NCBI RefSeq assembly: GCF_003334765.1
Contig: NZ_QOWT01000002.1
Source of the DNA: Escherichia coli
GTDB lineage: Bacteria > Pseudomonadota > Gammaproteobacteria > Enterobacterales > Enterobacteriaceae
Length of the DNA: 64,000 nt
Reading direction: 5' to 3' (one strand)
The notes under the pieces were generated by a model. That model ran no database searches and was not told the origin of the DNA. It saw only the letters and a program-made list of their open reading frames with translations. This document shows positions 1-64,000 of the stretch, piece after piece. The position numbers were made by a program, and so were the translations under genes. Every line of letters begins with the position of its first letter. Within the stretch, counting starts at the first letter, position 1.

Positions 1-11246: not shown

Positions 11247-11408
11247 TTACGCACCAATGCGCCCTTCCTTCTTAAAGCTTTCCATTACTCGCTGATAAAT
11301 CTCAGAATTAACAGACCGACCATTTTCTTCCGCCACCTTGCGTACCAAATCCAATACTTCTTTAGGCCACCGCAAATTGAACTGTGGCATTTTGCTCATT
11401 CCTTTCAT
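11247..11408 (-). CDS. arc: Arc repressor (ribbon-helix-helix)
   Basis: MKGMSKMPQFNLRWPKEVLDLVRKVAEENGRSVNSEIYQRVMESFKKEGRIGA, near-identical to P22 Arc; longer ORF 11247..11471 is an upstream in-frame extension. Confidence 0.9.
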   Translation of the reverse strand: MKGMSKMPQFNLRWPKEVLDLVRKVAEENGRSVNSEIYQRVMESFKKEGRIGA

Positions 11409-11422
11409 GTTCACCTCACAAT

Positions 11423-11443
11423 ATAGGTCCACGGTGGACCTAT
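11423..11443. promoter_or_regulatory. Mnt operator (ATAGGTCCACGGTGGACCTAT)
   Basis: Perfect palindrome matching recalled P22 Omnt. Confidence 0.75.
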
Positions 11444-11450
11444 TGAGAAT

Positions 11451-11471
11451 ATAGTAGAGTGCTTCTATCAT
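11451..11471. promoter_or_regulatory. Arc operator (ATAGTAGAGTGCTTCTATCAT)
   Basis: Matches recalled P22 arc operator within the ant promoter. Confidence 0.7.
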
Positions 11472-11498
11472 GTCAATACACTAACTTGGAGTGATGGC

Positions 11499-11753
11499 AT
11501 GGCTAGAGATGATCCGCACTTTAACTTCCGTATGCCTTTGGAAGTAAGAGAAAAATTGAAATTAAGAGCCGAGGCTAACGGAAGGTCAATGAACTCTGAG
11601 TTATTACAAATCGTTCAGGATGCACTATCAAAACCATCACCGATTACAGGATATCGCGACGAAGCTGAACGCTTGGCTGATCAGCAGGCTGAGCAGTTCA
11701 AGGCTATAGTGTTTGAGACACTTAAAAAGATTTATGAAAAGGATTTGAAATGA
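11499..11753 (+). CDS. mnt: Mnt repressor (ribbon-helix-helix)
   Basis: MARDDPHFNFRMP.EVREKLK.RAEANGRSMNSELLQIVQDALSKPSP matches P22 Mnt. Confidence 0.9.
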   Translation: MARDDPHFNFRMPLEVREKLKLRAEANGRSMNSELLQIVQDALSKPSPITGYRDEAERLADQQAEQFKAIVFETLKKIYEKDLK

Positions 11754-12085
11754 GATTTCTATCACTGTTCTTGTTAGCAGTTGTCTCTTCTTCCAGTGCT
11801 GAGCTGCGCGAGCTTCAAACGGGTAATGACCTTCTTTACAACATTCAACAAGGTAAAAAGGGTGATGATTTTTCATCGCTTTACATTACTGGATATTTGC
11901 GCGGAGTAACTGACTCATTGATACTAATTGGTTCTCTATGTCCTCCTGATGGCGTTGACATGTATCAATACACCGATATCGTTGAGAAATATCTAAACAA
12001 AAACCCAGAATCAAGAAATGAGAGTGCAGTTATACTAACCGCCCTAGCAGTAGGAAAAACATTTCCGTGCAAAAAGAATCAATAA
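11750..12085 (+). CDS. Small secreted protein (signal peptide, two Cys), unknown function; cargo gene at P22 sieA position
   Basis: MRFLSLFLLAVVSSSSA signal peptide; start overlaps mnt stop (ATGA). Confidence 0.6.
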   Translation: MRFLSLFLLAVVSSSSAELRELQTGNDLLYNIQQGKKGDDFSSLYITGYLRGVTDSLILIGSLCPPDGVDMYQYTDIVEKYLNKNPESRNESAVILTALAVGKTFPCKKNQ

Positions 12086-12100
12086 CAATAAGGGCTTAAA

Positions 12101-12490
12101 ATGAAATTGATTATAGCAATGGCTTTCCTTGTCTTCTCGTTTTCTGTCTCAGCAGAGTGCTGGGTCGTTGGAGATATGCACGGAATAAGCTATTCAGAAC
12201 GAAATAATTTTCAACCGGAAGAAGATGGTTTTAGTGGAACATTCATCATTAAGACAAACGGTGAAGATGCCAGTATCACATATTCTGGGACGGATGCGGG
12301 CGGCATGGCTTACAAAGCATTGTCTAAAAACTCCATCATTGGAATCGGCGCGAATGGCGAAACTCAACGAGTTATCGACTCATGGGTAATACATCCTAAT
12401 GGAACAGTTTTAATGTCGAAAACCATTTCTGGTTATGGGAATATGGATTCAACCAAAGCTTTTGTTGGAAAAGTAAAAAGAAAATGTTAA
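12101..12490 (+). CDS. Small secreted beta-rich protein, unknown function
   Basis: MKLIIAMAFLVFSFSVSA signal peptide; 15 bp after the previous ORF. Confidence 0.6.
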   Translation: MKLIIAMAFLVFSFSVSAECWVVGDMHGISYSERNNFQPEEDGFSGTFIIKTNGEDASITYSGTDAGGMAYKALSKNSIIGIGANGETQRVIDSWVIHPNGTVLMSKTISGYGNMDSTKAFVGKVKRKC

Positions 12491-12514
12491 CGATTGAATC
12501 CAATTCCCCATACG

Positions 12515-14356
12515 TTACTGCTGTGTTGCCTCAGTAGCAAGCAGCGGCCTGATGGCATTTGCAGCGTTACTCAACGCTCTTTCATAGGCTGGCGTTCCAG
12601 CTTTAGTGTTTGCCAGACGTAAGAGAGCATTCCTTGCTGCTTTGGACTCATACAAACGCATCATTGCACCAAAGCCAGCCTCAAGCCCCATTGATACACC
12701 AAGAGTCGCAGTTGCGCCAATCGTCCTTATCCTGTTGGCTTGTGATTGCCCCGTCTGAGTTACTACATTTGCGGTGTCTGACCTTGCTGTTTGCTGTAGA
12801 ACTTCATGAAGAGCATCAAGCTCTTTCATGTGCTTTCCAGAAAAAATAGTGTTGTAAATTTCACCGCCTGACTGAGATTTCAGCTTATTAACTTCAGTGA
12901 TGAACTTGGCTGGAGAGTCACCGGCCTTTTCCGCTATTTTGCTGACGTAAGCTGCACGCATAGCATCTTTCCCTTTATCATCCAGGGCGCTCCATATTCG
13001 TTTCACGTCAGATGGTTTTCTGCTTAATACAACGGTATTTATAAGTTCAGGACTGGCTTCACTGCTTGCCTTGTTGAGCTTGTTAGCAATGTTTTTATTA
13101 AGCACCTTATTATAAACGTTTGCATAATCAGAATTTGCTTTAAGGTATTTTGCTGCGTCTGATGCACCGAGGTTTTTAGCAACTGCGTTACGAAGGTCTT
13201 TTGACATTGCATTCTCTACCATATTGGTAGCTGCTTTTGCCTGGTTGGGGAAGACCATAGCATCTCCCTGAACATTAGATCTAAATGCTGTTCTGTGCTG
13301 ACGCAAGAGATCAAACGTAACATCCAAATCAGTTGCAGGGTTTGCTAATTCTTCACGTAGGTTACGCAAGGATGTAAGCAGGCTTTGATTGGCAGACGTC
13401 CCAAGCCGTTCCTGTCTTGCGATCGCTGTATTCAGAGCATTCATGGTATTTGTGGTATCAACTGCGGCATTACCCATTTTATTGGTGACGTCATTGATAA
13501 CAGCGCCAGCGGCATCCTTCCGCCCCCTTAACGTGGTGGTAAGAGATTTCACCACATCATCAGGGTTGTACTCACCAAAACGGTCAAAATAATTACTTAC
13601 CAGCTTACTACGCGTTGCATATTGCTCCGCTCGCTTTGAGCCTGTCCCGAGCAAAGCCCCCTCGGCATCCTGAGTTAGGCCGCGAGTGAAAGCATTTTTC
13701 GGCGGGATAACATCAGATGTCATTGGTGTCACGCCCATCGATTCTGATGTGGCAATTTTCTTCGCCACTTCTGGCGCAATATCACCTTTTATAGCCGTTA
13801 TTCCACGCCCTATTCCCTTTGCTGCTGCGGAAAGAACACCCTGAGTGGCAAGGTTAACTCCGGCATTTTTAGCTGCATTTTGTGCGAAATCGCCTTTCTG
13901 ATTTGCGGCCTCTGCCAGTGATCCAATAGCCATGCTTCCTGCCGTTCCAACTCCTGGAACTAAATACCCACCAATTGTTTCACCGGCTTGCGCGTAGGGG
14001 TCTGTCGGTCTGTCTACTGGACGATAAACATCATCCAAAACCTTGGGTCCACCAAGCCCCTGACTGATTGCATTAATCAGACTTGCGCCGCCCTGCAATA
14101 CGTCAAATGGTATGTTTACCAGACCACGACCAGCCTGTTCTGCAATTTGCCCTGCACTTTGACCACCAGTGAGCCAATCGCCAGCTTGTTGCATCAATGA
14201 TGGTTCTTCCCGTGTTGGTGCATTATTGGCCTGATTAACTGTTTGTTGCTGAACAGCCTGACCAGCAAAATACTCATCAATGGCGGTGCCAATATCTTCG
14301 GTGCTCGTACCATCAGGAAAGGTAAATGTCTTACCGTTTGCAGTTACTTTCATCAT
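12515..14356 (-). CDS. Ejection (DNA transfer) protein, P22 gp16-like
   Basis: 613 aa, Ala/Gly/Asn/Thr-rich; position and length correspond to P22 gene 16 (synteny-based). Confidence 0.5.
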
Positions 14357-14622
14357 TCCACCGTAAATTGAATGCCTGATTTTGAGGTATATGATCCAAC
14401 CTGATTCCGTGGTTCTCCTGAAGGTGTCGAATCTTGTGCTGGCGCTGCGTCAGTATTCATTGACATATACCGCTTAACGGCACTCCCCAATGATTCACCT
14501 TTTTTAACATCCAACCCCAATATCTGACCGCCATTACGCGATTGTCCAGGGTTGCCATTCGCGCTCATCCACTCGGCTTTAAACTCATTAAACTGCGCGT
14601 TTCGTCGCTCAAGGTTTGCCAT
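14353..14622 (-). pseudogene. Possible C-terminal fragment of the gp20-like ejection protein gene, out of frame with 14565..15482
   Basis: 89 aa ORF overlapping the upstream ORF by 58 nt in another frame; no SD before its ATG. Confidence 0.35.
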
Positions 14623-15482
14623 TGCATCAAGCCATCTTGCGACCGTCTCAGGGTTTCCATGTTTACTGACAGCTTAGGTGCTTCGCTAATCAACTGCTGA
14701 GCCTTTTCCTGCGCTTGCTGCATCTTAAACCCGAACTCTTGCTGATCCAGAGCCAAGCGTTGTGCTGCGATATTGTGCCCAGTCATTGCTGACTGATAGG
14801 AAAGGTTTTGCCCTCTCGCCTGAAGTGCTTCACCAGCCTGATTGCTGCGGATTGTCTCTGCCAGCCTGCCTCGGTCAATCTCACGACCAGCCATCTTGTC
14901 CTGAACAGCAAACGCCTTTTCTGGTCCAAGCGCACCGAGAGACATAGTAGTCAGCATGTGTGATAGCTGCTCTGGATTCTGGATACCTGTCTGAATCATC
15001 CAGTCAGCATTAGCACCAACGCGATTTAACCTGTCCTTGTTGTCAGTAATGAATTTACTGTAGGCTTCCGGTCCCTGAGAAAGAGCGACGTTAGCCCTCA
15101 TGGCTAAATCGCCCATATCGTTGCGTTGCTGATCATTAAGACCGGAAAACGCCTGTTGTGCCTGTGCAACAAACGCTGGATTTTCCTGGGCAAACTTAAA
15201 TAGTCCCGATGGATCACCAGAAGCCCATGCATCAGCGTGAACCTTATTGAACGCACTAATAGCTTTCTGTTGCTGTTCCTGATTGTAAATATCAGCAACT
15301 CCAGCCAGACCACGTAACGCGGTCAGGCCAACGTTATTTGCACCTGAGCGAGCCAGTTCATTGTTTTCGCGGATCAGACCAAGCGTTGCGTTAATGTCGC
15401 TTGCCTTTGGCGCATTCTCATTTTGCGTACCGATGCCAGCCAGAAAACCACCAGAATTAATACCCTGTTGCCACGTAGCCAT
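14565..15482 (-). CDS. Ejection protein, P22 gp20-like (possibly frameshifted near 14600)
   Basis: 305 aa Q/A/N-rich; between gp7-like and gp16-like genes. Confidence 0.45.
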
Positions 15483-15492
15483 TGATTACCCC

Positions 15493-16188
15493 TTAATAAA
15501 GCAGTGAACCAAGCAGACCGATACCAGCACCGATACCAGCACCCCACGGAGTTGATGAACCAATTAATTTCGCAAGTCCAGCCCCAGCAATAGCACCAGA
15601 CGCACCTCCGCCAATAGCAGATTGCATTGCTGATGGTCTGTTGGCATTTGCCGCTGCAAGAGCCGCACTTTGCTGCGAAATCTGACTCATGTTGTTGGCA
15701 TATGTCTGCCCGGCGTTTGCCTGACCTTGCAGTGCGCCAAGACCAATATTTGCCAGATTCTGGTAGTTGTTCATCTGACCAGATAGCCATTGCTGACCAA
15801 GCGTTGGTGCGATTGTTGCTAACTGATTACCGGTTGCAGTGGAACCCAATCCACCTGTTGCTTCCGCTGCCGCCAGACTCTGATAGCGAGCCTGACCAGC
15901 AAGATCTTTGTACTGCTGAGAGTTGTAATACTGGTTAAGTGCCTGACCTTGCCCTTCCAGAGACGATAAGTTCTCGAGGCTGCCGACATACTTATCAGCC
16001 AGAGGAGTAAACGGCTTCAGGTTGTTCATGATGGTGTTGAACTGCTGATTTTGCAGGTCTGCGGCATACTTCTGAGCTTCTGCTGCATACTTTGCGCTTT
16101 TATCAGAACTGCCACCTTTCCCGCCTTTTTCAGGGCAATAAGGTTCCTCGCCGCGCAGTTTTCTGCCCAGCTTAAATGCATATAACAT
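15493..16188 (-). CDS. Ejection protein, P22 gp7-like (C-terminal 231 codons of the 460-aa ORF)
   Basis: From MLYAFKLGRKLRGEEP... the ORF is Q/N/G/A-rich with a Gly-rich hydrophobic C-terminus; length matches P22 gp7 (about 229 aa). Confidence 0.45.
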   Translation of the reverse strand: MLYAFKLGRKLRGEEPYCPEKGGKGGSSDKSAKYAAEAQKYAADLQNQQFNTIMNNLKPFTPLADKYVGSLENLSSLEGQGQALNQYYNSQQYKDLAGQARYQSLAAAEATGGLGSTATGNQLATIAPTLGQQWLSGQMNNYQNLANIGLGALQGQANAGQTYANNMSQISQQSAALAAANANRPSAMQSAIGGGASGAIAGAGLAKLIGSSTPWGAGIGAGIGLLGSLLY

Positions 16189-16875
16189 GGCTAACGCCGA
16201 GATGCCGTATTGCGCATAGCTCATACAATCAATTTCGCCTTCGCAAAGTACAACCGCCCTCACGCCAGCGTCCAGAGCCTGCCATCCGAACAGACAAGGT
16301 TCGCAATCACCTTCTGCCATAATGACTTTCTTCCCGTCCGGGCGCTCAGTGCTGATTCGCTTGACCTGCAACAACTCACCATCGCGTTTGTACGGAATCA
16401 CCAGAGCATCCAGTTCTCGCTCTCCATTCCACACCTTGCCGCTGACAACCTCGTAGCGCTTTACGATTTCTGGCGATATGCCACGCGATTGCAGGTACTC
16501 AAGATGGGATTCTGTTCTGGTAACGTAGCGGGCGATTTTCTTGCGATCAGGTCTGGAGAATTTCTTCTCACGTCTGGCATCGAAATGGTGATCGTCATCC
16601 TTGATACCGAGAAATGCTTTCGCTTCCTGCATAGCCTGATGCAGGTTAATTCCACGACATGCCATCCACAAATCAAGCATGTCACCGCCGTCTCCCTCAG
16701 CGAAATCAGCCCATTTTTTCTTGCCGCTAAGGTTGACCTTAAGGCTGTTTCCCTTGTCACCGTTGACGTTACCGGCAACCCACTCATGCCCCTCTTTCTT
16801 GCCGTTTGGCAACAGGTGCGGAGCCACCCTGTCAACCTGCGCCCAAAGCAGGTCGCTAAGTTCACTTGGCGTCAT
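16189..16875 (-). pseudogene. Truncated toprim-domain DNA primase (N-terminal 229 codons) fused in frame to the gp7-like gene
   Basis: Degenerate zinc-finger-like WADFAEGDGGDMLDLWM then toprim motif VVLCEGEIDCMS; no downstream DxD motif; directly follows O-like gene. Confidence 0.5.
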
Positions 16876-16982
16876 GATTCCCTCAGATTGAGATTTTTAA
16901 ACCAGAAATCGACAAACGAAATACTTAACCAGCCGTGGTTATAACCAGCGACCAGTAGCGATTTGATTTTTGATTTCATGGT

Positions 16983-17843
16983 TCACCTGTCGAAAAACAC
17001 GTAGCCAGTTTTCGATACGGTGATTGCGGATGATGGTTTGGATTGTGGTTGAATGGTTTCTGGCTTTTCGTCGTTCCAGCGCTGACCGTTCAGGTAGCTC
17101 GATGGTAACAACCTGTCGAATCCGAACTGCTTACCATTCCTGCATGCGATGTCTTCTGCCAGCATCGTGGCAAACTCGCTTGCCGTACCCCTGGTAGTTT
17201 TACGCCATTCCCTGAACTGTGTTCTGAATGCCGAAGCTGCGTTTTTCTTCCCGGCTTTCCGCATGCCTGCACACCAGAATATTTCCTCGAATGCCTTGTC
17301 GGTTTCTTCGTGACGGTCAGGTGATTTTTCACACTCCGTCCGAACACTTTCGGACATAGTGTTTTTATTATTTCTTTTTTCTTTTGTAATAGTTTCTTTT
17401 GTGTGTCCCTGTTTTGGTGACAGCGCTGTCACCGTTTTGGTGACACTTTTTGTCACCAATGCGGTGACATTATCACCAGAGTAGTGACACCCTTCGATTT
17501 GCCATTCCTCGATGTTCTTGTTAGGCCCGATTTGCTGGCCTTCGCGAAGGATAACCTTCATCGCGATAAGCTCATTCTTGGCCTTGTTTACCTTCTGTCT
17601 TGGCAGCCTGGTAATTTGAGCTAACTGACTATCAGAGATGCGATCCATCTTTTTACCGTAGCCGTATGTTTTACGGCATATGGCGTGGGCAACCTTGCTC
17701 TGATTTTTCGTTAAATCTGCGCCGATAAGCTCTTCATACAGGGCATTTGCAAGACGGGTATAACCATCTTCAACTTCTGCCACACGACGCTCCACAGGCC
17801 GTTGTGAAGGCCTTAAATGTGTTACGGTTGCAAGATTACTCAT
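16983..17843 (-). CDS. Replication initiator, lambda O-like (P22 gene 18-like)
   Basis: 286 aa; follows cII; iterons and AT-rich stretch lie inside the gene as in lambda ori. Confidence 0.65.
17359..17490. other. Phage replication origin: GGTGACA/TGTCACC iterons plus adjacent AT-rich region inside the O-like gene
   Basis: TTTTGGTGACAGCGCTGTCACCGTTTTGGTGACACTTTTTGTCACCAATGCGGTGACATTATCACC next to TTTTTATTATTTCTTTTTTCTTTTG. Confidence 0.6.
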
Positions 17844-18016
17844 GACCTTTCTCCTTCTGCATCAGCTTCACTTTTTCCAACTCAGCCCGGAATCGACCAG
17901 GCTGCTTGAAGCTGGACAGGAAGCGATCACGTAGTATGTGTTTGTGAATTTTGTCCTGGTAAGGACTGAGTTGTTTTGTCATAATGACTCCTGTGGATTG
18001 ATCCAGTCTTTCTACA

Positions 18017-18295
18017 TCAGGCCTCGAAGAATTCGCCGTTCTTCGGGGCTTTTTCTTTTGTCAGCATTCTGGCTACTTGCTTAGCCAGTTCCGCCAACTC
18101 CTCGTCTTCAACACCCCATTCAAGAACAGCAAGAAGCATTCCCATTTTGGGGATGAAGCTGTCTTTCCATCGCGAAATTTGCGATTCATTAATCCCTAAC
18201 GCGTCGGCAACCTTTCGCTGACCACGTACAGCAATTCGATTCAGGATGTTGCTTGTAATTGCATTCGCTTTCTTGCGAGTACTTGTAAGTTGCAT
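18017..18295 (-). CDS. CII-like transcriptional activator
   Basis: ...[46 protein letters not shown] resembles lambda CII ...[25 protein letters not shown]. Confidence 0.8.
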
Positions 18296-18353
18296 ATGTA
18301 AGTATTTCCTTAACTAATAAGAAGTTATGCGCATCAACTTATGCGCGTTGTAT

Positions 18354-18397
18354 TCCCGCATTTCGGCGGGAATGAGGACCATGACTGTTAAAGAGCG
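18354..18397 (-). promoter_or_regulatory. nutR: boxA CGCTCTTTAACA (18386..18397) and boxB hairpin TCCCGC-CGAAAT-GCGGGA (18354..18371)
   Basis: Read on minus strand just downstream of cro; boxB identical to the nutL copy. Confidence 0.6.
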
Positions 18398-18403
18398 GTG
18401 TTA

Positions 18404-18604
18404 CTATTTGTTTTTCTTGTTGCTTGGGAAAGGACGAACTTCCTCTCCAATCACACTGCCATCAGGCTTTACCGTAACCATAATGTTACGGCCTGCCAGA
18501 ATGGCCTTGCTGATAGCGCACTGGATTACACCAAAGTCACTGGCTGCTTTAGCCTGTCCATGGATTTTGGCGTAATCGGCAAGTGTCATTCGAATCATAT
18601 GCAC
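18404..18604 (-). CDS. cro: Cro repressor
   Basis: ...[59 protein letters not shown] resembles lambda Cro. Confidence 0.85.
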
Positions 18605-18629
18605 TCTCCGTTATTAACCATGAACAAAG

Positions 18630-18693
18630 AATACTACAGGTATTCAAAGCAATCAATACTCAGGGTATTTTTAGTTTAAGTACCTTAGCTATT
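18630..18693. promoter_or_regulatory. OR operators: AATACTACAGGTATT (18630..18644), AATACTCAGGGTATT (18655..18669), variant AGTACCTTAGCTATT (18679..18693)
   Basis: 15-bp palindromes at about 24-25 bp spacing between divergent cro and cI. Confidence 0.6.
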
Positions 18694-18704
18694 AGAATTA
18701 AGCT

Positions 18705-19421
18705 ATGGAAAATAAAAAATCACTGACGACAGAACAGCTCGAAGACGCTAAGCGGCTTAAGGCTTTGTATGAGTCAAAAAAGAAAGAATTGGGAATAACC
18801 CAATACTCAATCGCTGATGAACTGGGTATCACCCAAGGAGCGGTAGGGCATTATCTTAATGGCAGAAACGCGCTAAACGTTGAGGTCGCATCTGGTTTTG
18901 CACGTTTGTTGCAAGTCTCAATTGCTGATTTTAGCCAGTCAATTGCTGCCAAGGTTGCAGAACAGGCAGAAAGCCTTAAGAGCGATGCCAACGTAAGGTA
19001 TGCAGGGGAATACAGAGCAGGAAAGAGGTATCCGGTGTTAAGCAGTATCCAGGCTGGCTCGTGGTGTGAAGCATGCGAACCATACACCATTAAAGACATA
19101 GATGTTTGGCTTGAGTCTGACGCGCATATTCAAGGTAATGCGTTCTGGCTTAAAGTGGAAGGTGATTCAATGACGGCACCGGTTGGGTTAAGCATTCCAG
19201 AGGGAACATTCGTTCTTTTCGATACCGGAAGGGAGGCGATCAACGGCAGCTTGGTCATAGCAAAACTTTCTGACTCTAACGAAGCAACATTCAAGAAGCT
19301 GATAATCGACGGCGGAAATAAATACCTCAAGGGACTTAACCCTGCATGGCCTCTCGTGCCAATCAATGGAAACTGCAAGATTATAGGCGTTGCAATTGAG
19401 ACAAAACTAAGGCTGGTTTGA
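18705..19421 (+). CDS. cI: CI repressor (HTH plus S24 LexA-like autopeptidase domain)
   Basis: 238 aa; N-terminal HTH (QYSIADELGITQGAVGHYLNG), C-terminal ...KVEGDSM...ATFKKL; no SD before ATG, consistent with a leaderless pRM transcript. Confidence 0.85.
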   Translation: MENKKSLTTEQLEDAKRLKALYESKKKELGITQYSIADELGITQGAVGHYLNGRNALNVEVASGFARLLQVSIADFSQSIAAKVAEQAESLKSDANVRYAGEYRAGKRYPVLSSIQAGSWCEACEPYTIKDIDVWLESDAHIQGNAFWLKVEGDSMTAPVGLSIPEGTFVLFDTGREAINGSLVIAKLSDSNEATFKKLIIDGGNKYLKGLNPAWPLVPINGNCKIIGVAIETKLRLV

Positions 19422-19440
19422 TCACGCAAGGGGGGCGCTT

Positions 19441-19809
19441 ATGGTTGGAACCGCTATAGCAAGCTTTTTGGGGATGTTGGCAATCTCAACAATTTACGGC
19501 TTAGCGCATGCTTTTATTGCGAAATCTCTATCAGAAAAAATAAGCCAGGCTTGGGCGCATAGATCAGCTCGTTTCATGATTCTAGTGGTCATAGCAATAC
19601 AAGGGATATCTGCATTTATCCTCTATGGATCAAGCTTATACCTGTTGTATCAAGGAGCGACATTTACGCCTTACACCAGTGATTACGGAACTCTATACGA
19701 TGGTAGTGAAGACATCTCTATGGCTTGGATCGTCTTTGGTTTATCTATGGCCGTGTCTGTTGTAGCAGACATCATTAAGGTAATTCTCGTCTTAACCTTC
19801 GCTGACTAA
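19441..19809 (+). CDS. Small 3-TM membrane protein co-transcribed with cI (rex-locus position); candidate exclusion/abortive-infection factor
   Basis: 122 aa, three hydrophobic helices, strong SD AAGGGGGG 19 bp after cI stop. Confidence 0.6.
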   Translation: MVGTAIASFLGMLAISTIYGLAHAFIAKSLSEKISQAWAHRSARFMILVVIAIQGISAFILYGSSLYLLYQGATFTPYTSDYGTLYDGSEDISMAWIVFGLSMAVSVVADIIKVILVLTFAD

Positions 19810-19895
19810 CCCATAATCCCGGCAGCAATAGCTATCGGGATCCACTTCACATATCCCGCATAAAAAGCACTGAACAAGCAGATACCGAAAAAATA

Positions 19896-19980
19896 AATAT
19901 CCTTTGTATTCATTTGTTTATCATTATTTCATCAAAAATAAATACCTTGGGTATTTACACAATAAAATACCTACAGTATT
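19896..19980. promoter_or_regulatory. OL operators: AATATCCTTTGTATT (19896..19910), AATACCTTGGGTATT (19941..19955), AATACCTACAGTATT (19966..19980); pL region
   Basis: Same AATAC-N5-GTATT palindrome family as OR, upstream of the N-like gene. Confidence 0.55.
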
Positions 19981-20028
19981 CTTTAGCCATCAGCAGGACG
20001 CTGGAAGCCAAACGGAACAGATTGGCAG

Positions 20029-20069
20029 GCTCTTTAACATTGATGGGATTGTCCCGCCGAAATGCGGGA
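20029..20069 (+). promoter_or_regulatory. nutL: boxA GCTCTTTAACA (20029..20039) and boxB hairpin TCCCGC-CGAAAT-GCGGGA (20052..20069)
   Basis: rrn/lambda-like boxA followed 12 nt later by 6-bp stem hairpin identical to nutR boxB. Confidence 0.6.
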
Positions 20070-20176
20070 ACCAAAGAGTAGTTGGCTTTGGGGTGACGTG
20101 AAGTGCAGCTGCACGACGGCAACCGGAAGATAAGCACCCGGCGCGTCACCGCCAAAGCCAATCATCGGAGGTCAAC

Positions 20177-20473
20177 ATGATAATCGTTACTTATCTGGCT
20201 GATGATAACACCAGAAATCGCCGCAGAGCACGCAGACAGGCTCAACGTGAACAGGCAATGCAAGAACAGCGACTTGCGCGAAAAATTGCGCTAAAGCTCT
20301 CTGGTTGCGTCAGAGCAGATAAAGCAGCATCACTCGGAAGCCTTCGCTGCAAGAAGGCAGAAGAAGTCGAGCGTAAACAGAACCGTATTTACTACCGCAA
20401 GCCACGCAGTGAAATGGGTGTGACTTGTGTTGGTCGCCAGAAAATGAAATTAGGCAGCAAACCACTTATTTGA
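20177..20473 (+). CDS. N-like transcription antiterminator (arginine-rich motif)
   Basis: 98 aa; N-terminal ARM DDNTRNRRRARRQAQREQ; strong SD GGAGG; first gene after pL/nutL. Confidence 0.65.
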   Translation: MIIVTYLADDNTRNRRRARRQAQREQAMQEQRLARKIALKLSGCVRADKAASLGSLRCKKAEEVERKQNRIYYRKPRSEMGVTCVGRQKMKLGSKPLI

Positions 20474-20481
20474 GGTGAGAT

Positions 20482-20952
20482 ATGACAAAATCATGGAGCG
20501 TACCTTTTCCTGAATCAGAAACTGAACATGATGGAATGCCTGTTTTCTGGAGATTCCAAGCGACAGTTGAAGAAGATGGAATCAAAATATTCGCACTTCA
20601 ATATATAGCTTTTCATCAGACAGAGCATTATGCATGGTTGGTTCCTGCGCATTGGATTGTTGATTTTAAACCAGCACCAAATCAGTGGTTACAGGAATGG
20701 AAACAAAAGAGAAATAGATATGCAATTAAGAAAGTAGCAAAAAATGCAGAAAGATCTTTTGCATTCCCAACGAAGAAACTTGCCATTGAAAGTTTATTGC
20801 GCCGGAAGAAATACCATTTAATGAGAATAAAACAAGATTTGGCTGTTGTATCAACTCTTGTTGATGGGATGAAAAATATTGATACATCAACACCAGATAT
20901 TGAATATAACTTTGGACACAACCAAGAAACAGAAAATTGGGTATTTTATTAG
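20482..20952 (+). CDS. Hypothetical protein, AT-rich, unknown function
   Basis: 156 aa ORF immediately after the N-like gene; no recognisable motif. Confidence 0.5.
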   Translation: MTKSWSVPFPESETEHDGMPVFWRFQATVEEDGIKIFALQYIAFHQTEHYAWLVPAHWIVDFKPAPNQWLQEWKQKRNRYAIKKVAKNAERSFAFPTKKLAIESLLRRKKYHLMRIKQDLAVVSTLVDGMKNIDTSTPDIEYNFGHNQETENWVFY

Positions 20953-21056
20953 TACGAATAAGCACTGTGTATTCATTCCAACGAGTGAATACACGGAGCA
21001 ATGTCGCTCGTAACTAAACAGGAGCCGACTTGTTCTGATTATTGGAAGTCTTCTTT

Positions 21057-21084
21057 GCCCTCCGATGTGAGGGCTTTTTTATAT
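21057..21084 (+). terminator. Rho-independent terminator (GCCCTC-CGATGTG-GAGGGC + T6)
   Basis: GC stem followed by TTTTTT; candidate tL1 overridden by N. Confidence 0.65.
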
Positions 21085-21164
21085 GCATACCAATAACGCT
21101 TCACGAGAGGTGTTTATTCATGAGCGTAAACGCTGATTAATGAACGCAGTTGATAGGATATAAA

Positions 21165-21677
21165 ATGGCATTTATAAAGATTCTTGAATTAATTTCCCTA
21201 AGTGAGATTAATAATGTTGTCAAATATAACCCTATTTCTGGTGAGTTCACATGGCTAAAATCTTATGGAGCAAGAAAGATAGGTGGAACTGCCGGAACAA
21301 TAACAACAAGCGGCTACTTAAGGATTTTCATTAACGGAAGACACTATGCTGCACATAGACTTGCATGGATTATCACTTTCGGTGTTGAGCCTGAAGGTAT
21401 TATCGACCATATAAATGGCATAAAGACAGATAACAGAATTTGCAATCTGAGGCTTGCAACTTACTCACAGAATTCAATGAATAGTAAAATAAATACCCTC
21501 AACAAATCAGGTTGCAAAGGAGTCACATGGAAGAAGGAAAGTAGAAAGTGGGCTGCCTATGGGAAATTAAACGGGAAGAAAAAACATCTAGGGTACTTTA
21601 ATGAATTAGAAGATGCCAAAAAAGCTTACTGCGACTTTGCCAGAAAGCATCACGGCGAATTCTACAGGAGCAAATAA
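21165..21677 (+). CDS. HNH endonuclease with AP2-like DNA-binding domain
   Basis: HINGIKTDNRICNLRLATYSQN HNH motif; C-terminal GVTWKKESRKWAAYGKLNGKKKHLGYFNELEDAKKAY AP2-like; ORF track starts at TTG 21150. Confidence 0.7.
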   Translation: MAFIKILELISLSEINNVVKYNPISGEFTWLKSYGARKIGGTAGTITTSGYLRIFINGRHYAAHRLAWIITFGVEPEGIIDHINGIKTDNRICNLRLATYSQNSMNSKINTLNKSGCKGVTWKKESRKWAAYGKLNGKKKHLGYFNELEDAKKAYCDFARKHHGEFYRSK

Positions 21678-21811
21678 TGAATGAATATATTTTAGCGGGT
21701 AGCGGCGTCATGTCCGCTTTCTACCCGCACGAATCTGAATTATCACGCCGAGTTAAACAATTAATCAGAGCAGCAAAGAAACAACTGGAGGCGTTATGCG
21801 CAATGAAATAG
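21677..21811 (+). CDS. CIII-like small protein, 44 aa (not in ORF track)
   Basis: MNEYILAGSGVMSAFYPHESELSRRVKQLIRAAKKQLEAL resembles lambda CIII MQYAIAGWPVAGCPSESLLERITRKLRDGWKRL. Confidence 0.45.
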   Translation: MNEYILAGSGVMSAFYPHESELSRRVKQLIRAAKKQLEALCAMK

Positions 21812-21948
21812 CCATTAATCACCAGATGCTTCGTGCTGCACAGAACAAAGCAGTAATAGCCAGATTTATTGGTGATTCCAAAATGTGGCTTGAAGCAAAT
21901 AAAGCGATGAAATCAGCTATCAACCTTCCGTGGTATCGCAGGAAATGA
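21796..21948 (+). CDS. Kil-like small protein, 50 aa (not in ORF track)
   Basis: MRNEIAINHQMLRAAQNKAVIARFIGDSKMW...; directly follows cIII-like ORF; motif recalled from lambdoid Kil, unverified. Confidence 0.35.
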   Translation: MRNEIAINHQMLRAAQNKAVIARFIGDSKMWLEANKAMKSAINLPWYRRK

Positions 21949-22029
21949 GTTTTACAGATAACTGGTCAGACGAAGAATTCATTCGTCAGATGAACAAAAT
22001 GCTCAATCAGCACAAAGAACAGGAGAAAG

Positions 22030-22341
22030 ATGATGATTCTGACTCTGAATGATAAGCGTGAAATATCGCAAATAATCGCAAGTTTTACTGATGAAGATTA
22101 CGAGCGAATCAACAGTGAAGTTGATCGCCTCTGCAAACGTTGCGACCCAATAAGCGAAATGCTTCGCTCATATAAACCAGATGAACACACTAAGGACGCT
22201 ATCGACTGGCTGGAAGATGATGACTGTAACTATCAGGAAAAAGCCGCTGAATGGTTCTGGGATGCAATAACCGAAAGAGTTAAGGCTGAATATGCCTTCG
22301 CAATATTTAAACGCAGACACATTTTTGGAGAAGCTGCATGA
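22030..22341 (+). CDS. Hypothetical acidic protein upstream of recT
   Basis: 103 aa ORF with stop overlapping recT start. Confidence 0.5.
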   Translation: MMILTLNDKREISQIIASFTDEDYERINSEVDRLCKRCDPISEMLRSYKPDEHTKDAIDWLEDDDCNYQEKAAEWFWDAITERVKAEYAFAIFKRRHIFGEAA

Positions 22342-23240
22342 GCAATATCGTTGAATTCGTTAAACAGCAAGAGCAGTTATTCTGCGGAGCATTGACTGAA
22401 CAGACGGTGACATGGGCTAAGGAAAGCCAGTTTGCAATTCAGTATTTCCAGAAAAACGATTACCTGGCTAAAACAGCACTGGCAAATCCAACCAGCGCAC
22501 AGAACGCCATCATCAATGTTGCGGCGATCGGCATCACCTTAAACCCGGCCAGCAAACTGGCTTATCTGGTTCCTCGCGACGGCATGGTGTGCCTTGATAT
22601 CAGTTACATGGGATTACTTCACCTTGCACAGTCGACAGGATCAATTAAGTGGGGGCAATGCAAACTGGTGTACTCAAACGACACCTATGAATCAAACGGC
22701 CTTGATTCAGCACCAACCCACAAATACAACGCATTTGGTAAGCGAGGCTCTATTGTTGGTGGTTATTGTACGGTTAAAACAGCAGATGGTGACTACCTCA
22801 CTGAAGAAATGAGTCTGGCAGAAATTAAAGCTGTGGAAGCAACGAGCAAGGCAAAGAATGGACCGTGGAAGACATTCTGGGAAGAGATGGCGCGTAAAAC
22901 AATAGTTAAACGCGCCAGCAAATACTGGCCTAAAGCCCAGCGACTGGATAATGCCATTCACCTGCTTAACGAAGATGAAGGTATGCATCAGGAACCAGTT
23001 ATGCCGCACAAATCAGAGGAAGATATCCGCGAAGATGAACGGAAACGCCAGCAGGAAATTATGGAAAAAGCACAACTTCTTTGTGATGAAATGGCTCAGG
23101 CAGAAAACATGGATGATTTGAAGCGATATTTTGCAGAAGCATATCGCCTGACATCTGGAATGAAATTGCAGCAGAACGTACAAGCCATTTACATAGAATG
23201 CAAAGCGAAACTGGAGGTTGCCAGTGAGCAAACTGTATGA
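22338..23240 (+). CDS. recT: RecT-family single-strand annealing recombinase
   Basis: ...KNGPWKTFWEEMARKTIVKRASKYWP resembles E. coli RecT ...NNGPWVTHWEEMAKKTAIRRLFKYLP. Confidence 0.8.
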   Translation: MSNIVEFVKQQEQLFCGALTEQTVTWAKESQFAIQYFQKNDYLAKTALANPTSAQNAIINVAAIGITLNPASKLAYLVPRDGMVCLDISYMGLLHLAQSTGSIKWGQCKLVYSNDTYESNGLDSAPTHKYNAFGKRGSIVGGYCTVKTADGDYLTEEMSLAEIKAVEATSKAKNGPWKTFWEEMARKTIVKRASKYWPKAQRLDNAIHLLNEDEGMHQEPVMPHKSEEDIREDERKRQQEIMEKAQLLCDEMAQAENMDDLKRYFAEAYRLTSGMKLQQNVQAIYIECKAKLEVASEQTV

Positions 23241-23706
23241 AATTGCCAATGAATACGCAAAATTGATGGATTCAGATTTAGAACCAGAGATGATTGCTGA
23301 CACAATAGAAGGCATGGAAGGAGAATTTACCGATAAAATAGAGCAACTTCTTTCCGTCATTAAAAATGAATCTGGTTATGCTGAACGCCTCAAGGAAGAG
23401 GCAAAGTCACTGAATGAGCGAGCCGCAGTAATTCAAAATAAGATTGACAGCATCAAATCATATATAGCGTCATCGCTTGAAATGGTTGGCAAGAAAAATA
23501 TTCGAGCAGGTATTCACCAGGTAACAATCCGCAAACCGTCAGAAACTGTAGAAATCATCGACTCAAGCGCCCTTCCTCCTGAATACCTTGAGTTTGAAAC
23601 GACAATTAAAGCCGACAAACTGGCAATCAAGCACCAACTAAAAGCAGGAATAAATATTCCCGGTGCTCAACTCAAGGTTGGGAAACCTTCACTTCTTATC
23701 AAATAA
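23218..23706 (+). CDS. Phage protein, coiled-coil N-terminus (Gp157/Mu-Gam-like?), unknown function
   Basis: 162 aa ORF overlapping recT end. Confidence 0.45.
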   Translation: MPVSKLYEIANEYAKLMDSDLEPEMIADTIEGMEGEFTDKIEQLLSVIKNESGYAERLKEEAKSLNERAAVIQNKIDSIKSYIASSLEMVGKKNIRAGIHQVTIRKPSETVEIIDSSALPPEYLEFETTIKADKLAIKHQLKAGINIPGAQLKVGKPSLLIK

Positions 23707-23717
23707 CGGTATCGCCT

Positions 23718-24032
23718 ATGAAAAAGACTCCATGGGAGAAATGGGAAGTCGATTTCTTGCGCGAAGTAGCGGCGACAATGCCAGTTGAAGTTATCGCTGA
23801 AAAACTGGAAAGGACTGAAAAAGCAGTAATGGCAAAAGCAACAAGGATTGGCGCTGACATTGTTAGCCGACTTCGTGGAAGACGATGGACAAGAGCCGAA
23901 GTATCACTTTTCGGTAAGTTCTCCGCAGAAGAAATAGCAATTGCAACCTGCCGATCAATTTATTCAGTAAGAGCTATGCGATACAAGCTAAAAAAACTCG
24001 ATGAAGAAAGAGCAGGCATACGAATAAATTAA
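23718..24032 (+). CDS. Hypothetical phage protein
   Basis: 104 aa ORF in early-left operon. Confidence 0.45.
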
Positions 24033-24212
24033 CAAAGAGGAATTAATCATGAGAGGGCTTGCATACAATCCCGGCATTCTTCCGGCAGAAATGATTATTC
24101 GCCAACGCGTAAAGCCAATGCCATCGAGAGAGGAATTGCTTAAGAGAAATAGTTTCGGTTCTGTTAATGACAACAAATATCTGAATGCGATGTTGCGTAA
24201 AGGAGGCAAGCA

Positions 24213-24512
24213 GTGAGTGTATGTCTTATTGATAAACGTCGACGTGGGCAACAAATACCATCTGTTGGAATGCCGAATCACACATGGTTTTGCGTACTTG
24301 ATATCGATGGTATGGATGCGTTGGTTGACACTCGTCATTACTGCGATACCGCAACAGCTACTCCGGCGAAAGCAAAGAAAATGGCTGCTCTGATAGAAAA
24401 CTGGACTCCACCTGATGGTTGGTGCAATGGGAATGATCGAGATTGGCACGAAAAAATGAAGGGCTATATCTGCGATTTTTTACGTAAATGCAACGGCTTC
24501 AGGGTGATGTGA
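24213..24512 (+). CDS. Hypothetical phage protein (Cys/His/Trp-rich)
   Basis: 99 aa ORF. Confidence 0.4.
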
Positions 24513-24513
24513 T

Positions 24514-24921
24514 ATGAACAAGATTGACTATCAGGCACTGCGTGAAGCGGCAGAGAAAGCCGGTGAAGATAAGTGGCAGGCTAAAAAAATAAATGGTGAT
24601 TTTTTCGTTATTCGTCACGGTAGTTATACAAGACAGCATGGCTACACATCGTATCAACCCATTGCGGAGATTGATTGTAAGCAAGTCCGGGATTTTGTTG
24701 CCAAGGCTAATCCGGCTACCGTGCTGGAATTACTGGATGAACTGGAAGCAGCAAAAAAGCGCATTGCAGAACTGAAAGCGCGGGAAATACTGCTCCCGGA
24801 ACGTAGCAGCATGCTTCATCGAACAGATTTTCACGATGATTACCAAACGGTAATGGCATACAAAGTTTCTGAAGTCATCGATGCAATCCGCGCTACTGGC
24901 ATTCGCATCAAAGGAGAGTGA
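24514..24921 (+). CDS. Hypothetical phage protein (Ead/Ea22-like region)
   Basis: 135 aa ORF, 1-bp gap from previous ORF. Confidence 0.45.
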   Translation: MNKIDYQALREAAEKAGEDKWQAKKINGDFFVIRHGSYTRQHGYTSYQPIAEIDCKQVRDFVAKANPATVLELLDELEAAKKRIAELKAREILLPERSSMLHRTDFHDDYQTVMAYKVSEVIDAIRATGIRIKGE

Positions 24922-24922
24922 T

Positions 24923-25552
24923 ATGAGCGCTATAACCAAAGAACGTATCAAATTATTCATTAAAAATCCGCTTGATAACGGACTTACTCGTGGCGAACAA
25001 ATGGAACTGGCACGAATTGCACTGGCATCACTGGAACGCGAACAGATTCGCCACGAGCATGCCAAATGGTCTGACTCCACATTTGGCTGCGTTGGCCCCA
25101 TTGGTCCACTGAAACACCTCTCAAAAGAGGCACTGGAAGCCGCAGCCGAACCTGACGATCTCAGCGAGTGGGCTGATATGCAGTTCCTGTTGTGGGATGC
25201 ACAGCGCCGTGCTGGTATCAGTGATGCTGAAATTACCGCTGCTATGGAAAATAAATTGAAGATCAACATGGAGCGCCAGTGGCCTGAGCCAAAAGATGGT
25301 GAGCCTCGCTTGCACATTAAAGAACCCGGCAACTCTCCGGTAACTCCGGATGGTTGGATAAGCTGTAGTGATCGAATGCCGGAAGACACCAAAATGTTAC
25401 TGGCATTTAGTCAAGGTAAAATCGTGGCCGCATATTGGAACTGGGTTATAAATCCAATTGATTACAAAAAATATAGAGCTTTCACGTATTTATCAGGATA
25501 TATCTTGGATGACGTAACTCACTGGATGCCGCTACCAGAGCCTCCACTTTGA
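24923..25552 (+). CDS. Hypothetical phage protein with DUF551-like C-terminus
   Basis: SD AAGGAGAG before ATG 24923; C-terminal ...HWMPLPEPP typical of lambdoid early-region proteins. Confidence 0.5.
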   Translation: MSAITKERIKLFIKNPLDNGLTRGEQMELARIALASLEREQIRHEHAKWSDSTFGCVGPIGPLKHLSKEALEAAAEPDDLSEWADMQFLLWDAQRRAGISDAEITAAMENKLKINMERQWPEPKDGEPRLHIKEPGNSPVTPDGWISCSDRMPEDTKMLLAFSQGKIVAAYWNWVINPIDYKKYRAFTYLSGYILDDVTHWMPLPEPPL

Positions 25553-25647
25553 AAGCGAAGCTTATACATATCTTTTACATCAGCAATCTATTGTTAATCT
25601 CCAATCAATGTTACGTTGTCATCTCACTCATGCTTTGGAGGTAGTGA

Positions 25648-25828
25648 TATGTCTTGTCCAAAATGCGGTTCTGGAAATATTGCAAAAGAAAAAACAATGC
25701 GTGGATGGTCTGGTGATTATGTGTGCTGCGATTGCGGATACAACGACTCTAAAGACGCATTTGGAGAGCGTGGTAAAAACGAGTTTGTTAAAATTAATAA
25801 AGAACGCGAAGGCAACGAAAAAAGCTAA
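25648..25828 (+). CDS. Small zinc-ribbon protein (CPKCG...CCDCG)
   Basis: SD GGAGG before ATG 25648; two CxxC pairs. Confidence 0.5.
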
Positions 25829-25891
25829 TTTATTTATTCATATATGAAAACAATGTAACCAATATTCGAATTGAAGAACTGAAAGAACACC

Positions 25892-25916
25892 AAGCCGCCT
25901 GATGGCGGTTTTTTAT
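25892..25916 (+). terminator. Rho-independent terminator (AGCCGCC-TGAT-GGCGGTT + T-run)
   Basis: GC-rich hairpin followed by TTTTTTAT. Confidence 0.7.
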
Positions 25917-25924
25917 TACCTGAT

Positions 25925-25940
25925 TTGCAGGTTCGATTCC
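25925..25940. repeat. Internal partial argW copy TTGCAGGTTCGATTCC (T-arm segment)
   Basis: 16-nt identity with 5601..5616 of argW, located upstream of torI. Confidence 0.6.
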
Positions 25941-25959
25941 CTATTCGGAGATAGCACTC

Positions 25960-26160
25960 ATGCAACACGAACTACAGCCTGATTCACTGGTTGATTTGAA
26001 ATTCATCATGGCCGATACTGGCTTCGGTAAAACCTTCATCTATGACCGGATTAAGTCCGGCGACCTGCCAAAAGCCAAAGTTATCCACGGGCGAGCAAGA
26101 TGGTTATATCGTGACCATTGTGAATTCAAAAATAAGCTCTTAAGCCGCGCCAATGGGTAA
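25960..26160 (+). CDS. torI: TorI: recombination directionality factor (excisionase) and TorR inhibitor
   Basis: 66 aa MQHELQPDSLVDLKFIMADTGFGKTFIYDRIKSGDLPKAKVIHGRARWLYRDHCEFKNKLLSRANG; recognised. Confidence 0.85.
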   Translation: MQHELQPDSLVDLKFIMADTGFGKTFIYDRIKSGDLPKAKVIHGRARWLYRDHCEFKNKLLSRANG

Positions 26161-26232
26161 AATAGCGGGTAAAATATTTCTCACATCTAAAAAACACCAT
26201 TCCAATCAATCCCCTGCCGCTTCAAGTAGATG

Positions 26233-26248
26233 TCTGCAGGGGACACCA
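26233..26248. repeat. attR core: 16-nt direct repeat CTGCAGGGGACACCAT
   Basis: Identical to argW 3' end at 5616..5631. Confidence 0.7.
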
Positions 26249-26343
26249 TCCTTGTGTTTATCCCTAAAACCACATAAAAACCGTAAATTAAATTCGAACT
26301 AGCAGGCCGAATAAGGCACACCAGGAACTCGTGGTTTTATTCA

Positions 26344-27279
26344 TTATGAAGTGGTTTTTACCTGTTCTCTTAGCCAGATAATAAACGCTTCAATTTTTGG
26401 CCACTGCCTGCCCGGTAATGTGGTGATGTAATAATGCTGATGGCATTTCACCGTCATATCGCCAAACGGCGCGACGAGCTCACCACTGGCAAGCCTTTTT
26501 TGTACCAGGCGTTTTCTTCCCATCGCCACCCCAATATGATTCATCGCGGCAATAACAGCTAAATCAGAACGATCAAAGCCAATTCCAGAAGATGTCGGCA
26601 AATTAACCGCATAATGTTGCGCCCAACTATGCCATTCATCCGTACCGGAGTCGTTGCTCCATGCCTGTCTGTCATGGAGCAACGTACAGTGACACAGGTT
26701 AATTACCGTGTTGGTTAAAGCATGTCTTTGAGCGTATTCCGGGCTACATACTGGCAGGATTTCTTCATCCATCAGAAAGTGATGAGTGAGTTGCGCTGAC
26801 GGCGCATCATCAAAGTAGATCGCCAAATCGATTCCGGCACGTTGCAGATTGACGTTGTCATTACCAGTGAGCACGGTGAGCGAAATAGACGGATACCGGC
26901 GTGTAAAGTCACCTAATGCGGGCACCAACCAGCATTGGGCGATAGAGGGCCGGGAATACAGAGTTAACGTTCCCGATAACTCCTGATTTTTGATATCAAG
27001 AATTTCCTGGTTCAGGGTATCCAGCGACGATTTTAGCGCCCAATAAACACGTTTCCCCTCGTGCGTTAATTCCACTTTGCGATGGGAACGAACAAACAAC
27101 TGAATGCCCAATTCTTCTTCCAGCTGATTGATACGGTGACTTACCGCACTGGGGCTCAGCGACAATTCCTCTGCCGCCAGGGCGAAGGACTGATGCCTGG
27201 CAGCCACTTCAAAAGTATGCATTTTTGATAATTGCCAGCCGTTAAGCAGCCGATTTCTTATTTCACGAAGGGGTTCCAT
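26344..27279 (-). CDS. dsdC: LysR-family activator of D-serine utilisation DsdC
   Basis: Recognised; ORF 26344..27285, start probably MEPLREIRN. Confidence 0.9.
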   Translation of the reverse strand: MEPLREIRNRLLNGWQLSKMHTFEVAARHQSFALAAEELSLSPSAVSHRINQLEEELGIQLFVRSHRKVELTHEGKRVYWALKSSLDTLNQEILDIKNQELSGTLTLYSRPSIAQCWLVPALGDFTRRYPSISLTVLTGNDNVNLQRAGIDLAIYFDDAPSAQLTHHFLMDEEILPVCSPEYAQRHALTNTVINLCHCTLLHDRQAWSNDSGTDEWHSWAQHYAVNLPTSSGIGFDRSDLAVIAAMNHIGVAMGRKRLVQKRLASGELVAPFGDMTVKCHQHYYITTLPGRQWPKIEAFIIWLREQVKTTS

Positions 27280-27496
27280 AATCACCTCATTTTTCGCTTA
27301 AGTGTAAAAAAATAGCGGCAAAATTTCAGCTATGAGATGAGCTAAAGTAAACCATATCTCAATTCACCTTCATTTTTAGATGTAAATCACTCCATTGATG
27401 CAATTTACCTCATGTGAAAGGCAAATTTTATCGTTTGTCAGCCTGCGTTGTTTTTTTGTCCAATATCATCAGGTTAATCACAGGGGAAGGTGAGAT

Positions 27497-28834
27497 ATGC
27501 ACTCTCAAATCTGGGTTGTGAGCACGCTGCTTATCAGCATCGTGTTAATTGTACTGACCATCGTGAAGTTCAAATTCCACCCGTTTCTGGCGCTGTTGCT
27601 GGCCAGCTTCTTCGTGGGAACGATGATGGGCATGGGGCCACTGGATATGGTAAATGCTATTGAAAGTGGAATTGGCGGAACGCTGGGGTTCCTCGCAGCG
27701 GTTATCGGCCTTGGCACGATACTGGGAAAAATGATGGAAGTATCCGGGGCCGCAGAAAGAATTGGTCTGACACTTCAACGCTGCCGCTGGCTTTCAGTTG
27801 ATGTCATTATGGTGCTGGTTGGCCTGATTTGTGGCATCACGCTGTTTGTTGAAGTGGGCGTCGTGCTATTGATTCCTCTGGCTTTTTCAATTGCCAAAAA
27901 AACCAATACCTCATTATTAAAGCTTGCCATTCCGCTATGTACCGCATTGATGGCAGTGCACTGCGTGGTTCCTCCACATCCGGCTGCTTTATATGTTGCC
28001 AATAAGCTGGGCGCAGATATCGGTTCGGTGATCGTCTACGGTTTGCTGGTTGGGCTGATGGCATCACTGATCGGTGGCCCACTTTTCCTTAAATTTCTGG
28101 GTCAACGACTGCCCTTTAAACCTGTACCCACAGAGTTTGCAGATCTCAAAGTTCGCGATGAAAAAACACTACCGTCATTAGGCGCAACGTTATTCACCAT
28201 ACTGCTACCCATTGCGCTGATGTTGGTTAAAACGATTGCCGAATTGAATATGGCGCGTGAGAGTGGTTTGTATATCTTGGTTGAGTTTATTGGCAACCCT
28301 ATCACTGCCATGTTTATCGCCGTGTTTGTCGCCTATTATGTGTTGGGTATACGCCAGCATATGAGCATGGGGACGATGCTCACACATACGGAAAATGGCT
28401 TCGGTTCTATTGCTAATATTTTGCTGATTATCGGGGCCGGAGGCGCATTCAACGCCATTTTAAAAAGCAGCAGTCTCGCTGATACGCTGGCAGTTATTCT
28501 CTCCAATATGCATATGCACCCGATTCTTCTGGCCTGGTTAGTGGCTCTTATTCTGCATGCGGCAGTGGGCTCCGCTACCGTGGCAATGATGGGGGCAACG
28601 GCAATTGTTGCACCCATGCTGCCGCTGTATCCCGACATCAGCCCGGAAATTATTGCGATTGCTATCGGTTCAGGTGCAATTGGCTGCACTATCGTTACGG
28701 ACTCGCTTTTCTGGCTAGTGAAGCAATATTGCGGCGCTACGCTCAATGAAACATTTAAATACTATACGACAGCGACATTTATCGCTTCAGTCGTCGCTCT
28801 GGCGGGCACATTCCTGCTGTCATTTATCATCTAA
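27497..28834 (+). CDS. dsdX: D-serine transporter DsdX (GntP family)
   Basis: 445 aa polytopic membrane protein; synteny dsdC-dsdX-dsdA. Confidence 0.9.
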
Positions 28835-28851
28835 GCGCAAAGAGACGTACT

Positions 28852-30180
28852 ATGGAAAACGCTAAAATGAACTCGCTCATCGCCCAGTATCCGTTGGTAA
28901 AGGATCTGGTTGCTCTTAAAGAAACCACCTGGTTTAATCCTGGCACGACCTCATTGGCTGAAGGTTTACCTTATGTTGGCCTGACCGAACAGGATGTTCA
29001 GGACGCCCATGCGCGCTTATCCCGTTTTGCACCCTATCTGGCAAAAGCATTTCCTGAAACTGCTGCCACTGGGGGGATTATTGAATCAGAACTGGTTGCC
29101 ATTCCAGCTATGCAAAAACGGCTGGAAAAAGAATATCAGCAACCGATCAGCGGGCAACTGTTACTGAAAAAAGATAGCCATTTGCCCATTTCCGGCTCCA
29201 TAAAAGCACGCGGCGGGATTTATGAAGTCCTGGCACACGCAGAAAAACTGGCTCTGGAAGCGGGGTTGCTGACGCTTGATGATGACTACAGCAAACTGCT
29301 TTCTCCGGAGTTTAAACAGTTCTTTAGCCAATACAGCATTGCTGTGGGCTCAACCGGAAATCTGGGGTTATCAATCGGCATTATGAGCGCCCGCATTGGC
29401 TTTAAGGTGACAGTTCATATGTCTGCTGATGCCCGGGCATGGAAAAAAGCGAAACTGCGCAGCCATGGCGTTACGGTCGTGGAATATGAGCAAGATTATG
29501 GTGTTGCCGTCGAGGAAGGACGTAAAGCAGCGCAGTCTGACCCGAACTGTTTCTTTATTGATGACGAAAATTCCCGCACGTTGTTCCTTGGGTATTCCGT
29601 CGCTGGCCAGCGTCTTAAAGCGCAATTTGCCCAGCAAGGCCGTATCGTCGATGCTGATAACCCTCTGTTTGTCTATCTGCCGTGTGGTGTTGGCGGTGGT
29701 CCTGGTGGCGTCGCATTCGGGCTTAAACTGGCGTTTGGCGATCATGTTCACTGCTTTTTTGCCGAACCAACGCACTCCCCTTGTATGTTGTTAGGCGTCC
29801 ATACAGGATTACACGATCAGATTTCTGTTCAGGATATTGGTATCGACAACCTTACCGCAGCGGATGGCCTTGCAGTTGGTCGCGCATCAGGCTTTGTCGG
29901 GCGGGCAATGGAGCGTCTGCTGGATGGCTTCTATACCCTTAGCGATCAAACCATGTATGACATGCTTGGCTGGCTGGCGCAGGAAGAAGGTATTCGTCTT
30001 GAACCTTCGGCACTGGCGGGTATGGCCGGACCTCAGCGCGTGTGTGCATCAGTAAGTTACCAACAGATGCACGGTTTCAGCGCAGAACAACTGCGTAATA
30101 CCACTCATCTGGTGTGGGCGACGGGAGGTGGAATGGTGCCGGAAGAAGAGATGAATCAATATCTGGCAAAAGGCCGTTAA
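28852..30180 (+). CDS. dsdA: D-serine dehydratase (ammonia-lyase) DsdA
   Basis: 442 aa; PLP lysine motif SGSIKARGG; recognised. Confidence 0.95.
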
Positions 30181-30287
30181 TAACGTTTCAACGCAGCATC
30201 GCAATCCTTTCCCTGGGTGAGCGATGCTGCCGATGGCGCAGACTTAAGATCCCCGGTCTTACCCGCTATAACCCCCTCCTTTTATCA

Positions 30288-31826
30288 TCACCCAACGCCT
30301 TTCGCTGTAAACGGCGGTTTCGCAAACCAAACCAAAACCGTAAGTAAGATAAAAGCAATAGCCGCCATACGGAAAATCTCATTTGCAGAAATAGAAAGTG
30401 ACTGCTGGGTTATTTCATTATTAATTTCATTAAGAACTCCTGAAAGCGAACCATAATATTTATCCATAATTTGTGACGATGAATTAAACACGGGGTTAAA
30501 TTGATCGATGGTTGCTGTCAACTGACTATGGTGTAACGATTCGCGTCGTCCCCACAGCGTCATTGTCAACGACGTACCAACTGATCCTGACAAGGTACGA
30601 AAAAAATTACTCATACTCGAGGCATTGGCAAATTTATTATCTGGCAAGCCTGAAAACGAAATCGTTGTTAAGGGTAAAAAGAAACAGGCAACGGCGAATC
30701 CCTGAAAAAACTGCGGCAAAATGATGCCTGTAAAATCAATCGTTGGCATAAATGTCACAGAACGCCAGTAATAGCAAACCGCATACATCAAAAAACTAAA
30801 TGTCACTAACAACCGCATGTCTATTTTGTTGCCATAACGTCCTATCAAAGGTGAAATTAATAGTGGCATGATGCCGATGGGCGCATAAGCAAGTCCGGCC
30901 CATATCGCATTATACCCCATCGTTTCCTGGAGTAACTGCGGCATAAGGACGATCGCTCCAGAGTAAAATAAATACGCGCATGTGATACTCACAATACCAA
31001 TGGTGAAGTTACGGGACTTAAACAAACTGAGATCAAGAATCGGGTTCTCTGAGGTCGACTCCCAAATGACTAAAGAGATCAGAGAAATAACTGATACTAC
31101 TGTTAATATTATTATTGTACTCGAGTTGAACCAATCCAGATCGCGCCCTTTATCAAGCATAATTTGCAAGCCACCAACACCGAGCACTAACAGGGTCAGT
31201 CCTGGTAGATTCATTTTGACCGGTGAAGTCTCAGTTTCTCTTCCTTTAAGTAAGGTTAAGCATAATGTCAGGACGATAATCCCCATAGGGACATTGATTA
31301 AAAATATCCAACCCCAGCTAAAGTTATCACAAATATAACCGCCCAATATCGGCCCACATATCGGAGCGATAATCACGGTCATTGACCATAATGCCAGAGC
31401 AAATGTTCTTTTTTCTGGCGGATAATTCCTTAATAATAAACTCTGTGACAGTGGAATTAACGGCCCCGCCATTAACCCCTGAACGACTCTAAAAAATATC
31501 AGCACATCAAGATTGGTCGATAGGCTACACATTAATGAAGACAGCGAAAAAAAAGTGACTGAAAGTAAAAATAATCTTAATTCGCCTATTCTTTGTGCCA
31601 ACCTGCCAGTAACAGGGATCGCAATGGCATTTGCTACACCAAACGAGGTGATAACCCAGGTGCCTTCGTCTGTTGATGCTCCCAGAAAGCCAGATATTGT
31701 CGGTATTGCGACGTTAGAAATAGTGGAATCCAACATTTGCATAAATGTCGCTAATGACAATGCAATAGTGACGCACCATAACGTCCCACCGGTTAATGGT
31801 GCCGGAGTTGATTTAGTGATTGCCAT
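30288..31826 (-). CDS. emrY: MFS multidrug efflux pump EmrY
   Basis: 512 aa, 14-TM MFS; start overlaps emrK stop. Confidence 0.9.
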   Translation of the reverse strand: MAITKSTPAPLTGGTLWCVTIALSLATFMQMLDSTISNVAIPTISGFLGASTDEGTWVITSFGVANAIAIPVTGRLAQRIGELRLFLLSVTFFSLSSLMCSLSTNLDVLIFFRVVQGLMAGPLIPLSQSLLLRNYPPEKRTFALALWSMTVIIAPICGPILGGYICDNFSWGWIFLINVPMGIIVLTLCLTLLKGRETETSPVKMNLPGLTLLVLGVGGLQIMLDKGRDLDWFNSSTIIILTVVSVISLISLVIWESTSENPILDLSLFKSRNFTIGIVSITCAYLFYSGAIVLMPQLLQETMGYNAIWAGLAYAPIGIMPLLISPLIGRYGNKIDMRLLVTFSFLMYAVCYYWRSVTFMPTIDFTGIILPQFFQGFAVACFFLPLTTISFSGLPDNKFANASSMSNFFRTLSGSVGTSLTMTLWGRRESLHHSQLTATIDQFNPVFNSSSQIMDKYYGSLSGVLNEINNEITQQSLSISANEIFRMAAIAFILLTVLVWFAKPPFTAKGVG

Positions 31827-32989
31827 TAAAGTTGTCCATTATGCGAAATAATGTTGCTAATTTCTTTTTCTATCGGACTGGTATCGATAACTAAAGCCTT
31901 ACTGGTATAAGCCGGCATGGAGGTCACGGTTGAAGCCAGCTCAGGCATCTCGGCAATGTCTTCGTTCTTCGTATCAATAGTTGCTGTCATCGATAAACCA
32001 ATACGCAAGGGGTGTTCCATGAGTTCTTTTGGATCAAGAGAAACTTCAACCGGTACACGCTGAACGATTTTGATCCAGTTCCCTGTCGCATTTTGTGCAG
32101 GTAATAAGGAGAACGCATTGCCGGTTCCCATATTGATCCCTGTCACCCGACCATGAAACACAACATTTTCACCATAAAGATCGCTGATAATATTGACCGA
32201 TTGACCAATCCGTACATCCGTGAGTTGTGTTTCTTTAAAGTTGGCATTAACCCACATTTGACGTGCCGGTACGACAGCCATTAACGATTGTCCGGGGCTC
32301 ACTGTTTCGCCGACCTGAACACTTCTCTGGGCAATATAGCCGGTAACCGGACTCTTAATATCCGTACGTTTAAGCGCCAACCAGGCTTCTTTAGTTGCAT
32401 CCGCCGCTTCAACGACTTGTGGCTGACGGTTTAATGGTGTGTTCATTACTAAAGCTTTATTCGCTTTATAAGCCTGGATAGCGGCATTCAATGCCGCTTT
32501 GCTACTTATTAACGTATCTTTGGTATGCTCCAGCGTTTCTTTTGAAATAACCCCCTGCTTCGCTAACGGCACTCGACGGTTATAATCTTCTAAAGATTGT
32601 TGATACTGAATACGTGCTGAAGCGACTTCGGCACTGTATTGTTTATCCTGTAAGTATAGTTTATTCGTTTGCCGAACAATATTTGCCAGATTATTTTTAG
32701 CTTTATTGAGTGCGATAGTGGCATCAGTTTTATCCAGTGAAACTAAAATGTCACCTTGTCGAACGTAGTTCGTATCTTTATGATTAACGACAGTGACACT
32801 ACCTGAGACTTGTGCAGAAATTGGATCTGCATTCCCCGTGACATAGGCGTCATCTGTACTAATCATGTCTTCTAATTCCATTGACCAATAGGCATAGGCA
32901 CCTGAAAACGCAATAAATAAAACTACCGCCAATAAAGAAAAGTATTTTCTTCTGTTAGAATGTTTTTTATTTGAATTAATCTGTTCCAC
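31826..32989 (-). CDS. emrK: Membrane fusion (periplasmic adaptor) protein EmrK
   Basis: 387 aa, single N-terminal TM then coiled-coil/lipoyl domains. Confidence 0.9.
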   Translation of the reverse strand: MEQINSNKKHSNRRKYFSLLAVVLFIAFSGAYAYWSMELEDMISTDDAYVTGNADPISAQVSGSVTVVNHKDTNYVRQGDILVSLDKTDATIALNKAKNNLANIVRQTNKLYLQDKQYSAEVASARIQYQQSLEDYNRRVPLAKQGVISKETLEHTKDTLISSKAALNAAIQAYKANKALVMNTPLNRQPQVVEAADATKEAWLALKRTDIKSPVTGYIAQRSVQVGETVSPGQSLMAVVPARQMWVNANFKETQLTDVRIGQSVNIISDLYGENVVFHGRVTGINMGTGNAFSLLPAQNATGNWIKIVQRVPVEVSLDPKELMEHPLRIGLSMTATIDTKNEDIAEMPELASTVTSMPAYTSKALVIDTSPIEKEISNIISHNGQL

Positions 32990-33162
32990 TATTATCTCTC
33001 ATTTCTCATAGATGAAATTTATGAATTGAATGAAAAGAGCATTCATTCTTCATATCAAACACAGTGCATGTGTTGCACATTATCCCAGGAACGTTGGAGG
33101 CCTAATTTAAATGAGGTGCAAAAAAAACAACAGAGGACTAAACCGTGGCTTTTGCAATACAA

Positions 33163-33189
33163 TTCTTACGCCTGTAGGATTAGTAAGAA
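33163..33189. promoter_or_regulatory. EvgA-box-like inverted repeat TTCTTAC-N13-GTAAGAA in emrK-evgA intergenic region
   Basis: Perfect 7-bp inverted repeat arms; recalled EvgA binding region. Confidence 0.4.
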
Positions 33190-33404
33190 GACTTATAGTG
33201 CCAACTTGAAACTATAAATCATCGGTACAATCCCTGATTTTATTGTTGACATTTCATTTATGCCGACTATTTATATGGTATACTTGTCGAATTATCTTAA
33301 AGGAAGCTCAGATTTTCTTATTTTTATTGAGAAAATGAGATGACGCCTTATGTCTGTATTACTACAGGGAGAAGGGAGATGCTTCATTGCAAAGGGAATA
33401 ATCT

Positions 33405-34019
33405 ATGAACGCAATAATTATTGATGACCATCCTCTTGCTATCGCAGCAATTCGTAATTTATTGATCAAAAACGATATTGAAATCTTAGCAGAGTTGACT
33501 GAAGGCGGAAGTGCCGTTCAGCGGGTGGAAACACTTAAGCCTGATATCGTCATCATTGATGTCGATATCCCCGGAGTTAACGGTATCCAGGTGTTAGAAA
33601 CGCTGAGGAAGCGCCAATATAGCGGAATTATTATTATCGTCTCCGCTAAAAATGACCATTTTTACGGGAAACATTGTGCTGATGCTGGCGCTAATGGTTT
33701 CGTGAGTAAAAAAGAAGGCATGAACAATATCATTGCGGCTATTGAAGCTGCAAAAAATGGCTACTGCTATTTCCCCTTCTCTCTCAACCGGTTTGTTGGA
33801 AGTTTAACGTCCGACCAGCAAAAACTCGACTCCTTATCGAAACAAGAAATTAGTGTCATGCGGTATATTCTTGATGGCAAGGATAATAATGACATTGCTG
33901 AAAAAATGTTCATCAGCAACAAAACTGTCAGCACTTATAAAAGTCGCCTGATGGAAAAATTAGAATGTAAATCACTGATGGATCTTTACACATTCGCACA
34001 ACGTAACAAAATCGGCTAA
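33405..34019 (+). CDS. evgA: Response regulator EvgA (REC plus LuxR-type HTH)
   Basis: 204 aa; recognised. Confidence 0.95.
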   Translation: MNAIIIDDHPLAIAAIRNLLIKNDIEILAELTEGGSAVQRVETLKPDIVIIDVDIPGVNGIQVLETLRKRQYSGIIIIVSAKNDHFYGKHCADAGANGFVSKKEGMNNIIAAIEAAKNGYCYFPFSLNRFVGSLTSDQQKLDSLSKQEISVMRYILDGKDNNDIAEKMFISNKTVSTYKSRLMEKLECKSLMDLYTFAQRNKIG

Positions 34020-34023
34020 CCAC

Positions 34024-37000
34024 ATGAAGTTTTTACCCTATATTTTTCTTCTCTGTTGTGGTCTTTGGTCGACCATAAGTTTCGCAGACGAAGATTACAT
34101 CGAATATCGTGGCATCAGTAGTAACAACCGTGTCACACTTGATCCACTACGTCTGAGCAACAAGGAATTACGTTGGTTAGCGAGCAAAAAAAATCTTGTG
34201 ATTGCAGTACATAAGTCCCAAACGGCTACGTTGTTGCATACCGATTCGCAGCAACGGGTTCGTGGTATTAATGCTGATTATTTAAATCTTTTAAAAAGAG
34301 CGTTAAATATCAAATTAACACTCCGGGAATACGCAGATCATCAAAAAGCAATGGACGCGCTTGCAGAAGGTGAAGTCGATATAGTGTTATCACATTTAGT
34401 TACTTCGCCGCCTCTTAATAATGACATTGCTGCAACCAAACCATTGATAATTACCTTTCCGGCGCTGGTAACCACCCTTCACGACTCAATGCGACCGCTT
34501 ACCTCACCAAAACCAGTAAATATTGCTCGGGTAGCAAATTACCCCCCAGATGAGGTAATTCATCAATCATTTCCAAAAGCAACAATTATCTCTTTTACAA
34601 ATTTATATCAGGCATTAGCATCCGTCTCAGCTGGGCACAATGATTACTTTATTGGTAGTAACATCATTACCAGCAGTATGATTTCCCGCTATTTCACTCA
34701 CTCCTTAAATGTAGTGAAATATTATAACTCGCCGCGTCAATATAATTTTTTCTTGACCAGAAAAGAATCTGTCATTCTTAATGAAGTACTCAATAGATTT
34801 GTTGATGCTTTAACAAATGAAGTTCGCTATGAAGTATCACAAAATTGGCTTGATACAGGAAACCTGGCCTTTCTGAACAAACCATTAGAACTCACTGAAC
34901 ATGAAAAACAGTGGATTAAGCAGCATCCCAATTTAAAGGTGCTGGAAAATCCTTACTCGCCCCCCTATTCTATGACGGATGAAAATGGCTCGGTTCGGGG
35001 CGTTATGGGGGACATTCTTAATATTATTACCTTGCAAACAGGTTTAAATTTTTCTCCGATCACCGTTTCACACAATATCCATGCTGGAACACAGCTTAGC
35101 CCCGGAGGATGGGATATAATACCTGGCGCTATTTATAGTGAAGATCGAGAAAATAATGTTTTATTTGCTGAAGCCTTCATAACAACGCCTTACGTTTTTG
35201 TCATGCAAAAAGCGCCTGACAGTGAACAAACATTAAAAAAAGGAATGAAAGTTGCCATTCCATATTATTATGAGCTGCATTCGCAATTAAAAGAGATGTA
35301 TCCGGAGGTTGAATGGATACAGGTCGATAATGCCAGCGCTGCATTTCACAAGGTTAAGGAAGGTGAACTTGATGCTCTGGTCGCGACACAGCTAAATTCG
35401 CGTTACATGATCGATCATTACTATCCTAATGAACTTTATCATTTTCTTATTCCTGGCGTTCCGAATGCATCGCTTTCGTTCGCTTTTCCTCGCGGAGAAC
35501 CGGAACTTAAGGATATTATTAATAAAGCACTGAATGCAATTCCCCCAAGCGAAGTTCTGCGCCTGACGGAAAAATGGATTAAAATGCCCAATGTGACCAT
35601 TGACACATGGGACCTATATAGCGAGCAATTTTATATTGTTACGACATTATCCGTTTTATTAGTTGGCAGTAGCCTTTTATGGGGATTCTACCTGTTACGC
35701 TCAGTTCGTCGTCGTAAAGTCATTCAGGGTGATTTAGAAAACCAAATATCATTCCGAAAAGCACTCTCGGATTCCTTACCGAATCCAACTTATGTTGTAA
35801 ACTGGCAAGGTAATGTCATTAGTCATAATAGTGCTTTTGAACATTATTTCACTGCGGATTACTACAAAAATGCAATGTTACCATTAGAAAACAGTGACTC
35901 ACCCTTTAAAGATGTTTTTTCTAATGCGCATGAAGTCACAGCAGAAACGAAAGAAAATCGAACAATATACACACAGGTATTTGAAATTGATAATGGCATC
36001 GAGAAAAGATGCATTAATCACTGGCATACATTATGCAATCTTCCTGCAAGTGACAATGCAGTATATATTTGTGGTTGGCAAGATATTACTGAAACGCGTG
36101 ATCTAATTAATGCACTCGAGGTAGAAAAAAATAAAGCGATAAAGGCTACCGTAGCAAAAAGTCAGTTTCTGGCAACGATGAGTCACGAAATAAGAACACC
36201 AATAAGCTCTATTATGGGCTTCCTGGAACTTCTGTCGGGTTCTGGTCTTAGCAAGGAGCAACGGGTGGAGGCGATTTCACTTGCCTACGCCACCGGACAA
36301 TCACTCCTCGGCTTAATTGGTGAAATCCTTGATGTCGACAAAATTGAATCGGGTAACTATCAACTTCAACCACAATGGGTCGATATCCCTACTTTAGTCC
36401 AGAACACTTGTCACTCTTTCGGTGCGATTGCTGCAAGCAAATCGATCGCATTAAGTTGCAGCAGTACGTTTCCTGAACATTACCTGGTTAAGATCGACCC
36501 TCAGGCGTTTAAGCAGGTCTTATCAAATTTACTGAGTAATGCTCTCAAATTTACCACCGAGGGGGCAGTAAAAATTACGACCTCCCTGGGTCACATTGAT
36601 GACAACCACGCTGTTATCAAAATGACGATTATGGATTCTGGAAGTGGATTATCGCAGGAAGAACAACAACAACTGTTTAAACGCTACAGCCAAACAAGTG
36701 CAGGTCGTCAGCAAACAGGTTCTGGTTTAGGCTTAATGATCTGCAAAGAATTAATTAAAAATATGCAGGGCGATTTGTCATTAGAAAGTCATCCAGGCAT
36801 AGGAACAACATTTACGATCACAATCCCGGTAGAAATTAGCCAGCAAGTGGCGACTGTCGAGGCAAAAGCAGAACAACCCATCACACTACCTGAAAAGTTG
36901 AGCATATTAATCGCGGATGATCATCCGACCAACAGGCTATTACTCAAACGCCAGCTAAATCTATTAGGATATGATGTTGATGAAGCCACTGATGGTGTGC

Positions 37001-37617
37001 AAGCGCTACACAAAGTCAGTATGCAACATTATGATCTGCTTATTACTGACGTTAATATGCCGAATATGGATGGTTTTGAGTTGACTCGCAAACTCCGTGA
37101 GCAAAATTCTTCCTTACCCATCTGGGGGCTTACAGCCAACGCACAGGCTAACGAACGTGAAAAAGGGTTAAGTTGCGGCATGAACTTATGTTTGTTCAAA
37201 CCGTTGACCCTGGATGTACTGAAAACACATTTAAGTCAGTTACACCAAGTTGCGCATATTGCACCTCAGTATCGCCACCTTGATATCGAAGCCCTGAAAA
37301 ATAATACGGCGAACGATCTACAACTGATGCAGGAGATTCTCATGACTTTCCAGCATGAAACGCATAAAGATCTACCCGCTGCGTTTCAAGCACTAGAAGC
37401 TGGCGATAACAGAACTTTCCATCAGTGTATTCATCGCATCCACGGTGCGGCTAACATCCTGAATTTGCAAAAGTTGATTAATATTAGCCATCAGTTAGAA
37501 ATAACACCTGTTTCAGATGACAGTAAGCCTGAAATTCTTCAGTTGCTGAACTCTGTAAAAGAACACATTGCAGAGCTGGACCAGGAGATTGCTGTTTTCT
37601 GTCAGAAAAATGACTAA
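34024..37617 (+). CDS. evgS: Hybrid sensor histidine kinase EvgS
   Basis: 1197 aa; periplasmic domains, H-box SHEIRTP, ATPase, REC and HPt domains. Confidence 0.95.
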   Translation: MKFLPYIFLLCCGLWSTISFADEDYIEYRGISSNNRVTLDPLRLSNKELRWLASKKNLVIAVHKSQTATLLHTDSQQRVRGINADYLNLLKRALNIKLTLREYADHQKAMDALAEGEVDIVLSHLVTSPPLNNDIAATKPLIITFPALVTTLHDSMRPLTSPKPVNIARVANYPPDEVIHQSFPKATIISFTNLYQALASVSAGHNDYFIGSNIITSSMISRYFTHSLNVVKYYNSPRQYNFFLTRKESVILNEVLNRFVDALTNEVRYEVSQNWLDTGNLAFLNKPLELTEHEKQWIKQHPNLKVLENPYSPPYSMTDENGSVRGVMGDILNIITLQTGLNFSPITVSHNIHAGTQLSPGGWDIIPGAIYSEDRENNVLFAEAFITTPYVFVMQKAPDSEQTLKKGMKVAIPYYYELHSQLKEMYPEVEWIQVDNASAAFHKVKEGELDALVATQLNSRYMIDHYYPNELYHFLIPGVPNASLSFAFPRGEPELKDIINKALNAIPPSEVLRLTEKWIKMPNVTIDTWDLYSEQFYIVTTLSVLLVGSSLLWGFYLLRSVRRRKVIQGDLENQISFRKALSDSLPNPTYVVNWQGNVISHNSAFEHYFTADYYKNAMLPLENSDSPFKDVFSNAHEVTAETKENRTIYTQVFEIDNGIEKRCINHWHTLCNLPASDNAVYICGWQDITETRDLINALEVEKNKAIKATVAKSQFLATMSHEIRTPISSIMGFLELLSGSGLSKEQRVEAISLAYATGQSLLGLIGEILDVDKIESGNYQLQPQWVDIPTLVQNTCHSFGAIAASKSIALSCSSTFPEHYLVKIDPQAFKQVLSNLLSNALKFTTEGAVKITTSLGHIDDNHAVIKMTIMDSGSGLSQEEQQQLFKRYSQTSAGRQQTGSGLGLMICKELIKNMQGDLSLESHPGIGTTFTITIPVEISQQVATVEAKAEQPITLPEKLSILIADDHPTNRLLLKRQLNLLGYDVDEATDGVQALHKVSMQHYDLLITDVNMPNMDGFELTRKLREQNSSLPIWGLTANAQANEREKGLSCGMNLCLFKPLTLDVLKTHLSQLHQVAHIAPQYRHLDIEALKNNTANDLQLMQEILMTFQHETHKDLPAAFQALEAGDNRTFHQCIHRIHGAANILNLQKLINISHQLEITPVSDDSKPEILQLLNSVKEHIAELDQEIAVFCQKND

Positions 37618-37672
37618 ATAGCGGCTCCCACAATGTTCAAATGTGGGAGCTATTTACCAGCACATCTTACAT

Positions 37673-38818
37673 TTATGATGAGAACTCCTGGCGAATTTGT
37701 TCCCCATGCTGGTCGAGCGTTGCCGCTCCCGGCATAACATGCGGGTCCGCGCAGCCGCTGATTTTTATCGGATTACCCGGCATCATTATTCCCCCGGCTT
37801 CAATCAACATATTTCTCGCCTGAGTTTGTGGCAATTTAATGGCCTCAGCCACACTTAATAACGGCGCGACGGGTACACCAACTTCATGTATTCTGGCTAA
37901 CCAAACTTCAGCTGCCTGCGTTTTTAACGTCCGCTCAATATATTGTTTAAGAATAGCCTGGTTTTGTACGCGTAAAATATTGCTGCTAAATCGGGGATCA
38001 TTAACCAGTTCCGTAAGCTCCAGTGCCTGGCATAACGCAGAAAAAAGCTTGTCATTACCACAACAAATCGTAATCGGCTTATCCTGAGTATTGAAAACAT
38101 CAAAAGGTGCCATGTAGGGATGGCGATTTCCCAGACGTTGTGGTGACTTCCCAGTTGCGATATATGCCATCAGACCATGCTCCAGAAAACTCAGCGTGGC
38201 ATCAAACATCGCTATATCGACATGCGCCCCTCTCTGGCTCTTTTCGCGGCCATAAAGTGCACTCACTATTCCGCTGAATAAATAGACACCGCCGCATAGA
38301 TCCGCAAGAGATGTACCAACGCGCACTGGCGGAGCATCAGGATATCCTGTTTCCATCATTATCCCGCTCATTGCCTGAATGATGGTATCGTAGGCAGGAG
38401 CATCTTTTAGCGGACCGGTATGTCCGAAACCTGACGATGAAGCATATATGAGGCGCGGGTTGATTTCTTGAAGCGTTTCCCATGAAAACCCCAGTTTTTC
38501 CATTGTACCTGGGCGAAAATTCTCAGCTAATACATCAGCTTGTTTGAGCATATTTATAAATATACTTTTATCGTGATCATTCTTTAAATCAAGAACCACA
38601 CTCTCTTTGCCATGATTAATAAAACTGTAATAGAGTGACTGTCCATCCACATAGGGACCAAATGTGCGGGTATCATCACCATGACCCGGCGGCTCAACTT
38701 TAATTACCCTTGCGCCCATATTACAAAGAAGTTGAGTTCCGAAAGGTCCATTAAGGACATGTGTCATATCGATAACTAATAAGCCTTCAAACGGCCCTTT
38801 GCTTTCATTATTTGTCAT
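37673..38818 (-). CDS. yfdE: Acetyl-CoA:oxalate CoA-transferase YfdE (family III CoA-transferase)
   Basis: Recognised; ORF 37673..38857, start probably MTNNESKGPFEGL. Confidence 0.9.
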   Translation of the reverse strand: MTNNESKGPFEGLLVIDMTHVLNGPFGTQLLCNMGARVIKVEPPGHGDDTRTFGPYVDGQSLYYSFINHGKESVVLDLKNDHDKSIFINMLKQADVLAENFRPGTMEKLGFSWETLQEINPRLIYASSSGFGHTGPLKDAPAYDTIIQAMSGIMMETGYPDAPPVRVGTSLADLCGGVYLFSGIVSALYGREKSQRGAHVDIAMFDATLSFLEHGLMAYIATGKSPQRLGNRHPYMAPFDVFNTQDKPITICCGNDKLFSALCQALELTELVNDPRFSSNILRVQNQAILKQYIERTLKTQAAEVWLARIHEVGVPVAPLLSVAEAIKLPQTQARNMLIEAGGIMMPGNPIKISGCADPHVMPGAATLDQHGEQIRQEFSS

Positions 38819-38891
38819 TTGCTTATGCCTTGAAAAAAGCCGAAGGTGAAAAGACACTTCGGCATTTATGTAAAATCAATAACATGATTAA

Positions 38892-39836
38892 TTATGAAAC
38901 CAGTCGACTGACATAAATCCACAAGGGAGCCGTGACGACAAAGCCCAGTACGCTCACAGCCAATGACGCTGTACCAGTACGGGTGTAGACATTAAACCGG
39001 CTGGCAATAATGATTCCGGAGAATGCCGGCGGTAATGCGCCTGCCAGTACCATCATCTGCAGATGTTCGCTGTTCAAATGACATGCCATACCAACGAGAA
39101 GCAGTGCCAGTGGCATCAGAATCAGCTTCAGGAAGGTGTTATAAGCAATTTCGGCACTGAACTCGAATTTATGTGCAGCCAGAGTCAACCCCGCAGCGAA
39201 TACCGCTACCCCTGAGTTAGCCTTCGCAATCAGATTAAAGGTTGGGTCCCATGCTGCCGGAATTTTTACCCCAACCAACACCAGGATCGTTGCCAGAACA
39301 GGTGCCCATACTACTGGCTCCTTTGCCGCAGAAATTAATGCGCTCAGATTACTATTCTTCTTACCATCCGCTCCTGAAGAAGGATTCAGCAAATACAGAC
39401 CAATAGGAATAGTAATTGCGTTAACAATAATAGAAATAATTGCTACCACTAAACCTGTTGATACGGAATCACCATAAATAGGATCGAGAACTGCAAACCC
39501 CAGGAATCCAATGGTAGGTGAACCTGCAATTAATGCACATACAGCTGCTTCTGCATGGGTACGTTTAAAAAATTTGTAGCAACCGAACCAGGAGAAAAAG
39601 AAACATCCGACAATAACCACAAGTGATACAAGGGTCAGACGAGTGTCCGCAAAAATCATTTCCCTGTTTGCCCGAGTAATAGATACAAATAGAGCCGCAG
39701 GAAGCGCGTAGTTTAATACCAGTTTATTAAATGCCCGAGCTTGATCTTCTGAAAATGTTTCTCGTCTGCCGCTAAAATAACCCAACAGCATGATTACGAT
39801 AATAGGCAATAAATCGCCAATAAAAAATGTTAGCAT
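38892..39836 (-). CDS. yfdV: Putative transporter YfdV (AEC family)
   Basis: 314 aa polytopic membrane protein; synteny. Confidence 0.85.
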
Positions 39837-39905
39837 AATAGTATTTCCGATAAGGGTCCCCTCACCATCGCATAATGAGTTGGCAAGAGGAGACGATGTC
39901 AGTAT

Positions 39906-41600
39906 TTAATTACCAGCGACTTGTTTTGGGTTAAGTTTGGTAATATGGCCACTTTCAGTTCCTGCTGCAGGGTCGATGACCACATTAATAATGGTCGGTT
40001 TGCGCGACTGAATACCGGTGGTTAAAGCATGACGAAGTTCATCTGTCGTGGTGACGTTATAGCCAACGCCACGAAACGCATCCATTAATTTGTCATACCT
40101 TGCATGGTGCAACAGATCCGTTGGTGATGGTGCACCAGCGCCACTGAGATCAACACCGTCTCCTCTGTAGATGCCGCCATTATTAAAAATAACGATCGTC
40201 ACCGGCAGGTTATATCGACAAATCGTTTCAATTTCCATCCCACTGAAACCAAAAGCACTATCACCTTCAATGGCGACAACCGGAGAACCAGAAGTCACGC
40301 TAGCACCGATGGCATAGCCCATACCGATGCCCATGACACCCCAGGTACCACAATCCAGACGACGACGTGGTTTATACATATCAATAATATTTCGTGCATT
40401 ATCCAGGGTATTTGCACCTTCATTAACTAAATAAATATCCTGGTTCTCGCGCAATACGTCGCGCACAGCACTTAATGCATTAAAGTAATTTAATGGTTGA
40501 GTATCTGTACTTAATTTTTCATGCATTTTTTGTGCATTTTGCTGCTTGTGGATATTTAAAATATCGCGCCATACCAGTGGAGTCGTAAATGTGTTTTGTT
40601 TCAGTTCTGCCAGCATACCTTGCATACTGGATGCAATATCACCAACGACTGGCACAGCAATGGGGCGGTTGCTGTCAATTTCCTGCGGTTCAATATCCAG
40701 TTGAATAAACTGTGTATCTGCCGCCCATCCTTTTTTACCGTGTGCCAATAACCAATTCAGTCGTGCACCAACAAGCATGACAACGTCAGCATTTGCCAGG
40801 GCAAACGAACGCGCAGCTGCCGCAGAAAGTGGATGCGTATCTTCAAGGATCCCTTTCGCCATAGACATTGGCAGGAATGGAATCTGAGCACTTTCAATAA
40901 ATTCACGAAGCTGTTCATCAGCTTGTGAATACGCCGCGCCTTTGCCAAGGATAATTAATGGCCGTTCAGCTTTTGCTAAAAGCGAAATTGCGCTAGTGAC
41001 TGACTTCGGGCATGGCAATAATGCTGGCGACGGATTTTCAACTTTAACAATCGTGGTTAACGCTTCGTCTTTTTCCATCGTCGCGGCCAGGACATTTGCT
41101 GGCAAATCAAGATAAACTCCGCCAGGGCGACCCGATACAGAGACCCGGATAGCGCGTGCCAATGCAATGCCAAGATCCTGCGGCTGATTAACGCGAAATG
41201 CTGCTTTGGCATACGGTTTTGCCGCATTCATTTGGTCCAGCTCTTCATAATCACCTTGCTGTAGGTCGACGATCGCGCGGTCGCTGGAGCCGCTAATCAT
41301 GATCATCGGAAAACCATTTACCGTTGCGTTGGCCAATGCGGTCAAACCATTGAGGAATCCTGGCGCAGAAACTGTCAGGCAGATCCCCGGTTTTTGGGTA
41401 AGAAAACCGCTTGCCGCAGCGGCATAGCCTGCCGACTGCTCATGACGAAAACCAATATAACGAATGCCTTCCGCCTGGGCATGGCGTGCCATATCCGTCA
41501 CAGGAATACCTACAACACCATAAATAGTGTCAATATTATTCTGTTTTAATGCTTCAACGATGATATGCATACCATCTGTCATTTGAAGTTGATCTGACAT
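39906..41600 (-). CDS. oxc: Oxalyl-CoA decarboxylase (ThDP-dependent)
   Basis: 564 aa ThDP enzyme; recognised. Confidence 0.9.
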   Translation of the reverse strand: MSDQLQMTDGMHIIVEALKQNNIDTIYGVVGIPVTDMARHAQAEGIRYIGFRHEQSAGYAAAASGFLTQKPGICLTVSAPGFLNGLTALANATVNGFPMIMISGSSDRAIVDLQQGDYEELDQMNAAKPYAKAAFRVNQPQDLGIALARAIRVSVSGRPGGVYLDLPANVLAATMEKDEALTTIVKVENPSPALLPCPKSVTSAISLLAKAERPLIILGKGAAYSQADEQLREFIESAQIPFLPMSMAKGILEDTHPLSAAAARSFALANADVVMLVGARLNWLLAHGKKGWAADTQFIQLDIEPQEIDSNRPIAVPVVGDIASSMQGMLAELKQNTFTTPLVWRDILNIHKQQNAQKMHEKLSTDTQPLNYFNALSAVRDVLRENQDIYLVNEGANTLDNARNIIDMYKPRRRLDCGTWGVMGIGMGYAIGASVTSGSPVVAIEGDSAFGFSGMEIETICRYNLPVTIVIFNNGGIYRGDGVDLSGAGAPSPTDLLHHARYDKLMDAFRGVGYNVTTTDELRHALTTGIQSRKPTIINVVIDPAAGTESGHITKLNPKQVAGN

Positions 41601-41653
41601 GATTAATAACCTCGAAATTTTTATAAATTGGGAGCCAGAAGCCCCCGTTAATA

Positions 41654-42904
41654 TCAGATGGCGTGGTTTTGCTTCATTGCAGCAATTTCATCGTCGCTAT
41701 AACCCAGCTCCTGCAATACAGCAGCGGTATGTTCACCTAATAGCGGCGCAGCTTTAATATCCGGCGTAAAGGCAGAGAATTTCATTGGACAACCAACGGT
41801 CAGATATTTTCCACGCAACGGTTGTTCCACTTCAACAACACTGCCACTTTGGCGCAAAGAGGGATCAAGTGAAATTTCTTTCATACTTAAAACCGGTGCA
41901 CAAGGAATATCAAACTGAGTCAAATAGGCCACCGCTTCATGTTTATCAATAGTGACAGTGTATTTTTCGATTTCAGCAAAAATATCGAAAATATGTGGCT
42001 GTCGTGCATGGGCTGTACTGTATGCCGGATCGGTAATCCATTCTGGTTTGCCGATGGCTTTACAGGTGTTTTCCCAGTTTTGCTCCTGAATAGTGAAATA
42101 AATATAGGCGTTAGGATCGGTTTCCCAGCCTTTACATTTCAGGATCCAGCCAGGCTGACCGCCACCACCTGCATTACCACCGCGGGGAACTGCATCACCA
42201 AATGTACCATTCGGATACTGCGGGTATTCTTCCAGATAACCCAATTTATCGAGACGCTGCTGGTCACGTAATTTCACGCGGCAAAGGTTCAATACGGCAT
42301 CCTGCATTGACATGGTGACTCGTTGCCCACGCCCCGTTTTTTCGCGATGCAGCAAAGCAGCAAGTAAACCGATCAGCAAATGCATTCCGGTGTTGCTGTC
42401 ACCCAACGCTGCAGCGCTTACCAGCGGCGGACCATCCCAAAAACCCGTAGTGGATGCCGCGCCACCCGCTGCCTGAGCAACGTTTTCATAGGCTTTTACA
42501 TTCACATAAGGCGAACACTCATCAAACCCTTTGATCGAACCAAAAATCAGACGTGGATTGATTTCTTGAATATGCTCCCAGGTGAAGCCCATGTGATCAA
42601 TGGCCCCTGGATGAAAGTTCTCGACTAAGATATCAGCTTCGCGGATCAGCTTTTCCATTACCTCTTTGCCTTCCGCTGTTTTGGTATTTAACTCAATAGA
42701 ACGTTTGTTACTGTTAAGCATGGTGAAGTAAAGCGCATCGATATCAGGAATATCTCGCAGCTGGTGACGCGTTACGTCACCAACGCCGGGACGTTCAATT
42801 TTAATAACGTCAGCGCCAAACCAGGCCAGCATTTGAGTACAAGATGGGCCAGATTGCACACCGGTGAAATCGAGAACTTTAATTCCTTGAAGTGGAGTTG
42901 ACAT
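41654..42904 (-). CDS. frc: Formyl-CoA:oxalate CoA-transferase
   Basis: 416 aa family III CoA-transferase; recognised. Confidence 0.9.
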
Positions 42905-43416
42905 AGCAATACCTATTAGTTAATTAAATATGTGTTAATTTAGCGTTTATTTAAGGCGTAATATCTTCTATAAATAACCCGCAAAATATCGTCGTAGCTG
43001 CACTCGATATTTTTAAAATCCTGTATCAAGTGCTGAAAATCATTTCATCGCCACTTCCAATTCCTTTCTGCATGGTAAGTAGTGAGGACGAAAAGAAGAA
43101 TATGATAAATATTGATTCGTGGTAATCAGAGAGAGTCGCGACATTTGTGATGTTATTCTTACAACTGTAAGAAGCGCCGGTGATTTACAAGCAAGGGTAT
43201 GATTACGCTTTTTAAAGCGTACCATAAAACATAACATAATAAATGATTTGTGATGACACGGGATTATTGCGGTTTACTTTGAGGAATATAAAATGCGAGT
43301 TTATAGCACCGCGAGCGCCAAATAATTTTATGACCACAACCTGTCGTATTGTGGTCATAAAAAATTGTCGGCTGGAGGGAGTTAAATCCTTTACCTCAAT
43401 ATACTGCCTGTCAGCA

Positions 43417-44052
43417 TTAGTTCACAAACAGTGCTTCGCTATCGACGATGATTCCATCTTCCGCACCTTTAAGCGCCAGGTTTGCCTCGTAGTATTGCTT
43501 TTTATCAAGCAGTTTCTGCGCATCAGCAAGTGCATTACGAGTCTGTTTAAGTGGCATCAGATATTGGTTTTCCATTACGCCAACACCGGCCAGGCGAAGC
43601 TCTTCCATTGCGCCCTTTTTATCCCCTTTCGCCATTTTTTCATTGGCAATTTTTATCGCGGCTTCTTTTTCGGGAGTTGCTACATAACTCTCAGAAATTC
43701 CGACAGATGCATTAATGACAATATATTGGTCATCATTGAGATTGGTCTTTTTACCTGGCTTAGCGAACTTTGCCCATTCGGTACTGTCATCTGACAGCAA
43801 AGCGGAAGCTTCATTGGTCAGTTCTTTTGCCTTTTCTGGATCGCCATGAAACAGAGCCAGGCGCGCTACCTGCACGTCACGCATCGCATATAAACCTTGT
43901 TCAGAGATACGCTCTGCTGCCGCTGCCGTTTTCTGGGTTTGCTGAACTTGCTGAGTTTGCTGTTGTGCCGCTACCGGAGCATTATCAGCAGCCCATACAG
44001 TTGAAGATGCCAGAATTGCTGTGACCATCGTGGCCATAATTAAACGTTTCAT
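43417..44052 (-). CDS. yfdX: Periplasmic protein YfdX
   Basis: 211 aa with signal peptide; EvgA-regulated gene in K-12. Confidence 0.85.
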
Positions 44053-44347
44053 ACTTACCTCATTCTTTAACAGTTTTAGAAAACGCCGCCATCATATTGG
44101 GTGAGCATGAAATGAGAAATCAGAGAGCAACGGTCATTTTGAAAGGGTTATCTTACAGTTGTAGTTATTATCGCAAGAAGTATTTTAGTCTTACAATTGT
44201 AGGAATATGCTTCCTGTCGCAGAGAACTATTCTTATATACCACAAAGAGATGTCATTTATTATATCGATGTAAATACTGATTAATTAAATGTAAATACAG
44301 CCATAACATCGTAGGTTCTCAGTGAACCATTTTCAGGATAACTTTCT

Positions 44348-44623
44348 ATGAAAGTAAACTTAATACTTTTCAGCTTATTTTTATTGGTCTCTATTATGGC
44401 ATGCAATGTTTTTGCATTTTCCATTTCGGGTGGTGGAAGTGAGAGGAGCTATAAAGAGACTGAAAAAACATCAGCGATGACGACCACACACTCTACAAAA
44501 CTTCAGCCATCACAGGCGATTTTGTTTAAGATGAGAGAAGATGCGCCACCATTAAACCTCACAGAAGAAATGCCGCCCCCTTTTCCGACAAAGGCGAATT
44601 ATCTTATTCATCCTGTGCGATAG
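44348..44623 (+). CDS. ypdI: Lipoprotein YpdI
   Basis: 91 aa, signal peptide with Cys (lipobox-like MAC). Confidence 0.75.
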   Translation: MKVNLILFSLFLLVSIMACNVFAFSISGGGSERSYKETEKTSAMTTTHSTKLQPSQAILFKMREDAPPLNLTEEMPPPFPTKANYLIHPVR

Positions 44624-44699
44624 CGTCTTTCACATGGCAGGTGAACAATCATGTCTGATGCTGATGTGAACACCTGCCCAAATGAGCCATCCTGACCCA

Positions 44700-44942
44700 C
44701 TACCGCCTGCCATACCCCACCATAAAGCGAATCATCAAGCCACAAGCCGGGGCAAGAAACATAAATATCCCCGTCACTAGTTCATTACCGCCAGTTAACC
44801 ACATGGTGAAGTAATAAATGAGTGCAGCGAGGATCACCATGCCGAAGAAAGAAGAGACCGCCGATACCACGTTCAGTACCTGACCGATGTAGCCGCTTAC
44901 GCAGACAATACACAGGGCGAGAAACATCCATAAATTAATCAT
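44700..44942 (-). CDS. yfdY: Small inner membrane protein YfdY
   Basis: 80 aa, two TM helices. Confidence 0.75.
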   Translation of the reverse strand: MINLWMFLALCIVCVSGYIGQVLNVVSAVSSFFGMVILAALIYYFTMWLTGGNELVTGIFMFLAPACGLMIRFMVGYGRR

Positions 44943-45294
44943 AGCTCAACCTCCTGCCGCGCTAAAAAACCTGTAACTTCAGTCACTTTAATAGTAAGAC
45001 AATCCTTAACCTCTGGCAATTTTTGCTAAGCATCAATGAAAACAGCATGTTAAATGCAAGACTGTTGTGTACGGAAAAATATTTACTTTGCACGATTAAT
45101 AATCAGTAGCTGAAAGCAGTCAGCGAGTGATAAAGTACAGATACCGCCTTCATGCTCCTCGTGGTTATGTCCTGACTAGTCTTTACACTCTTTACAGGAA
45201 CCATTGTCGTACATGATGGCCCAACCAATTGAGTGTACCGCTGTCGACATGGAATCTTCTGCGATACAACAATTCGTATCTACAGAAGGTAACT

Positions 45295-46215
45295 ATGTTT
45301 CCACAATGCAAATTTTCCCGCGAGTTTCTACATCCTCGCTACTGGCTCACATGGTTTGGGCTTGGTGTACTCTGGCTTTGGGTACAGCTTCCTTATCCTG
45401 TTCTCTGCTTTCTCGGCACGCGTATTGGCGCAATGGCGCGACCATTCCTGAAACGTCGTGAATCTATCGCCCGTAAAAACCTGGAACTTTGTTTCCCGCA
45501 GCATTCTGCGGAAGAACGCGAGAAGATGATTGCCGAAAACTTTCGTTCACTCGGCATGGCGCTGGTAGAAACCGGCATGGCATGGTTCTGGCCCGACAGT
45601 CGCGTACGTAAATGGTTTGATGTTGAAGGGTTGGATAACCTTAAACGCGCACAAATGCAAAATCGCGGCGTAATGGTTGTCGGCGTCCATTTTATGTCGC
45701 TGGAACTGGGCGGCCGCGTGATGGGACTGTGCCAACCAATGATGGCTACCTATCGTCCACATAATAATCAGCTGATGGAATGGGTGCAGACCCGTGGGCG
45801 CATGCGCTCTAACAAAGCGATGATCGGCAGAAATAATCTGCGCGGCATTGTCGGTGCACTGAAGAAAGGTGAAGCGGTATGGTTTGCTCCCGATCAGGAT
45901 TATGGTCGTAAAGGCAGCTCCTTCGCGCCGTTCTTTGCGGTGGAAAATGTCGCCACAACCAATGGCACCTATGTTCTCTCCCGTCTCTCTGGCGCAGCCA
46001 TGTTGACCGTAACGATGGTAAGAAAAGCGGATTACAGCGGATATCGTTTGTTCATCACCCCAGAGATGGAAGGCTACCCGACAGATGAAAATCAAGCCGC
46101 TGCCTATATGAACAAGATTATCGAGAAAGAGATCATGCGCGCACCGGAGCAGTACCTCTGGATCCACCGTCGCTTTAAAACGCGCCCGGTGGGAGAATCG
46201 TCGTTGTACATTTAA
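45295..46215 (+). CDS. lpxP: Lipid A palmitoleoyltransferase LpxP
   Basis: Recognised; ORF 45229..46215, start probably MFPQCKFSREF. Confidence 0.9.
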   Translation: MFPQCKFSREFLHPRYWLTWFGLGVLWLWVQLPYPVLCFLGTRIGAMARPFLKRRESIARKNLELCFPQHSAEEREKMIAENFRSLGMALVETGMAWFWPDSRVRKWFDVEGLDNLKRAQMQNRGVMVVGVHFMSLELGGRVMGLCQPMMATYRPHNNQLMEWVQTRGRMRSNKAMIGRNNLRGIVGALKKGEAVWFAPDQDYGRKGSSFAPFFAVENVATTNGTYVLSRLSGAAMLTVTMVRKADYSGYRLFITPEMEGYPTDENQAAAYMNKIIEKEIMRAPEQYLWIHRRFKTRPVGESSLYI

Positions 46216-46570
46216 CAAACTGCTCTTACTCTTTCCCTCCTCAAATCGGCCATAATAACCTCATGGTTTTTATGGCTTTTTTCTTAAGGTTTTTTCCTTC
46301 GCTGAATATCTAATTATTACCGTCAGAAATTAAACTGTCGCCGATATGAGACACTTGTAAGTTACTAAAAGTAAATAAGAAAATGCCTCTTGTCTCGTTT
46401 CAGTTTTAGGCGTACATTAGCGCCGTCTCGAGCAGTTTAGCTCAGAATTCTGGGGTGATGCCCACGGTAAAATACAGGGCTTTTAAGGTCGCTTTGCCCG
46501 GTGTCAACTCACTGTATCAGGTGTAATGAAGTCATTCAGGCGTAACAGTAATTACGCGGAGAGATGTAAA

Positions 46571-46642
46571 GTGAAATATTTCTTTATGGGCATTTCTTTT
46601 ATGGTCATCGTTTGGGCCGGTACTTTTGCCCTGATGATCTAA
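46571..46642 (+). CDS. ypdK: Small membrane protein YpdK (23 aa, GTG start)
   Basis: MKYFFMGISFMVIVWAGTFALMI; below ORF-track length cutoff. Confidence 0.65.
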   Translation: MKYFFMGISFMVIVWAGTFALMI

Positions 46643-46706
46643 AAGCAAACTGTGCAATGAAAAACAGGAGCCATCAGGCTCCTGTTTGCATTTCTGACGA
46701 CGGTGT

Positions 46707-47945
46707 TTATTCCGCGTTTTCGTGAATATGTTTGCTGCTGGCGGGTAGTAAACCGTCGGCACGGAACATCGCTTTAATCCCTCTGATGGCCTGACGAATA
46801 CGGTCGCGGTTTTCAATCAGTGCAAAGCGAACATGCGTATCACCATAGTCGCCAAAGCCAATCCCCGGCGAGACACAAACCTTCGCTTCGTTAAGGAGCT
46901 TCTTGGCAAATTCCAGCGATCCCATGGCCGCATATGGTTCCGGGATTTTCGCCCAGACATACATCGAAGCCTTCGGCATTTCAACCATCCAGCCCGCTTC
47001 ATGCAGCCCTTTAACCAATACATCACGGCGGCGTTTGTACTGTTCGGCAATGTCGCGCACGCACTGTTGATCGCCCTCCAGCGCCGCAATCGCCGCCACC
47101 TGCAACGGCGTAAAGGTGCCGTAATCGTGATAGCTTTTAATACGAGCCAGGGCGCTGACCAGCGTTTTGTTGCCAACCATAAAGCCGATACGCCAGCCCG
47201 CCATGTTGTAGCTTTTCGACAGCGTAAAGAACTCGACTGCCACATCGCGTGCACCCGGTACCTGCATAATTGACGGCGCTTTCCAGCCATCGTAGACGAT
47301 ATCGGCATAGGCCAGGTCATGGACCACCAGCACATCGTAGCGTTTCGCCAGCGCCACTACTTTTTCGAAGAACTCCAGTTCCACGCATTGCGCGGTTGGG
47401 TTTGACGGGAAGCCGAGGATCATCATCTTCGGTTTCGGATAACTTTCACGAATGGCTCGCTCCAGTTCGTTGAAGAAATCGACACCTTCCACCAGCGGCA
47501 CTGAGCGTACCTGCGCCCCGGCAATCACCGCGCCATAAATATGGATCGGGTAACTTGGATTCGGCACCAGCACCGTGTCACCATGATCCAGCGTCGCCAG
47601 CATCAGATGCGCCAGGCCCTCTTTCGAACCAATAGTGACGATGGCTTCTGATTCCGGGTCGATTTCAACGTCGTAGCGATCCTGATACCAGCGGGAAATG
47701 GCGCGACGTAACCGCGGAATGCCGCGTGAAGTGGAGTAACCATGCGTGTCCGGGCGCTGGGCCACAGTACATAATTTTTCGACGATATGCGGCGGAGTCG
47801 CACCGTCCGGGTTACCCATGCTGAAATCGATAATATCTTCGCCGCGCCGACGCGCAGCCATTTTCAGTTCAGCGGTGATGTTAAAAACGTAGGGCGGGAG
47901 ACGATCAATGCGCGTAAAGCGACGTTCAGGGCGAGTGTCAGCCAT
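46707..47945 (-). CDS. alaC: Glutamate-pyruvate aminotransferase AlaC
   Basis: 412 aa PLP aminotransferase; recognised. Confidence 0.9.
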
Positions 47946-48320
47946 AATTTCCTCAGATTAACGTTAGCGCCCGGACCGTCCGAGCGACGCTGCCACGATG
48001 GTGGCTGTTTTGAAAATAGCCTGATTAATTTCTGTCTGTCCAGCGTTTTAGAACATTTTATTAATGACGTTAAATGAGGAACTCTGCTTTAAAAACAGGA
48101 AATTTATCTGCGCTAACAAGAAAATTACCACTCATTTTATTAACATAATAATTTCAATAAATTTACTAACCAGAAGTGCATTATCAAGAGATGCATTGCT
48201 AATACACCATTTATCTATCAATCCCCTTTTAAAATTGTGGTTTTTCCTCAAAAACGGCCTGCTGGTCATCAGCCTTCAGGTTACCTATCATAGAGGTTTA
48301 ATCCTTATTCAGAGTCACCC

Positions 48321-50018
48321 GTGCACGAAATATTCAACATGCTGCTGGCGGTCTTCGATCGGGCAGCGTTAATGCTTATCTGCCTGTTCTTTCTCATCCG
48401 TATCCGCCTGTTTCGCGAACTGTTGCACAAGTCGGCGCACTCCCCAAAAGAATTGCTCGCCGTTACCGCCATTTTCTCGCTGTTCGCCCTGTTCAGCACC
48501 TGGTCCGGCGTTCCCGTAGAAGGCTCGCTGGTGAACGTACGTATTATCGCGGTGATGTCCGGCGGGATTCTGTTTGGCCCGTGGGTAGGCATCATTACCG
48601 GCGTGATTGCGGGTATTCACCGGTATTTAATTGATATCGGCGGCGTGACGGCGATCCCCTGCTTTATCACCAGCATTCTGGCGGGTTGTATATCGGGCTG
48701 GATCAACCTGAAAATCCCCAAAGCACAGCGCTGGCGCGTCGGTATTCTCGGCGGCATGTTGTGTGAGACGTTGACCATGATTCTGGTAATTGTCTGGGCA
48801 CCAACTACCGCGTTGGGGATCGATATCGTCTCTAAAATCGGCATTCCAATGATCCTCGGTAGCGTCTGTATCGGCTTTATTGTGCTTCTGGTGCAAAGCG
48901 TTGAGGGCGAAAAAGAGGCCAGCGCCGCGCGGCAGGCCAAGCTGGCGCTGGATATCGCCAACAAAACGCTACCGCTGTTTCGCCATGTCAATAGCGAGTC
49001 ATTACGCAAGGTCTGCGAAATTATCCGCGATGACATTCACGCCGATGCGGTGGCGATTACTAATACCGATCATGTGCTGGCCTATGTTGGCGTGGGTGAA
49101 CATAACTATCAGAATGGCGATGACTTCATTAGCCCGACTACCCGTCAGGCGATGAATTACGGAAAAATCATCATTAAAAACAATGATGAAGCCCACCGCA
49201 CACCAGAGATTCATTCCATGCTGGTGATCCCATTGTGGGAGAAAGGGGTCGTGACCGGAACGCTGAAAATTTACTACTGCCACGCGCATCAGATCACCTC
49301 GTCATTACAGGAAATGGCGGTCGGTCTGTCGCAAATCATCTCCACGCAACTGGAGGTTTCACGCGCCGAGCAGCTACGTGAAATGGCAAATAAGGCAGAG
49401 CTTCGCGCCCTGCAAAGCAAAATTAATCCCCATTTTCTGTTTAACGCTCTGAACGCTATTTCATCGTCAATCCGTCTGAATCCGGATACCGCTCGCCAGT
49501 TGATCTTTAATCTGTCGCGTTATCTGCGCTATAACATTGAATTAAAAGACGATGAGCAAATCGATATCAAAAAAGAGCTGTATCAAATTAAAGACTATAT
49601 TGCCATTGAGCAGGCCCGCTTTGGTGACAAGCTGACGGTTATCTATGATATTGATGAAGAGGTGAATTGCTGCATTCCCAGCCTGCTGATCCAGCCGTTG
49701 GTGGAGAACGCCATTGTCCACGGTATTCAGCCTTGCAAAGGTAAAGGCGTTGTCACCATCAGCGTTGCAGAGTGCGGAAATCGGGTACGCATTGCGGTGC
49801 GAGATACCGGGCACGGCATCGATCCAAAGGTGATTGAGCGGGTCGAAGCGAATGAAATGCCGGGCAATAAAATTGGCCTGCTGAATGTCCATCATCGCGT
49901 GAAGTTATTGTATGGCGAGGGGCTGCATATCCGCCGCCTGGAGCCGGGGACGGAAATTGCGTTTTACATTCCTAACCAACGCACCCCAGTCGCCTCACAG
50001 GCTACGTTATTGCTTTGA
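48321..50018 (+). CDS. ypdA: LytS-type sensor histidine kinase YpdA (PyrS)
   Basis: 565 aa, 5TM-5TMR_LYT N-terminus, GAF, His kinase; GTG start. Confidence 0.9.
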
Positions 50019-50032
50019 GCCGGAGTGATATT

Positions 50033-50767
50033 GTGAAAGTCATCATTGTTGAAGACGAATTCCTGGCACAACAGGAACTGAGCTGGCTAATTAAAGAGCA
50101 CAGCCAGATGGAGATTGTCGGCACCTTTGACGACGGTCTGGACGTGTTGAAGTTTTTGCAGCATAACCGCGTCGACGCCATTTTTCTGGATATCAATATT
50201 CCGTCGCTGGATGGCGTGTTGCTGGCGCAAAACATCAGCCAGTTCGCCCATAAACCGTTTATTGTGTTCATCACCGCGTGGAAAGAACATGCGGTAGAAG
50301 CGTTTGAACTGGAGGCGTTTGACTACATTCTCAAACCGTATCAGGAGTCACGTATTACCGGGATGCTGCAAAAACTGGAAGCGGCCTGGCAACAACAGCA
50401 GACCAGCAGTACGCCTGCCGCGACGGTAACGCGTGAGAATGACACCATTAATCTGGTGAAAGATGAGCGAATAATCGTCACGCCAATTAACGATATCTAT
50501 TACGCCGAAGCGCACGAGAAAATGACCTTTGTCTATACGCGGCGTGAATCCTACGTAATGCCGATGAACATTACCGAATTTTGCAGCAAACTGCCGCCGT
50601 CGCATTTTTTCCGCTGCCATCGCTCATTTTGTGTCAATCTGAACAAAATACGCGAAATCGAACCGTGGTTTAATAACACCTACATTCTGCGACTGAAAGA
50701 TCTGGATTTTGAAGTGCCGGTCAGCCGCAGCAAAGTGAAAGAATTTCGCCAGTTAATGCATCTTTAA
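50033..50767 (+). CDS. ypdB: LytTR-family response regulator YpdB (PyrR)
   Basis: REC domain plus LytTR; probable GTG start at 50033 (ORF track 50015). Confidence 0.9.
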   Translation: MKVIIVEDEFLAQQELSWLIKEHSQMEIVGTFDDGLDVLKFLQHNRVDAIFLDINIPSLDGVLLAQNISQFAHKPFIVFITAWKEHAVEAFELEAFDYILKPYQESRITGMLQKLEAAWQQQQTSSTPAATVTRENDTINLVKDERIIVTPINDIYYAEAHEKMTFVYTRRESYVMPMNITEFCSKLPPSHFFRCHRSFCVNLNKIREIEPWFNNTYILRLKDLDFEVPVSRSKVKEFRQLMHL

Positions 50768-50779
50768 TCGGGAACTTTC

Positions 50780-51637
50780 ATGAAAGCACCAGGCTTGCCC
50801 GCCGATCAACAATTTTTCGCCGATCTGTTCAGCGGCCTGGTGCTTAACCCGCAACTACTGGGGCGCGTCTGGTTTGCCAGCCAGCCTGCCTCGTTGCCGG
50901 TGGGCAGTTTATGTATTGATTTTCCCCGTCTGGATATCGTGCTGCGCGGCGAATACGGCAATCTGCTGGAAGCAAAGCAGCAACGTTTGGTGGAAGGAGA
51001 AATGCTGTTTATTCCGGCGCGCGCGGCTAATTTACCGGTCAACAACAAACCGGTGATGCTGTTAAGCCTGGTGTTCGCTCCGACCTGGCTTGGGTTATCG
51101 TTTTACGATAGCCGCACCACGTCGTTGTTGCATCCTGCTCGCCAGATCCAGCTTCCCAGCCTGCAACGCGGTGAAGGTGAAGCGATGCTTACCGCCCTCA
51201 CCCATCTTAGCCGTTCGCCGCTGGAGCAAAATATCATTCAGCCGCTGGTGTTAAGTTTGCTGCATCTTTGCCGTAGCGTGGTGAATATGCCGCCGGGCAA
51301 TTCGCAGCCGCGCGGCGATTTTCTCTATCACAGCATTTGTAACTGGGTTCAGGATAATTATGCCCAGCCGCTCACCCGCGAGAGCGTGGCGCAGTTTTTT
51401 AATATCACGCCCAATCATCTGTCAAAACTGTTTGCTCAGCATGGAACGATGCGTTTTATCGAGTATGTGCGTTGGGTGCGAATGGCGAAGGCGAGGATGA
51501 TTTTGCAGAAATATCATCTGTCAATTCATGAAGTGGCACAGCGTTGCGGTTTTCCGGATAGCGACTATTTTTGTCGCGTTTTCCGGCGTCAGTTTGGTCT
51601 GACGCCGGGAGAGTACAGCGCCCGTTTTCAGGGCTAA
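50780..51637 (+). CDS. ypdC: AraC-family transcriptional regulator YpdC
   Basis: 285 aa with C-terminal AraC HTH. Confidence 0.85.
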   Translation: MKAPGLPADQQFFADLFSGLVLNPQLLGRVWFASQPASLPVGSLCIDFPRLDIVLRGEYGNLLEAKQQRLVEGEMLFIPARAANLPVNNKPVMLLSLVFAPTWLGLSFYDSRTTSLLHPARQIQLPSLQRGEGEAMLTALTHLSRSPLEQNIIQPLVLSLLHLCRSVVNMPPGNSQPRGDFLYHSICNWVQDNYAQPLTRESVAQFFNITPNHLSKLFAQHGTMRFIEYVRWVRMAKARMILQKYHLSIHEVAQRCGFPDSDYFCRVFRRQFGLTPGEYSARFQG

Positions 51638-51639
51638 CG

Positions 51640-64000: not shown

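What the first reader, a model, noticed from the sequence alone, without database searches (positions are those of the whole stretch)
11750..12490. Two-gene cargo cassette of secreted proteins at the P22 sieA position
Two small ORFs immediately follow mnt on the same strand (first start overlaps mnt stop), both with type-I signal peptides and not lipoproteins. In P22 this slot holds the superinfection exclusion gene sieA. These could be a periplasmic exclusion system blocking DNA entry, or an immunity-protein-like pair; the first has two Cys and a Rap1a/Tai4-like size and layout (speculative).
Basis: inference. Interest (0 to 1): 0.65.

Follow-up and report, generated by a model that had tools for sequence, protein, structure and literature searches.

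The report
Two periplasmic protection genes in prophage
A P22-like prophage in E. coli carries, where phage P22 keeps its exclusion gene sieA, two separate small exported proteins: one from a known family that neutralises cell-wall toxins injected by rival bacteria, the other a relative of the little-studied phage 434 exclusion protein Hex.

Summary
Two + strand ORFs (11750-12085, 111 aa; 12101-12490, 129 aa) follow mnt. The first overlaps the mnt stop codon (ATGA). Both have Sec-type signal peptides and no lipobox.

ORF1 belongs to the Rap1a/"Tai4a" T6SS immunity family: Pfam PF18602 E 1.3e-14, a profile hit to solved Tai4 and Rap1a, and a model whose only good PDB matches are those proteins. 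RefSeq already names it so. It is an orphan with no effector gene nearby. Six of the seven contexts read for relatives of 50-79% identity are this same slot in P22-like prophages of Escherichia, Serratia and Tatumella.

ORF2 has no Pfam or solved relative. It is an end-to-end homologue of phage 434 Hex ("heterologous exclusion" of P22) and Sf6 gp38. In related prophages it replaces sieA exactly, from the start codon, behind the P22 sieA promoter and ribosome-binding site. No SieA homologue occurs in any ORF2-bearing locus. Its model is a small soluble beta-barrel, and the family keeps a signal peptide and terminal cysteines.

The two genes are separable, not an obligate pair. Best reading: an orphan T6SS immunity gene plus a periplasmic exclusion gene, both expressed in the lysogen. 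Neither function was tested.

The parts
11443..11476 (.). Overlapping divergent promoter-like sites, the Pmnt (+) and Pant (-) equivalents
   Evidence: + strand TTGAGA-17-TATCAT (10/12) at 11443-11471; - strand TTGACA-17-TATATT (11/12) at 11476-11448. The region is 88% identical to the P22 segment that carries the annotated Pmnt, Pant and operators.
11499..11753 (+). mnt (Arc/Mnt-family repressor), first gene of the lysogen-expressed operon
11750..12085 (+). ORF1: Rap1a/Tai4a-family periplasmic protein (111 aa; signal peptide codons 1-17; Cys64 and Cys107), translationally coupled to mnt through an ATGA overlap
   Evidence: Pfam PF18602 E 1.3e-14, full length. Family profile versus PDB Tai4 1.9e-9 and Rap1a 2.2e-8. 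AF2 model pLDDT 89.9. The top 7 Foldseek PDB hits are all Rap1a or Tai4, TM 0.71-0.78. RefSeq name 'Rap1a/Tai family immunity protein'.
11955..11982 (+). Promoter-like site inside ORF1 (TTGACA-16-TATCGT), about 120 nt upstream of ORF2; a possible substitute for the lost PsieA
   Evidence: This is a consensus match only and its function is not shown.
12101..12490 (+). ORF2: Hex-family exported small beta-barrel protein (129 aa; signal peptide codons 1-18; Cys20 and Cys129), at the sieA position
12148..12152 (+). Mosaic junction inside the signal-peptide codons of ORF2. Downstream the sequence is shared (95-97% nt) with the common Emek-type allele; upstream it is specific to the ORF1-linked variant.
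   Evidence: Matches to phage Emek and to about 120 E. coli genomes begin at ORF2 nt 50. The Emek-type allele has a different signal peptide with a GTG start.
12515..14356 (-). Gene 16 (ejection / DNA-transfer protein), the convergent neighbour that bounds the slot
10300..11408 (-). ant (10300-11178) and arc (11247-11408), the other arm of immI

Best explanation
The mnt-to-gene-16 slot of this argW-integrated, P22-like E. coli prophage holds two independent accessory genes expressed in the lysogen. Both products are exported to the periplasm.

(1) ORF1 is a Rap1a/'Tai4a'-type immunity protein. It is translated by coupling to mnt from the constitutive Pmnt transcript, exported by Sec, cleaved after Ala17 and stapled by a Cys64-Cys107 disulfide. 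It most likely binds and sterically blocks a Tae4/Ssp1-type peptidoglycan DL-endopeptidase injected by a rival's type VI secretion system. That would make it an orphan immunity gene which lets the prophage protect its host.

(2) ORF2 is a Hex-family protein that takes the place of sieA. It is exported, cleaved after Ala18, and folds into a small soluble eight-stranded beta-barrel closed by a Cys20-Cys129 disulfide. It most likely excludes superinfecting phages at the envelope-crossing step, for example by interfering with the ejection-protein conduit or the wall-penetrating enzymes of P22-like phages.

Shown here: gene structure, family membership, folds, export signals, genomic position and the exact allelic swap with sieA. 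Inferred: expression, disulfides, targets and both protective phenotypes.
For: ORF1:
- Pfam Rap1a, full length.
- Profile hits to solved Tai4 and Rap1a that include both Cys.
- Model matches only Rap1a/Tai4 in the PDB.
- The family features described for Rap1a are a signal peptide, a five-helix bundle and an essential disulfide.
- S. fonticola carries two diverged Rap1a paralogues (32% identical) in tandem in the same slot, the pattern expected of immunity-gene arrays.

ORF2:
- A profile built only from ORF2's close subfamily scores 434 Hex at 72 bits, E 1.7e-18, end to end. tblastn gives 29% identity over the full length.
- hex is the gene whose loss abolishes exclusion of P22 by imm434 lysogens, and it is co-transcribed with cI in the lysogen (PMC3564112).
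- In relatives, P22 homology of 95-98% runs through orf59a and PsieA up to the start codon, and the ORF2 allele begins there.
- ORF2 abuts gene 16 in most loci where a gene 16 match was found, and it does so beside gene 16 types of 100%, about 60% and 29% identity.
- No SieA homologue occurs in 107 loci or in the window.
- Other family members sit after cI, next to an integrase, or in phage early regions.
- A signal peptide, xC[WYF] at the mature N-terminus and a C-terminal Cys occur across about 125 diverse members.
- The AF2 model is confident. Its strands are short and charged, and there is no C-terminal aromatic signal, which argues for a soluble protein rather than an outer-membrane barrel.

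Operon: Pmnt/Pant-like promoters are present and no + strand terminator-like site lies between mnt and the end of ORF2.
Against: - No function was tested.
- ORF1 has no effector or T6SS genes nearby. Six of the seven contexts read for relatives of 50-79% identity are this same mnt-coupled slot of P22-like prophages; the seventh is a Buttiauxella chromosomal islet. This looks like a long-resident phage gene rather than a recent capture from a T6SS locus.
- More distant relatives are common in freshwater phage contigs, where a T6SS role is less obvious.
- The Rap1a residue that plugs the Ssp1 active site (Gln84) aligns with Asp70 in ORF1.
- ORF2 is only 29% identical to Hex, and the exclusion phenotype of Hex is known to me only through a secondary citation.
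- The one biochemical study of Hex assigns it a cytoplasmic role, blocking RecA-stimulated repressor cleavage.
- The ORF2 fold is generic and suggests no target.
- ORF1 and ORF2 also occur together in a diverged lineage (67% and 48% identity), so some functional link cannot be excluded.
Confidence: 0.5

Rival explanations
1. Both genes serve superinfection exclusion. On this reading ORF1 is not a T6SS immunity protein but a phage-lineage periplasmic inhibitor with the Rap1a fold. It would neutralise a cell-wall hydrolase or another envelope-crossing component of incoming phages, alongside the Hex-type barrel, in the way T4 Spackle inhibits the gp5 tail lysozyme.
For: The ORF1 subfamily sits in the same mnt-coupled slot of P22-like prophages in three genera. 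The ORF1-ORF2 pair persists in a diverged lineage. Rap1a-family genes occur in many phage contigs, including DSL-LC04-like freshwater phages. Gene 16 variants in Serratia and Tatumella prophages carry an SLT wall-lytic domain.
Against: The known targets of the fold are papain-like Tae4 amidases, and no such domain was seen in the ejection proteins read here. ORF1 co-occurs with two different gene 16 types. Tandem diverged paralogues in S. fonticola fit immunity arrays better.
Confidence: 0.17
2. Both genes are orphan immunity genes, forming a small 'immunity islet'. ORF2 would neutralise an unidentified toxin that acts in the periplasm, such as a T6SS effector, a bacteriocin or a lysozyme, rather than a phage.
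Against: No family member was seen next to a toxin gene. The precise swap with sieA behind PsieA and the homology to the exclusion gene hex both point to phages. The PhiA match is no better than matches to dozens of unrelated barrels.
Confidence: 0.13
3. ORF2 works as published for 434 Hex: inside the cell it hinders RecA-stimulated autocleavage of the prophage repressor and so stabilises lysogeny.
For: In PMC3564112, hex deletion raises spontaneous induction about 30-fold in recA+ cells only. A 61-residue fragment, sHex, blocks cleavage of 434 and P22 repressors in vitro and partly complements the deletion.
Against: Nearly every family member has a cleavable signal peptide and conserved terminal cysteines. 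The N-terminus of sHex (Glu43 of the 158-aa ORF) is exactly the predicted signal-peptidase site. sHex would be about half of a single-domain barrel. The paper never considers export. In P22-like phages the gene sits in immI, replacing sieA, not next to the repressor.
Confidence: 0.08
4. The two genes are one functional unit, such as a toxin-antitoxin or effector-immunity pair, or a heterodimeric system.
For: The genes are adjacent on the same strand with a 15-nt spacer. They co-occur in about 24 E. coli genomes and in a diverged lineage.
Against: Each gene is common without the other. Neither has any toxin-like domain.
Confidence: 0.04

Closest known systems
Rap1a (Serratia marcescens SMA2260; PDB 3ZFI, 4BI8) and Agrobacterium tumefaciens Tai4 (6IJE, 6IJF): the 'Tai4a' immunity proteins against Tae4/Ssp1 peptidoglycan DL-endopeptidases
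   Same: Same Pfam family, size, signal peptide, helical fold (TM 0.71-0.78, 23-27% identity) and the two disulfide cysteines.
   Different: ORF1 is an orphan with no adjacent effector or T6SS. It is carried by a prophage and translationally coupled to mnt. The active-site-plugging Gln84 is not conserved. The target is unknown.
Phage 434 Hex and Sf6 gp38 (gene downstream of cI, on the PRM transcript)
   Same: End-to-end homologues of ORF2 with the same signal peptide, mature N-terminal ECW and C-terminal Cys. All occupy a slot expressed in the lysogen. Hex is defined genetically by exclusion of P22.
   Different: Only 29% identical. Hex lies in immC after cI, whereas ORF2 lies in immI at the sieA position. 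The published biochemical role of Hex is cytoplasmic, which the family's export signals contradict.
P22 SieA
   Same: Same genomic position and orientation (convergent with gene 16, about 22-24 nt between the stops). In many relatives the same promoter and ribosome-binding site are used. Never found together with ORF2. By inference both act on incoming P22-like phages.
   Different: No sequence similarity. SieA is a multi-pass inner-membrane protein (PMC10883804). ORF2 is a soluble exported beta-barrel.
T4 Sp (Spackle), a periplasmic inhibitor of the gp5 tail lysozyme (cited from my own knowledge; not tested here)
   Same: A small signal-peptide protein acting in the periplasm against a superinfecting phage. 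It is the nearest known way of working for a soluble periplasmic exclusion protein.
   Different: Unrelated sequence and fold, and encoded by a lytic phage. No target of ORF1 or ORF2 has been identified.
Orphan immunity genes on mobile elements, such as V. cholerae orphan immunity genes and arrays in T6SS auxiliary clusters (papers listed; Ralstonia atlas PMC11481896)
   Same: Immunity genes without a cognate effector, spread horizontally, sometimes in arrays (compare the two tandem Rap1a genes in S. fonticola).
   Different: Here the carrier is the immI region of a P22-like temperate phage, with expression tied to a phage repressor gene. I found no report of this arrangement.

Membership tests
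Rap1a / Tai4a T6SS immunity proteins (Pfam PF18602) | Significant full-length match to the family profile | tested here: met
   PF18602 i-E 1.3e-14, model positions 1-90 of 90. Family profile versus PDB: Tai4 1.9e-9, Rap1a 2.2e-8.
Rap1a / Tai4a T6SS immunity proteins (Pfam PF18602) | N-terminal periplasmic targeting signal | tested here: met
   Sequence features and 105/105 relatives pass a crude signal-peptide rule. SignalP was not run. Rap1a has a 26-residue signal sequence.
Rap1a / Tai4a T6SS immunity proteins (Pfam PF18602) | Compact five-helix fold of Rap1a | tested here: met
   AF2 pLDDT 89.9, with helices at 25-36, 40-59, 71-84, 86-88 and 93-104. The top 7 PDB hits are only Rap1a or At Tai4, probability 1.00, rmsd 2.0-3.5 A; the next hit has probability 0.38.
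Rap1a / Tai4a T6SS immunity proteins (Pfam PF18602) | Conserved cysteine pair forming the fold-stabilising disulfide (Cys78-Cys122 in Rap1a) | tested here: met
   C64 (invariant) and C107 (at least 90% conserved) align with the Rap1a and Tai4 cysteines. Formation of the bond itself cannot be tested here.
Rap1a / Tai4a T6SS immunity proteins (Pfam PF18602) | Encoded next to a cognate Tae4/Ssp1-family effector in or near a T6SS locus | tested here: not met
   The neighbours are mnt, ORF2 and gene 16. The same holds for relatives in Serratia and Tatumella. The Buttiauxella copy also has no effector nearby.
Rap1a / Tai4a T6SS immunity proteins (Pfam PF18602) | Effector-contact residues, e.g. Rap1a Gln84 that plugs Ssp1 His133 | tested here: inconclusive
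   In the profile alignment the Gln84 position is Asp70 in ORF1. Interface residues are expected to differ with specificity, so this neither supports nor excludes an immunity function.
Rap1a / Tai4a T6SS immunity proteins (Pfam PF18602) | Homodimer that binds and neutralises an amidase effector | not testable with these tools
   Needs biochemistry or competition assays.
Hex family (phage 434 Hex / Sf6 gp38; no Pfam entry) | End-to-end homology to 434 Hex in the reading frame studied experimentally | tested here: met
   tblastn 29% identity over residues 1-129, E 3e-7. A profile of ORF2's close subfamily without Hex gives 72 bits, E 1.7e-18. The frame is confirmed: the paper's 158-aa ORF equals the 134-aa ORF plus 24 residues, and Glu43/Asn103 correspond to Glu19/Asn79.
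Hex family (phage 434 Hex / Sf6 gp38; no Pfam entry) | Expressed from the prophage in the lysogen | tested here: inconclusive
   ORF2 lies downstream of mnt with no terminator-like site between them. In relatives it sits behind the P22 sieA promoter. Transcription was not measured.
Hex family (phage 434 Hex / Sf6 gp38; no Pfam entry) | Excludes a heterologous phage (P22) | not testable with these tools
   The phenotype is reported for hex via PMC3564112, citing Susskind and Botstein 1980.
SieA (P22 superinfection exclusion A) | Sequence homology to any SieA | tested here: not met
   tblastn with P22 SieA found nothing at E <= 1e-3 in 107 related loci; in the window the best match has E 1.6. 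SieA types B and C, which are under 30% identical, were not searched separately.
SieA (P22 superinfection exclusion A) | Multi-pass inner-membrane protein | tested here: not met
   After its signal peptide, ORF2 is an all-beta barrel with short charged strands.
SieA (P22 superinfection exclusion A) | Position: last gene of the mnt side of immI, convergent with gene 16 | tested here: met
   the swap is exact at the start codon, and the stop-to-stop distance to gene 16 is 22-24 nt.
Cor/Llp-type exclusion lipoproteins | Lipobox with Cys at +1 of the mature protein | tested here: not met
   ORF1 has SSA|E and ORF2 has VSA|EC, so the Cys is at +2. Most family members have AxA|xC.
Periplasmic lysozyme inhibitors (PliC/MliC, Ivy, PliI/PliG) | Profile or specific fold match | tested here: not met

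The most novel reading that the evidence does not exclude
The mnt-to-gene-16 slot of P22-like prophages is a dedicated locus for periplasmic protection. Within it, the Rap1a fold has been taken over for anti-phage use (or T6SS immunity genes and phage exclusion genes share an origin). ORF1 and the Hex-type barrel would then act together on the wall- and periplasm-crossing machinery of incoming P22-like phages. A corollary with higher probability (about 0.6) is that 434 Hex itself is a periplasmic protein, so its published cytoplasmic mechanism is at best incomplete.
Probability: 0.15. Interest if true: 0.75.

Novelty: new member of a known kind. Interest (0 to 1): 0.5.

Why it matters
If ORF1 protects lysogens from T6SS amidases, a common type of E. 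coli prophage changes the outcome of contact-dependent killing in the gut. That would be lysogenic conversion to resistance against rival bacteria, not only against phages, and a two-strain competition assay would test it.

If ORF2 excludes phages, P22-like phages have at least two unrelated solutions at one locus: the inner-membrane SieA and a soluble periplasmic barrel. That gives a second handle on how ejection proteins cross the periplasm.

The analysis also gives the long-known but poorly understood hex gene a family (179 cluster representatives at 50% identity), a fold and a probable cellular compartment. It flags a conflict with the only mechanistic paper on Hex.

At the practical level, RefSeq starts ORF2 at Met26 in many genomes, which hides its signal peptide.

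Tried and rejected
- Pfam, NCBIfam and PADLOC gave nothing for ORF2. PHROGs gave only a family of unknown function.
- PDB sequence searches with ORF2 alone and with a 132-sequence profile gave only chance-level hits.
- I considered an outer-membrane barrel, because one phage record labels a Hex homologue 'PagP'. I rejected it: the strands are 6-9 residues long and charged, the C-terminus is Lys-rich and ends in Cys with no aromatic signal, and the cysteines are conserved.
- I rejected the RefSeq start for ORF2 (Met26). It has a poor spacer, and the upstream signal-peptide segment is conserved as a feature in all relatives.
- The search for related loci with the 132-sequence alignment failed because no stretch was conserved enough. 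I used the 8-sequence alignment instead.
- My home-made signal-peptide rule has a high false-positive rate (19/76 control ORFs) and counts only as family-level support.
- Literature searches for Rap1a or Tai4 in prophages, for prophage-borne T6SS immunity, and for hex in P22-like phages found no direct precedent. The library is limited to open-access papers, and the 1980 hex paper could not be read.
- Contexts of nine Hex-family members were looked up to test for adjacent toxins, and none was found.
Full report
**Setting.** The window is an E. coli chromosome segment. It runs fadL, mlaA, yfdC and tRNA-Arg(CCU) at 5556-5630, followed by an integrase and a P22-like (Lederbergvirus, Sf6-like) prophage. 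The immI region reads: tailspike 7833-10199 (-), ant 10300-11178 (-), arc 11247-11408 (-), mnt 11499-11753 (+), ORF1 11750-12085 (+), ORF2 12101-12490 (+), gene 16 at 12515-14356 (-). The 1041-nt segment carrying mnt, ORF1 and ORF2 is 99-100% identical in 24 complete E. coli genomes.

**Observation.**
- The ORF1 ATG overlaps the mnt stop codon (ATGA), with AAGGA six bases upstream.
- ORF2 follows after 15 nt, with AAGGG six bases upstream.
- Both N-termini have a basic n-region, a 10-12 residue hydrophobic core and small residues at -3/-1 (SSA|E and VSA|E).
- Neither has a lipobox.
- In P22 the order is mnt, orf59a, terminator, PsieA, sieA, with gene 16 converging 22 nt after the sieA stop. 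ORF2 ends 24 nt before the gene 16 stop. ORF2 is therefore at the sieA position and ORF1 at the orf59a position.

**ORF1.**
- Pfam gives a full-length Rap1a match (PF18602, E 1.3e-14). RefSeq already names the gene 'Rap1a/Tai family immunity protein'.
- A 105-sequence profile of its relatives hits the solved A. tumefaciens Tai4 (E 1.9e-9) and S. marcescens Rap1a (E 2.2e-8), including both cysteines.
- The AlphaFold model (pLDDT 89.9) has Rap1a and Tai4 as its only credible PDB matches: seven chains, probability 1.00, TM 0.71-0.78, 23-27% identity. The next hit has probability 0.38.
[quoted passage not shown] The first three features are met here. The Gln84 position is Asp70 in ORF1.
- All 105 relatives carry a signal peptide, and the cysteine pair is conserved: C64 is invariant and C107 is present in at least 90%.

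**Context of ORF1.**
- The gene is an orphan, with no effector or T6SS gene nearby.
- Relatives of 50-79% identity sit in the same place: after mnt, usually with the same ATGA overlap, and before gene 16. This holds in P22-like prophages of Serratia sp. JSRIV002, S. fonticola, two Tatumella species and a diverged IMG/VR lineage. One Buttiauxella copy lies in a chromosomal islet.
- S. fonticola has a second Rap1a paralogue, only 32% identical, in tandem.
- More distant relatives (about 30-35% identity) are frequent in freshwater phage contigs and in phage DSL-LC04.
- This distribution cuts both ways. Tandem diverged copies look like immunity arrays. Long residence in one phage slot could instead mean a phage-directed function.

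**ORF2.**
- There is no Pfam, NCBIfam, PADLOC or PDB sequence match. It falls in PHROG 2651, of unknown function.
- tblastn against phage genomes found 88% identity to Emek gp14, which lies next to Emek's gene 16 homologue. It also found 29% identity over the full length to Sf6 gene 38 and to the gene downstream of cI in phage 434, annotated 'repressor protection protein'.
- That 434 gene is hex. The 158-aa ORF of Shkilnyj et al. is the 134-aa ORF with 24 extra residues, and their fragment limits Glu43/Asn103 map to Glu19/Asn79.
- A profile built only from ORF2's six closest relatives, with Hex left out, scores Hex at 72 bits, E 1.7e-18, end to end.
- According to that paper, hex is co-transcribed with cI from PRM and is required for exclusion of P22 by imm434 lysogens of Salmonella ('heterologous exclusion'). 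The authors also propose that Hex blocks RecA-stimulated repressor cleavage.

**The family is exported.**
- An exhaustive profile search found 179 cluster representatives.
- Nearly all of the 125 examined start with a signal peptide that varies in sequence but not in character. It is followed by AxA|xC[WYF], and the proteins end in G-x-V-x-G-x-C. Many have four cysteines.
- The ORF2 model is very confident (pLDDT 94.1): a signal helix followed by nine strands forming a small closed meander barrel.
- The strands are short and charged, the C-terminus is Lys-rich and ends in Cys, and the cysteines are conserved. These features argue for a soluble periplasmic protein rather than an outer-membrane barrel.
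- The N-terminus of the published 'sHex' fragment is exactly the predicted signal-peptidase site, yet the paper never mentions a signal peptide. A cytoplasmic site of action is therefore hard to reconcile with the sequence.

**ORF2 replaces sieA.**
- Among 80 IMG/VR loci with ORF2 relatives, 78 at 87-100% identity, the gene abuts the 3' end of gene 16 in most loci where a gene 16 match was found. It does so beside gene 16 types of both 100% and about 60% identity. The distance from mnt varies from 0.35 to about 2.7 kb.
- In L050 and L074, homology to P22 at 95-98% runs from orf59a through the PsieA region to exactly the start codon (P22 coordinate 3462 equals locus coordinate 4003). In L037 and L029 the last 50 nt, including AAGGAGGTTGG-GTG, are 94-96% identical to P22.
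- The coding sequence has therefore been swapped behind the same promoter and ribosome-binding site.
- No SieA homologue was found in any of 107 loci or in the window. orf59a is present in 12 loci.
[quoted passage not shown] They do not mention Hex.
- Other family members lie after a cI-type repressor, next to an integrase, in a phage early region, after a Sel1 protein, or alone on a chromosome. None lies next to a toxin gene.

**Are the two genes a pair?**
- In E. coli, ORF1 occurs in 26 of 5426 genomes and ORF2 in 147. About 24 genomes have both.
- In ORF2-only prophages the homology starts at ORF2 nt 50, inside the signal-peptide codons. Upstream of that point there is a different signal peptide with a GTG start.
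- ORF1 relatives in Serratia and Tatumella lack ORF2. There the slot next to gene 16 is empty or holds another Rap1a or small lipoproteins.
- A diverged lineage keeps both genes together: mnt 79%, ORF1 67%, ORF2 48%, gene 16 29% identity.
- I conclude that they are separable modules which sometimes travel together.

**Expression.** Pmnt- and Pant-like divergent promoters lie at 11443-11476, in a segment 88% identical to the P22 segment that carries the annotated promoters and operators. No + strand terminator-like site lies between mnt and the end of ORF2. In this variant ORF1 has displaced the PsieA region, but a promoter-like site lies inside ORF1 at 11955-11982. G+C is 0.39-0.40 across both ORFs, against 0.46-0.52 in the late genes. 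Expression in the lysogen is inferred from established knowledge of P22 immI and was not measured.

**Verdict.**
- The best reading (confidence about 0.5) is two independent periplasmic protective genes. One is an orphan Tai4a-type T6SS immunity protein coupled to mnt. The other is a Hex-family soluble barrel that substitutes for SieA as an exclusion factor.
- The main rivals are that both act against phages (0.17), that both are immunity proteins (0.13), that ORF2 stabilises the repressor as published (0.08), and that the two form an obligate pair (0.04).
- ORF1's family assignment is already in RefSeq, and hex is a known gene. As far as the searchable literature shows, three points are new. 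First, the Hex family is exported. Second, it is an allelic alternative to sieA in P22-like phages. Third, a Rap1a subfamily is a resident, mnt-coupled gene of these phages in three genera.

Noticed in passing
L003:2429-2905 (phage 434 hex); PMC3564112: The published active fragment 'sHex' begins at Glu43 of the 158-aa ORF. That residue is Glu19 of the 134-aa ORF, exactly the predicted signal-peptidase cleavage site (ANS|ECW). The paper reports toxicity of the full-length protein and never considers export. Its cytoplasmic mechanism conflicts with the signal peptide and cysteines conserved across the family.
   Followed up: partly
window 12101-12175; L002:20697-21011: RefSeq/PGAP starts ORF2 at Met26 (104 aa) in at least one genome carrying this exact allele (strain 631, L002), which removes the signal peptide. 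Other records start elsewhere: 122 aa in MNCRE44, and 129 aa with a GTG start in phage Emek.
   Followed up: yes
window about 12150: A mosaic recombination junction lies inside the signal-peptide codons of ORF2. Upstream, the ORF1-linked variant and the common Emek-type allele have unrelated signal peptides. Downstream they are 95-97% identical.
   Followed up: partly
L013:8001-8715 (Serratia fonticola prophage): Two Rap1a-family genes, only 32% identical to each other, lie in tandem between mnt and gene 16. This looks like an array of immunity genes in a phage slot.
   Followed up: partly
L134:3815-4042; L011:8379-8612; L132:8363-8827: In Tatumella prophages the position next to gene 16 holds small lipoproteins (75 and 154 aa). 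The 75-aa Cys-rich lipoprotein has a clear relative right after the Rap1a gene in a Buttiauxella chromosomal islet, which may therefore be a remnant of the same phage slot.
   Followed up: no
L005:3932-4258 (phage DSL-LC04); L111-L121: Rap1a-family genes (about 30-35% identical to ORF1) are common in freshwater phage contigs of 30-60 kb; one cluster has 201 member sequences. In DSL-LC04 the gene is labelled 'type VI amidase', which is the effector's name rather than the immunity protein's. It is unexplained why such phages carry it.
   Followed up: no
MW749009.1 56689-56883 (Bacillus phage Dartukuta): tblastn with ORF1 gave a weak hit (34% identity over 65 residues, E 2e-5) in a phage of a Gram-positive host, where no T6SS or periplasm exists.
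   Followed up: no
L010:8536-11337; L132:8844-11741; L133:8646-11429: The gene 16 homologues of Serratia and Tatumella P22-like prophages are 927-965 aa and carry an SLT lytic-transglycosylase domain that the 613-aa protein in the window lacks.
   Followed up: no
window 7142-7813 (+): Between the integrase and the tailspike lies a 223-aa hexapeptide-repeat acetyltransferase (Pfam Hexapep; Vat/CatB-like but below the curated cut-offs). It may be a surface-polysaccharide-modifying accessory gene. Strain 631 has a different small gene at this position.
   Followed up: partly
PQ850609.1 25928-26323 (phage Huey): A Hex homologue downstream of the repressor is annotated as 'PagP lipid A acylation protein'. 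This is probably a fold-based mislabel of the small barrel.
   Followed up: no
L123:1151-2207: One Hex-family member directly follows a Sel1-repeat protein in a run of small genes. Sel1 repeats are among the domains reported in T6SS immunity proteins, so this is a weak hint towards the immunity reading.
   Followed up: no

Follow-up and report, generated by a model that had tools for sequence, protein, structure and literature searches.

Introduction

Two open reading frames (ORFs) that overlap in different frames may be two genes or the remains of one, and this is the question raised by a pair of ORFs, of 305 and 89 amino acids, within a P22-like prophage of Escherichia coli. The locus lies at 14353..15482 of the 64,000-nucleotide stretch of DNA analyzed here (hereafter the window). 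The original prediction favored an indel that had disrupted one gp20-like ejection protein gene of an already defective prophage, with two genuine overlapping genes as the alternative. Here we find that a single gp20 gene has lost an internal segment, and that the right end of this deletion coincides, to the nucleotide, with the right end of many other rearrangements in related prophage remnants.

Two reading frames derived from one gp20 gene

Listing of the ORFs placed both on the minus strand, which the original prediction had not specified, and reproduced the layout that it described: the 305-amino acid ORF occupies 15482..14565 and the 89-amino acid ORF 14622..14353, each starts with ATG, and the two have 58 nucleotides in common (14565..14622) in different frames. 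As also predicted, no Shine-Dalgarno sequence (GGAGG-like) is present in the 20 nucleotides 5' of the ATG of the 89-amino acid ORF (GGTCGCAAGATGGCTTGATGCA/ATG), and the combined span is shorter than gp20, at 1130 nucleotides vs 1416 nucleotides (471 amino acids) for the intact gene.

Profile searches matched the 305-amino acid ORF to positions 1-277 (E=4e-145) and the 89-amino acid ORF to positions 421-509 (E=1e-27) of PHROG 917, a family described as 'released from the phage upon host infection', and since both match this family neither is a chance ORF. An intact E. coli homologue covers positions 1-509 (E=5e-207), and positions 278-420 are covered by neither window ORF. The precomputed Pfam assignment of the gp20 ORF is PF16928 Inj_translocase. 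Alignment with intact homologues, the check proposed at the outset, showed both ORFs to be parts of one protein: the 305-amino acid ORF consists of gp20 residues 1-276 followed by 29 out-of-frame residues, and the 89-amino acid ORF corresponds to residues 383-471, starting at an internal methionine (Met383). On the minus strand, the 5' part of the gene (nucleotides 1-827, codons 1-276), assigned by identity to an intact reference locus and by PHROG 917, therefore lies at 14656..15482, and the 3' part (nucleotides 1114-1416 including the stop codon), assigned by alignment and PHROG 917, at 14353..14655. Comparison of translations places the out-of-frame tail of 29 residues plus stop at 14565..14653 on the same strand; it results from translating the 3' coding sequence of gp20 in an incorrect frame, and an unrelated gp20 variant with a 1-nucleotide frameshift (P0047) ends in the same tail.

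The 90%-identity protein cluster of gp20 comprises 1027 members. Twelve of the 15 members listed have 471 amino acids, the others being the query, a 471-amino acid representative and a 282-amino acid partial sequence at a contig end. Many gp20 homologues at NCBI are named 'acyltransferase', which looks like a propagated misannotation of this ejection protein family.

Position and sequence of the deletion

When window positions 15550..14300 (a 1251-nucleotide query) were compared by megablast with phage genomes and with complete E. coli genomes, full-length matches of 98-99.8% identity were returned, each in two pieces spanning 1537 nucleotides in the subject vs 1251 in the window. Nucleotide identity over the query was 98.4% for phage N7 and 99.8% for a prophage of E. 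coli OkiPb01694 (WP_000257026.1), in both of which the gene is a single 1416-nucleotide 'DNA transfer protein (gp20)' flanked by gp7 and gp16; the same arrangement, with a 471-amino acid product, is found in hundreds of E. coli prophages.

With the OkiPb01694 locus (L002) as the intact reference, global alignment showed that window positions 15500..14656, including 18 nucleotides 5' of the gene, are identical to L002 4051..4895 (845/845 nucleotides), and that positions 14655..12401 match L002 from 5182 onward at 2253 of 2255 nucleotides, the differences being two substitutions (14241 and 13130) and no indel. Global alignment and base-by-base comparison agree that the window lacks the 286 nucleotides in between, gp20 nucleotides 828-1113 (L002 4896..5181), and with them residues 277-371 of the protein. 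The reading frame shifts because 286 equals 95x3+1.

The comparison with L002 places the junction between 14656 and 14655 (feature 14654..14662, minus strand), where ACATGGA (14662..14656) is followed by AA (14655..14654) and then CCCTGAG; the AA is assignable to either side of the deletion, and the sequence spanning the junction in the deleted form is ACATGGAAACCCTGAG. In the intact gene both ends of the deletion fall within an imperfect direct repeat, ACATGGA(A/T)AA...GAGACGG, of which the left copy reads ACATGGAAAAAGGCATCGAGACGG, the right copy ACATGGATAACCCTGAGACGG and the window ACATGGAAACCCTGAGACGG. The repeat is internal to gp20 and is apparent in both the DNA (L002 4889-4912 and 5174-5194) and the peptide (NMEKGIETA / DMDNPETVA); window positions 14662-14639 are a hybrid of its two copies, the deletion spanning from copy to copy.

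We therefore regard it as practically certain that 15482..14353 (minus strand) is a single gp20-type ejection protein gene rendered a pseudogene by a 286-nucleotide internal deletion of nucleotides 828-1113. Translation from the normal start would yield residues 1-276 correctly and then 29 wrong-frame codons up to the stop at 14565, giving the 305-amino acid ORF, while the original frame would stay open 3' of the junction, where the first ATG, that of Met383, would open the 89-amino acid ORF; the latter would have no ribosome-binding site because it never was a gene start. The deletion itself probably arose by illegitimate recombination of the imperfect direct repeats, through slipped mispairing or microhomology end joining.

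All three ejection proteins are required for DNA delivery by P22, and amber mutants whose gp20 lacks the last 33 or 66 residues give non-functional virions (bioRxiv 10.1101/2023.08.15.553423). The predicted 305-amino acid product is missing the C-terminal region and ends in 29 unrelated residues, and it should have no activity as an ejection protein; because C-terminal loss abolishes the function of P22 gp20, the window gene is read as a pseudogene. The window copy has the profile homology and the position between gp7 and gp16 that mark the gp20 family, and has no uninterrupted ORF of ~471 amino acids covering the whole profile; judged by its sequence, it is a pseudogene of the family and not a functional member.

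Authenticity and age of the deletion

The exact 305-amino acid product occurs in three contigs of a public assembly collection. Two contigs, L003 (ERR271232, 12.9 kb) and L005 (SRR3951470, 11.4 kb), match the window at 100% identity through the junction. A sister copy, L004 (SRR35966875), is 100% identical to the window over 8222 and 4885 nucleotides on the two sides of the deletion, but has the 286 nucleotides in place and encodes a 471-amino acid gp20, together with an identical 460-amino acid ORF in which a primase fragment is fused to gp7 (primase::gp7). The flanks are 286 nucleotides further apart in all 298 complete E. coli genomes covering the query, and the junction was found in one piece in none of 5,426 complete E. 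coli genomes. Since L004 retains the 286 nucleotides and L003 and L005 share the junction, these sequences indicate that the deletion is a genuine and recent event in the prophage lineage, and that it postdates the large deletion that created the primase::gp7 fusion.

This support comes from independent assemblies, and a systematic error common to them, possible in principle, is unlikely because L004 assembles the 286-nucleotide segment without trouble. A collapsed repeat that dropped 286 nucleotides during assembly might be suspected from the location of the deletion ends within a short imperfect repeat, but the repeat, an imperfect match of ~9-10 nucleotides, is much shorter than the k-mers used by assemblers, the identical junction recurs in at least two other sequencing runs within 11-13 kb that match perfectly, and the undeleted form is assembled from yet another run, so that we consider such an artefact very improbable. 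Even less credence attaches to a small indel or a base-count error near 14600-14625, where the overlap of the ORFs had directed attention: that stretch is identical to intact genes, the match of 14655..12401 to the intact relative contains two substitutions and no indel, the 286-nucleotide gap at the junction fully accounts for the change of frame, and a true 1-nucleotide frameshift allele (P0047) looks different. A small indel at 14600-14625 was rejected on the indel-free match. Thus the idea of a lesion that broke one ejection protein gene stands, as PHROG 917 and the alignments show one gene, but the lesion is a 286-nucleotide deletion and not a small indel.

That the two ORFs are genuine, separately translated genes is equally remote. 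Both have an ATG start and both are annotated as genes in some assemblies, but these boundaries recur only in copies of this prophage that are 100% identical, the sister copy L004 has one 471-amino acid gene, the last 29 residues of the longer ORF are wrong-frame gp20 sequence, the shorter ORF has no Shine-Dalgarno sequence, and 95 codons of the family profile (PHROG 917 positions 278-420) are absent. Homologues sharing the two-gene boundaries, which the original prediction had named as the observation that would speak against a disrupted gene, were found only as the clonal L003 and L005 and not among independent homologues. A programmed ribosomal frameshift pair was likewise considered and rejected: homologues are single 471-amino acid ORFs, and the two-frame layout occurs in clonal copies only.

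The defective prophage around gp20

The element is a defective P22-like prophage at argW in the E. coli chromosome, with tRNA-Arg(CCU) (argW) at 5556-5630 and an integrase gene beside it. Directly 3' of gp20 lies an intact gene for a gp16-type ejection protein of 613 amino acids (12515..14356, minus strand; PHROG 770, E=7e-280; Pfam PF26808 Phage_P22_gp16), whose start overlaps the gp20 stop. The 460-amino acid fusion ORF at 15493..16875 (minus strand), resolved by profile search and alignment, joins N-terminal residues 2-228 of a primase/helicase in frame with a complete gp7 (residues 230-458). Homology to the late region begins at window position 16193, 5 nucleotides before the gp7 ATG (16188), and the junction at ~16189-16193 marks a large deletion between the replication region and gp7, from which all lysis, terminase, portal, scaffold, coat and tail-hub genes are missing. 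The prophage was thus already defective, as anticipated, with a primase fragment fused to gp7 and the late operon genes 5' of gp7 gone. The primase::gp7 junction is absent from the 5,426 complete E. coli genomes and present on 10 assembly contigs, some with an intact gp20; the fusion protein has an NCBI entry as an E. coli hypothetical protein (CAM3376988.1).

The gp20 deletion would accordingly have struck an argW prophage remnant whose late operon 5' of gp7 had already been lost, and because this prophage cannot make heads anyway, the loss of gp20 was presumably neutral for phage production, with no phenotypic consequence there. Decay of prophage genes by deletion is ordinary and already known in kind, and the gp20 deletion as such is of little importance. 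Its value lies in a corrected annotation, in which one gp20 pseudogene replaces two hypothetical genes and a primase::gp7 fusion ORF is recognized, and in the ordering of two decay steps within one prophage lineage.

Several further features of the region deserve mention. Partial copies of the argW 3' end (tRNA end 5601-5631) lie at 25925-25940 and 26229-26249, on the far side of the prophage, which suggests two att remnants, from a tandem or composite element or an older remnant at 25.9-26.2 kb. The ORFs beyond the prophage match dsdCXA/emrYK/evgAS in size and are presumably these genes, going by the K-12 map. A gene of the Rap1a/Tai family (type VI secretion immunity protein family, PF18602) is carried as cargo at 11750-12085 (plus strand), between gp16 and the Arc/Mnt immunity region, and is kept in many related remnants. 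In the early-left operon, between cIII and the genes near the repressor, Pfam identifies an HNH_3 + AP2 protein of the homing-endonuclease type (~170 amino acids, 21150-21677, plus strand).

A recurrent breakpoint at gp20 nucleotide 1114

A look-up in the assembly collection showed that the exact 89-amino acid ORF adjoins gp16 in many unrelated contexts, in which gp20 homology starts at gene nucleotide 1114, as it does in the window. The right end of the window deletion (AA/CCCTGAGACGG, where the slash marks the breakpoint; protein /NPETVARW; window 14639-14655, minus strand) is common to at least 13 rearrangements in P22-like prophage remnants (loci L006-L012, L083 and L136-L151), each with a different left partner and the same nucleotide on the right. 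The in-frame context of the breakpoint is GAT AA/CCCTGAGACGG, and the coding stretch around AA/CCCTGAG is GATAACCCTGAGACG. Retrieval by the exact 89-amino acid ORF favors endpoints within ~40 nucleotides of the site, a bias toward this ORF from which a protein search with gp20 residues 312-471 is free; the in-frame fusions recovered by the latter were all joined at /NPETVARW.

Protein search and DNA junctions identified four of the left partners as a lambda-type CII (SQISRW/; P0003/L083/L142, in three complete ETEC genomes), RepO at codon 71 (DRISD/; L143-145), gp7 at codon 23 (EKGG/; L146/147) and a divergent gp20 allele (ESVR/; L150), and the residue 312-471 search returned two further in-frame fusions beside these. 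The remaining left partners are gp20 nucleotide 827 in the window, gp20 nucleotide 421 (L006), a gene-10-like gene (L007), a site upstream of an LprI-like gene (L008), and separate partners in L009, L011, L012, L148 and L151; intergenic DNA is among them. At the 10 junctions for which the undeleted partner is known, microhomology of 2-6 nucleotides is present and always overlaps GATAACC. Across the final 40% of the gene, junctions were observed at only five positions besides nucleotide 1114.

The RepO::gp20C fusion (L143-L145) belongs to the window's own lineage, being 100% identical to it over 8.2 kb on one side and differing by 1 mismatch in 8.3 kb on the other. Because its GATA microhomology needs an intact gp20, the sequences indicate that this fusion is an event independent of the window deletion at the same nucleotide. 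Three complete genomes of porcine ETEC carry the CII::gp20C fusion at the lambda att locus (ybhC-bioA). At that locus, L142 (E. coli ETEC1706, NZ_CP122904) and L136-L141 carry a composite remnant that fuses a left arm of lambda type (int...cII') with a right arm of P22 type (gp20C-gp16-tailspike) and continues with an IntS-type integrase and an O-antigen acyltransferase and, in some copies, with an IS insertion in the tailspike. The contig L150 (SRR18206976) is a heavily scrambled P22-like remnant with a truncated terminase and two portal fragments in opposite orientations, in which a 68-residue piece of the divergent gp20 is joined in frame at the shared breakpoint.

The broken site is rare in wider samples. 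In an unbiased sample the site is intact in 301 of 305 E. coli records, and 119 of 120 IMG/VR loci retrieved with a 32-mer are intact-like just 5' of the junction, the broken one being L083; a scan for the broken-junction pattern (VAACCCTGAG...) likewise returned only L083 from IMG/VR and nothing from JGI metagenomes or GTDB representative genomes. The pattern is one-sided, with a fixed right end and variable left ends: the reciprocal class, with gp20 kept to nucleotide 1113 and foreign DNA to its right, accounted for none of 11 hits in a search of limited sensitivity.

Possible causes of the recurrent breakpoint

A site-specific process acting at gp20 nucleotide 1114 (a break, a nick or a cryptic recombination site), in which this point is repeatedly joined to upstream DNA through microhomology of 2-6 nucleotides and of which the window deletion is one product, is the cause to which we incline, by a little over even chances. 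It is favored by the 13 different left partners joined to exactly this nucleotide, by the independent RepO::gp20C event within the window's own lineage, and by the scarcity of other junction positions, five in the last 40% of the gene. Against it, searches at the site turned up no enzyme, motif, hairpin, Chi site or inverted terminal copy, the argW att core is unlike the breakpoint, the sample was retrieved in part via the exact 89-amino acid ORF, with its preference for endpoints within ~40 nucleotides, and the flanking imperfect repeat alone suffices for the window's deletion.

More tentative, and in our estimate rather short of an even chance, is the broader proposal that the gp20 gene of P22-like prophages contains a nucleotide-precise, one-sided hotspot of illegitimate recombination, at which a site-specific break, nick or cryptic recombinase site repeatedly deletes upstream DNA, from 0.3 to more than 20 kb. 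The part of this proposal under which the deletions keep gp16, the immunity/exclusion genes, the tailspike, an O-antigen-modifying gene and int is held with the same reserve. A site-specific break or nick, acting together with selection that favors remnants retaining the right prophage arm, could underlie the recurrent endpoint. If the hotspot proposal is true, it would describe a recurrent, possibly selected, route to domesticated remnants, with the 286-nucleotide deletion as one small product; if the endpoint is site-specific, an unrecognized mechanism would be shaping P22-like prophage decay and gene survival in E. coli. A literature search found no report of a hotspot at gp20 nucleotide 1114.

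Searches for a structural or sequence determinant at the breakpoint were negative. There is no inverted repeat of at least 7 nucleotides that could form a hairpin or cruciform there, the DNA fold z-score being -0.5; neither GCTGGTGG nor CCACCAGC, indicative of a Chi-protected end, occurs anywhere in L002; no consensus match to an internal promoter lies nearby; and no second copy of AACCCTGAGACGGTCGC, as expected of a transposon-like end, was found in the window when both strands were scanned with up to 3 mismatches allowed. Deletion adjacent to a transposon or IS end was rejected, there being no terminal inverted repeat or IS, and ordinary gp20/gp16 coding DNA to the right of the breakpoint. 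Integrase-promoted deletion at a secondary att site was also rejected, as CCTG is all that the argW att core (TTGCAGGTTCGATTCCTGCAGGGGACACCA) and the junction have in common. The predicted cut of a Type IIS enzyme (CGTCTC N1/N5) at the adjacent GAGACG falls at the junction; Type IIS cleavage is unsupported, as the other GAGACG in the gene (nucleotide 838) is without a matching fusion class. Among dif/XerCD, hix/gix, Ter, phiX/RCR nick sites and IS ends, we know of none convincingly similar to the breakpoint.

Comparison with known systems

The ejection (E) proteins gp7, gp20 and gp16 of P22 build a trans-envelope DNA conduit. The window copy belongs to the same family as P22 gp20 by profile (PF16928, PHROG 917) and keeps the gp7-gp20-gp16 order, and the 471 amino acids of P22 gp20 equal the length of the intact E. 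coli allele (bioRxiv 10.1101/2023.08.15.553423). In contrast to P22 gp20, the window copy is without residues 277-371 and is frameshifted, so that neither ORF is a full member of the family. No solved structure homologous to gp20 by sequence was found. The closest intact counterparts are ORF12 of Escherichia phage N7 (Lederbergvirus, MH717096), a 'DNA transfer protein gp20', and the E. coli prophage protein WP_000257026.1, both encoded by uninterrupted genes of 1416 nucleotides where the window has a 286-nucleotide gap.

In the 'adjacent deletions' promoted by Int or by transposons, one end is fixed and the other variable. The gp20 junctions are alike in that one end is fixed to the nucleotide and the many variable ends all lie on one side, but their fixed end lacks an att-like core, a terminal inverted repeat, a transposase and an IS. 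The resemblance is one of pattern only, and membership of the gp20 breakpoint in this class is not supported.

Cryptic lambdoid prophages that decay by deletion are exemplified by CPS-53 at argW in E. coli K-12. The window element resembles such remnants in its integration site, argW followed by an integrase gene, in its large internal deletions and pseudogenes, and in the retention of conversion and immunity genes. The window remnant, which in its present form was found in none of the 5,426 complete E. coli genomes, differs from CPS-53 in being P22-like and in keeping gp7-gp20-gp16, the immI region, the tailspike and the early region.

Follow-up and report, generated by a model that had tools for sequence, protein, structure and literature searches.

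KplE1 (CPS-53), the prophage at argW of Escherichia coli K-12, and other defective lambdoid or P22-like prophages lack replication, lysis and head genes through internal deletion. We analyzed a 64,000-nt stretch of E. coli DNA (hereafter the window) that carries, at argW, a prophage which has likewise lost genes of these kinds. It resembles KplE1 in its attachment site, in the position of intS beside argW and in a torI-type excisionase gene beside dsdC, and the att core CTGCAGGGGACACCAT, presumably the one used by KplE1, is present at both of its ends. The window prophage appears to differ from KplE1 in the genes that survive (cI/cro/cII/O, genes 7-20'-16, immI and tailspike) and in its deletion junction, which is a readable in-frame fusion. 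We are highly confident that this fusion, a 460-codon open reading frame (ORF), was left behind by one deletion of ~17.8 kb in a P22-like prophage at argW, that its protein is most likely non-functional and that its breakpoint is one of three recurrent, TA-centered hexamers.

The prophage spans 20.6 kb between intact att cores, from argW to dsdC. Its left flank holds fadL, yfdF, mlaA, yfdC and the tRNA-Arg(CCT) gene, and positions 25001-50000 of the window align over their full length, at 99.9% identity, with E. coli chromosomes (dsdX, dsdA, emrY, evgS and others). The main features outside the fusion are:

5616..5631, plus strand: attL core CTGCAGGGGACACCAT, a 16-nt repeat at the 3' end of argW (tRNA-Arg CCT, 5556..5630)
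5756..6949: intS, next after attL
7833..10199, minus strand: tailspike with P22 head-binding domain (Pfam Head_binding in the identical locus L005; annotation of relatives)
10300..11753: immI region, with ant at 10300..11178 (minus), arc at 11247..11471 (minus) and mnt at 11499..11753 (plus) (Pfam Bro-N/P22_AR_C, Arc and Repressor_Mnt in L005)
12515..14356, minus strand: gene 16 (DNA transfer protein), intact (PHROG 770, E 7e-280)
14565..15482, minus strand: gene 20 (ejection protein), truncated to 305 aa (PHROG 917, positions 1-277/509)
16983..17843, minus strand: O-like replication initiator, intact, directly upstream of the fusion (PHROG 277/2365; Pfam Phage_rep_O in L005)
18017..19421: immunity region, with cII at 18017..18295 (minus), cro at 18404..18604 (minus) and an S24-type repressor at 18705..19421 (plus) (Pfam in L005)
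25960..26160: TorI-like excisionase gene, adjoining attR
26234..26249, plus strand: attR core CTGCAGGGGACACCAT, the second copy of the 16-nt repeat
26344..27285: dsdC

An O-antigen acetyltransferase gene and an early-left operon with RecT, Kil and CIII also lie between the att sites. Genes 7, 20 and 16 follow one another in order and are succeeded by immI (mnt/arc/ant) and a tailspike gene with the P22 head-binding domain, which is the layout of P22-like phages (Lederbergvirus), and the prophage DNA is 96-99% identical to that of HK620 and UPF_BP1. The genome is not a complete P22-like one: everything from nt 685 of the primase gene to the end of gene 14 is absent, an interval of 17.8 kb in phage Sf101.

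Some further features were recorded along the element. The early-left operon includes, between CIII/Kil and the N region, a gene for a 175-aa HNH endonuclease with a weak AP2-type domain (21150..21677, plus strand; PHROG 99, E 1e-68). Between gene 16 and mnt, in the position of sieA in P22, two small ORFs with apparent signal peptides occupy 11750..12490 (plus strand); the product of one (111 aa) matches Pfam Rap1a, a type VI immunity-like family, and that of the other (129 aa) matches PHROG 2651. A second 16-nt repeat, TTGCAGGTTCGATTCC, is found in the argW T-arm (5601..5616) and at 25925..25940, just upstream of the torI-like gene and ~300 nt inside attR, and may be the trace of an older integration.

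The chimeric reading frame and the missing interval

The original prediction, made from the DNA letters alone, had described a two-part minus-strand ORF of 460 aa placed directly after the O-like gene, and this is what we find, with an ATG start and the following parts:

15493..16875, minus strand: chimeric ORF, consisting of a primase 5' fragment, 5 nt of the gene 14/7 junction and the complete gene 7 (megablast, Pfam, PHROG)
16192..16875, minus strand: primase fragment, 684 nt or 228 codons, the 5' part of a 1881-nt toprim primase/helicase gene, without DxD motif and helicase (DNA identity of 98.8-99.6% to Sf101, mEp043 and Stx2 phages; Pfam)
16192..16193, minus strand: crossover dinucleotide TA, common to the primase Leu228 codon (TTA) and the gene 14 stop codon (TAG) (three-way alignments)
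16189..16193, minus strand: gene 14 remnant, namely the stop codon TAG (16193..16191) and a 2-nt spacer CC (HK620 and Sf101 annotation, alignment)
15493..16188, minus strand: complete gene 7, for a P22 gp7-type ejection protein of 231 codons plus stop, with its own ATG at 16188..16186 (Pfam P22_gp7, PHROG 598)

The two halves of the ORF show about 98-99.7% DNA identity, each to a separate gene. In a megablast search of 50,697 phage records, ORF nt 1-684 aligned at 98.4-99.6% identity with the 5' end of the primase/helicase gene in Sf101, mEp043, APC_JM3.2, 24B, Min27 and several Stx2a phages, and nt 683-1367 aligned with the end of gene 14 and with gene 7 in UPF_BP1 (98.4%), HK620 (96.3%) and also N7; in HK620 and UPF_BP1, nt 683-1383 correspond to the gene 14 stop codon followed by gene 7. 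The primase-like nature of the N-terminus, proposed beforehand, is borne out by 97-99% identity between residues 1-228 and the N-terminus of 626-aa toprim primase/helicases, and by a match of residues ~1-228 to PHROG 239 'DNA primase/helicase' (E 2.4e-48, profile positions 9-216/801). The Pfam Toprim_2 model is matched at residues 209-230 over its first 25 of 88 positions only (E 0.031). As had also been noticed, the toprim glutamate motif EGEID is kept and the downstream DxD motif is missing: after ...YGISAL the native protein continues with SVPFGGG...SMDVDDVG... and then the helicase domain, and SMDVDD falls beyond the breakpoint. The C-terminal helicase (PF13481/PF03796 in the native protein, with GHGKT at residue 371) is absent as well, the primase part of the ORF stopping at residue 228. 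The first Cys is not met before residue 73 when the translation is read through, and hence the ORF has no CxxC zinc finger. The second half, previously judged gp7-like, matches Pfam P22_gp7 (PF25688) at residues 230-458 over model positions 1-229/230 (E 2.6e-131) and PHROG 598 'DNA ejection' (E 1e-100), and the domain boundaries given by Pfam and PHROG are consistent with the breakpoint seen in the DNA.

Three-way alignment resolved this breakpoint to the base. The primase parent reads ...CATCTCGGCGT-TA-TCCGTGCC..., the late-region parent reads ...CACGGGAGA-TA-GCCATGTTATAT..., and the window reads ...CATCTCGGCGT-TA-GCCATGTTATAT..., with primase on the left, late region on the right and only 2 nt common to both parents. 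Homology switches after ORF nt 684 (window 16192), 3 nt ahead of the gene 7 ATG; the original estimate of a switch at codon 230, near 16188, was accurate to within 5 nt. In the frame that arrives from the primase fragment, the gene 14 stop codon is not read as a stop, and the ORF runs on into gene 7. The proposed fusion of primase and gp7 thus stands as an in-frame read-through, with the refinement that gene 7 is complete and retains its own start codon. The native Shine-Dalgarno sequence GGGAG upstream of that codon has been deleted and replaced by CTCGGCGTTAGCC.

On Sf101, the two junction ends lie 17.8 kb apart, the interval between them comprising positions 30471..38742 together with 1..9493, against a predicted loss of roughly 20 kb; this size is taken from mosaic relatives. 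No intact ancestor of this particular prophage was found. Added to the 20.6 kb that remain, 17.8 kb gives the 38-39 kb usual for this phage group. In Sf101 the interval comprises the primase C-terminus, ninA-ninH, phosphatase, antiterminator, the lysis genes (holin, endolysin and spanins) and the head genes through gene 14 (terminase, portal, scaffold, coat, adaptor, gp10, needle and gene 14). The idea that a deletion had joined the replication module to the end of the late operon therefore holds for the deletion itself and needs amending for its right end, which lies at the ejection-protein genes, with genes 7, 20' and 16, immI and the tailspike gene remaining beyond it.

The best account of these observations is as follows. 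In a P22-like prophage (Lederbergvirus, KplE1/HK620-type) integrated at E. coli argW, a single deletion of ~17.8 kb brought primase/helicase nt 684 up against the stop codon of gene 14, the crossover lying in the shared TA. The primase gene lost its DxD motif and its helicase; gone with them are the nin region, Q and the lysis genes, the genes for terminase, portal, scaffold and coat, and genes 4, 10, 26 and 14. With the gene 14 stop codon out of frame, the primase fragment reads on into an intact gene 7. The remnant, with its immunity region, immI, tailspike, O-antigen acetyltransferase, intS, xis and both att sites, is unable to replicate, lyse its host or package DNA. It has been inherited vertically and is still decaying, as a later 286-nt deletion in gene 20 shows.

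An intact phage with the same two-part architecture was sought and not found. None of the 50,697 phage records holds both halves in one place or covers at least 80% of the ORF at one site, and the halves do not occur together in any of 5,426 complete E. coli genomes, in which 1,253 records match. Among 5.8 billion protein clusters, neither diverged nor intact phages showed a primase N-terminus followed by gp7, and only the identical sequence gave 100% coverage. The exact junction is likewise absent from GTDB representative genomes, IMG/VR and JGI metagenomes.

Recurrent breakpoints in the primase gene

Other chimeras stop being primase at the same residue as the window ORF, and their DNA ends at the same nucleotide (...GGCGT-TA), each time with a different partner:

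L008 (ERR3328735): primase nt 684 joined to the terminase large subunit, shared TAT
L009 (SRR34233890): primase nt 684 joined to coat, shared TATC
L010 (SRR6072747): primase nt 684 joined to roi (nin region), shared TA
L024 (ENA metagenome scaffold): primase nt 684 joined to DNA downstream of gene 16
P0008 (NCBI): primase ending at the same residue, joined to a tail fiber, at the protein level only

Two further positions in the gene are used in the same way. At nt 901 (AACGGTGT-TA-CCG), the partner is Dam in L016 and the middle of gene 7 in L017. At nt 355 (CGCTACGT-TA-CCAG), it is gene 16 in L025 and the terminase C-terminus in L026; nt 355 also forms the right-hand boundary of two deletions, one beginning in O (L024) and the other in erf (the finished genome LR-03, L036). 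Two further proteins assigned to nt 355, P0147 and P0151, reuse, at the protein level, the gene 7 and Dam partner sites of L017 and L016, respectively. TA is present in both parents at the crossover of every hotspot junction whose parent sequence is known, and identity beyond this TA is no more than expected by chance. The products include in-frame fusions as well as out-of-frame ones (L010 and L017).

The three sites read GTTACC, GTTATC and GTTACC (GTTAYC). On the coding strand of the primase gene (1881 nt), just four hexamers of the form GNTAYC exist among 64 TA dinucleotides, and three of these are the hotspots. Junction ends fall on the three sites in 14 of 22 mapped cases and 11 of 15 DNA-verified ones, counts that refer to detectable junctions, as the chimeras were found via primase N-termini; under a generous null, P is about 6e-26, to be read with the motif having been defined post hoc, after the data were seen. 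On the partner side, 4 of 9 sites carry the same hexamer, compared to 6.75% of all TA dinucleotides in Sf101 (p = 0.002). Searches of GTDB representative genomes, IMG/VR and JGI metagenomes for junctions in which the next base differs from the native gene returned none, and the pattern of site 2 gave only chance 16-mer matches in IMG/VR.

Ordinary illegitimate recombination at microhomology, blind to sequence, could in principle leave a junction such as that of the window, which has just 2 nt in common between its parents, with any coincidence with other deletions due to chance or to selection. Events of this kind do occur in the same gene and family: L011 (shared AA), L018 (9/10 nt), the nt 504 junction of LR-03 (L036b) and the nt 488 junction of isolate 48 (L037) lie within the primase gene, the junction of E. 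coli GF4 shares AAG, and the gene 20 deletion in the window runs between repeats agreeing at 8/9 nt. Since these coexist with the TA-centered events, the primase gene harbors two classes of junction. We nonetheless consider it very unlikely that the window junction belongs to the sequence-blind class, as eleven DNA-verified junctions sit on three of the 64 TA dinucleotides of the gene and the same site can serve as left end or right end (L024, L036). Selection on the product does not explain the base-level coincidence either, because several products (L010, L017) are out of frame, and selection on a fusion protein thus cannot fix the position. The recurrence of independent deletions, to the base, at GTTAYC, with TA in both parents, instead indicates a non-random breakpoint and points towards a TA-centered, sequence-preferring break-and-join step, which would be distinct from ordinary microhomology slippage.

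As a scar, the window ORF is an instance of ordinary prophage decay, of a well-known kind; its breakpoint class is one for which we found no description in the literature. The recurrence matters more than the scar: deletions that arose independently in nature and disabled prophages return, with single-nucleotide precision, to the same three hexamers.

Several other arrangements of this gene were observed. Protein P0002 (385 aa, in a cluster of 307 member sequences, and apparently widespread) is another primase-gp7 fusion, made of primase residues 1-312 and the last ~70 residues of gp7. In E. coli isolate 48 (L037, NZ_CM194529.1, 900-3300), a related prophage shows an inversion-like rearrangement. 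Nin genes come after part of O and primase nt 1-488, and beyond them O', DUF2740 and cII run in the opposite orientation. An in-frame, intein-like insertion of 1026 nt (342 aa) interrupts the Walker A loop (GHGK|...THN|TEVV) of the same primase/helicase gene in phage 24B (L014, 1501-4407), and also in Min27, Stx2a_F403/F451, phiXuzhou21, Stx2_16002 and phiKp_30. L010 carries a NUMOD4-HNH homing-endonuclease-like gene (5009-5500) inserted at the very start of the primase gene, with no megablast match in the 50,697 phage records, and both L010 and L011 have further HNH genes inside the late region, one of which splits the gp10 gene of L011.

Inheritance and function of the fusion

The only database protein covering the full query is an identical 460-aa protein (P0001, an NCBI 'hypothetical protein'). 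Its gene is present on no fewer than 10 contigs, among them GCA_965137835.1 and the Logan assemblies of ERR11457625 and SRR3951470, and because these derive from independent runs the primase-gp7 junction is real and inherited. The SRR3951470 contig matches the window at every position of 15,370 nt. The remaining two (L005 and L006) equal the window except for a single mismatch and an intact gene 20 (471 aa). The window and SRR3951470 share a later lesion in that gene, which splits it into ORFs of 305 and 89 aa:

14653..14661, minus strand: junction of a 286-nt deletion in gene 20, between imperfect repeats ACATGGA(A/T)A; absent from L005 and L006

From the presence of the primase-gp7 junction in contigs with an intact gene 20, it follows that the large deletion came first and that gene 20 decayed later, in a sublineage. 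Sister remnants of the same prophage family at the same locus have deletions that are independent of the one in the window. E. coli GF4 has also lost the late region, through its own Dam'-gp26' junction, which is not of the TA class. E. coli LR-03 is reduced to erf', a 151-nt piece of the primase gene and the part from gp16' onward, with one junction at the primase hotspot nt 354/355 and another at nt 504.

A frame that stays open over 460 codons, and a protein that is identical on at least 10 contigs, could reflect a fusion maintained by selection, e.g. as a domesticated exclusion or defense factor. We regard this as improbable, even more so than a sequence-blind origin of the junction. Identity among the contigs is explained by recent common descent, their DNA being 100% identical over 15 kb, the fusion is limited to one lineage and occurs in no phage record, its toprim domain ends at profile position 25 of 88, the neighboring gene 20 is decaying, and other primase fusions have quite different partners and are often out of frame. 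That the junction might be an assembly chimera, as its absence from phage records, complete E. coli genomes, GTDB representative genomes, and IMG/VR and JGI metagenome contigs could suggest, has a negligible probability, as it recurs in one NCBI assembly and at least two independently assembled runs, on contigs of up to 181 kb, and a 2-nt overlap cannot yield a de Bruijn graph mis-join.

Judging from its domain content, the primase-gp7 protein is most likely a non-functional by-product, since the primase stump would be inactive, gene 7 has been cut off from its native Shine-Dalgarno sequence and the element builds no capsid into which an ejection protein could be packed. The N-terminal stump is best read as unable to bind the catalytic metal or to unwind DNA. 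Were the repressor to lose its activity, the rightward early promoter would drive transcription across cro, cII and O and on into the chimera, gene 20' and gene 16. Selection probably preserves the immunity region, immI, the O-antigen acetyltransferase and the tailspike region. The fusion ORF would thus be better annotated as a chimeric pseudogene than as a 'hypothetical protein'.

Candidate activities at TA

The TA-class junctions are what a 2-nt staggered cut-and-rejoin reaction would leave, as they combine a 2-bp palindromic overlap, use of the site in either polarity and a short, semi-palindromic sequence preference. We tentatively propose, at somewhat less than even confidence, that an unrecognised E. 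coli or prophage activity breaks and rejoins DNA at TA within GNTAYC (best GTTAYC) with a 2-bp overlap. P22-like and lambdoid prophages would thereby lose their lethal late regions time and again, and the window junction would be one of at least 11 independent products. If a specific enzyme does make these cuts, it would represent a mechanistic driver of prophage domestication, the positions at which prophages break would be predictable, and prophage 'grounding' would be partly enzymatic and site-preferring rather than random decay.

Several known activities and features were considered and set aside. Deletion by IntS at a secondary site fits poorly with an att core, CTGCAGGGGACACCAT, that has no TA and is unlike GTTAYC. 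A break at an intein homing site would be expected at residue 371/372, where the 342-aa intein of the 24B, Min27 and phiKp_30 primases resides, not at residues 118, 228 and 300; the sole break near the intein site is that of L018 (primase to portal) at residue 375, three codons beyond. A conserved phage role for the hexamers, as origin, nick site or primase site, is contradicted by their absence from the Salmonella alleles of epsilon34, ES18, SEN22 and SI8. Predicted hairpins are weak (-8.7 kcal/mol, z = -1.9, and -3.4 kcal/mol, z = -1.6), and the termini of deleted segments, in alignments judged by eye, show no consistent pattern of inverted repeats. Gyrase cuts at YRT|GNY, RusA 5' of CC, IntI at G|TT and RuvC at WTT|S. 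Against these consensus sequences, the sites lack the TG of gyrase, RusA and integron IntI would place the crossover in the wrong register, and WTT|S does not fit; for Hin/Gin-type sites, the predicted crossover would be 12 nt off.

Candidates for the activity include a serine-recombinase-like enzyme, religation of TA cohesive ends, a nicking strand-transferase and a TA-specific transposase. Serine recombinases acting at pseudo-sites and transposases with TA targets (IS630/Tc1-mariner) resemble the hotspots in that exactly 2 bp (TA) are shared; no responsible recombinase or transposase of these types was identified in the loci examined, and no transposon is left at any junction. Deletions anchored at fixed nucleotides are also on record elsewhere: they reportedly occur at nick sites in the rolling-circle origins of M13 and pC194, and illegitimate recombination at a pentamer is said to be promoted by vaccinia topoisomerase when this enzyme is produced in E. 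coli. We know of no rolling-circle origin, HUH nickase or type IB topoisomerase associated with this primase gene. As in those systems, one end of the primase deletions is fixed to the nucleotide at a short motif and the other varies, with minimal identity between the two; unlike them, the primase sites work as left or right end, and both partners carry the palindromic TA.

Follow-up and report, generated by a model that had tools for sequence, protein, structure and literature searches.

Positions 17331-17489 of the DNA analysed here very probably form an origin of bidirectional theta replication of the oriλ family, situated in the part of a phage O gene that encodes the linker of the O protein. 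The origin is intact and has most likely been orphaned by the loss of the helicase domain of its partner. It lies in a window of 64,000 nucleotides of Escherichia coli DNA (GCF_003334765.1 NZ_QOWT01000002.1), from whose first letter all positions are counted, and belongs to a P22-like (CUS-3/Sf6-like) prophage remnant of about 20.6 kb between the tRNA-Arg(CCT) gene argW (5556-5630) and dsdC (26344-27285). The reading draws on the anatomy of the element, its homology to oriλ, the constraint on its DNA, the linkage of its modules and the truncation of the partner gene. It would imply binding by O, unwinding, recruitment of a helicase and present inactivity.

The O gene and its product

The O-family replication initiator gene occupies positions 16983-17843 on the minus strand and encodes 286 amino acids. 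Residues 20-114 match the full Pfam model Phage_rep_O (E = 3.9e-37). The protein consists of an N-terminal winged-helix domain (about residues 20-114), a linker encoded by the origin (118-160) and a C-terminal domain of the ES18/ε34 type. Within the linker, residues 119-147 are encoded by the iterons, and the origin lies inside the Phage_rep_O gene where the N-terminal DNA-binding domain gives way to the C-terminal domain. A reading made earlier from the sequence alone (the sequence-only reading) had placed the repeats in a replication initiator gene and had taken them as support for its functional assignment. The Pfam match and the position of the iterons within the open reading frame bear out both points. 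The 286-residue reading frame is thereby confirmed as a genuine O-type initiator, and the origin for this prophage type is placed at 17331-17489.

Phage mEp043 encodes an O protein that is 100% identical to this one, and the five nucleotide differences between the two genes are all synonymous. The genes cro, cII and cI are present upstream of O.

In an AlphaFold model the N-domain has a mean pLDDT of 77, with values above 87 over residues 41-110. The model contains helices at 26-41, 46-60, 71-78 and 82-94 and a beta hairpin at 98-107, that is, a helix-turn-helix with a beta-hairpin wing. Its best fold matches in the PDB are dimeric winged-helix regulators of the MarR and CRP families; these matches are weak (E = 7e-3, TM about 0.45), and no PDB fold matched the model at E <= 1e-3. 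A sequence search of the PDB found no solved O relative, the top match (E = 0.69) being irrelevant.

Anatomy of the origin

The repeat unit of the origin is a 19-bp palindrome, TGTCACC-N5-GGTGACA, which occurs four times within 17404-17489. Iteron 1 in gene order (17471-17489; coding strand TGTCACTACTCTGGTGATA) forms 5 of 7 dyad pairs. Iterons 2 (17451-17469; TGTCACCGCATTGGTGACA) and 3 (17427-17445; TGTCACCAAAACGGTGACA) are perfect, with 7 of 7 pairs each, and the centre of iteron 3 reads AAAAC, as in the iterons of λ. Iteron 4 (17404-17422; TGTCACCAAAACAGGGACA) forms 5 of 7 pairs, and its right half is degenerate, likewise the case in iteron 4 of λ. The array is one of about four inverted-repeat iterons of about 19 bp, with 5, 7, 7 and 5 of 7 dyad pairs. 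The iterons start at gene nucleotides 355, 375, 399 and 422, giving start-to-start spacings of 20, 24 and 23 bp.

At least six GGTGACA/TGTCACC heptamers had been counted in the sequence-only reading. This number stands only when one mismatch is allowed, and the unit is better described as four 19-bp palindromes. Five exact heptamers are found in the array (at 17416, 17427, 17439, 17451 and 17463), with two more that have one mismatch (TATCACC at 17471 and AGTGACA at 17483) and one that has two (TGTCCCT at 17404).

Such a cluster is not expected by chance. The 19-mer pattern with at most two mismatches is found in the 64-kb window only at the four array sites. With at most three mismatches there are 9 matches in the window, against 1.42 +/- 1.12 expected, and none of 100 shuffles reaches 9. 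Exact heptamers number 19 in the window, against 5.9 expected. One iteron-like 19-mer with three mismatches, TGTCACCGTTGACGTTACC at 16755-16773 on the plus strand, falls within the primase gene at a distance of some 650 bp from the origin; mEp043 has the same 19-mer, which is probably due to chance.

Iteron 4 is directly followed in the gene by a 45-bp AT-rich tract at 17359-17403, the presumed DNA-unwinding element. The tract is A-rich on the coding strand (the minus strand), T being found at 31 of its 45 bases on the plus strand, and its sequence CACAAAAGAAACTATTACAAAAGAAAAAAGAAA is identical to λ at 32 of 33 positions. The GC content of 15% at 17360-17399 is the minimum within 16900-17900, and 40-nt windows that are equally AT-rich make up 0.09% of the 64-kb window, in 11 places. 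A strand-asymmetric AT-rich tract of about 40 bp is thus present right after the last iteron, as the sequence-only reading had proposed when it placed the repeats next to such a tract.

On its far side the AT-rich tract adjoins a palindrome at 17331-17362, an inverted repeat of 14+14 nt (ACACTCCGTCCGAA/TTCGGACATAGTGT) that forms part of the ES18-type C-terminal module. Its position matches that of the 28-bp palindrome of λ O (gene nucleotides 477-504), which the older literature counts as part of ori. This correspondence in position suggests that the palindrome at 17331-17362 may also have a role in the origin. Each type of O C-terminal module carries a palindrome of its own, unrelated to the others, about 36-48 nt past the CACAAAAGA junction (gene nucleotides about 476-506). 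Among these palindromes (that of the window and those of loci L004, L009, L007 and L069-L086) the position is kept and the sequence is not, and their scores are only modestly above those of control windows.

Comparison with known origins

The first comparison is with the origin of phage λ, in which four inverted 19-bp repeats bind O dimers (PMC5043065, PMC7466680, PMC3349717). The λ O protein opens a 40-bp A+T-rich region on supercoiled DNA, and activation of the origin needs transcription from pR (PMC5043065, PMC7466680, PMC3349717). The two origins share their place at the boundary between the N- and C-terminal domains of the O gene, the four dyad iterons of 18-19 bp, the central AAAAC, the degenerate right half of iteron 4, the tract of about 40 bp with a coding strand rich in A, and the palindrome just beyond it. 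The annotated λ iterons (39034, 39054, 39078 and 39101) have the identical spacing of 20, 24 and 23 bp and start at gene nucleotide 349, compared with 355 here. After iteron 4 both genes read CACAAAAGA(A/C)ACTATTACAAAAGAAAAAAGAAA, with 32 of 33 positions identical. The suggestion that the layout is that of λ ori within O is well supported by the spacing, the position in the gene and the AT-rich tract.

The differences from λ concern specificity and partners. The half-sites are ATCCCTC/GAGGGAT in λ and TGTCACC/GGTGACA here, and the N-domains of the O proteins are only 52% identical. The C-terminal domains are unrelated, and the partner is λP/DnaB in λ but a primase-helicase here.

Another comparison is with gene 18 of phage P22, in which four repeats of about 20 bp, unlike those of λ, have been reported (PMC8022706). 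They lie at the same position in the gene and are followed by the CACAAAAGA junction, an AT-rich stretch and then a palindrome. Here too the half-sites differ (TTTACC/GGTAAA in P22), the N-domain is 50% identical, and the partner is the DnaB-like helicase gp12. Set beside λ O and P22 gene 18, as the sequence-only reading had advised, the origin has the same architecture at the same gene position with other half-sites. GenBank records carry a rep_origin feature at the homologous place in ES18 ("similar to lambda ori") and in P22 ("similar to phage lambda").

The closest relatives are the phages mEp043, Sf101, SEN22 and vB_EcoP-720R6. Their O genes are 99.1-99.7% identical to that of the window at the DNA level and contain the same iterons, AT-rich tract and palindrome. 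They also have the same downstream primase-helicase gene up to the deletion junction, although in these phages it encodes the full 626 amino acids, compared with codons 1-229 in the window. The left half of iteron 2 is TGTCACT in most relatives and TGTCACC in the window. Judged by its sequence, the origin is a textbook element of the oriλ family, and its cassette is already present, 99-100% identical, in these four sequenced phages.

Phages ES18, ε34 and g341c resemble the window in only one half of the gene. From the AT-rich tract on, the C-terminal half of O is 93-96% identical, and these phages also have the palindrome, the small gene 60 and a primase-helicase partner of the gp61 type. Their N-domain and iterons (ATCCCTC), in contrast, are of the λ type, the two halves being recombinant modules joined in the AT-rich tract (PMC2629481).

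The iteron origins of plasmids such as RK2 also place an array of initiator-bound repeats beside an AT-rich unwinding element (PMC5043065). However, the initiator binds to plasmid iterons as a monomer, and these iterons generally keep helical phase (PMC5043065), whereas the repeats here are palindromes suited to dimers, lie inside the initiator gene and are unevenly spaced. An origin of the plasmid type, with direct, non-palindromic repeats in helical phase, was considered and rejected, given the 24 of 28 dyad pairs, the intragenic location and the spacing of 20, 24 and 23 bp.

The full feature table of the mEp043 record contains no rep_origin, and the other matching records have only CDS features under the matches. 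Neither the TGTCACC iteron sequence nor any experiment on iterons of this type was found in the searchable literature, and the paper on Sf101 does not discuss an origin. Since the inspected records of this type show no origin and no searchable paper gives the iteron sequence, the element appears to represent an undescribed specificity class within the known oriλ family. This O/ori type occurs in 171-175 of 5,426 complete E. coli genomes.

Constraint on the repeats

Repeats within a coding sequence may have nothing to do with DNA function. For instance, they could be the mere DNA shadow of a Val-Thr-x-x peptide repeat in the O linker, an explanation that is now scarcely credible. What speaks for it is that iterons 2 and 3 share a frame and that the half-sites GTC ACC and GTG ACA both encode Val-Thr, which yields a VT repeat with a period of four residues. 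Iterons 1 and 4, however, fall in other frames, where they specify CHYSGDN and LSPKQGH; the frames of iterons 1 to 4 are 0, 2, 2 and 1, three frames in all, and the peptides are unrelated. λ likewise shares the DNA architecture while its peptide is unrelated. Synonymous codons were also randomised, with the 31-residue peptide held fixed and codons drawn either uniformly or by local codon usage in 100,000 trials each. The 24 of 28 dyad pairs observed compare with 16.3-16.6 +/- 1.75 under this randomisation, and so high a symmetry was reached in 5 (uniform) and 3 (local codon usage) of 100,000 trials. The observed match of the half-sites to their consensus, 52 of 56, was reached in none. The same pattern is seen in the diversity of relatives, for which 80 IMG/VR loci chosen by an N-domain protein pattern gave 55 unique sequences over gene nucleotides 1-470, with N-domains 85-100% identical. 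In these, the diversity at third codon positions is 0.048 in the half-sites and 0.211 in the N-domain, about fourfold lower; many of the relatives are near-identical, so that conservation may partly reflect recent common ancestry, yet the third positions of the N-domain vary four times more in the very same sequences. The spacers between the iterons have a diversity of 0.18 at all three codon positions, and their amino acids vary freely. The randomisation and the diversity together indicate that constraint tracks the 7-5-7 pattern of the iterons and not the codon pattern. With the reading frames they largely refute the peptide repeat as an explanation. Codon repetition alone, without conservation of the DNA in homologues, had been named beforehand as the finding that would count against an origin; when this was checked, both the randomisation and the conservation of the half-sites opposed it. 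The repeats are constrained as DNA and are inherited with their cognate N-domain.

Palindromes in a transcribed region may also act as RNA, by forming hairpins in the O mRNA or by ending antisense transcription, and not as DNA bound by a protein. A consensus scan did find two terminator-like sites on the plus strand, at 17415-17434 and 17427-17445, each with a stem of 8 pairs followed by a T-rich stretch. Such matches are nevertheless a by-product of dyad repeats with A/T-rich centres, and the reading of 17415-17445 as a terminator or RNA hairpin was rejected on this ground. The conservation, moreover, is confined to the 7+7 half-site positions, while loop and spacer positions are variable. 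A hairpin would tolerate any compensatory pair, whereas the half-sites co-vary with the predicted recognition helix, and the λ iterons have been shown experimentally to be O-binding sites (PMC7466680, PMC5043065). Action as RNA is therefore very unlikely beside an oriλ-type array. Rfam has no match in the origin region; in the window it matches only the tRNA-Arg and the sar RNA, which lie elsewhere.

Pairing of initiator and iterons

If the iterons are bound by O, their sequence should change together with the DNA-binding domain. An IMG/VR scan with a double-iteron pattern gave at least 120 stretches, and 80 loci were examined. In all 80 of the examined loci with a TGTCACC array, an O N-domain that is 67-100% identical lies directly upstream.

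The predicted recognition helix (ten residues, not spelled out here) accompanies the TGTCACC half-site and co-varies with the half-site in other classes; some of the IMG/VR loci had been picked by means of the iteron pattern itself, and the correspondence of helix and half-site is to that extent circular and supportive, not independent. A helix that begins with R or K, followed by eleven residues not spelled out here, goes with TGTCACC in nearly all of about 59 unique sequences; in a few, a variant or the mirror heptamer is the top 7-mer. The helix (I/V)SR(S/E/P)K.. goes with TGTTACC/GGTAACA in 7 of 8 IMG/VR matches, those that lie in O genes. In λ the helix PVKRCNEAKL goes with ATCCCTC, and in P22 the helix APTKCSTAKN with TTTACC. 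In the TGTTACC class the change from C to T in the left half is mirrored by a change from G to A in the right half, as is expected of a site bound by a dimer.

Other phages provide further examples, with the same architecture in the same place. The O gene of Proteus phage vB_BPM-V3 has the half-sites TGTCACC/GGTGACA, and those of Erwinia phages phiEt88 and Midgardsormr38 have TGTTACC/GGTAACA. TGTCACC-N5-GGTGACA and its predicted helix can thus be regarded as a specificity class, which about 3% of complete E. coli genomes carry. Its sister class TGTTACC/GGTAACA differs from it by a mirror-symmetric single-base change and another helix, and the two make a natural pair for the study of iteron recognition by O.

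The remaining one of the 8 TGTTACC-array matches, L213 (IMGVR_UViG_3300020112_001044), was rejected as an O-type array, as it lies outside any O gene. It is an unrelated region of several GGTAACAGAG repeats at 7990-8160, intergenic, after a primase-like gene, in a phage without an O-like gene nearby. These GGTAACAGAG repeats look like an independent origin-like iteron array.

Exchange of modules

The O gene is a mosaic, and megablast breaks it at the origin, the segments 16983-17416 and 17371-17843 having different relatives. The C-terminal half (16983-17416) is 93-96% identical at the DNA level to ES18, ε34 and g341c, phages with λ-type N-domains and iterons. The N-terminal half with the iterons (17371-17843) shares 99.8% identity with the PhiR12 phages, in which the λ O C-terminus and λ P come next. 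Among the IMG/VR relatives, the cassette of N-domain and iterons is joined to at least five clusters of C-termini, and divergence begins inside the AT-rich tract. The tract at 17359-17403 is thus the zone of crossover that joins the N-terminal/iteron module to the C-terminal one, and it provides another clear case of lambdoid module exchange with a crossover inside the AT-rich tract of an origin.

The type of C-terminus also tracks the downstream gene. The ES18-type C-terminus has a primase-helicase as its partner at 57 of 59 loci, the P22 type has a gp12-like helicase at 11 of 11, and the λ type has λ P at 2 of 2. This linkage supports the inference, derived from λ, that the C-terminal domain recruits the helicase machinery.

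The deletion and the state of the origin

By homology with λ, dimers of the O winged-helix domain would bind the four 19-bp iterons, the DNA being wrapped or bent to form an O-some. The O-some may then open the adjoining strand-asymmetric AT-rich tract, on DNA that is negatively supercoiled and transcriptionally activated, and the C-terminal domain of O would bring in a helicase. For the ES18-type module this helicase is predicted to be the phage-encoded T7-gp4-like primase-helicase (ES18 gp61 type), rather than λP with the DnaB of the host.

In the window this partner is incomplete. Downstream of O follow a small reading frame of 35 codons (16872-16979, minus strand), which was read from the sequence and has the position of ES18 gene 60, and the remnant of a primase-helicase gene of the ES18 gp61/mEp043 gp055 type (16194-16875, minus strand), which retains codons 1-229 of 626. 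Leftward from the O gene, the match to mEp043 extends to about 16192; on the left side of 16193 the window corresponds to the beginning of a P22-gp7-like ejection gene, as in CUS-3. The deletion junction (16190-16193), which has the imperfect microhomology CA.GG.TA, fuses the primase-helicase remnant in frame with the first part of this ejection gene. The resulting fusion reading frame (15493-16875, minus strand) encodes 460 amino acids, namely residues 1-229 of the primase-helicase and a complete gp7 (P22_gp7 positions 1-229 of 230, E = 2.6e-131).

The deletion comprises about 20 kb, with the loss of the nin region through gene 14. The intact primase-helicase of 626 amino acids has a Toprim domain at 209-296 and a DnaB-like/AAA helicase domain at 355-594, and the deletion removed most of the former and all of the latter. 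The downstream helicase or loader partner matched to the C-terminus of O is thus cut short at about codon 229 of 626. The missing cognate partner bears on present function and not on the identity of the DNA element. The exact junction occurs in none of the 5,426 complete E. coli genomes, and the remnant accordingly looks recent or rare.

The sequence-only reading had held that the origin survived the deletion. As a sequence it did, for the junction is some 0.8 kb past the downstream end of the O gene, the deletion left O and ori untouched, and the O protein is that of mEp043. As a function it probably did not survive, the helicase domain being gone. Because this domain belongs to a primase-helicase that nearly always accompanies this type of O C-terminus, the origin is probably unable to fire without a partner in trans, and most likely it cannot fire unless a related phage supplies one. 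The prophage remnant, having an intact origin and no helicase, would then be expected not to replicate on induction. On the other hand, an O homologue without a helicase or loader gene is found in 34 of 314 lambdoid phages (PMC12315714), so the origin may yet fire without a partner.

A retained O gene, iterons and oop-like RNA could also serve, not as an origin, but as a determinant of exclusion or incompatibility specific to a replication type. In this role the cassette would titrate or handcuff the O protein of an incoming phage, as in the "inhibition phenotype" of λ oop-ori. Plasmids with λ oop and iterons 3-4, without the AT-rich tract, block phages of the λ replication type (PMC3349717). 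The window retains all four iterons and an oop-like unit, the firing of its origin has probably been lost, and the frequency of this O/ori type among complete E. coli genomes implies that matching phages circulate. Yet the inhibition in λ was seen with multicopy plasmids, and the single chromosomal copy in the window makes exclusion by the cassette unlikely. O and ori merely lie beside a random-looking microhomology deletion, as would fit passive survival; nothing points to selection for retention, and a junction absent from the complete genomes points to a remnant that is recent or rare. A role as an exclusion determinant is accordingly improbable. It is also quite improbable that, by analogy with λ, the orphan cassette has been kept for the protection of the host against phages with TGTCACC-type origins, as an "inhibition phenotype" from a single chromosomal copy. 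An intact but orphaned oriλ-type origin remains the preferred reading.

The oop-like antisense unit itself lies at 17980-18060 on the plus strand. Its -10-like element CATAAT, identified by reading the sequence, spans 17980-17985 and overlaps with the start codon of the DUF2740/orf48 reading frame. Its terminator-like hairpin of 14 pairs (18019-18051), with a run of T after it, falls within the 3' end of cII. P22 has an annotated oop at the matching place, and Rfam gives no match at 17980-18060.

The remainder of the prophage remnant

The attachment site at argW is empty in E. coli ML35 and likewise in the checked strains that have an identical left flank. The position of the integrase gene beside the tailspike gene was considered as a rearrangement and rejected, for phage CUS-3, also at argW, has the same gene order. 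Between int and the tailspike gene, a reading frame at 7142-7813 (phrog_16087) lies in the slot of neuO in CUS-3.

Other parts of the remnant differ in their state of preservation. The immI region looks intact, and the antirepressor gene ant (10300-11178, minus strand) adjoins its antisense regulator, the sar RNA, at 11180-11246 on the plus strand (Rfam, 65.6 bits). A gp20-like ejection gene (14353-15482, minus strand) looks disrupted, with a reading frame of 305 amino acids (14565-15482) that matches only profile positions 1-277 of 509, followed by one of 89 amino acids (14353-14622). The early-left region (21150-23706, plus strand) encodes an HNH endonuclease (21150-21677), a RecT-like annealing protein (22338-23240) and a Mu Gam-like protein (23218-23706).

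Follow-up and report, generated by a model that had tools for sequence, protein, structure and literature searches.

The window, that is, the whole 64,000-nt stretch of Escherichia coli DNA analysed here, carries the early region of a lambdoid prophage in which cro, cII and cI surround two nut sites in the lambda order (Table 1). The first site, nutL, lies about 40 nt past the start of the pL transcript (~19989, mapped by alignment from the start annotated in phage 21) and 107 nt 5′ of a gene for a 98-residue protein. The second, nutR, is located between cro and cII. In both operons boxA, spacer and boxB follow each other in the same order relative to transcription. A sequence-only reading had proposed nut sites in both early operons, one boxB hairpin common to them and an N-like protein whose sequence includes an arginine-rich motif. 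These proposals are borne out: the sites are identical to the nutL and nutR features in the GenBank record of phage HK620, the hairpin occurs exactly twice in the window, each time 3′ of a boxA, and the protein matches PHROG 271 and aligns with known N proteins.

Table 1. The nut sites, the N gene and the adjacent early-operon features of the window.
Feature	Position	Strand	Evidence
nutL boxA GCTCTTTAACA	20029..20039	+	direct reading, pattern search; alignment to phage 21 'boxA-L'
nutL boxB hairpin UCCCGC-CGAAAU-GCGGGA	20052..20069	+	within HK620 'nutL' feature; reading, pattern search, fold
nutR boxA CGCTCTTTAACA (rrn-type CUUUA)	18386..18397	-	within HK620 'nutR' feature; reading, pattern search
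nutR boxB hairpin UCCCGC-CGAAAU-GCGGGA	18354..18371	-	identical in HK620 and mEpX2; reading, pattern search, fold
N antiterminator gene, 98 aa	20177..20473	+	PHROG 271; alignments
pR promoter region, drives cro-nutR-cII-O transcript	18621..18656	-	homology to HK620 pR feature (locus L001, 1822-1857)
cro, directly 5′ of nutR in the pR transcript	18404..18598/18604	-	ORF; PHROG 35 transcriptional repressor, E = 2.5e-12; HK620 cro at homologous position
cII, first gene 3′ of nutR	18017..18295	-	PHROG 191 CII-like activator, E = 1.6e-37
cI	18705-21	+	flanks the sites together with cro and cII
pL promoter TTTACA-17-TATTCT	19954..19982	+	promoter scan; HK620 pL feature (locus L001, 3153-3188)
Long N-leader stem-loop between nutL and N ribosome-binding site	20081..20165	+	MFE fold, z = -3.0
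Intrinsic terminator, pL operon, GCCCTC-CGATGT-GAGGGC + T6	21057..21080	+	terminator scan

The rrn-type boxA GCTCTTTAACA is exact at both sites (at nutR in 18386-18396). Its (C/G)GCUCUUUAACA element includes the rrn-type GCUCUUUA, a putative NusB/NusE site by consensus match. For comparison, boxA reads UGCUCUUUA in rrn and CGCUCUUA in lambda, and the CUUUA of the rrn type is thought to enhance antitermination (PMC2724277). Single boxA 11-mers with at most one mismatch are not rare in the 64-kb window (3 found, 1.36 expected), and a third boxA-like match with one mismatch at 61044-61054 is at chance level and lacks a hairpin. Two exact copies, each 5′ of a hairpin and oriented alike with respect to the transcript, are far beyond chance. 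Direct reading and a pattern search agree on exactly two copies of TCCCGCCGAAATGCGGGA, and no further copy with up to two mismatches is present in the 64-kb window (0 expected from 100 shuffles). The repeat had been described as an identical 18-nt hairpin; the identity holds, and the length is 19 nt (TCCCGCCGAAATGCGGGAA). The spacers, given earlier as 12-14 nt, measure 12 nt in nutL (20040-20051) and 14 nt in nutR (18372-18385).

RNA folding had been suggested as a check, and it recovers the hairpin with its 6-nt loop in the MFE and centroid structures at both sites. The predicted stem comprises 6 bp in nutL; in nutR, flanking AU/AU lengthens it to 8 bp (18352-18373). For the short nut RNAs the fold z-scores, -1.3 and -1.5, do not stand out. 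A short fold also paired the nutL boxA with AAAGAG at 20073-20079; this pairing is gone in the longer leader fold and absent at nutR. An Rfam scan of 17800-21300 (E ≤ 10) returned no nut family and only chance-level microRNA, lncRNA and similar matches.

Further elements of the early operons could be placed by homology and by folding. The pR promoter was located through the collinearity of the window, in this part, with the HK620 locus L001 (offset 16799). The HK620 record has tR1 straight after nutR, which corresponds to the interval between nutR and cII. Downstream of nutL, the long stem-loop of the N leader is kept in four leader variants despite differing upper-stem sequences, and it is probably the counterpart of the RNase III hairpin in the lambda N leader. 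The terminator that had been named at 21057..21084 is confirmed by the terminator scan as a canonical intrinsic terminator, with hairpin and T-run at 21057-21074, and RNA polymerase modified by N is likely to act on it.

The N reading frame is intact and has GGAGG as its ribosome-binding site; its match to PHROG 271, 'anti-termination protein N-like', has E = 4.7e-35. A Pfam search returned N_peptide (PF25694) only, at E = 0.01, while NCBIfam gave no match for N of the window, of HK620 or of phage 21. The arginine-rich motif DDNTRNRRRARRQAQREQAM occupies residues ~9-28 (nt ~20201-20260), with NTRNRRRARRQAQREQ at residues 11-26. Judged by alignment, the protein is a mosaic of an HK620-type arginine-rich N-terminus and phage-21-type residues 32-98. 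Its central region, the part in which a lambda-type N binds NusA, is the same as in phage 21 N and does not align to lambda N 34-47. The C-terminal 67 residues end in a motif common to lambda N: against chain N of PDB 6GOV, from the antitermination complex, residues 61-98 fall on lambda N 74-110 (E = 1.2e-4), along RK..R..YSKP…G(I/V)TC.GRQK.K…PLI.

The closest annotated counterparts of the sites are found in phage HK620, for which the reference is Clark et al. 2001, J Mol Biol 311:657. Its record (AF335538.1) annotates 'nutL; putative N-utilization leftward' and 'nutR' at the sites of the window, and boxA, spacer and boxB of both are base-for-base identical. Identity amounts to 98% over the region and 98.3% over the immunity region, and both genomes share the order cII-nutR-cro-cI-hkaS-pL-nutL-N. 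The arginine-rich motif of HK620 N equals that of the window save for A12T and the first five residues. From about residue 62, however, the HK620 protein is H-19B-like (…CLPNVAIYAAGYRKSKQLTAR) whereas that of the window is phage-21-like (…VERKQNRIYYRKPRSEMGVTCVGRQKMKLGSKPLI); the identity thus does not extend over full-length HK620 N, whose H-19B-like C-terminus is missing here, and the genes 3′ of N differ as well. The mEpX2 record annotates a 'putative Nut boxA' at both sites. In mEpX2 an identical boxB pair accompanies this arginine-rich motif, which is joined to a P22-like C-terminus, and motif and boxB therefore behave as an exchangeable module. In both phages the hairpin keeps its boxA context.

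The two nut sites and N of the window very probably belong to a lambdoid (P22-like) prophage of the HK620 type and would act like the lambda N system. The N/nut reading of the sites and of the 98-aa gene is well supported, and from it we infer the antitermination function. The system is one already known: a module of the HK620 type that has been annotated since 2001 and is widespread among prophages of E. coli; its class occurs in roughly 8-10% of the complete genomes of this species. The class is recognized by boxB UCCCGCCGAAAUGCGGGA at both nut sites and the motif DDN(A/T)RNRRRARRQAQREQ, and both are present here.

The partnership of hairpin and motif was followed through about 200 public loci, comprising 80 IMG/VR loci picked by the N protein alone and 120 stretches picked by the hairpin alone. 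Across them the two always co-occur. In the 80 loci, 151 of the 152 boxA-linked hairpin copies are exact and the sole variant has U1 changed to C, which merely opens the outermost pair; nearly all of these loci have a hairpin pair in opposite orientation. In the 120 stretches, an N reading frame with the same motif lies 3′ of every copy in nutL context. The co-occurrence persists over at least three unrelated N C-termini, two cII types, three contexts at the end of cro, swapped immunity regions, and spacings between nutL and nutR of about 1155, 1697, 1740 and 2990 nt. Where the same leader and boxA carry the phage 21 hairpin (loop CUAACC), this always stands 5′ of the phage 21 motif, and no crossed motif-boxB pair was seen among the compared HK620-type and phage-21-type leaders. 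About 35 related loci seemed to break the link, with other hairpins just 5′ of N after a boxA-like TGCTCTT; these loci contain inserts of 100-500 nt 3′ of an HK620-type nutL that is itself intact, and they have the cognate hairpin pair as well. Two limits apply to this survey. At nutL the linkage could be physical rather than selected, as boxB and motif are only ~125 nt apart, and independent support comes from nutR only. Moreover, so invariant a hairpin contains no compensatory base-pair change that would prove its stem.

The arrangement suggests the following course of events. Once the repressor is lost, RNA polymerase starting from pL (+) and pR (-) would transcribe boxA and then boxB, and the boxB RNA would fold into a hairpin whose 6-bp stem carries the loop C-GAAA-U. 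The arginine-rich helix at the N-terminus of N (…NTRNRRRARRQAQREQ…) may bind this hairpin, while the rrn-type boxA may be bound by NusB/NusE (S10), with NusA and NusG joining. Tethered by the RNA loop, the C-terminal part of N, which resembles that of phage 21 and lambda, would then engage the polymerase and render it resistant to terminators. Read-through would be predicted at the 21057-21080 terminator in the pL operon and in the tR1 region of the pR operon.

How specific such recognition might be is a separate issue. In phage 21 boxB, UAAC forms a mimic of a GNRA fold and is flanked by C·C. By analogy, GAAA in the present loop could be a true GNRA tetraloop, with C·U as the flanking pair. 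Tentatively, we propose that the HK620-type pair, with the motif …NRRRARRQAQREQ… and the hairpin UCCCGC-C[GAAA]U-GCGGGA, forms a fourth peptide-RNA specificity class, orthogonal to those of lambda, P22 and phage 21; we consider this nearly as probable as its negation. In such a class the hexaloop frame of phage 21, a pyrimidine·pyrimidine pair around a four-base fold, would hold a genuine GNRA tetraloop in place of the UAAC mimic and would be read without a tryptophan stack. Alternatively, the nut sites are real but N specificity is relaxed or overlapping, extending for instance to the GAAAA or GAAGA loops of the lambda type, and no separate class exists. The motif core RRRARR-QAQ does resemble RRRERR…QAQ of lambda, the loop contains GAAA just as the lambda GAAAA does, and P22 and lambda reportedly overlap in what they require of boxB (Cocozaki et al. 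2008, as cited in PMC8022706). Nevertheless, the hairpin is invariant wherever the window-type motif occurs, its stem, closing pair and loop length are all unlike lambda, and N of the window has no equivalent of lambda Trp18 at the aligned position. We therefore regard relaxed specificity as unlikely.

A different doubt concerns the state of the prophage. It spans only ~20 kb between tRNA-Arg and dsdC, and in the ORF at 15493-16875 (-) the N-terminus of a primase/helicase is fused in frame to a DNA-ejection protein, which implies loss of the nin, Q, lysis, terminase, portal and coat genes. The prophage is thus defective, and since its late genes (Q, lysis, head) are deleted, the switch in this genome no longer controls a productive lytic cycle. 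N and its nut sites could accordingly be decaying leftovers, a non-functional relic. The deletion, however, lies outside the N/nut module: N, cro, cI, cII, both boxA and both boxB are intact and match the viable phages HK620, HK630, HF4s and vB_EcoP-611R6 at 98-99%. The exact 98-aa protein is found on 42 contigs and recurs unchanged in an IMG/VR locus (L004), which also argues against decay and makes the relic reading rather improbable. That the repeated hairpin, a near-perfect DNA palindrome on either side of the immunity region, is some other symmetric signal (a terminator or attenuator, or a palindrome bound by protein as DNA) and not the N target is extremely improbable, because neither copy is followed by a T-run or called by the terminator scan, the loop, which is asymmetric, and the boxA 5′ of it keep transcript order at both sites rather than the order of one DNA strand, the HK620 annotation lists OL1-3 and OR1-3 separately, as 17-bp operators, and the hairpin type switches with the arginine-rich motif and not with the type of repressor or operator.

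The N/nut reading, as preferred here, has several uses. A gene labelled 'hypothetical protein' in NCBI bacterial records can be re-annotated as N antiterminator, with nutL and nutR defined to the base. The module also presents a natural modular exchange, in which the end of N that recognizes RNA travels with both of its RNA targets while the polymerase-binding end, the repressor, cro and cII are swapped independently. In the searched literature we found no binding, antitermination or structural experiments on the HK620-type N/boxB class, whose HK620 sites are known from GenBank features ('putative'); the one point of some value is that the class is common in E. coli yet has no biochemical or structural report there. 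If it is indeed a fourth class, it would offer a ready-made extra tethering pair and a natural intermediate for studying specificity shifts between arginine-rich motifs and boxB.

Among the known systems, P22 has its own boxB with a GACAA pentaloop and a different motif, and phage 21 boxB consists of a 6-7 bp stem with the hexaloop CUAACC (PMC12550061). The 6-nt loop is indeed unlike the pentaloops of lambda and P22, as the sequence-only reading had stated; a novel architecture it is not, given the hexaloop of phage 21. Lambda follows the same design, with boxA, spacer and boxB after pL and after cro and with N as the first gene of pL. Lambda and the window also have in common the RRR.RR core and, in the loop, a purine-rich GAAA. 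Lambda boxB, in contrast, has a 5-bp stem with the pentaloop GAAAA or GAAGA against the 6-bp stem and hexaloop found here; its boxA is weaker (CGCUCUUA), its spacer is shorter, and the middle of its N is unrelated. We conclude that the switch in the window is an ordinary antitermination switch which adds no new principle.

Phage 21 (OL657228.1) is matched in part. From the transcript start through boxA it is base-for-base identical to the pL leader of the window, with a similar distance between boxA and boxB. Codons 32-98 of its N share 97.6% nucleotide identity with the window, as opposed to 48% for codons 1-31, which encode the arginine-rich motif (GTAKSRYKARRAELIAERR in phage 21, NTRNRRRARRQAQREQAM in the window). 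The boxB sequences are only 39% identical, and the stems of nutL and nutR differ from each other in phage 21 but not in the window. The phage 21 specificity class, CUAACC hexaloop plus GTAKSRYKARRAELIAERR, is therefore not the one present here. For phage 21, PDB 1NYB is the NMR structure of the N peptide with boxB. The hairpins of phage 21 and of the window nonetheless share one frame: a stem of 6-7 bp carries a hexaloop that begins and ends with a pyrimidine, filled as C-UAAC-C in phage 21 and as C-GAAA-U in the window.

The gene order around the sites is that of the lambda immunity region, with the plus strand as the 'leftward' one (see table). A sequence-only reading had described the same hairpin once on each strand, near cro and an N-like gene, as the boxB of matched nutL and nutR sites. 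Pattern search indeed retrieves exactly two copies of TCCCGCCGAAATGCGGGA, whose identity extends over 19 nt, i.e. one base beyond the hairpin. No further copy with up to two mismatches is present across the window, and none is expected by chance. Each hairpin is preceded by a boxA at the proposed spacing of 12–14 nt. RNA folding agrees with this picture as the hairpin appears in the minimum free energy and centroid structures of both nut RNAs, with a predicted stem of 6 bp at nutL and 8 bp at nutR and a six-base loop (CGAAAU). A T-run 3′ of the hairpin is absent in both cases and the terminator scan calls neither.

Features of the prophage and its immunity region, with positions in the window
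Feature	Position	Strand	Remarks
tRNA-Arg(CCU)	5556-5630		followed by the integrase
460-aa fusion ORF	15493-16875	minus	in-frame fusion of two proteins
O-like replication gene	16983-17843	minus	
cII	18017-18295	minus	
Strong intrinsic terminator	18019-18051	plus	antisense to the cII 3′ end
nutR hairpin	18354-18371	minus	between cro and cII
nutR boxA, CGCTCTTTAACA	18386-18397	minus	14 nt upstream of the hairpin
cro	18404-18598	minus	
LexA-like cI repressor	18705-19421	plus	
122-aa membrane ORF, hkaS-like		plus	after cI, before the promoter-like site
Promoter-like site	19954-19982	plus	ahead of the nutL hairpin
nutL boxA, GCTCTTTAACA	20029-20039	plus	12 nt upstream of the hairpin
nutL hairpin	20052-20069	plus	
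Long leader stem-loop	20081-20165	plus	between the nutL hairpin and the N ribosome-binding site
98-aa ORF (N)	20177-20473	plus	ribosome-binding site GGAGG
156-aa ORF, PHROG 1636 (unknown function)		plus	between the 98-aa ORF and the terminator
Canonical intrinsic terminator	21057-21080	plus	after the 156-aa ORF

Earlier annotations already include the element. Over 2.2 kb, the region shares 98-99% identity with coliphages HZ41, vB_EcoP-611R6, HF4s, HK620, HK630, HK140 and mEpX2. The HK620 record (AF335538.1) carries 'nutR; putative N-utilization rightward' and 'nutL; putative N-utilization leftward', which by coordinate transfer correspond to 18352-18397 and 20028-20069 in the window; pL, pR, OL1-3, OR1-3, tR1 and N are annotated as well. 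The mEpX2 record marks a 'putative Nut boxA' at both sites, and alignments of nutL and nutR reveal no base difference among the window, HK620 and mEpX2. The sites found here had thus been annotated before, with a putative function. The element is also common: among 5,426 complete E. coli genomes, 411-525 carry the segment comprising nutL and the arginine-rich motif, and so do 277 phage records.

The 98-aa protein matches PHROG 271 'anti-termination protein N-like' (E = 4.7e-35). Together with the coinciding HK620 annotation and the co-occurrence of motif and hairpin, this match supports the proposed nutL/nutR sites and N-like protein. Its C-terminal 38 residues align to residues 74-110 of lambda N in the antitermination complex 6GOV (E = 1.2e-4), the part of lambda N which engages RNA polymerase. 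NCBIfam models match neither this protein nor the N proteins of HK620 and phage 21, and Pfam N_peptide matches it weakly (E = 0.01). Bacterial records at NCBI, UniRef and ENA list the exact protein, found on 42 contigs and in a cluster of 1223 members, as 'hypothetical protein', which leaves a common prophage regulator poorly annotated.

Judged from its sequence, N is a mosaic that joins an HK620-type segment with the arginine-rich motif (residues 1-31, MIIVTYLADDNTRNRRRARRQAQREQAMQEQ) to a segment nearly identical to phage 21 N (residues 32-98). Compared with phage 21, all 55 of 55 positions from the transcript start through boxA are identical; identity is 50% in the spacer, 39% in boxB, 74% in the N leader, 48% in N codons 1-31 and 97.6% in codons 32-98. 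In contrast to this phage-21-like tail, the C-terminal tail of HK620 N is H-19B-like and that of mEpX2 N is P22-like.

Since the hairpin is invariant, stem covariation offers no information and natural recombinants were examined instead. Among 80 IMG/VR loci picked solely by N-protein similarity, 151 of 152 boxA-linked hairpins have exactly the HK620-type sequence. Nearly all loci with enough flank hold one copy upstream of N and a second one farther upstream in opposite orientation. In 120 IMG/VR stretches picked solely by the exact hairpin, each hairpin in nutL context lies ahead of an N ORF that carries the motif NARNRRRARRQAQREQ. These stretches combine at least three unrelated types of N C-terminus, two types of cII (one being lambda cII) and three types of cro 3′ end. 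Their nutL-nutR distances (~1155, 1697, 1740 or 2990 nt) indicate different immunity regions. In loci that share this leader and boxA but have the hairpin of phage 21 (loop CUAACC), the N encoded downstream always has the phage 21 motif GTAKSRYKARRAELIAERR, and no crossed combination was seen among the compared loci with this leader and boxA. As the nutL hairpin lies ~125 nt from the motif codons, linkage alone could account for its pairing. NutR, however, is located across an exchangeable immunity region and yet always matches, which argues more strongly that hairpin and motif are under selection as a cognate pair.

L058 (IMGVR_UViG_2731957842_000007) is the only locus among the 80 in which an N gene with the HK620-type motif lacks a cognate hairpin in the 3.5 kb ahead of it. 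The sequence upstream of this gene is unrelated, and the locus is probably a rearranged prophage. Other hairpins just upstream of N, seen in about a third of loci, were considered as exceptions to the pairing and rejected: they lie in inserts that follow an intact nutL of HK620 type. Such inserts of 100-500 nt occur between nutL and N in about one third of related prophages (e.g. L010 at 3270-3470, and upstream of N in L007, L018, L026 and L034). In some of them another boxA-like element runs directly into a different hairpin, TGCTCTTCC-ATCCCCGTCTAATTGGCGGGGA or TGCTCTTTCT-GCCCCTCAGTTCGAGGGGC, and the two could form an additional nut-like site with a different specificity. Others enclose a short ORF.

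The leader stem-loop (z = -3.0) is kept in four variants (the window, phage 21, L026 and L034) whose upper-stem sequences differ in a compensatory manner. At the base of the structure, ACC (20070-20072) pairs with GGU of the Shine-Dalgarno sequence. It seems to correspond to the lambda N-leader hairpin for RNase III and translational control. About 150 nt upstream of N, the L030 leader harbors ~20 tandem GTCAC copies within the stem region, and L068 and L073 have 2-3, possibly a repeat whose length varies within a regulatory leader. The terminator antisense to cII has a 14-bp stem and a T-run, with a CATAAT −10-like element ~40 nt upstream. It sits where lambda encodes its oop antisense RNA and likely belongs to an oop-like RNA.

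The surrounding E. coli chromosome comprises fadL, mlaA and the tRNA-Arg gene, then the integrase and a P22-like prophage to ~25.5 kb, followed by dsdC, dsdX, dsdA and an EmrB-family (DHA2) efflux permease. The fusion ORF joins a primase/helicase N-terminus (residues 2-228; PHROG 239, profile positions 9-216 of 801) to a complete DNA-ejection protein (residues 230-458; PHROG 598). The fusion implies loss of the nin, Q, lysis, terminase, portal and coat genes. The prophage is thus defective, and the N/nut module within it is intact.

By homology with lambda, nascent pL and pR transcripts would present boxA and boxB. The arginine-rich helix of N would bind boxB and NusB/S10 would bind boxA, with NusA and NusG joining afterwards. 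The C-terminal part of N would then modify the polymerase, which could read through the terminator after the 156-aa ORF and the tR1 region after nutR. The boxA has the CUUUA of the rrn type, a form considered to make antitermination stronger (PMC2724277).

The residual value is modest and lies in an N-boxB specificity class with putative function, for which no experimental study was found in the searchable literature. The six-base loop had been set apart from the lambda and P22 pentaloops. This difference holds, as lambda boxB has the pentaloops GAAAA or GAAGA and P22 boxB likewise a pentaloop, but the architecture is not distinct: phage 21 boxB also combines a 6-7 bp stem with a hexaloop, CUAACC. 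In the phage 21 NMR structure 1NYB, a C·C pair flanks the central UAAC, whose four bases fold much like a GNRA loop (PMC12550061). On this model, the GAAA of C-GAAA-U may be a true GNRA tetraloop, with C·U as the flanking pair.

Follow-up and report, generated by a model that had tools for sequence, protein, structure and literature searches.

The closest described counterpart of the immunity region treated here is that of phage HK620, whose GenBank record (AF335538; Clark, Inwood, Cloutier and Dhillon, 2001) already annotates OR1-3, OL1-2, pR, pL, nutL, nutR, tR1 and pRE. In that record the cI protein is compared with the 434 and L repressors, not with the lambda repressor. For the Salmonella phage epsilon34, putative operators (WTACRAWWTGTAT) that share the ATAC-N5-GTAT core of the sites described below have been proposed in the same positions, i.e., upstream of PL and PR (PMC2629481). 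Additionally, a published "evolutionary code" for Cro (Cordes) links three helix residues to bases of the half-site, H1 Gln to A+2, H3 Ala to A+5 and H6 Lys to C+6 (PMC6649833). No binding, footprinting or transcript-mapping data for the HK620 immunity type were found in the searchable literature, and the functional reading of the region therefore rests on homology and comparative evidence.

An HK620-type immunity region in a prophage remnant

Within the 64-kb window (the whole stretch of DNA that was analysed), the region 18300-20200 shows 98.4% nucleotide identity to HK620 (AF335538) and 98.7% to mEpX2. Its cI protein is 100% identical to that of mEpX2 and 99.6% identical to that of HK620, Cro is 100% identical to both, and the OR stretch and the OL operators match both phages base for base. 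The annotated OR1-3, OL1-2, pR, pL and nut features of AF335538 map onto the sites found here. The region is thus very probably an HK620-type immunity (lysis/lysogeny) switch carried by a deleted P22-like prophage, and, judged by sequence, its immunity type is that of HK620, with near-identical cI, Cro and operators. As AF335538 already carries these features and the region is near-identical to that of HK620, the switch is an ordinary and already known one, and its recovery here is a rediscovery of an annotated immunity type. An earlier note on this DNA had suggested a distinct immunity specificity; the specificity is that of HK620, a known type which the note had not recognised.

The same immunity region is present in mEpX2, HK630, HK140, HF4s and some Stx2c phages. 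The full region occurs in 146 of 5426 complete E. coli genomes (~3%), and an identical cI is encoded by at least 80 viral contigs. The similarity to HK620 has its bounds: the N gene of HK620 diverges from the N-like gene of the window right after the start codon, and HK620 is a phage, whereas the prophage of the window is a deletion remnant. The genes and nut sites of the region are the following:

16983-17843: O-like replication gene, lying with cII beyond cro
18017..18295, minus strand: cII-like activator (phrog_191, E 1.6e-37; cII in AF335538)
18352..18397, minus strand: nutR, with boxA CGCTCTTTAACA (18397-18386) and a boxB hairpin (18373-18352); fold -15 kcal/mol, z -2.1; nutR in AF335538
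18404..18598, minus strand: cro, 64 aa, lytic repressor of the lambda-Cro fold (phrog_35), with a GGAGAG Shine-Dalgarno sequence 5 nt ahead of the ATG
18705..19421, plus strand: cI repressor, 238 aa (phrog_4), with a lambda-cI-like HTH N-terminal domain and an S24 self-cleaving C-terminal domain
19441..19809, plus strand: hkaS-like membrane protein, 122 aa (phrog_6534, function not known; hkaS in AF335538), in the position of rex
20029..20069, plus strand: nutL, with boxA GCTCTTTAACA (20029-39) and the boxB hairpin UCCCGC-CGAAAU-GCGGGA (20052-69), from the fold, nutL in AF335538 and the mEpX2 boxA
20177..20473, plus strand: N-like antiterminator, 98 aa, arginine-rich at the N terminus (phrog_271, E 4.7e-35)

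The nutR site lies just downstream of cro, and the OL cluster lies upstream of the N-like gene, with OL1 and OL2 overlapping pL (TTTACA-17-TATTCT). The hkaS-like gene is probably co-transcribed with cI; PADLOC returned nothing for its product. A hairpin at 19816-19841 (-13.7 kcal/mol, z -3.5) was considered as a terminator and set aside because it is not followed by a T-run.

The switch sits in a P22-like (Lederbergvirus-type) prophage of only ~20.7 kb, located between the tRNA-Arg(CCT) gene argW (5556-5630) and dsdC. In an ORF at 15493-16875, the N-terminal part of a primase/helicase (228 residues) is joined to a DNA-ejection protein, and this fusion marks a deletion by which the nin, Q, lysis and head genes were lost. 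A similar remnant with a different junction is found in strain GF4.

Comparison with the lambda switch

Inspection of the region shows the organisation of a lambda-type immunity switch, namely divergent cI and cro genes separated by a multi-site operator, an OL placed over pL ahead of N and nut, and a repressor that combines an HTH domain with a LexA/S24-type domain. The tripartite OR/OL layout that the earlier note had described is accordingly in place, with divergent cro and cI, an N gene, nutL and nutR, and operators over pR and pL. The cI and Cro proteins are homologous to those of lambda, the operators are in both cases 17 bp long with a central base pair, and the overlaps between promoters and operators are the same. 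The OR is likewise tripartite in both, with spacings of 24/23 bp in lambda as against 25/24 bp in the window. The differences lie in the distance between OR and OL, which is about 2.4 kb in lambda and 1.34 kb here, in the replacement of rexAB by the 122-aa membrane protein, in the distance of OL3 from OL2 (20 bp in lambda, 45 bp here), and in the operator sequence itself, as lambda lacks any AATAC-N5-GTATT site. The half-site, which the earlier note had not recognised from lambda, 434 or P22, is indeed not theirs, and no such site lies in the immunity regions of lambda and PA2.

Operators and promoters

A pattern scan of the 64-kb window recovers exact matches to AATACNNNNNGTATT at 18630-18644, 18655-18669, 19941-19955 and 19966-19980, and two degenerate sites complete the OR and OL clusters, in full agreement with the coordinates first given for the two clusters. 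The operators and promoters, with the rank of each site by a position weight matrix (PWM), are:

18628..18656, minus strand: pR, read from the sequence, TTGATT (18656-18651), 17 nt, TATTCT (18633-18628); matches pR of AF335538
18629..18645: OR1, 17-mer GAATACTACAGGTATTC, exact core, PWM rank 4, over the pR -10; OR1 in AF335538
18654..18670: OR2, CAATACTCAGGGTATTT, exact core, PWM rank 2, overlapping the pR -35 and abutting the pRM -35; OR2 in AF335538
18670..18705, plus strand: pRM, TTTAGT (18670-75), 17 nt, TAGAAT (18693-98), 6 nt, predicted leaderless start at A18705 of the cI ATG
18678..18694: OR3, AAGTACCTTAGCTATTA, core AGTACCTTAGCTATT at 18679-18693 with 2 mismatches, PWM rank 8, between the pRM -35 and -10; OR3 in AF335538
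19895..19911: probable OL3, AAATATCCTTTGTATTC, core AATATCCTTTGTATT at 19896-19910 with 1 mismatch, PWM rank 6, 45 bp from OL2
19940..19956: OL2, AAATACCTTGGGTATTT, exact core, PWM rank 1, over the pL -35; OL2 in AF335538
19954..19989, plus strand: pL, from a promoter scan, TTTACA, 17 nt, TATTCT, followed after 6 nt by A19989, with which ATCAGCAGGACGC begins
19965..19981: OL1, AAATACCTACAGTATTC, exact core, PWM rank 3, over the pL -10; OL1 in AF335538

The 106-bp gap between cro and cI holds the three OR sites. Measured from centre to centre, OR1 and OR2 are 25 bp apart, OR2 and OR3 24 bp, OL1 and OL2 25 bp, and OL2 and OL3 45 bp. A spacing of about 24-25 bp had been given for both clusters; this holds for OR and for the OL1-OL2 pair, but not for the third OL site.

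The promoter geometry of pRM, pR and pL equals that of lambda. A -10-like TAGAAT stands 6 nt upstream of the cI ATG (full string TAGAAT-TAAGCT-ATG), which is the geometry of the lambda pRM (TAGATT-TAACGT-ATG), and 24 diverged lineages keep a -10-like hexamer 6-7 nt ahead of the cI ATG (see below). No Shine-Dalgarno sequence was found ahead of the cI ATG. By analogy with lambda, the cI mRNA from pRM is probably leaderless, starting at the A of the ATG; of the two statements originally made on this point, the lack of a Shine-Dalgarno sequence stands as such, while a leaderless transcript is supported by the geometry, namely the lambda-like spacing and its persistence in the 24 lineages. The -35 and -10 of pL are conserved in 7 lineages. 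When the stretch from OL to N was compared with lambda by exact motifs, the same 13 nt, ATCAGCAGGACGC, were found at an equal distance from the pL -10 in lambda, where the pL transcript begins with this motif.

Chance, terminator or operator

That the OR and OL palindromes are mere chance products of AT-rich intergenic DNA, with no regulatory role, has a negligible probability. Degenerate versions of the pattern are common, given that 43 matches to AATACNNNNNGTATT occur in the 64-kb window against 31 expected when 2 mismatches are allowed. However, the exact pattern occurs 4 times against 0.03 expected, with a maximum of 1 in any of 100 dinucleotide shuffles, and all four sites fall inside the two promoter regions, so the palindromes lie far above the background frequency that would have spoken against the claim of the earlier note. 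Beyond OR and OL, the sole site of the window with at most 1 mismatch lies at 42214, in host DNA. With a PWM trained on the four exact AATACNNNNNGTATT sites, the six OR and OL sites rank 1, 2, 3, 4, 6 and 8 among 63,984 positions. Further, the offsets of the sites from the cI ATG and from the promoter hexamers have been kept in the diverged lineages while their flanking sequence has changed, which also argues against chance.

The third OL site is more contested, and here the reading favoured below departs from the public annotation of HK620. GenBank places the OL3 of HK620 at what is 19918-19934 here (TTATCATTATTTCATCA), 22 bp from OL2, and AF335538 labels the palindrome at 19896-19910 as part of a terminator, tIMM. 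Comparison with relatives points to 19895-19911 as probably the real OL3, where the earlier note had placed it: besides its PWM rank of 6, 6 other diverged lineages also have a site close to the consensus at exactly 45 bp from OL2, and across 7 lineages the half-sites at 19896/19906 are conserved at 0.94, as against 0.59 for the 30-bp spacer. Were the palindrome instead the tIMM of the cI transcript and TTATCATTATTTCATCA the true OL3, the record would be right as it stands, and the 22 bp between its OL3 and OL2 would resemble the spacing in lambda. This seems unlikely, however, as the RNA of 19885-19925 folds at -1.1 kcal/mol (z 0.23), no more stably than shuffled sequence, a result on which tIMM was rejected as a terminator. 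Moreover, the GenBank OL3 site has no similarity to the operators, scoring -21 bits (rank 25,285 of 63,984), and its position is conserved at 0.58 in the 7 lineages, which is the spacer background. Still more improbable is a reading in which 19896-19910 is conserved not as an operator but as the start of a small hydrophobic peptide of 35 aa on the minus strand (ATG at 19913). It draws on the TTCAT (ATGAA on the minus strand) that 6 of the 7 lineages have after the site and on the plausible membrane peptide encoded by the ORF of the window. Nevertheless, the frame stops after 11 codons in lineage L044, lineage L077 lacks the ATG, and 3 of the 4 substitutions among the window, HK620 and mEpX2 are non-synonymous; the ORF also has neither a Shine-Dalgarno sequence nor a conserved promoter in the spacer, is absent from the PGAP annotation and has no PADLOC hit. 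Since its start codon and frame are not conserved in relatives, the 35-aa ORF is probably spurious. With 19895-19911 preferred as OL3, the OL3 and tIMM features of the public HK620 record are probably misplaced.

The distance of OL3 from OL2 differs in other lineages, being 21 or 29-30 bp. For operators bound cooperatively, an offset of 45 bp is unusual.

Recognition helices of cI and Cro

In searches against solved structures, cI matches the lambda repressor (3bdn) over its full length (E 2.9e-52, residues 3-232), and the best solved-structure match of Cro is lambda Cro (E 4.7e-19). Gly118, which belongs to the Ala-Gly cleavage motif, and Ser155 do not vary in an alignment of cI variants; in the match to the lambda repressor, the Ala-Gly pair and the Lys of TFKKL fall on the corresponding lambda residues. 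The recognition helices are altered in both proteins: helix 3 of cI reads QGAVGHYLNGRN as against QSGVGALFNGIN in lambda, and that of Cro reads QCAISKAIL as against QSAINKAIH. Apart from these helices, cI and Cro are close homologues of their lambda counterparts.

If each site is taken, on the model of lambda, as a 17-mer centred on one base pair, the half-site is nAATACnn. The Cro of the window has Gln at H1, Ala at H3 and Lys at H6, and all three pairings of the published code are observed, since the half-site nAATAC carries A2, A5 and C6. Lambda shares these half-site positions (A, A and C at 2, 5 and 6) together with the Gln, Ala and Lys at H1, H3 and H6 of its Cro, and its half-site, TATCACCG, differs only at positions 3-4, which are T-C there and A-T in the window. 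The change at positions 3-4 would go with the Cro substitutions relative to lambda, in which Cys replaces Ser at H2 and Ser replaces Asn at H5.

The AATAC-N5-GTATT family

Viral contigs were scanned for two AATAC-N5-GTATT palindromes 8-12 bp apart, which gave at least 120 stretches. Not every match to the pattern is an operator pair, as one of them (L118) was rejected on being an unrelated 29-bp tandem repeat. In this motif-selected set, identity to the window proteins spans 46-100% for cI and 46-100% for Cro. The 32 cI N-terminal variants keep the helix (T/S)QG(A/G)VGHY(L/M)NGR(N/I), and the 28 Cro variants keep the helix Q(C/T)AISKA. The operators stand at about -75/-50/-26 from the cI ATG, with half-sites retained and the central 5 bp varying freely, and an OR3-like site is found at -26/-27 in most of the diverged lineages examined.

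As the comparative set was for the most part selected by the motif itself, Eho49, PA2 and lambda were added as independent points, and these alone are free of that bias. Eho49 (Erwinia phage vB_EhrS_49) was found by protein similarity (tblastn of isolated phages) and not by the motif; its cI N-terminal domain is 68% identical, its helices are the same, and its OR and OL hold six AATAC-N5-GTATT sites. In contrast, PA2 and lambda, with N-terminal domain identities of ~54% and 53%, have other helices and zero such sites. The presence of the sites in Eho49 and their absence from PA2 and lambda indicate that the type of operator follows the recognition helix and not overall similarity. Taken on sequence evidence, this co-conservation of helix and half-site is the closest that computation comes to a binding test.

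The metagenomic lineages (L004-L123) and Eho49 share with the window the half-sites, the recognition helices and the offsets of the OR sites from the cI ATG. They differ from it in protein identity (46-88% for cI, 46-87% for Cro, with Thr at Cro H2 in many), in the accessory genes between cI and OL, and in the position of OL3, which lies 21, 29-30 or 45 bp from OL2. In one lineage (L010) the same cI N-terminal domain is joined to an S24 C-terminal domain that is unrelated.

Since both Escherichia and Erwinia phages keep the helices and half-sites at cI and Cro identities down to 46%, AATAC-N5-GTATT could, tentatively, define a "super-immunity" family. Its phages might then be broadly cross-immune, or heteroimmunity might be set outside the contacted bases, e.g., by the central 5 bp, the spacing of 24 versus 25 bp, the OL3 offset of 21, 30 or 45 bp, or the cooperativity surfaces; the same tentative proposal includes a conserved 45-bp OL3 that would correct the annotation of HK620.

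A model for the switch and its significance

We infer the operator binding, order of occupancy, leaderless start and role of OL3 that enter the following model, alongside the observed site statistics, identities, homologies and co-conservation of helix and half-site. By analogy with lambda, dimers of cI would occupy OR1/OR2 and OL1/OL2, operators of 17 bp with the consensus nAATAC-N5-GTATTn, turning off pR and pL and thereby silencing cro and N. At OR2, beside the pRM -35, cI would probably activate pRM, whose transcript would probably run from the A of the cI ATG and also carry the hkaS-like gene. In a switch of the lambda kind, cI would fill OR1, OR2 and OR3 in that order of preference and Cro in the reverse. 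The weaker OR3, lying inside pRM, could provide negative autoregulation of cI and the first point of entry for repression by Cro, which, having the lambda fold, would read the same half-sites as cI. Under SOS conditions, RecA-stimulated self-cleavage of cI would lead to prophage induction; SOS induction should inactivate cI, since its C-terminal domain keeps the Ala-Gly/Ser/Lys self-cleavage apparatus.

For the window itself the matter is a small one, this being a textbook-style switch that was annotated in HK620 in 2001 and is found in ~3% of complete E. coli genomes. The residual interest lies in the OL3 and tIMM features of the public HK620 record, probably misplaced according to the present comparison, and in the breadth of the AATAC-N5-GTATT family. 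If true, the 45-bp OL3 would correct an annotation of HK620 that has been in use since 2001. The family also offers a natural series in which helices and half-sites do not change although cI and Cro otherwise diverge, and which could serve to test the determinants of heteroimmunity. As to the host, the intact cI and Cro, identical to those of viable phages, suggest that the remnant probably still confers superinfection immunity of the HK620 type; given that the prophage is deleted, the switch may now serve this role only. A host carrying HK620-type immunity in such a remnant would hence probably be immune to HK620, mEpX2 and certain Stx2c phages.

The OL region and the HK620 annotation

Two features of the GenBank record of HK620 (AF335538), the phage whose type of immunity switch the window carries, fall on the following window coordinates:
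19891-19921, tIMM
19918-19934, OL3

The annotated OL3 does not resemble any of the five remaining operators, ranking 25,285 of 63,984 window positions under a position weight matrix trained on the four exact operators. The tIMM "terminator" is the palindrome AATATCCTTTGTATT, which folds with only -1.1 kcal/mol. Both features of the record look misplaced. The probable third operator of OL (19895-19911, hereafter OL3) is directly preceded on its 5' side by an A-tract, AAAAAATAAATAC (19887-19895), whose conservation of 0.93 is on par with that of the operator half-sites across the OL regions compared, namely those of the window and of the viral-contig loci L061, L042, L044, L077, L104 and L083. 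Comparable A-rich flanks are also found 5' of OL2 and OL1. The same site is overlapped by an open reading frame:
19806-19913, minus strand, 35-aa hydrophobic ORF, MNTKDIYFFGICLFSAFYAGYVKWIPIAIAAGIMG

Neither its start codon nor its frame is kept in relatives, with the L044 version reaching a stop after 11 codons and that of L077 being without an ATG; hence it is probably not a gene.

Genes flanking the switch and the prophage remnant

Downstream of cI, at the position of rexAB, lies the gene known as hkaS in HK620:
19441-19809, 122-aa multi-pass membrane protein (phrog_6534)

Its product has no PADLOC match, and the gene is a candidate exclusion or defence gene expressed in the lysogen. Shortly past its stop codon there is a strong hairpin (19816-19841; -13.7 kcal/mol, z -3.5) without a T-run; in the cI-hkaS transcript this hairpin could stabilise the RNA end or act as a Rho-independent-like element. 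Elsewhere, in the early-left operon, a 175-aa ORF (21150-21677) has a weak homing-endonuclease match (PADLOC HEase, E 4.8e-5).

The switch belongs to a prophage remnant with an internal fusion:
~5616-26249, P22-like prophage remnant, ~20.7 kb, between argW and dsdC
15493-16875, minus strand, fusion ORF

As this ORF joins a primase/helicase N-terminus (phrog_239; aa 2-228) to a DNA-ejection protein (phrog_598; aa 230-458), it marks a deletion junction. The nin, Q, lysis and head genes are absent from the remnant. Strain GF4 carries a comparable remnant, but with a different junction.

Variation in the repressor

The cI of HK620 differs from that of the window (18705-19421) and of phage mEpX2 by A66T (GFARLLQ to GFTRLLQ), a substitution observed solely in HK620's own records. 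The sequenced HK620 stock was a temperature-sensitive clear-plaque mutant, and A66T may be the mutation responsible.

In the motif scan of viral contigs, locus L118 was rejected as an operator locus: its eight tandem 29-bp repeats (L118:1360-1620), each containing AATAC-N5-GTATT, adjoin genes resembling those of sigma factors and represent an unrelated iteron-like repeat, a false positive; neither cI nor Cro is encoded near the array. Two further loci, L010 and L032, have the operators and an HK620-type cI N-terminal domain, but an unrelated S24 C-terminal domain:
L010:3935-4573, cI of L010

This is domain-level mosaicism inside the repressor gene itself.

Follow-up and report, generated by a model that had tools for sequence, protein, structure and literature searches.

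Does the early-left operon of this prophage contain an accessory island that was acquired and works as a unit, or a set of neighbours with separate histories? In the 64,000-nt stretch of Escherichia coli DNA analysed here (GCF_003334765.1, NZ_QOWT01000002.1; hereafter the window), a 156-aa open reading frame (ORF156) and a gene for an HNH endonuclease follow the antiterminator gene N, with an intrinsic terminator between them, and the initial annotation had grouped all three as one island. These genes lie in a lambdoid prophage, within its immunity and early-left region, where the leftward operon runs along the + strand. The features of this region follow one another in the order cro (on the - strand), cI, a 122-aa moron, pL-like and nutL-like sites, N, ORF156, a non-coding segment with the terminator, HNH, cIII, kil, a 103-aa ORF and RecT (Table 1). 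Because positions 18165-24677 are 100% identical to contig JH660541.1 of GCA_000158415.2 (BLAST of the window), this arrangement is present in a deposited genome. The description of ORF156 as an AT-rich gene immediately downstream of N was accurate, with GC contents of 35.2% for ORF156, 37.2% for the HNH gene and 46.5% for the window.

Table 1 Features of the immunity and early-left region, in window coordinates.
Feature	Position (nt)	Strand	Basis or remark
cro	18404-18604		
cI	18705-19421		in the cI operon upstream of N
122-aa membrane-like protein, phrog_6534 (unknown function)	19441-19809		directly 3' of cI
Candidate pL promoter, TTTACA-17-TATTCT	19954-19982	+	consensus scan, 9/12 positions; between the cI operon and N
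Candidate nutL	20028-20068	+	boxA-like GGCTCTTTAACA and boxB-like hairpin CCCGC-CGAAAT-GCGGG, read from the sequence
N antiterminator, 98 aa	20177-20473	+	phrog_271, E 4.7e-35; relatives annotated N
ORF156, 156 aa	20482-20952	+	starts 8 nt past the N stop; HK97 gp45 / 933W L0079 / H-19B '17' family
Hairpin hp1, ~12 bp	20965-20996	+	upstream of the sRNA; fold of 20950-21090
PreS/LPR1 homologue including tL2a	20996-21083	+	stem 21057-21074, T-run 21075-21080
Linker GCATACCAATAACGCTTCAC / GCATACCAATAAYGCTTCAC, probable mosaic boundary sequence	21085-21104	+	
HNH cassette, 579 nt	21116-21694	+	alignment of filled and empty sites, and anchor distances
HNH_3 + AP2 endonuclease, 170 aa	21165-21677	+	Pfam; phrog_99, E 1.5e-68
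HNH-less junction sequence			GAGGCGTTTTCGTTATGCAATCAAATATAAGGAGTTACCCATGATGCACTTTCAGCTCGCGGGTAGC
cIII, 44 aa	21677-21811	+	phrog_550, E 2.3e-10; PF02061 on an identical gene elsewhere
kil, 50 aa	21796-21948	+	phrog_2055, E 1.2e-35
103-aa ORF, then RecT			downstream of kil

Several elements of this framework are provisional. Matches as good as the candidate pL promoter are at least as frequent in shuffled sequence, so the consensus scan provides weak evidence for it, while nutL is tentatively placed at a position that matches the annotated nutL of HK620 and HK140. The 122-aa protein downstream of cI occupies the position of lambda rexAB, is found in HK140 and 611R6 as well, and is a candidate exclusion or defence moron expressed in the lysogen. 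On the + strand of 19400-22400, the sole terminator-like site is that at 21057-21074, followed by its T-run.

The early-left stretch is best explained as the product of three independent modules, namely ORF156, the PreS/tL2a segment and the HNH cassette, with a probability of roughly 0.6 for the explanation as a whole. In favour of a single island, ORF156 lies next to the HNH gene and both have a low GC content, but their distributions are independent of one another: ORF156 occurs without the HNH gene in ~590 genomes, and the HNH gene lies behind at least eight other upstream arrangements. Both genes were found together in only one complete E. coli genome, in which DUF2528/Ea10 separates them, and the conserved sRNA/terminator module that lies between them in the window is also found in lambda, 434, 21, 933W, HK97 and P22-like phages, and in phages with neither gene. 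ORF156 and the HNH gene occupy different slots with PreS between them, the island reading is not supported, and it is very improbable that the two genes and the terminator were acquired, and work, together. The individual parts of the locus are ordinary or already catalogued, and they do not overturn current understanding.

The terminator itself has a more specific identity than the one first given to it. An intrinsic terminator is present at 21057-21080, as annotated, but it is not a plain terminator: judged by its sequence, it is the tL2a element in which a homologue of the PreS/LPR1 sRNA ends, and it belongs to a conserved module. In lambda, LPR1/PreS is an Hfq-dependent sRNA of the ral-ea10 interval with tL2a as its 3' end; it is ~88 nt long, is processed to ~68 nt, is confined to the lytic cycle, activates translation of dnaN, represses alaS and enhances lambda DNA replication (bioRxiv 10.1101/2024.10.31.621285). 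The window homologue, whose 5' end was placed from the published length of ~88 nt, matches the interval between ral and ea10 of lambda at 93% identity over 88 nt and ends in a GC-rich hairpin with a T6 tail, the form of an Hfq-type 3' end. Its body is mostly invariant in an alignment of lambda, 933W, HK97 and HK620, and the 130-165 nt 3' of ORF156 are 94-97% conserved in 327 phage records, including lambda, 434, 21, 933W, HK97, HK620, Sf6 and P22-like Salmonella phages. This region has been annotated as tL2A/tL2B in HK620 and as boundary sequence bsq4 in Sf6. When 19400-22400 was compared with Rfam (E up to 1), the matches were all chance eukaryotic ones, and Rfam contains no PreS model. Reading the terminator as PreS sRNA amends how this interval is annotated, although PreS itself is already published.

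The segment 20950-21090 folds into three hairpins (z = -4.7), and a pL transcript would contain hp1 and then the PreS homologue, ending at tL2a. The first hairpin, hp1, is kept in lambda, HK97, 933W and HK620, and in E. coli GN25 (L005:3815-3845) its place is taken by a hairpin that matches it in geometry but is unrelated in stem sequence. This pattern suggests that structure rather than sequence is retained at hp1, perhaps as an element for processing or for 3'-end formation of the upstream mRNA. Two small features of the PreS homologue were also observed. Position 21048 carries an A to G change (GGAAGTCTT versus GGAAATCTT) that is absent from lambda and from all 11 further loci in the comparison, and a boxA-like sequence, CGCTCGTAA, lies at 21005-21013 and is exactly CGCTCTTAA in E. 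coli 8GC (L006 ~3856).

Beyond tL2a, the linker GCATACCAATAAYGCTTCAC is found again behind the terminator of every moron in the PreS-cIII interval of 611R6, 22KM0354, HK97 and HK620 (L001:3053-3072; L004:3935-3954), and looks like a recombination boundary sequence comparable to the 'bsq' elements of Sf6 and HK620. The PreS module is the boundary between two moron slots, N-PreS and PreS-cIII. ORF156 lies in the former, the position in which the initial annotation had recognised a ral-like slot and which is occupied in relatives by ral and sieB (lambda, HK140), Nmad5 (E. coli 8GC) or ral (GN25), and the HNH cassette lies in the latter.

The HNH gene encodes the two domains originally reported, an HNH_3 domain (PF13392, E 3.6e-15, full length at 1-46/46) and an AP2 domain (PF00847, E 3.7e-6, residues 116-162). 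Its catalytic motif (DH81-82, N90/N94 and N103) aligns with that of I-HmuI (1U3E), and the likely start is the ATG at 21165, which is preceded by AGGA, rather than the TTG at 21150 of the listed ORF (21150-21677). The family is large, with tblastn matches in 3,528 phage records at no more than 54% aa identity, mostly from virulent phages. This particular allele is absent from the 50,697 phage records searched, where the best match (54% aa identity) was likewise to virulent phages. The gene is a new allele, in a new location, of a well-known kind, and PGAP already annotates it as 'HNH endonuclease'. It is not conserved at this position in all relatives but sporadic, occurring at >=99% identity in 10 of 5426 complete E. 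coli genomes (0.2%). Two of these 10 copies are truncated by IS1, while the eight full-length ones all retain an intact HNH motif and an intact AP2 domain.

In every locus inspected, the gene adjoins cIII-kil (10/10 distinct contexts), and the block common to all HNH-positive loci corresponds to 21085-21994 (>=98% identity; BLAST of the window against the 10 loci). What surrounds this block varies. The upstream neighbours include ORF156, ORF156 with DUF2528/Ea10, ral with a P22-type gene, Nmad5, another HNH gene and several unknowns, and the downstream recombination modules contain RecT, Erf, or Rad52 with SSB. In some HNH-positive prophages, a 138-aa HNH_3 protein is encoded upstream of PreS (L007:3349-3765 in Combat2C1; L026:2483-2899), and in Combat2C1 no N is annotated between cI and this gene. 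This second HNH gene of Combat2C1 was considered as a relative of the window gene and proved unrelated (BLASTP E 0.03).

The junctions of the cassette were defined against the HNH-less alleles of HK97 and O26 11368. The distance between the anchors ACCAATAAYGCTTCAC and GCGGGTAGC is 60 nt at the empty site and 590 nt at the filled site, and removal of the 11 nt common to both leaves a 579-nt cassette in place of 49 nt. Those 49 nt comprised the cIII leader, the AGGAG ribosome-binding site and codons 1-6, and the cassette brings a new ribosome-binding site within the 3' end of the HNH gene, with the cIII start overlapping the HNH stop (TAATG). The N-terminus of cIII is also recoded, from MMHFQL to MNEYIL, of which codons 2-6 (NEYIL) are specific to the cassette. 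The NEYIL allele is present in exactly the 10 HNH-positive genomes, whereas in 353 others cIII is the same apart from its 5' end. The cassette thereby gives cIII, which regulates the choice between lysis and lysogeny, a rewired translation start.

Sporadic presence at one fixed site (10 of 5426 genomes, alongside the 353 with the same cIII type and no HNH gene), intact domains and a recoded neighbour form a pattern characteristic of homing endonucleases of the free-standing type. Carrier and empty alleles differ at the insertion point, where the cIII leader and codons 2-6 have been replaced in the carrier. The cassette is inserted between the tL2 linker and cIII, and its gene would probably be expressed only through N-antiterminated read-through of tL2a. 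The targets of the enzyme would most likely be cIII alleles without the HNH gene, which it would nick or cut in lambdoid phages that reside in, or infect, the same cell. Repair through the homologous PreS and cIII-kil flanks would copy the cassette in, and the recoded 5' end of cIII may protect the carrier. No co-conversion gradient is visible around the cassette, since HNH-less alleles such as that of HK97 are identical in the flanks.

The same flanks admit another account, in which the cassette is a passive moron spread only by general homologous recombination, its nuclease being inactive, non-specific or irrelevant. As PreS and cIII-kil are strongly conserved, ordinary recombination could move the cassette without a nuclease; these flanks hardly differ among hundreds of prophages and fall at known mosaic boundaries, and non-nuclease morons (Ea10/DUF2528, a sie gene and a 77-aa ORF) also occupy the PreS-cIII interval. 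However, no full-length copy from complete genomes has a damaged HNH motif or AP2 domain, and the cassette differs from the other morons in extending into cIII, the first codons of which it recodes. It is also always proximal to cIII, even where a second moron is present, and both this placement and the recoding are hallmarks of free-standing homing endonuclease genes, making a purely passive element unlikely.

That the gene has been domesticated and is more than a purely selfish element, its product attacking rival lambdoid phages (marker exclusion) or repressing genes by binding specific DNA sequences, is less probable still. E. coli is often polylysogenic for lambdoid prophages in which cIII is of the HNH-less type (353 genomes, in some of which it is present in as many as four copies). 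In addition, AP2 domains of prophage accessory loci can silence host defence genes, as described for the CasPRs, AP2-containing anti-CRISPR proteins that act as repressors (bioRxiv 10.64898/2026.02.23.707548). Yet the HNH gene is rare, the CasPRs combine CapR and AP2 without a nuclease domain and belong to Bacillota, and exclusion is compatible with homing, so that domestication would be an extension of homing more than a true alternative to it. The filled and empty sites described here form a clean test case for homing in temperate lambdoid phages.

ORF156 belongs to a different family, which is catalogued (PHROG 1636) but uncharacterised. The protein matches phrog_1636 at E 1.4e-111 over positions 1-156/156 and shares 98-99% aa identity with HK97 gp45, 933W L0079 and H-19B '17'. 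Of the 5426 complete E. coli genomes, 598 (~11%) carry the gene, in 834 copies of 95-99% DNA identity, and it also occurs in 88 phage records, mostly of Stx-converting phages; most sequenced Shiga-toxin phages carry it, including 933W, phi24B, H-19B and BP-4795. Homologues of 55-85% identity occur in prophages of Cronobacter, Pectobacterium, Brenneria and Rosenbergiella, and those of Cronobacter, Rosenbergiella and Pectobacterium lie within the early-left operon, though N is not always adjacent. Because 40 columns are invariant across these Enterobacterales homologues, and because the structural model is of high confidence (pLDDT 95.6, from an alignment of 52 sequences), ORF156 can be regarded as a real gene.

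A profile search of 1.84 billion representative sequences recovered 87 proteins of the ORF156 family, most of them 130-165 aa long and matched over most of their length. The superfamily takes in PHROGs 1636, 13631, 25384 and 28215, with proteins of 130-165 aa from temperate and virulent phages of Gammaproteobacteria. Where the context of the distant homologues was readable, they sat in rows of small early genes of no known role, among others in virulent Pantoea phages, and their neighbourhoods yielded nothing beyond such arrays. The family extends beyond the lambdoid phages of E. coli, as a homologue is also present in Salmonella phage vB_SpuS_NX263 (MW427215.1). This phage encodes both an ORF156 homologue (64% aa; 27040-27510) and an HNH-AP2 homologue (49% aa; 44939-45382), which are unlinked.

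The initial impression that ORF156 contains no recognisable motif was borne out. Neither ORF156 nor any of the 52 family members had a match in Pfam, no match was returned from NCBIfam, and the best PADLOC match (Cas1_II, E 0.01) was non-significant. In the PDB, no significant sequence match (including by profile search) and no fold match were found, and Foldseek against AFDB50 returned only uncharacterised proteins of the same family. All related PHROGs are labelled 'unknown function', and searches of the literature for gp45/HK97, L0079, protein accessions and locus tags found nothing relevant. The protein begins with an acidic part of beta-sheet structure, its centre is strongly basic and includes a helix of 33 residues, and its tail is acidic and conserved; none of the residues conserved over the wider family looks catalytic. 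Three specific assignments were tried and rejected. An AP2 or integrase-type fold of three strands plus a helix for the centre of ORF156 had no significant similarity to solved AP2 or Int N-terminal domains. For SieB-type exclusion, there was no family match, and ORF156 lies 8 nt from N with no promoter-like site upstream. Membership of the Ral family or another known anti-restriction or anti-defence family found no sequence or profile similarity in Pfam, PADLOC or NCBIfam.

What can be proposed on function, including the anti-restriction role suggested at first, comes from position and timing. As no terminator-like site separates N from ORF156, the gene would be transcribed immediately on infection or induction, before N antitermination is needed, and its location behind pL suggests that it is silent in the lysogen. 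ORF156 is an accessory early gene of the variable N-tL2 slot, and our best guess is that its product acts by binding, either countering a host defence or diverting a host function to the phage at an early point of lytic growth. A non-enzymatic role of this kind, in host takeover or counter-defence, is tentatively favoured, at odds somewhat below even. A more specific proposal, that ORF156 and its Pfam-less superfamily represent a new fold serving as an immediate-early inhibitor of host defence or of an essential host process, is possible but doubtful.

The basic centre of the protein, with 17 K/R in residues 61-130 and a long helix, suits this reading and equally suits a protein that binds nucleic acids and regulates the early programme of the phage itself, acting for example on pL transcripts, on N/tL function or on the choice between lysis and lysogeny. 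A conserved segment, 'K..K..RSFAF.tk..A...l..RK', loosely resembles strand-strand-helix DNA-binding modules, and N often adjoins ORF156, with the module boundary overlapped by the end of N. Such a regulator, the main rival reading, is considered rather doubtful. Should a role for ORF156 in counter-defence or host takeover be defined, it would bear on the biology of Stx-phage induction, as ORF156 is expected to be among the first proteins made on induction of 933W-type Stx phages. For the present, a confidently predicted yet orphan fold in an immediate-early Stx-phage protein is mildly interesting in itself.

Each of the three modules has a known counterpart. ORF156 resembles HK97 gp45, 933W L0079 and H-19B '17' (PHROG 1636) in its 156-aa length and in its place between N and the tL2/PreS module. 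Nothing of consequence separates them; in HK97 and 933W, gp45 and L0079 are preceded by a ~55-nt non-coding remnant of the 3' end of a window-type N, whereas N in the window is intact and followed by a gap of 8 nt. The HK97/933W remnant (L003:2005-2062; L011:1472-1529; corresponding to window 20419-20481) is identical to the 3' end of the window-type N, which places the boundary of the ORF156 module inside the C-terminal codons of N. With lambda Ral and SieB, ORF156 shares the N-tL2 position, and ral is likewise an early gene driven by pL. However, Ral has 66 aa as compared with 156 and no sequence or profile similarity to ORF156, and ORF156, in contrast to SieB, lacks both a predicted membrane segment and a separate promoter. 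The PreS homologue lies in the same operon and orientation as lambda PreS, upstream of cIII, and differs from it by one substitution in the body and a different terminator loop. Its neighbours also differ, being ral and ea10 in lambda, and ORF156 and the HNH cassette in the window.

For the endonuclease, the nearest solved relative is I-HmuI of phage SPO1 (1U3E), a homing nickase with which it shares an HNN-type motif; I-HmuI is encoded in an intron and has a different C-terminal DNA-binding part, whereas the window protein is free-standing and has an AP2 domain. The HNH-AP2 homing endonucleases of phages share the two-domain architecture and are found in virulent Enterobacterales phages, often several per genome, while the window gene resides in the pL operon of a temperate lambdoid prophage and has at most 54% identity to any deposited phage copy. 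The 'intron-less homing' of phage T4 involves the seg and mob genes, with the Seg proteins being GIY-YIG enzymes and some Mob proteins HNH enzymes. The nuclease family of Seg thus differs from that of the HNH gene described here, for which homing is proposed from sequence. The likeness to seg and mob lies in the arrangement, as in both cases an endonuclease gene sits between conserved genes, is patchily distributed among close relatives and is accompanied by changes in the neighbouring gene that would protect the carrier.

Follow-up and report, generated by a model that had tools for sequence, protein, structure and literature searches.

Overlapping small genes of the cIII–kil–recT interval in an HK97/HK022-type prophage of Escherichia coli

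In the window examined here, a stretch of 64,000 nt of E. coli DNA, three tightly packed ORFs between nt 21677 and 22052 had been proposed in a sequence-only reading to include cIII-like and Kil-like genes. All three are present on the + strand, at nt 21677–21811, 21796–21948 and 21945–22052 (44, 50 and 35 aa; hereafter ORF1, ORF2 and ORF3), with overlaps of 16 nt between ORF1 and ORF2 and of 4 nt (ATGA) between ORF2 and ORF3. ORF3 in turn overlaps a fourth frame, ORF4 (nt 22030–22341), by 23 nt. Frames of 35–50 aa commonly arise by chance and, as 145 ATG-started ORFs of at least 35 aa can be counted on the + strand of the window, length alone is no evidence of coding. The possibility that all three are chance open frames without coding function is nevertheless vanishingly small because of their homology: ORF1 and ORF2 have highly significant matches to Pfam (PF08134, 8e-26; PF06301, 2.1e-20) and PHROG families, are identical (ORF1 from residue 6 on) to annotated phage genes and lie in DNA with 99.7% identity to the HK97 cIII-kil segment, while ORF3 is conserved across many contexts. 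For ORF1 and ORF2, chance is refuted on sequence grounds.

ORF1 (MNEYILAGSGVMSAFYPHESELSRRVKQLIRAAKKQLEALCAMK) is a CIII protein of the HK022/HK97 class and a predicted FtsH-inhibitory lysogeny factor. An HMM comparison with the CIII and Kil families had been suggested together with the cIII-like label, and it returned both families. In the PF08134 match, residues 6–38 of ORF1 align with positions 5–37 of the 37-position model (i-Evalue 8e-26), and phrog_550 matches at 2.3e-10. The label therefore stands for CIII as such but not for the lambda class: PF02061 (Lambda_CIII) gave an E-value of only 0.087, and the HK022 class is preferred. Similarly, the claimed likeness to the conserved helix of lambda CIII is found as a family-level pattern (ES-L--R---L---K---L), with E19, S20, L22, R24, L29, K34 and L40 invariant among ORF1, lambda and P22 CIII, but not as a significant pairwise match. 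BLASTP returned no alignment of ORF1 with lambda CIII at E <= 100, and a global alignment of the two is 29% identical, so that functional transfer depends on the literature of the HK022 class. The identical CIII proteins of HK022, HK97 and H-19B make up a recognised class (Kobiler et al., PMC1838920); CIII is a competitive inhibitor of FtsH, and residues 14–37 of the lambda protein are essential and sufficient (PMC1838920). The counterpart of this segment, the central amphipathic-helix region, is intact in ORF1, which is 100% identical to HK97 CIII over residues 6–44 and identical to RefSeq WP_001008126.1. The gene also lies where cIII is placed in such phages, in the pL operon on the 3' side of N, with its end overlapping the kil start. 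By homology, its product would form an amphipathic helix, and competitive inhibition of the FtsH protease by this helix would stabilise CII and favour lysogeny.

The 5' end of this cIII gene is unusual. Its N-terminus reads MNEYI in place of the MMHFQ of the HK97 type, and the whole 5' UTR is replaced together with these five residues. Immediately upstream is an ORF of 175 aa on the + strand (nt 21150–21677) that specifies an HNH homing endonuclease (phrog_99 at 1e-68; also a homing endonuclease by PADLOC) and, according to alignment with HK97, Kapi1 and Ec5283, belongs to a cassette of ~579 nt (about nt 21116–21694). The cassette stands in place of 49 nt of HK97-type sequence that include the Shine-Dalgarno (SD) sequence, the start codon and the first 6 codons of cIII; the five new N-terminal residues result from this exchange of the original ribosome-binding site and start. 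The TAA stop codon of the HNH gene overlaps the cIII ATG (TAATG), and its 3' end supplies a new SD sequence, AGGAG, 6 nt before the ATG. The HNH gene with its cIII junction is rare: at least 80% of nt 20950–21720 of the window is covered by 8 of 5426 E. coli genomes, and 2 further genomes of the same set have a truncated copy. No phage record covers the cassette region.

With a non-native 5' end and a new SD sequence, the expression level or activity of cIII could differ. It might even be argued that the cassette, in destroying the native initiation region, crippled the gene, and that the 44-aa ORF, a fusion in frame only by accident, is either weakly expressed or without activity. The extent of the exchange would agree with this, as would the PGAP name of the MNEYI variant, which is 'hypothetical protein' only. 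Translation of lambda cIII reportedly relies on mRNA structure around its start, in work attributed to Altuvia et al. The N-terminal residues of CIII, the role of which is unknown, have been noted as conserved (PMC1838920). Such a loss of function is nonetheless unlikely, given that the new ATG has a canonical AGGAG at 6 nt and is coupled to the HNH ORF through TAATG, that an L-A-G-S-G stretch and the complete helix region are intact, with the altered residues outside the part that matches the essential lambda segment, and that the HNH-cIII junction is at least 99% identical in several unrelated E. coli strains. The predicted RNA fold around the start is unremarkable (z = -0.77), with no occlusion of the start by strong local structure and no sign of a lambda-like structural switch.

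ORF2 is Kil, a predicted inhibitor of the FtsZ ring and of cell division. Its recognition from an ARFIGDSKM segment proved correct, as the protein is 100% identical to the Kil proteins of HK97, Kapi1 and CUS-3, and to RefSeq WP_001243355.1. Residues 9–39 match the entire PF06301 model (Lambda_Kil, 1–31 of 31) at 2.1e-20, and the phrog_2055 match (1.2e-35) extends over the full length. Compared with lambda Kil, 17 of 30 residues (57%) are identical over a core that includes FIGD-KM, and the alignment of FIGDSKM with lambda FIGDEKM suggests, from sequence alone, a helix-turn-helix core with a G-D turn (G19-D20 in lambda). This core and turn are essential in Kil, and its inhibition of FtsZ is ZipA-dependent (PMC3961180, PMC11762379). 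Nearly all lambda Kil homologues carry a C-terminal RSK/RSSK motif (PMC11762379); the C-terminus of ORF2 (LPWYRRK) is basic but differs from it, and the HK97-type subgroup represented by phrog_2055 may differ in this respect. By homology, ORF2 would be a helix-turn-helix peptide that disrupts the FtsZ ring in a ZipA-dependent manner and so transiently blocks division of the host.

Together with the sequence identities and family matches, the surroundings of the two genes make it very probable that the cIII-kil interval belongs to the early-left (pL) operon of a lambdoid prophage in the E. coli chromosome. The prophage is of the HK97/HK022 type and adjoins torI/dsdC. Upstream of cIII are cII, cI, N (nt 20177–20473) and a gp45-like gene, and the overall order is cII(-), cI, N, terminator, (HNH), cIII, kil, ORF3, ORF4, RecT, Gp157. 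This order fits a lambdoid pL operon, which bears out the original proposal, including its statement that cIII and then kil precede the recombination genes as in lambda; the order matches that of P22 as well. RecT is a single-strand annealing protein of 300 aa (nt 22338–23240, + strand; phrog_148 at 3e-91), and homologous loci have been assigned RecT by both PGAP and Pfam. The following gene (nt 23218–23706, + strand) specifies a Sipho_Gp157/Mu-Gam-like protein of 162 aa (phrog_253 at 5e-54), and PF05565 is found in loci homologous to it. As a side observation, the host flank of E. coli EC17CM13 is a 100% match to that of the present prophage, and a different prophage occupies the same site; in that prophage a 56-aa gene of the CIII class replaces cIII and kil.

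A terminator-like hairpin followed by a T-run (nt 21057–21074, + strand; GCCCTCCGATGTGAGGGC + TTTTTTATAT) separates the gp45-like ORF from the HNH gene. It is the counterpart of a putative early-left terminator that is annotated upstream of cIII in HK97, and nt 20950–21115 of the window are 96% identical to HK97 at the homologous place. A promoter scan found sites no more numerous than in shuffled sequences. Neither NCBIfam (no family at E <= 1) nor PADLOC gave a match for ORF1 to ORF4. From these features we infer that transcription from pL would pass the hairpin only with antitermination by N, and would then read through the inserted homing-endonuclease gene into cIII, kil, ORF3, ORF4, recT and gp157. 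The small genes would be translated as a coupled string, linked in turn by TAATG, the 16-nt overlap, ATGA and the 23-nt overlap.

ORF3 is as acidic as had been stated, with a pI of 4.27 and 11 D+E residues against 4 K+R. It is identical to Kapi1_014; the N-terminus (MSFTDNWSDEEFIRQM) is conserved, and the C-terminus is specific to the module. Its 35 aa are counted from the ATG. In the mechanical ORF list the start is a GTG 5 codons earlier, and this 40-aa version was the query in the homologue search. From the start codon to codon 17, ORF3 coincides with a conserved island of 51 nt (nt 21945–21995, + strand) that has mosaic junctions on both sides: similarity to HK542 starts at the ATG and stops at nt 21995, and that to HK97 and CUS-3 stops at nt 21994/5. 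Of 5426 complete E. coli genomes, 1091 carry the island, and the modules that flank it on either side vary. ORF3 is a widespread small gene, and its N-terminal 16–17 residues are a portable unit common to many lambdoid recombination modules. Other gene callers have called the ORF3-type protein (P0001) as hypothetical on at least 1000 contigs. The gene probably specifies a translated, conserved small acidic peptide.

Alternatively, the conserved 51 nt could be a linker at a module boundary, both kept by recombination between lambdoid phages and promoting it, or simply a leader whose translation passes ribosomes on from kil to ORF4, in which case ORF3 would not be a functional protein; cIII and kil would be unaffected. 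The island is near-invariant in DNA as well as in protein, with junctions at the ATG and after codon 17, and the C-termini of HK97-type homologues vary in length and sequence, which indicates weak constraint beyond about residue 17–28. The ORF is uncalled by PGAP and has no Pfam family match, and both the SD sequence (AGGAG) and the start of ORF4 lie inside it. Against this, the frame is open in all homologues examined, behind three different and unrelated upstream genes and always with the ATGA overlap; MSIADTW variants alter the first six codons yet retain WSDEEFIRQM; expansions of an 18-nt repeat are in-frame and preserve the frame; and in more diverged pairs pN is below pS (pN/pS about 0.3–0.45, from tiny underlying counts). 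The Rfam scan of nt 20000–24000 (E <= 1) returned two spurious eukaryotic families only, leaving the island with no known RNA element to explain it. A non-coding or leader role for ORF3 is the less probable explanation, though one that carries appreciable weight, and a translated peptide is preferred.

Arf of P22 offers an analogy to this peptide. Both proteins contain SDEEFI, written with different codons, which also speaks against a purely DNA-level role for the island. Arf, like ORF3, is a small acidic ORF that overlaps the kil stop codon and precedes an annealing gene (47 aa and pI 4.05, compared with 35 aa and pI 4.27), but the positional match is partial as ORF4 sits between ORF3 and recT. 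Membership of the Arf family was rejected after profile tests, and Arf is retained only as an analogy of position and motif: none of 16 ORF3-family members matched the Pfam Arf model (PF17585) at E <= 0.1, phrog_2445 (Arf) matched ORF3 at E-values of 0.04–0.07, and hhalign gave a probability of only 15% (E 0.0017) over 17 columns. Membership would imply stimulation of Erf-dependent recombination; the molecular function of Arf is itself unknown (PMC12315714). By analogy, ORF3 would most likely be an accessory of the recombination module.

ORF4 (+ strand) is an acidic, all-helical protein of 103 aa, or 102 aa if it starts at nt 22033 as in Kapi1 and PGAP. On the basis of its predicted fold, it is a candidate Gam-fold protein at the position of lambda gam. 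Profile comparison by hhalign did not detect similarity to Gam or GamL, with a probability of 3% and a local match only for lambda Gam (DDDCNYQEKAAEWF / DDDVEFQERMAEHI) and of 5.5% for phi80 GamL, and a PDB sequence-profile search with the ORF4 alignment returned chance-level matches only. A more speculative proposal, which we regard as rather improbable in its entirety, combines the two proteins: the 17-codon N-terminus of ORF3 would be a portable, Arf-like recombination-accessory module, which may be swapped as a unit among Erf-, RecT- and RecE-type modules and is present in about 20% of E. coli genomes, and ORF4 would be an unrecognised Gam-fold inhibitor of RecBCD. If so, an unnoticed resemblance to lambda would underlie the layout of HK140/Kapi1-type modules (cIII, kil, arf-like, gam-like, annealing protein).

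The description of the small ORFs as unannotated holds only for the first-stage ORF track. Public records annotate ORF1 and ORF2, with the RefSeq names 'protease FtsH-inhibitory lysogeny factor CIII' and 'host cell division inhibitory peptide Kil', and Kapi1 annotates ORF3 as a hypothetical protein. In HK97/HK022-type prophages cIII and kil belong to the textbook set of early-left genes, and the present alleles are already in RefSeq/GenBank. Cutoffs on short ORFs conceal known regulators, and PGAP names the MNEYI variant of CIII inconsistently and never calls the 35-aa ORF. The cIII-kil-recombinase junction includes two under-studied pieces, the N-terminal island of ORF3 and the candidate Gam-fold protein, which are relevant to the assembly of lambdoid recombination modules and to their protection from RecBCD.

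Among known phages, HK97/HK022 (AF069529: Gp44 CIII, Gp43 Kil, Gp42.1) is one of the closest. Nucleotides 21695–21994 of the window are 99.7% identical to the cIII-kil-gp42.1 DNA of HK97, which has the same overlaps and in which N, gp45 and a terminator likewise precede the segment. Kil is identical, CIII is identical from residue 6, and ORF3 agrees fully with Gp42.1 over its first 16 residues. The two differ in the 5' end of cIII, replaced here by the HNH cassette, and after codon 17 of ORF3, where a RecT/Gp157 module of the HK140/Kapi1 type is found in place of the Erf/gp40/Abc2 of HK97. The same string of cIII, kil, 35-aa ORF, 102-aa ORF, RecT and Gp157 is carried by vB_EcoP_Kapi1 (MT813197, Kapi1_016 to Kapi1_011), HK140 and mEpX1. 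DNA identity to Kapi1 is 91.7%; its cIII has the native HK97-type start, is annotated with a longer, 61-aa N-terminal extension and has no HNH gene upstream. P22 (c3-kil-arf-erf) also has a small acidic ORF after kil and before the annealing-protein gene, with the N-terminal motif [FW]SDEEFI common to Arf and ORF3; the profile match is not significant. It differs in that its Kil is unrelated in sequence to ORF2 and its annealing protein is Erf rather than RecT; in the present prophage ORF4 lies between ORF3 and the annealing gene. Lambda (cIII-kil-gam-bet) has the same order and overlapping arrangement in its pL operon, a Kil core 57% identical to that of ORF2, and a CIII that belongs to another class and cannot be aligned by BLASTP yet has the helix pattern in common with ORF1. 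Relative to lambda, the present prophage has a RecT-type annealing protein instead of Beta, lacks Exo, and carries the extra 35-aa ORF between kil and the gene at the gam position, which is filled by ORF4, the candidate Gam-fold protein.

By sequence, the window belongs to the E. coli chromosome: nt 25500-31500 are 100% identical to the dsdX-dsdA-emrY-dsdC-torI region, and the prophage adjoins torI/dsdC. In E. coli EC17CM13 (locus L016) the host flank is likewise 100% identical and a different lambdoid prophage occupies the same site, a comparison that shows module turnover at a single integration site. PHROG scans of the prophage place cII (18017-18295, minus strand), a cI-type repressor (18705-19421), N (20177-20473), an HK97 gp45-like gene (20482-20952) and an HNH endonuclease (21150-21677, plus strand) before cIII, kil, ORF3 and ORF4, after which come RecT (22338-23240) and a Sipho_Gp157/Mu-Gam-like gene (23218-23706). 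A terminator-like hairpin (21057-21074) lies at the place of the putative terminator annotated in HK97. The recombination module is of the HK140 type, listed as SAP-4 plus MuGam in a 2025 survey (PMC12315714).

The sequence-only reading had proposed three small ORFs with overlapping starts and stops, and these were found on the plus strand exactly as described: ORF1 (cIII, 21677-21811, 44 aa), ORF2 (kil, 21796-21948, 50 aa) and ORF3 (21945-22052, 35 aa counted from its ATG). The overlap is 16 nt between ORF1 and ORF2 and 4 nt (ATGA) between ORF2 and ORF3; ORF3 shares 23 nt with the next ORF, ORF4 (22030-22341, plus strand). As ORFs of such size are common by chance (145 ATG-started ORFs of at least 35 aa on the plus strand of the window), the case rests on homology, which is decisive for ORF1 and ORF2.

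A megablast search of nt 21100-23300 against phage genomes showed that 21695-21994 is 99.7% identical to the cIII (Gp44)-kil (Gp43)-Gp42.1 segment of HK97. The ORF2 protein is 100% identical to Kil of HK97, Kapi1 and CUS-3, and matches Pfam Lambda_Kil (PF06301, 2.1e-20) and phrog_2055 ('Kil protein for bacterial septation inhibition', 1.2e-35). It shares 57% identity with lambda Kil across 30 residues, and these include FIGD-KM, so that the lambdoid Kil segment pointed out beforehand was correctly recognised. From residue 6 through to the C-terminus, ORF1 and HK97 CIII have the same sequence. It had been likened to lambda CIII, and while its identity as a CIII stands (Pfam cIII PF08134, 8e-26), the class required correction: Pfam Lambda_CIII gave only E 0.087 and BLASTP returned no alignment with lambda CIII, and ORF1 is therefore assigned by sequence to the HK022/HK97 class, one of two described (Kobiler et al. 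2007, PMC1838920). The CIII proteins of HK022, HK97 and H-19B are identical to one another, and in CIII the stretch corresponding to lambda residues 14-37 is both essential and the best conserved (PMC1838920). Global alignment of ORF1 and lambda CIII displays a common helix pattern, ES-L--R---L---K---L. The cIII of CUS-3 (locus L009, 1236-1367) has a lambda/P22-like core (ESLLERITRKLRDGWKR) but an HK022-type C-terminus (...LLCAMK) that overlaps the kil start, so the 3' end of cIII and the 5' end of kil appear to travel as one unit.

In RefSeq E. coli genomes, WP_001243355.1 is named 'host cell division inhibitory peptide Kil' and WP_000972065.1 'protease FtsH-inhibitory lysogeny factor CIII', and WP_001008126.1, the exact ORF1 sequence, is a 'hypothetical protein'. 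Both alleles are already known and publicly annotated, so the finding is an ordinary one; worth recording are the rare HNH-driven replacement of the cIII start, the wide distribution of the ORF3 N-terminal island and the predicted Gam-like fold of ORF4.

When the locus was aligned to HK97, Kapi1 and a further E. coli prophage, and the HK97 match on its flank was taken into account, a replacement event became apparent: about 579 nt (21116-21694) stand in for 49 nt of HK97-type sequence. The cassette carries a free-standing HNH homing endonuclease of 175 aa (phrog_99, 1e-68; also matched by the PADLOC homing-endonuclease model). With those 49 nt, cIII lost its SD, start codon and first codons; the 3' end of the cassette supplies a new AGGAG, 6 nt before a new cIII ATG that overlaps the HNH stop codon (TAATG). 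CIII now begins MNEYILAG... instead of MMHFQLAG..., with the helix region unchanged. RNA structure around the new start showed nothing unusual, and cIII is probably still expressed, coupled to the HNH ORF. The arrangement is rare: at least 80% of 20950-21720 (HNH gene and cIII junction) is covered in 8 of 5426 complete E. coli genomes, two further ones carry a truncated copy, and none of the phage records searched covers the cassette region. In a related prophage, recT and the Gp157 gene are separated by the insertion of another HNH endonuclease gene (PF13392; L015, 3280-3747), and phage Louie has an annotated HNH gene inside its two-piece match to the early-left recombination region. This region may be a recurrent homing-endonuclease target.

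ORF3 is acidic (11 D+E, 4 K+R; pI 4.27) and identical to Kapi1_014 ('hypothetical protein') and to protein cluster P0001, present on at least 1000 contigs. PGAP made no gene call in its interval, and no Pfam or NCBIfam match was found. Homologues have MSFTDNWSDEEFIRQM in common, and beyond it the C-terminus takes at least three forms. In one, ...NKMLNQHKEQEKDDDSDSE, the next genes are ORF4 and then RecT or an 'exoVIII' gene; in another, ...KELIGNEGDIHVTCNH..., Erf comes next (HK97 Gp42.1, CUS-3); in a third, ...GNDTSGFSKD..., an Erf-like gene does. The gene directly upstream also differs, being kil, a 56-aa CIII-class gene (phrog_550, 1e-22) without kil, or an unrelated 54-aa gene, with the ATGA overlap in every case. 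The second arrangement (MQQFAIAG...) was seen in SEN22, 118970_sal4, HK542 and two E. coli contigs (1334-1504 in loci L007, L008 and L010; 1834-2004 in L014/L015). In ungapped comparisons, HK542 similarity starts exactly at the ORF3 ATG and stops at 21995, and that of HK97 and CUS-3 stops at 21994/5, which delimits the conserved unit as a 51-nt island (21945-21995, ORF3 codons 1-17) between mosaic junctions. Among 5426 complete E. coli genomes, 1091 carry it, with three different upstream genes and at least three downstream modules.

The island is nearly invariant as DNA, and the main rival to a protein-coding ORF3 is that the segment serves as a non-protein linker or coupling leader. Set beside this, the frame is open in all homologues; variants beginning MSIADTW... 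have the first six codons altered and retain WSDEEFIRQM; the more diverged pairs give a pN/pS of roughly 0.3-0.45, at very few sites; and EFIRQMK repeats expand in frame. The homologous proteins P0059 and P0060 (HK97-type C-terminus) carry 2-3 tandem EFIRQMK copies at the island end, which is the mosaic junction. An AlphaFold2 model of ORF3 (pLDDT 71) predicts one helix (residues 9-29) and a disordered acidic tail. P22 Arf, also small and acidic, occupies an analogous slot (c3, kil, arf, erf) and, with different codons, specifies SDEEFI at the matching N-terminal position. Statistical tests of this resemblance failed (BLASTP E 0.005 over 12 residues; hhalign Prob 15%; phrog_2445 E 0.04-0.07), and Pfam PF17585 matched none of 16 family members. 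One database source names P0056, a homologue of the HK97 type, 'accessory recombination function protein', which is an annotation and not a test; Arf itself has no known molecular function (PMC12315714). ORF3 is therefore filed as a conserved small ORF without assigned function, with an Arf-like accessory role as the leading, weak hypothesis.

The identities, family memberships, gene order, overlaps and junctions are direct observations; by analogy with lambda, N-antiterminated transcription from pL would pass the hairpin and HNH gene to reach the small genes, which form a coupled string. CIII would act as an oligomeric amphipathic helix and competitive FtsH inhibitor, protecting CII and favouring lysogeny (PMC1838920), and Kil as a helix-turn-helix peptide whose ZipA-dependent disruption of FtsZ rings would cause a transient division block (PMC3961180, PMC11762379).

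Wherever ORF3 has its 35-aa form ORF4 is present too, which is why ORF4 was modelled. It is annotated as hypothetical in all phage records, and its sequence profiles gave no link to lambda Gam or phi80 GamL beyond a local DDDCNYQEKAAEWF / DDDVEFQERMAEHI match. The AlphaFold2 model, built on a 28-sequence alignment from a search that gave 47 hits among 1.84 billion representative proteins, has a pLDDT of 92.9, and the top Foldseek matches include several GamS chains (prob 0.75, TM 0.69) at non-significant E-values. From this predicted structure and its place in the operon, which is that of gam in lambda, ORF4 is a candidate RecBCD inhibitor with the Gam fold, the odds being about even. The lambda-like order noticed at the outset is borne out by the PHROG scans, cIII, kil and then recombination genes being the order in both lambda and P22. 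A Gam-like ORF4, though outside the original finding, would strengthen that correspondence.
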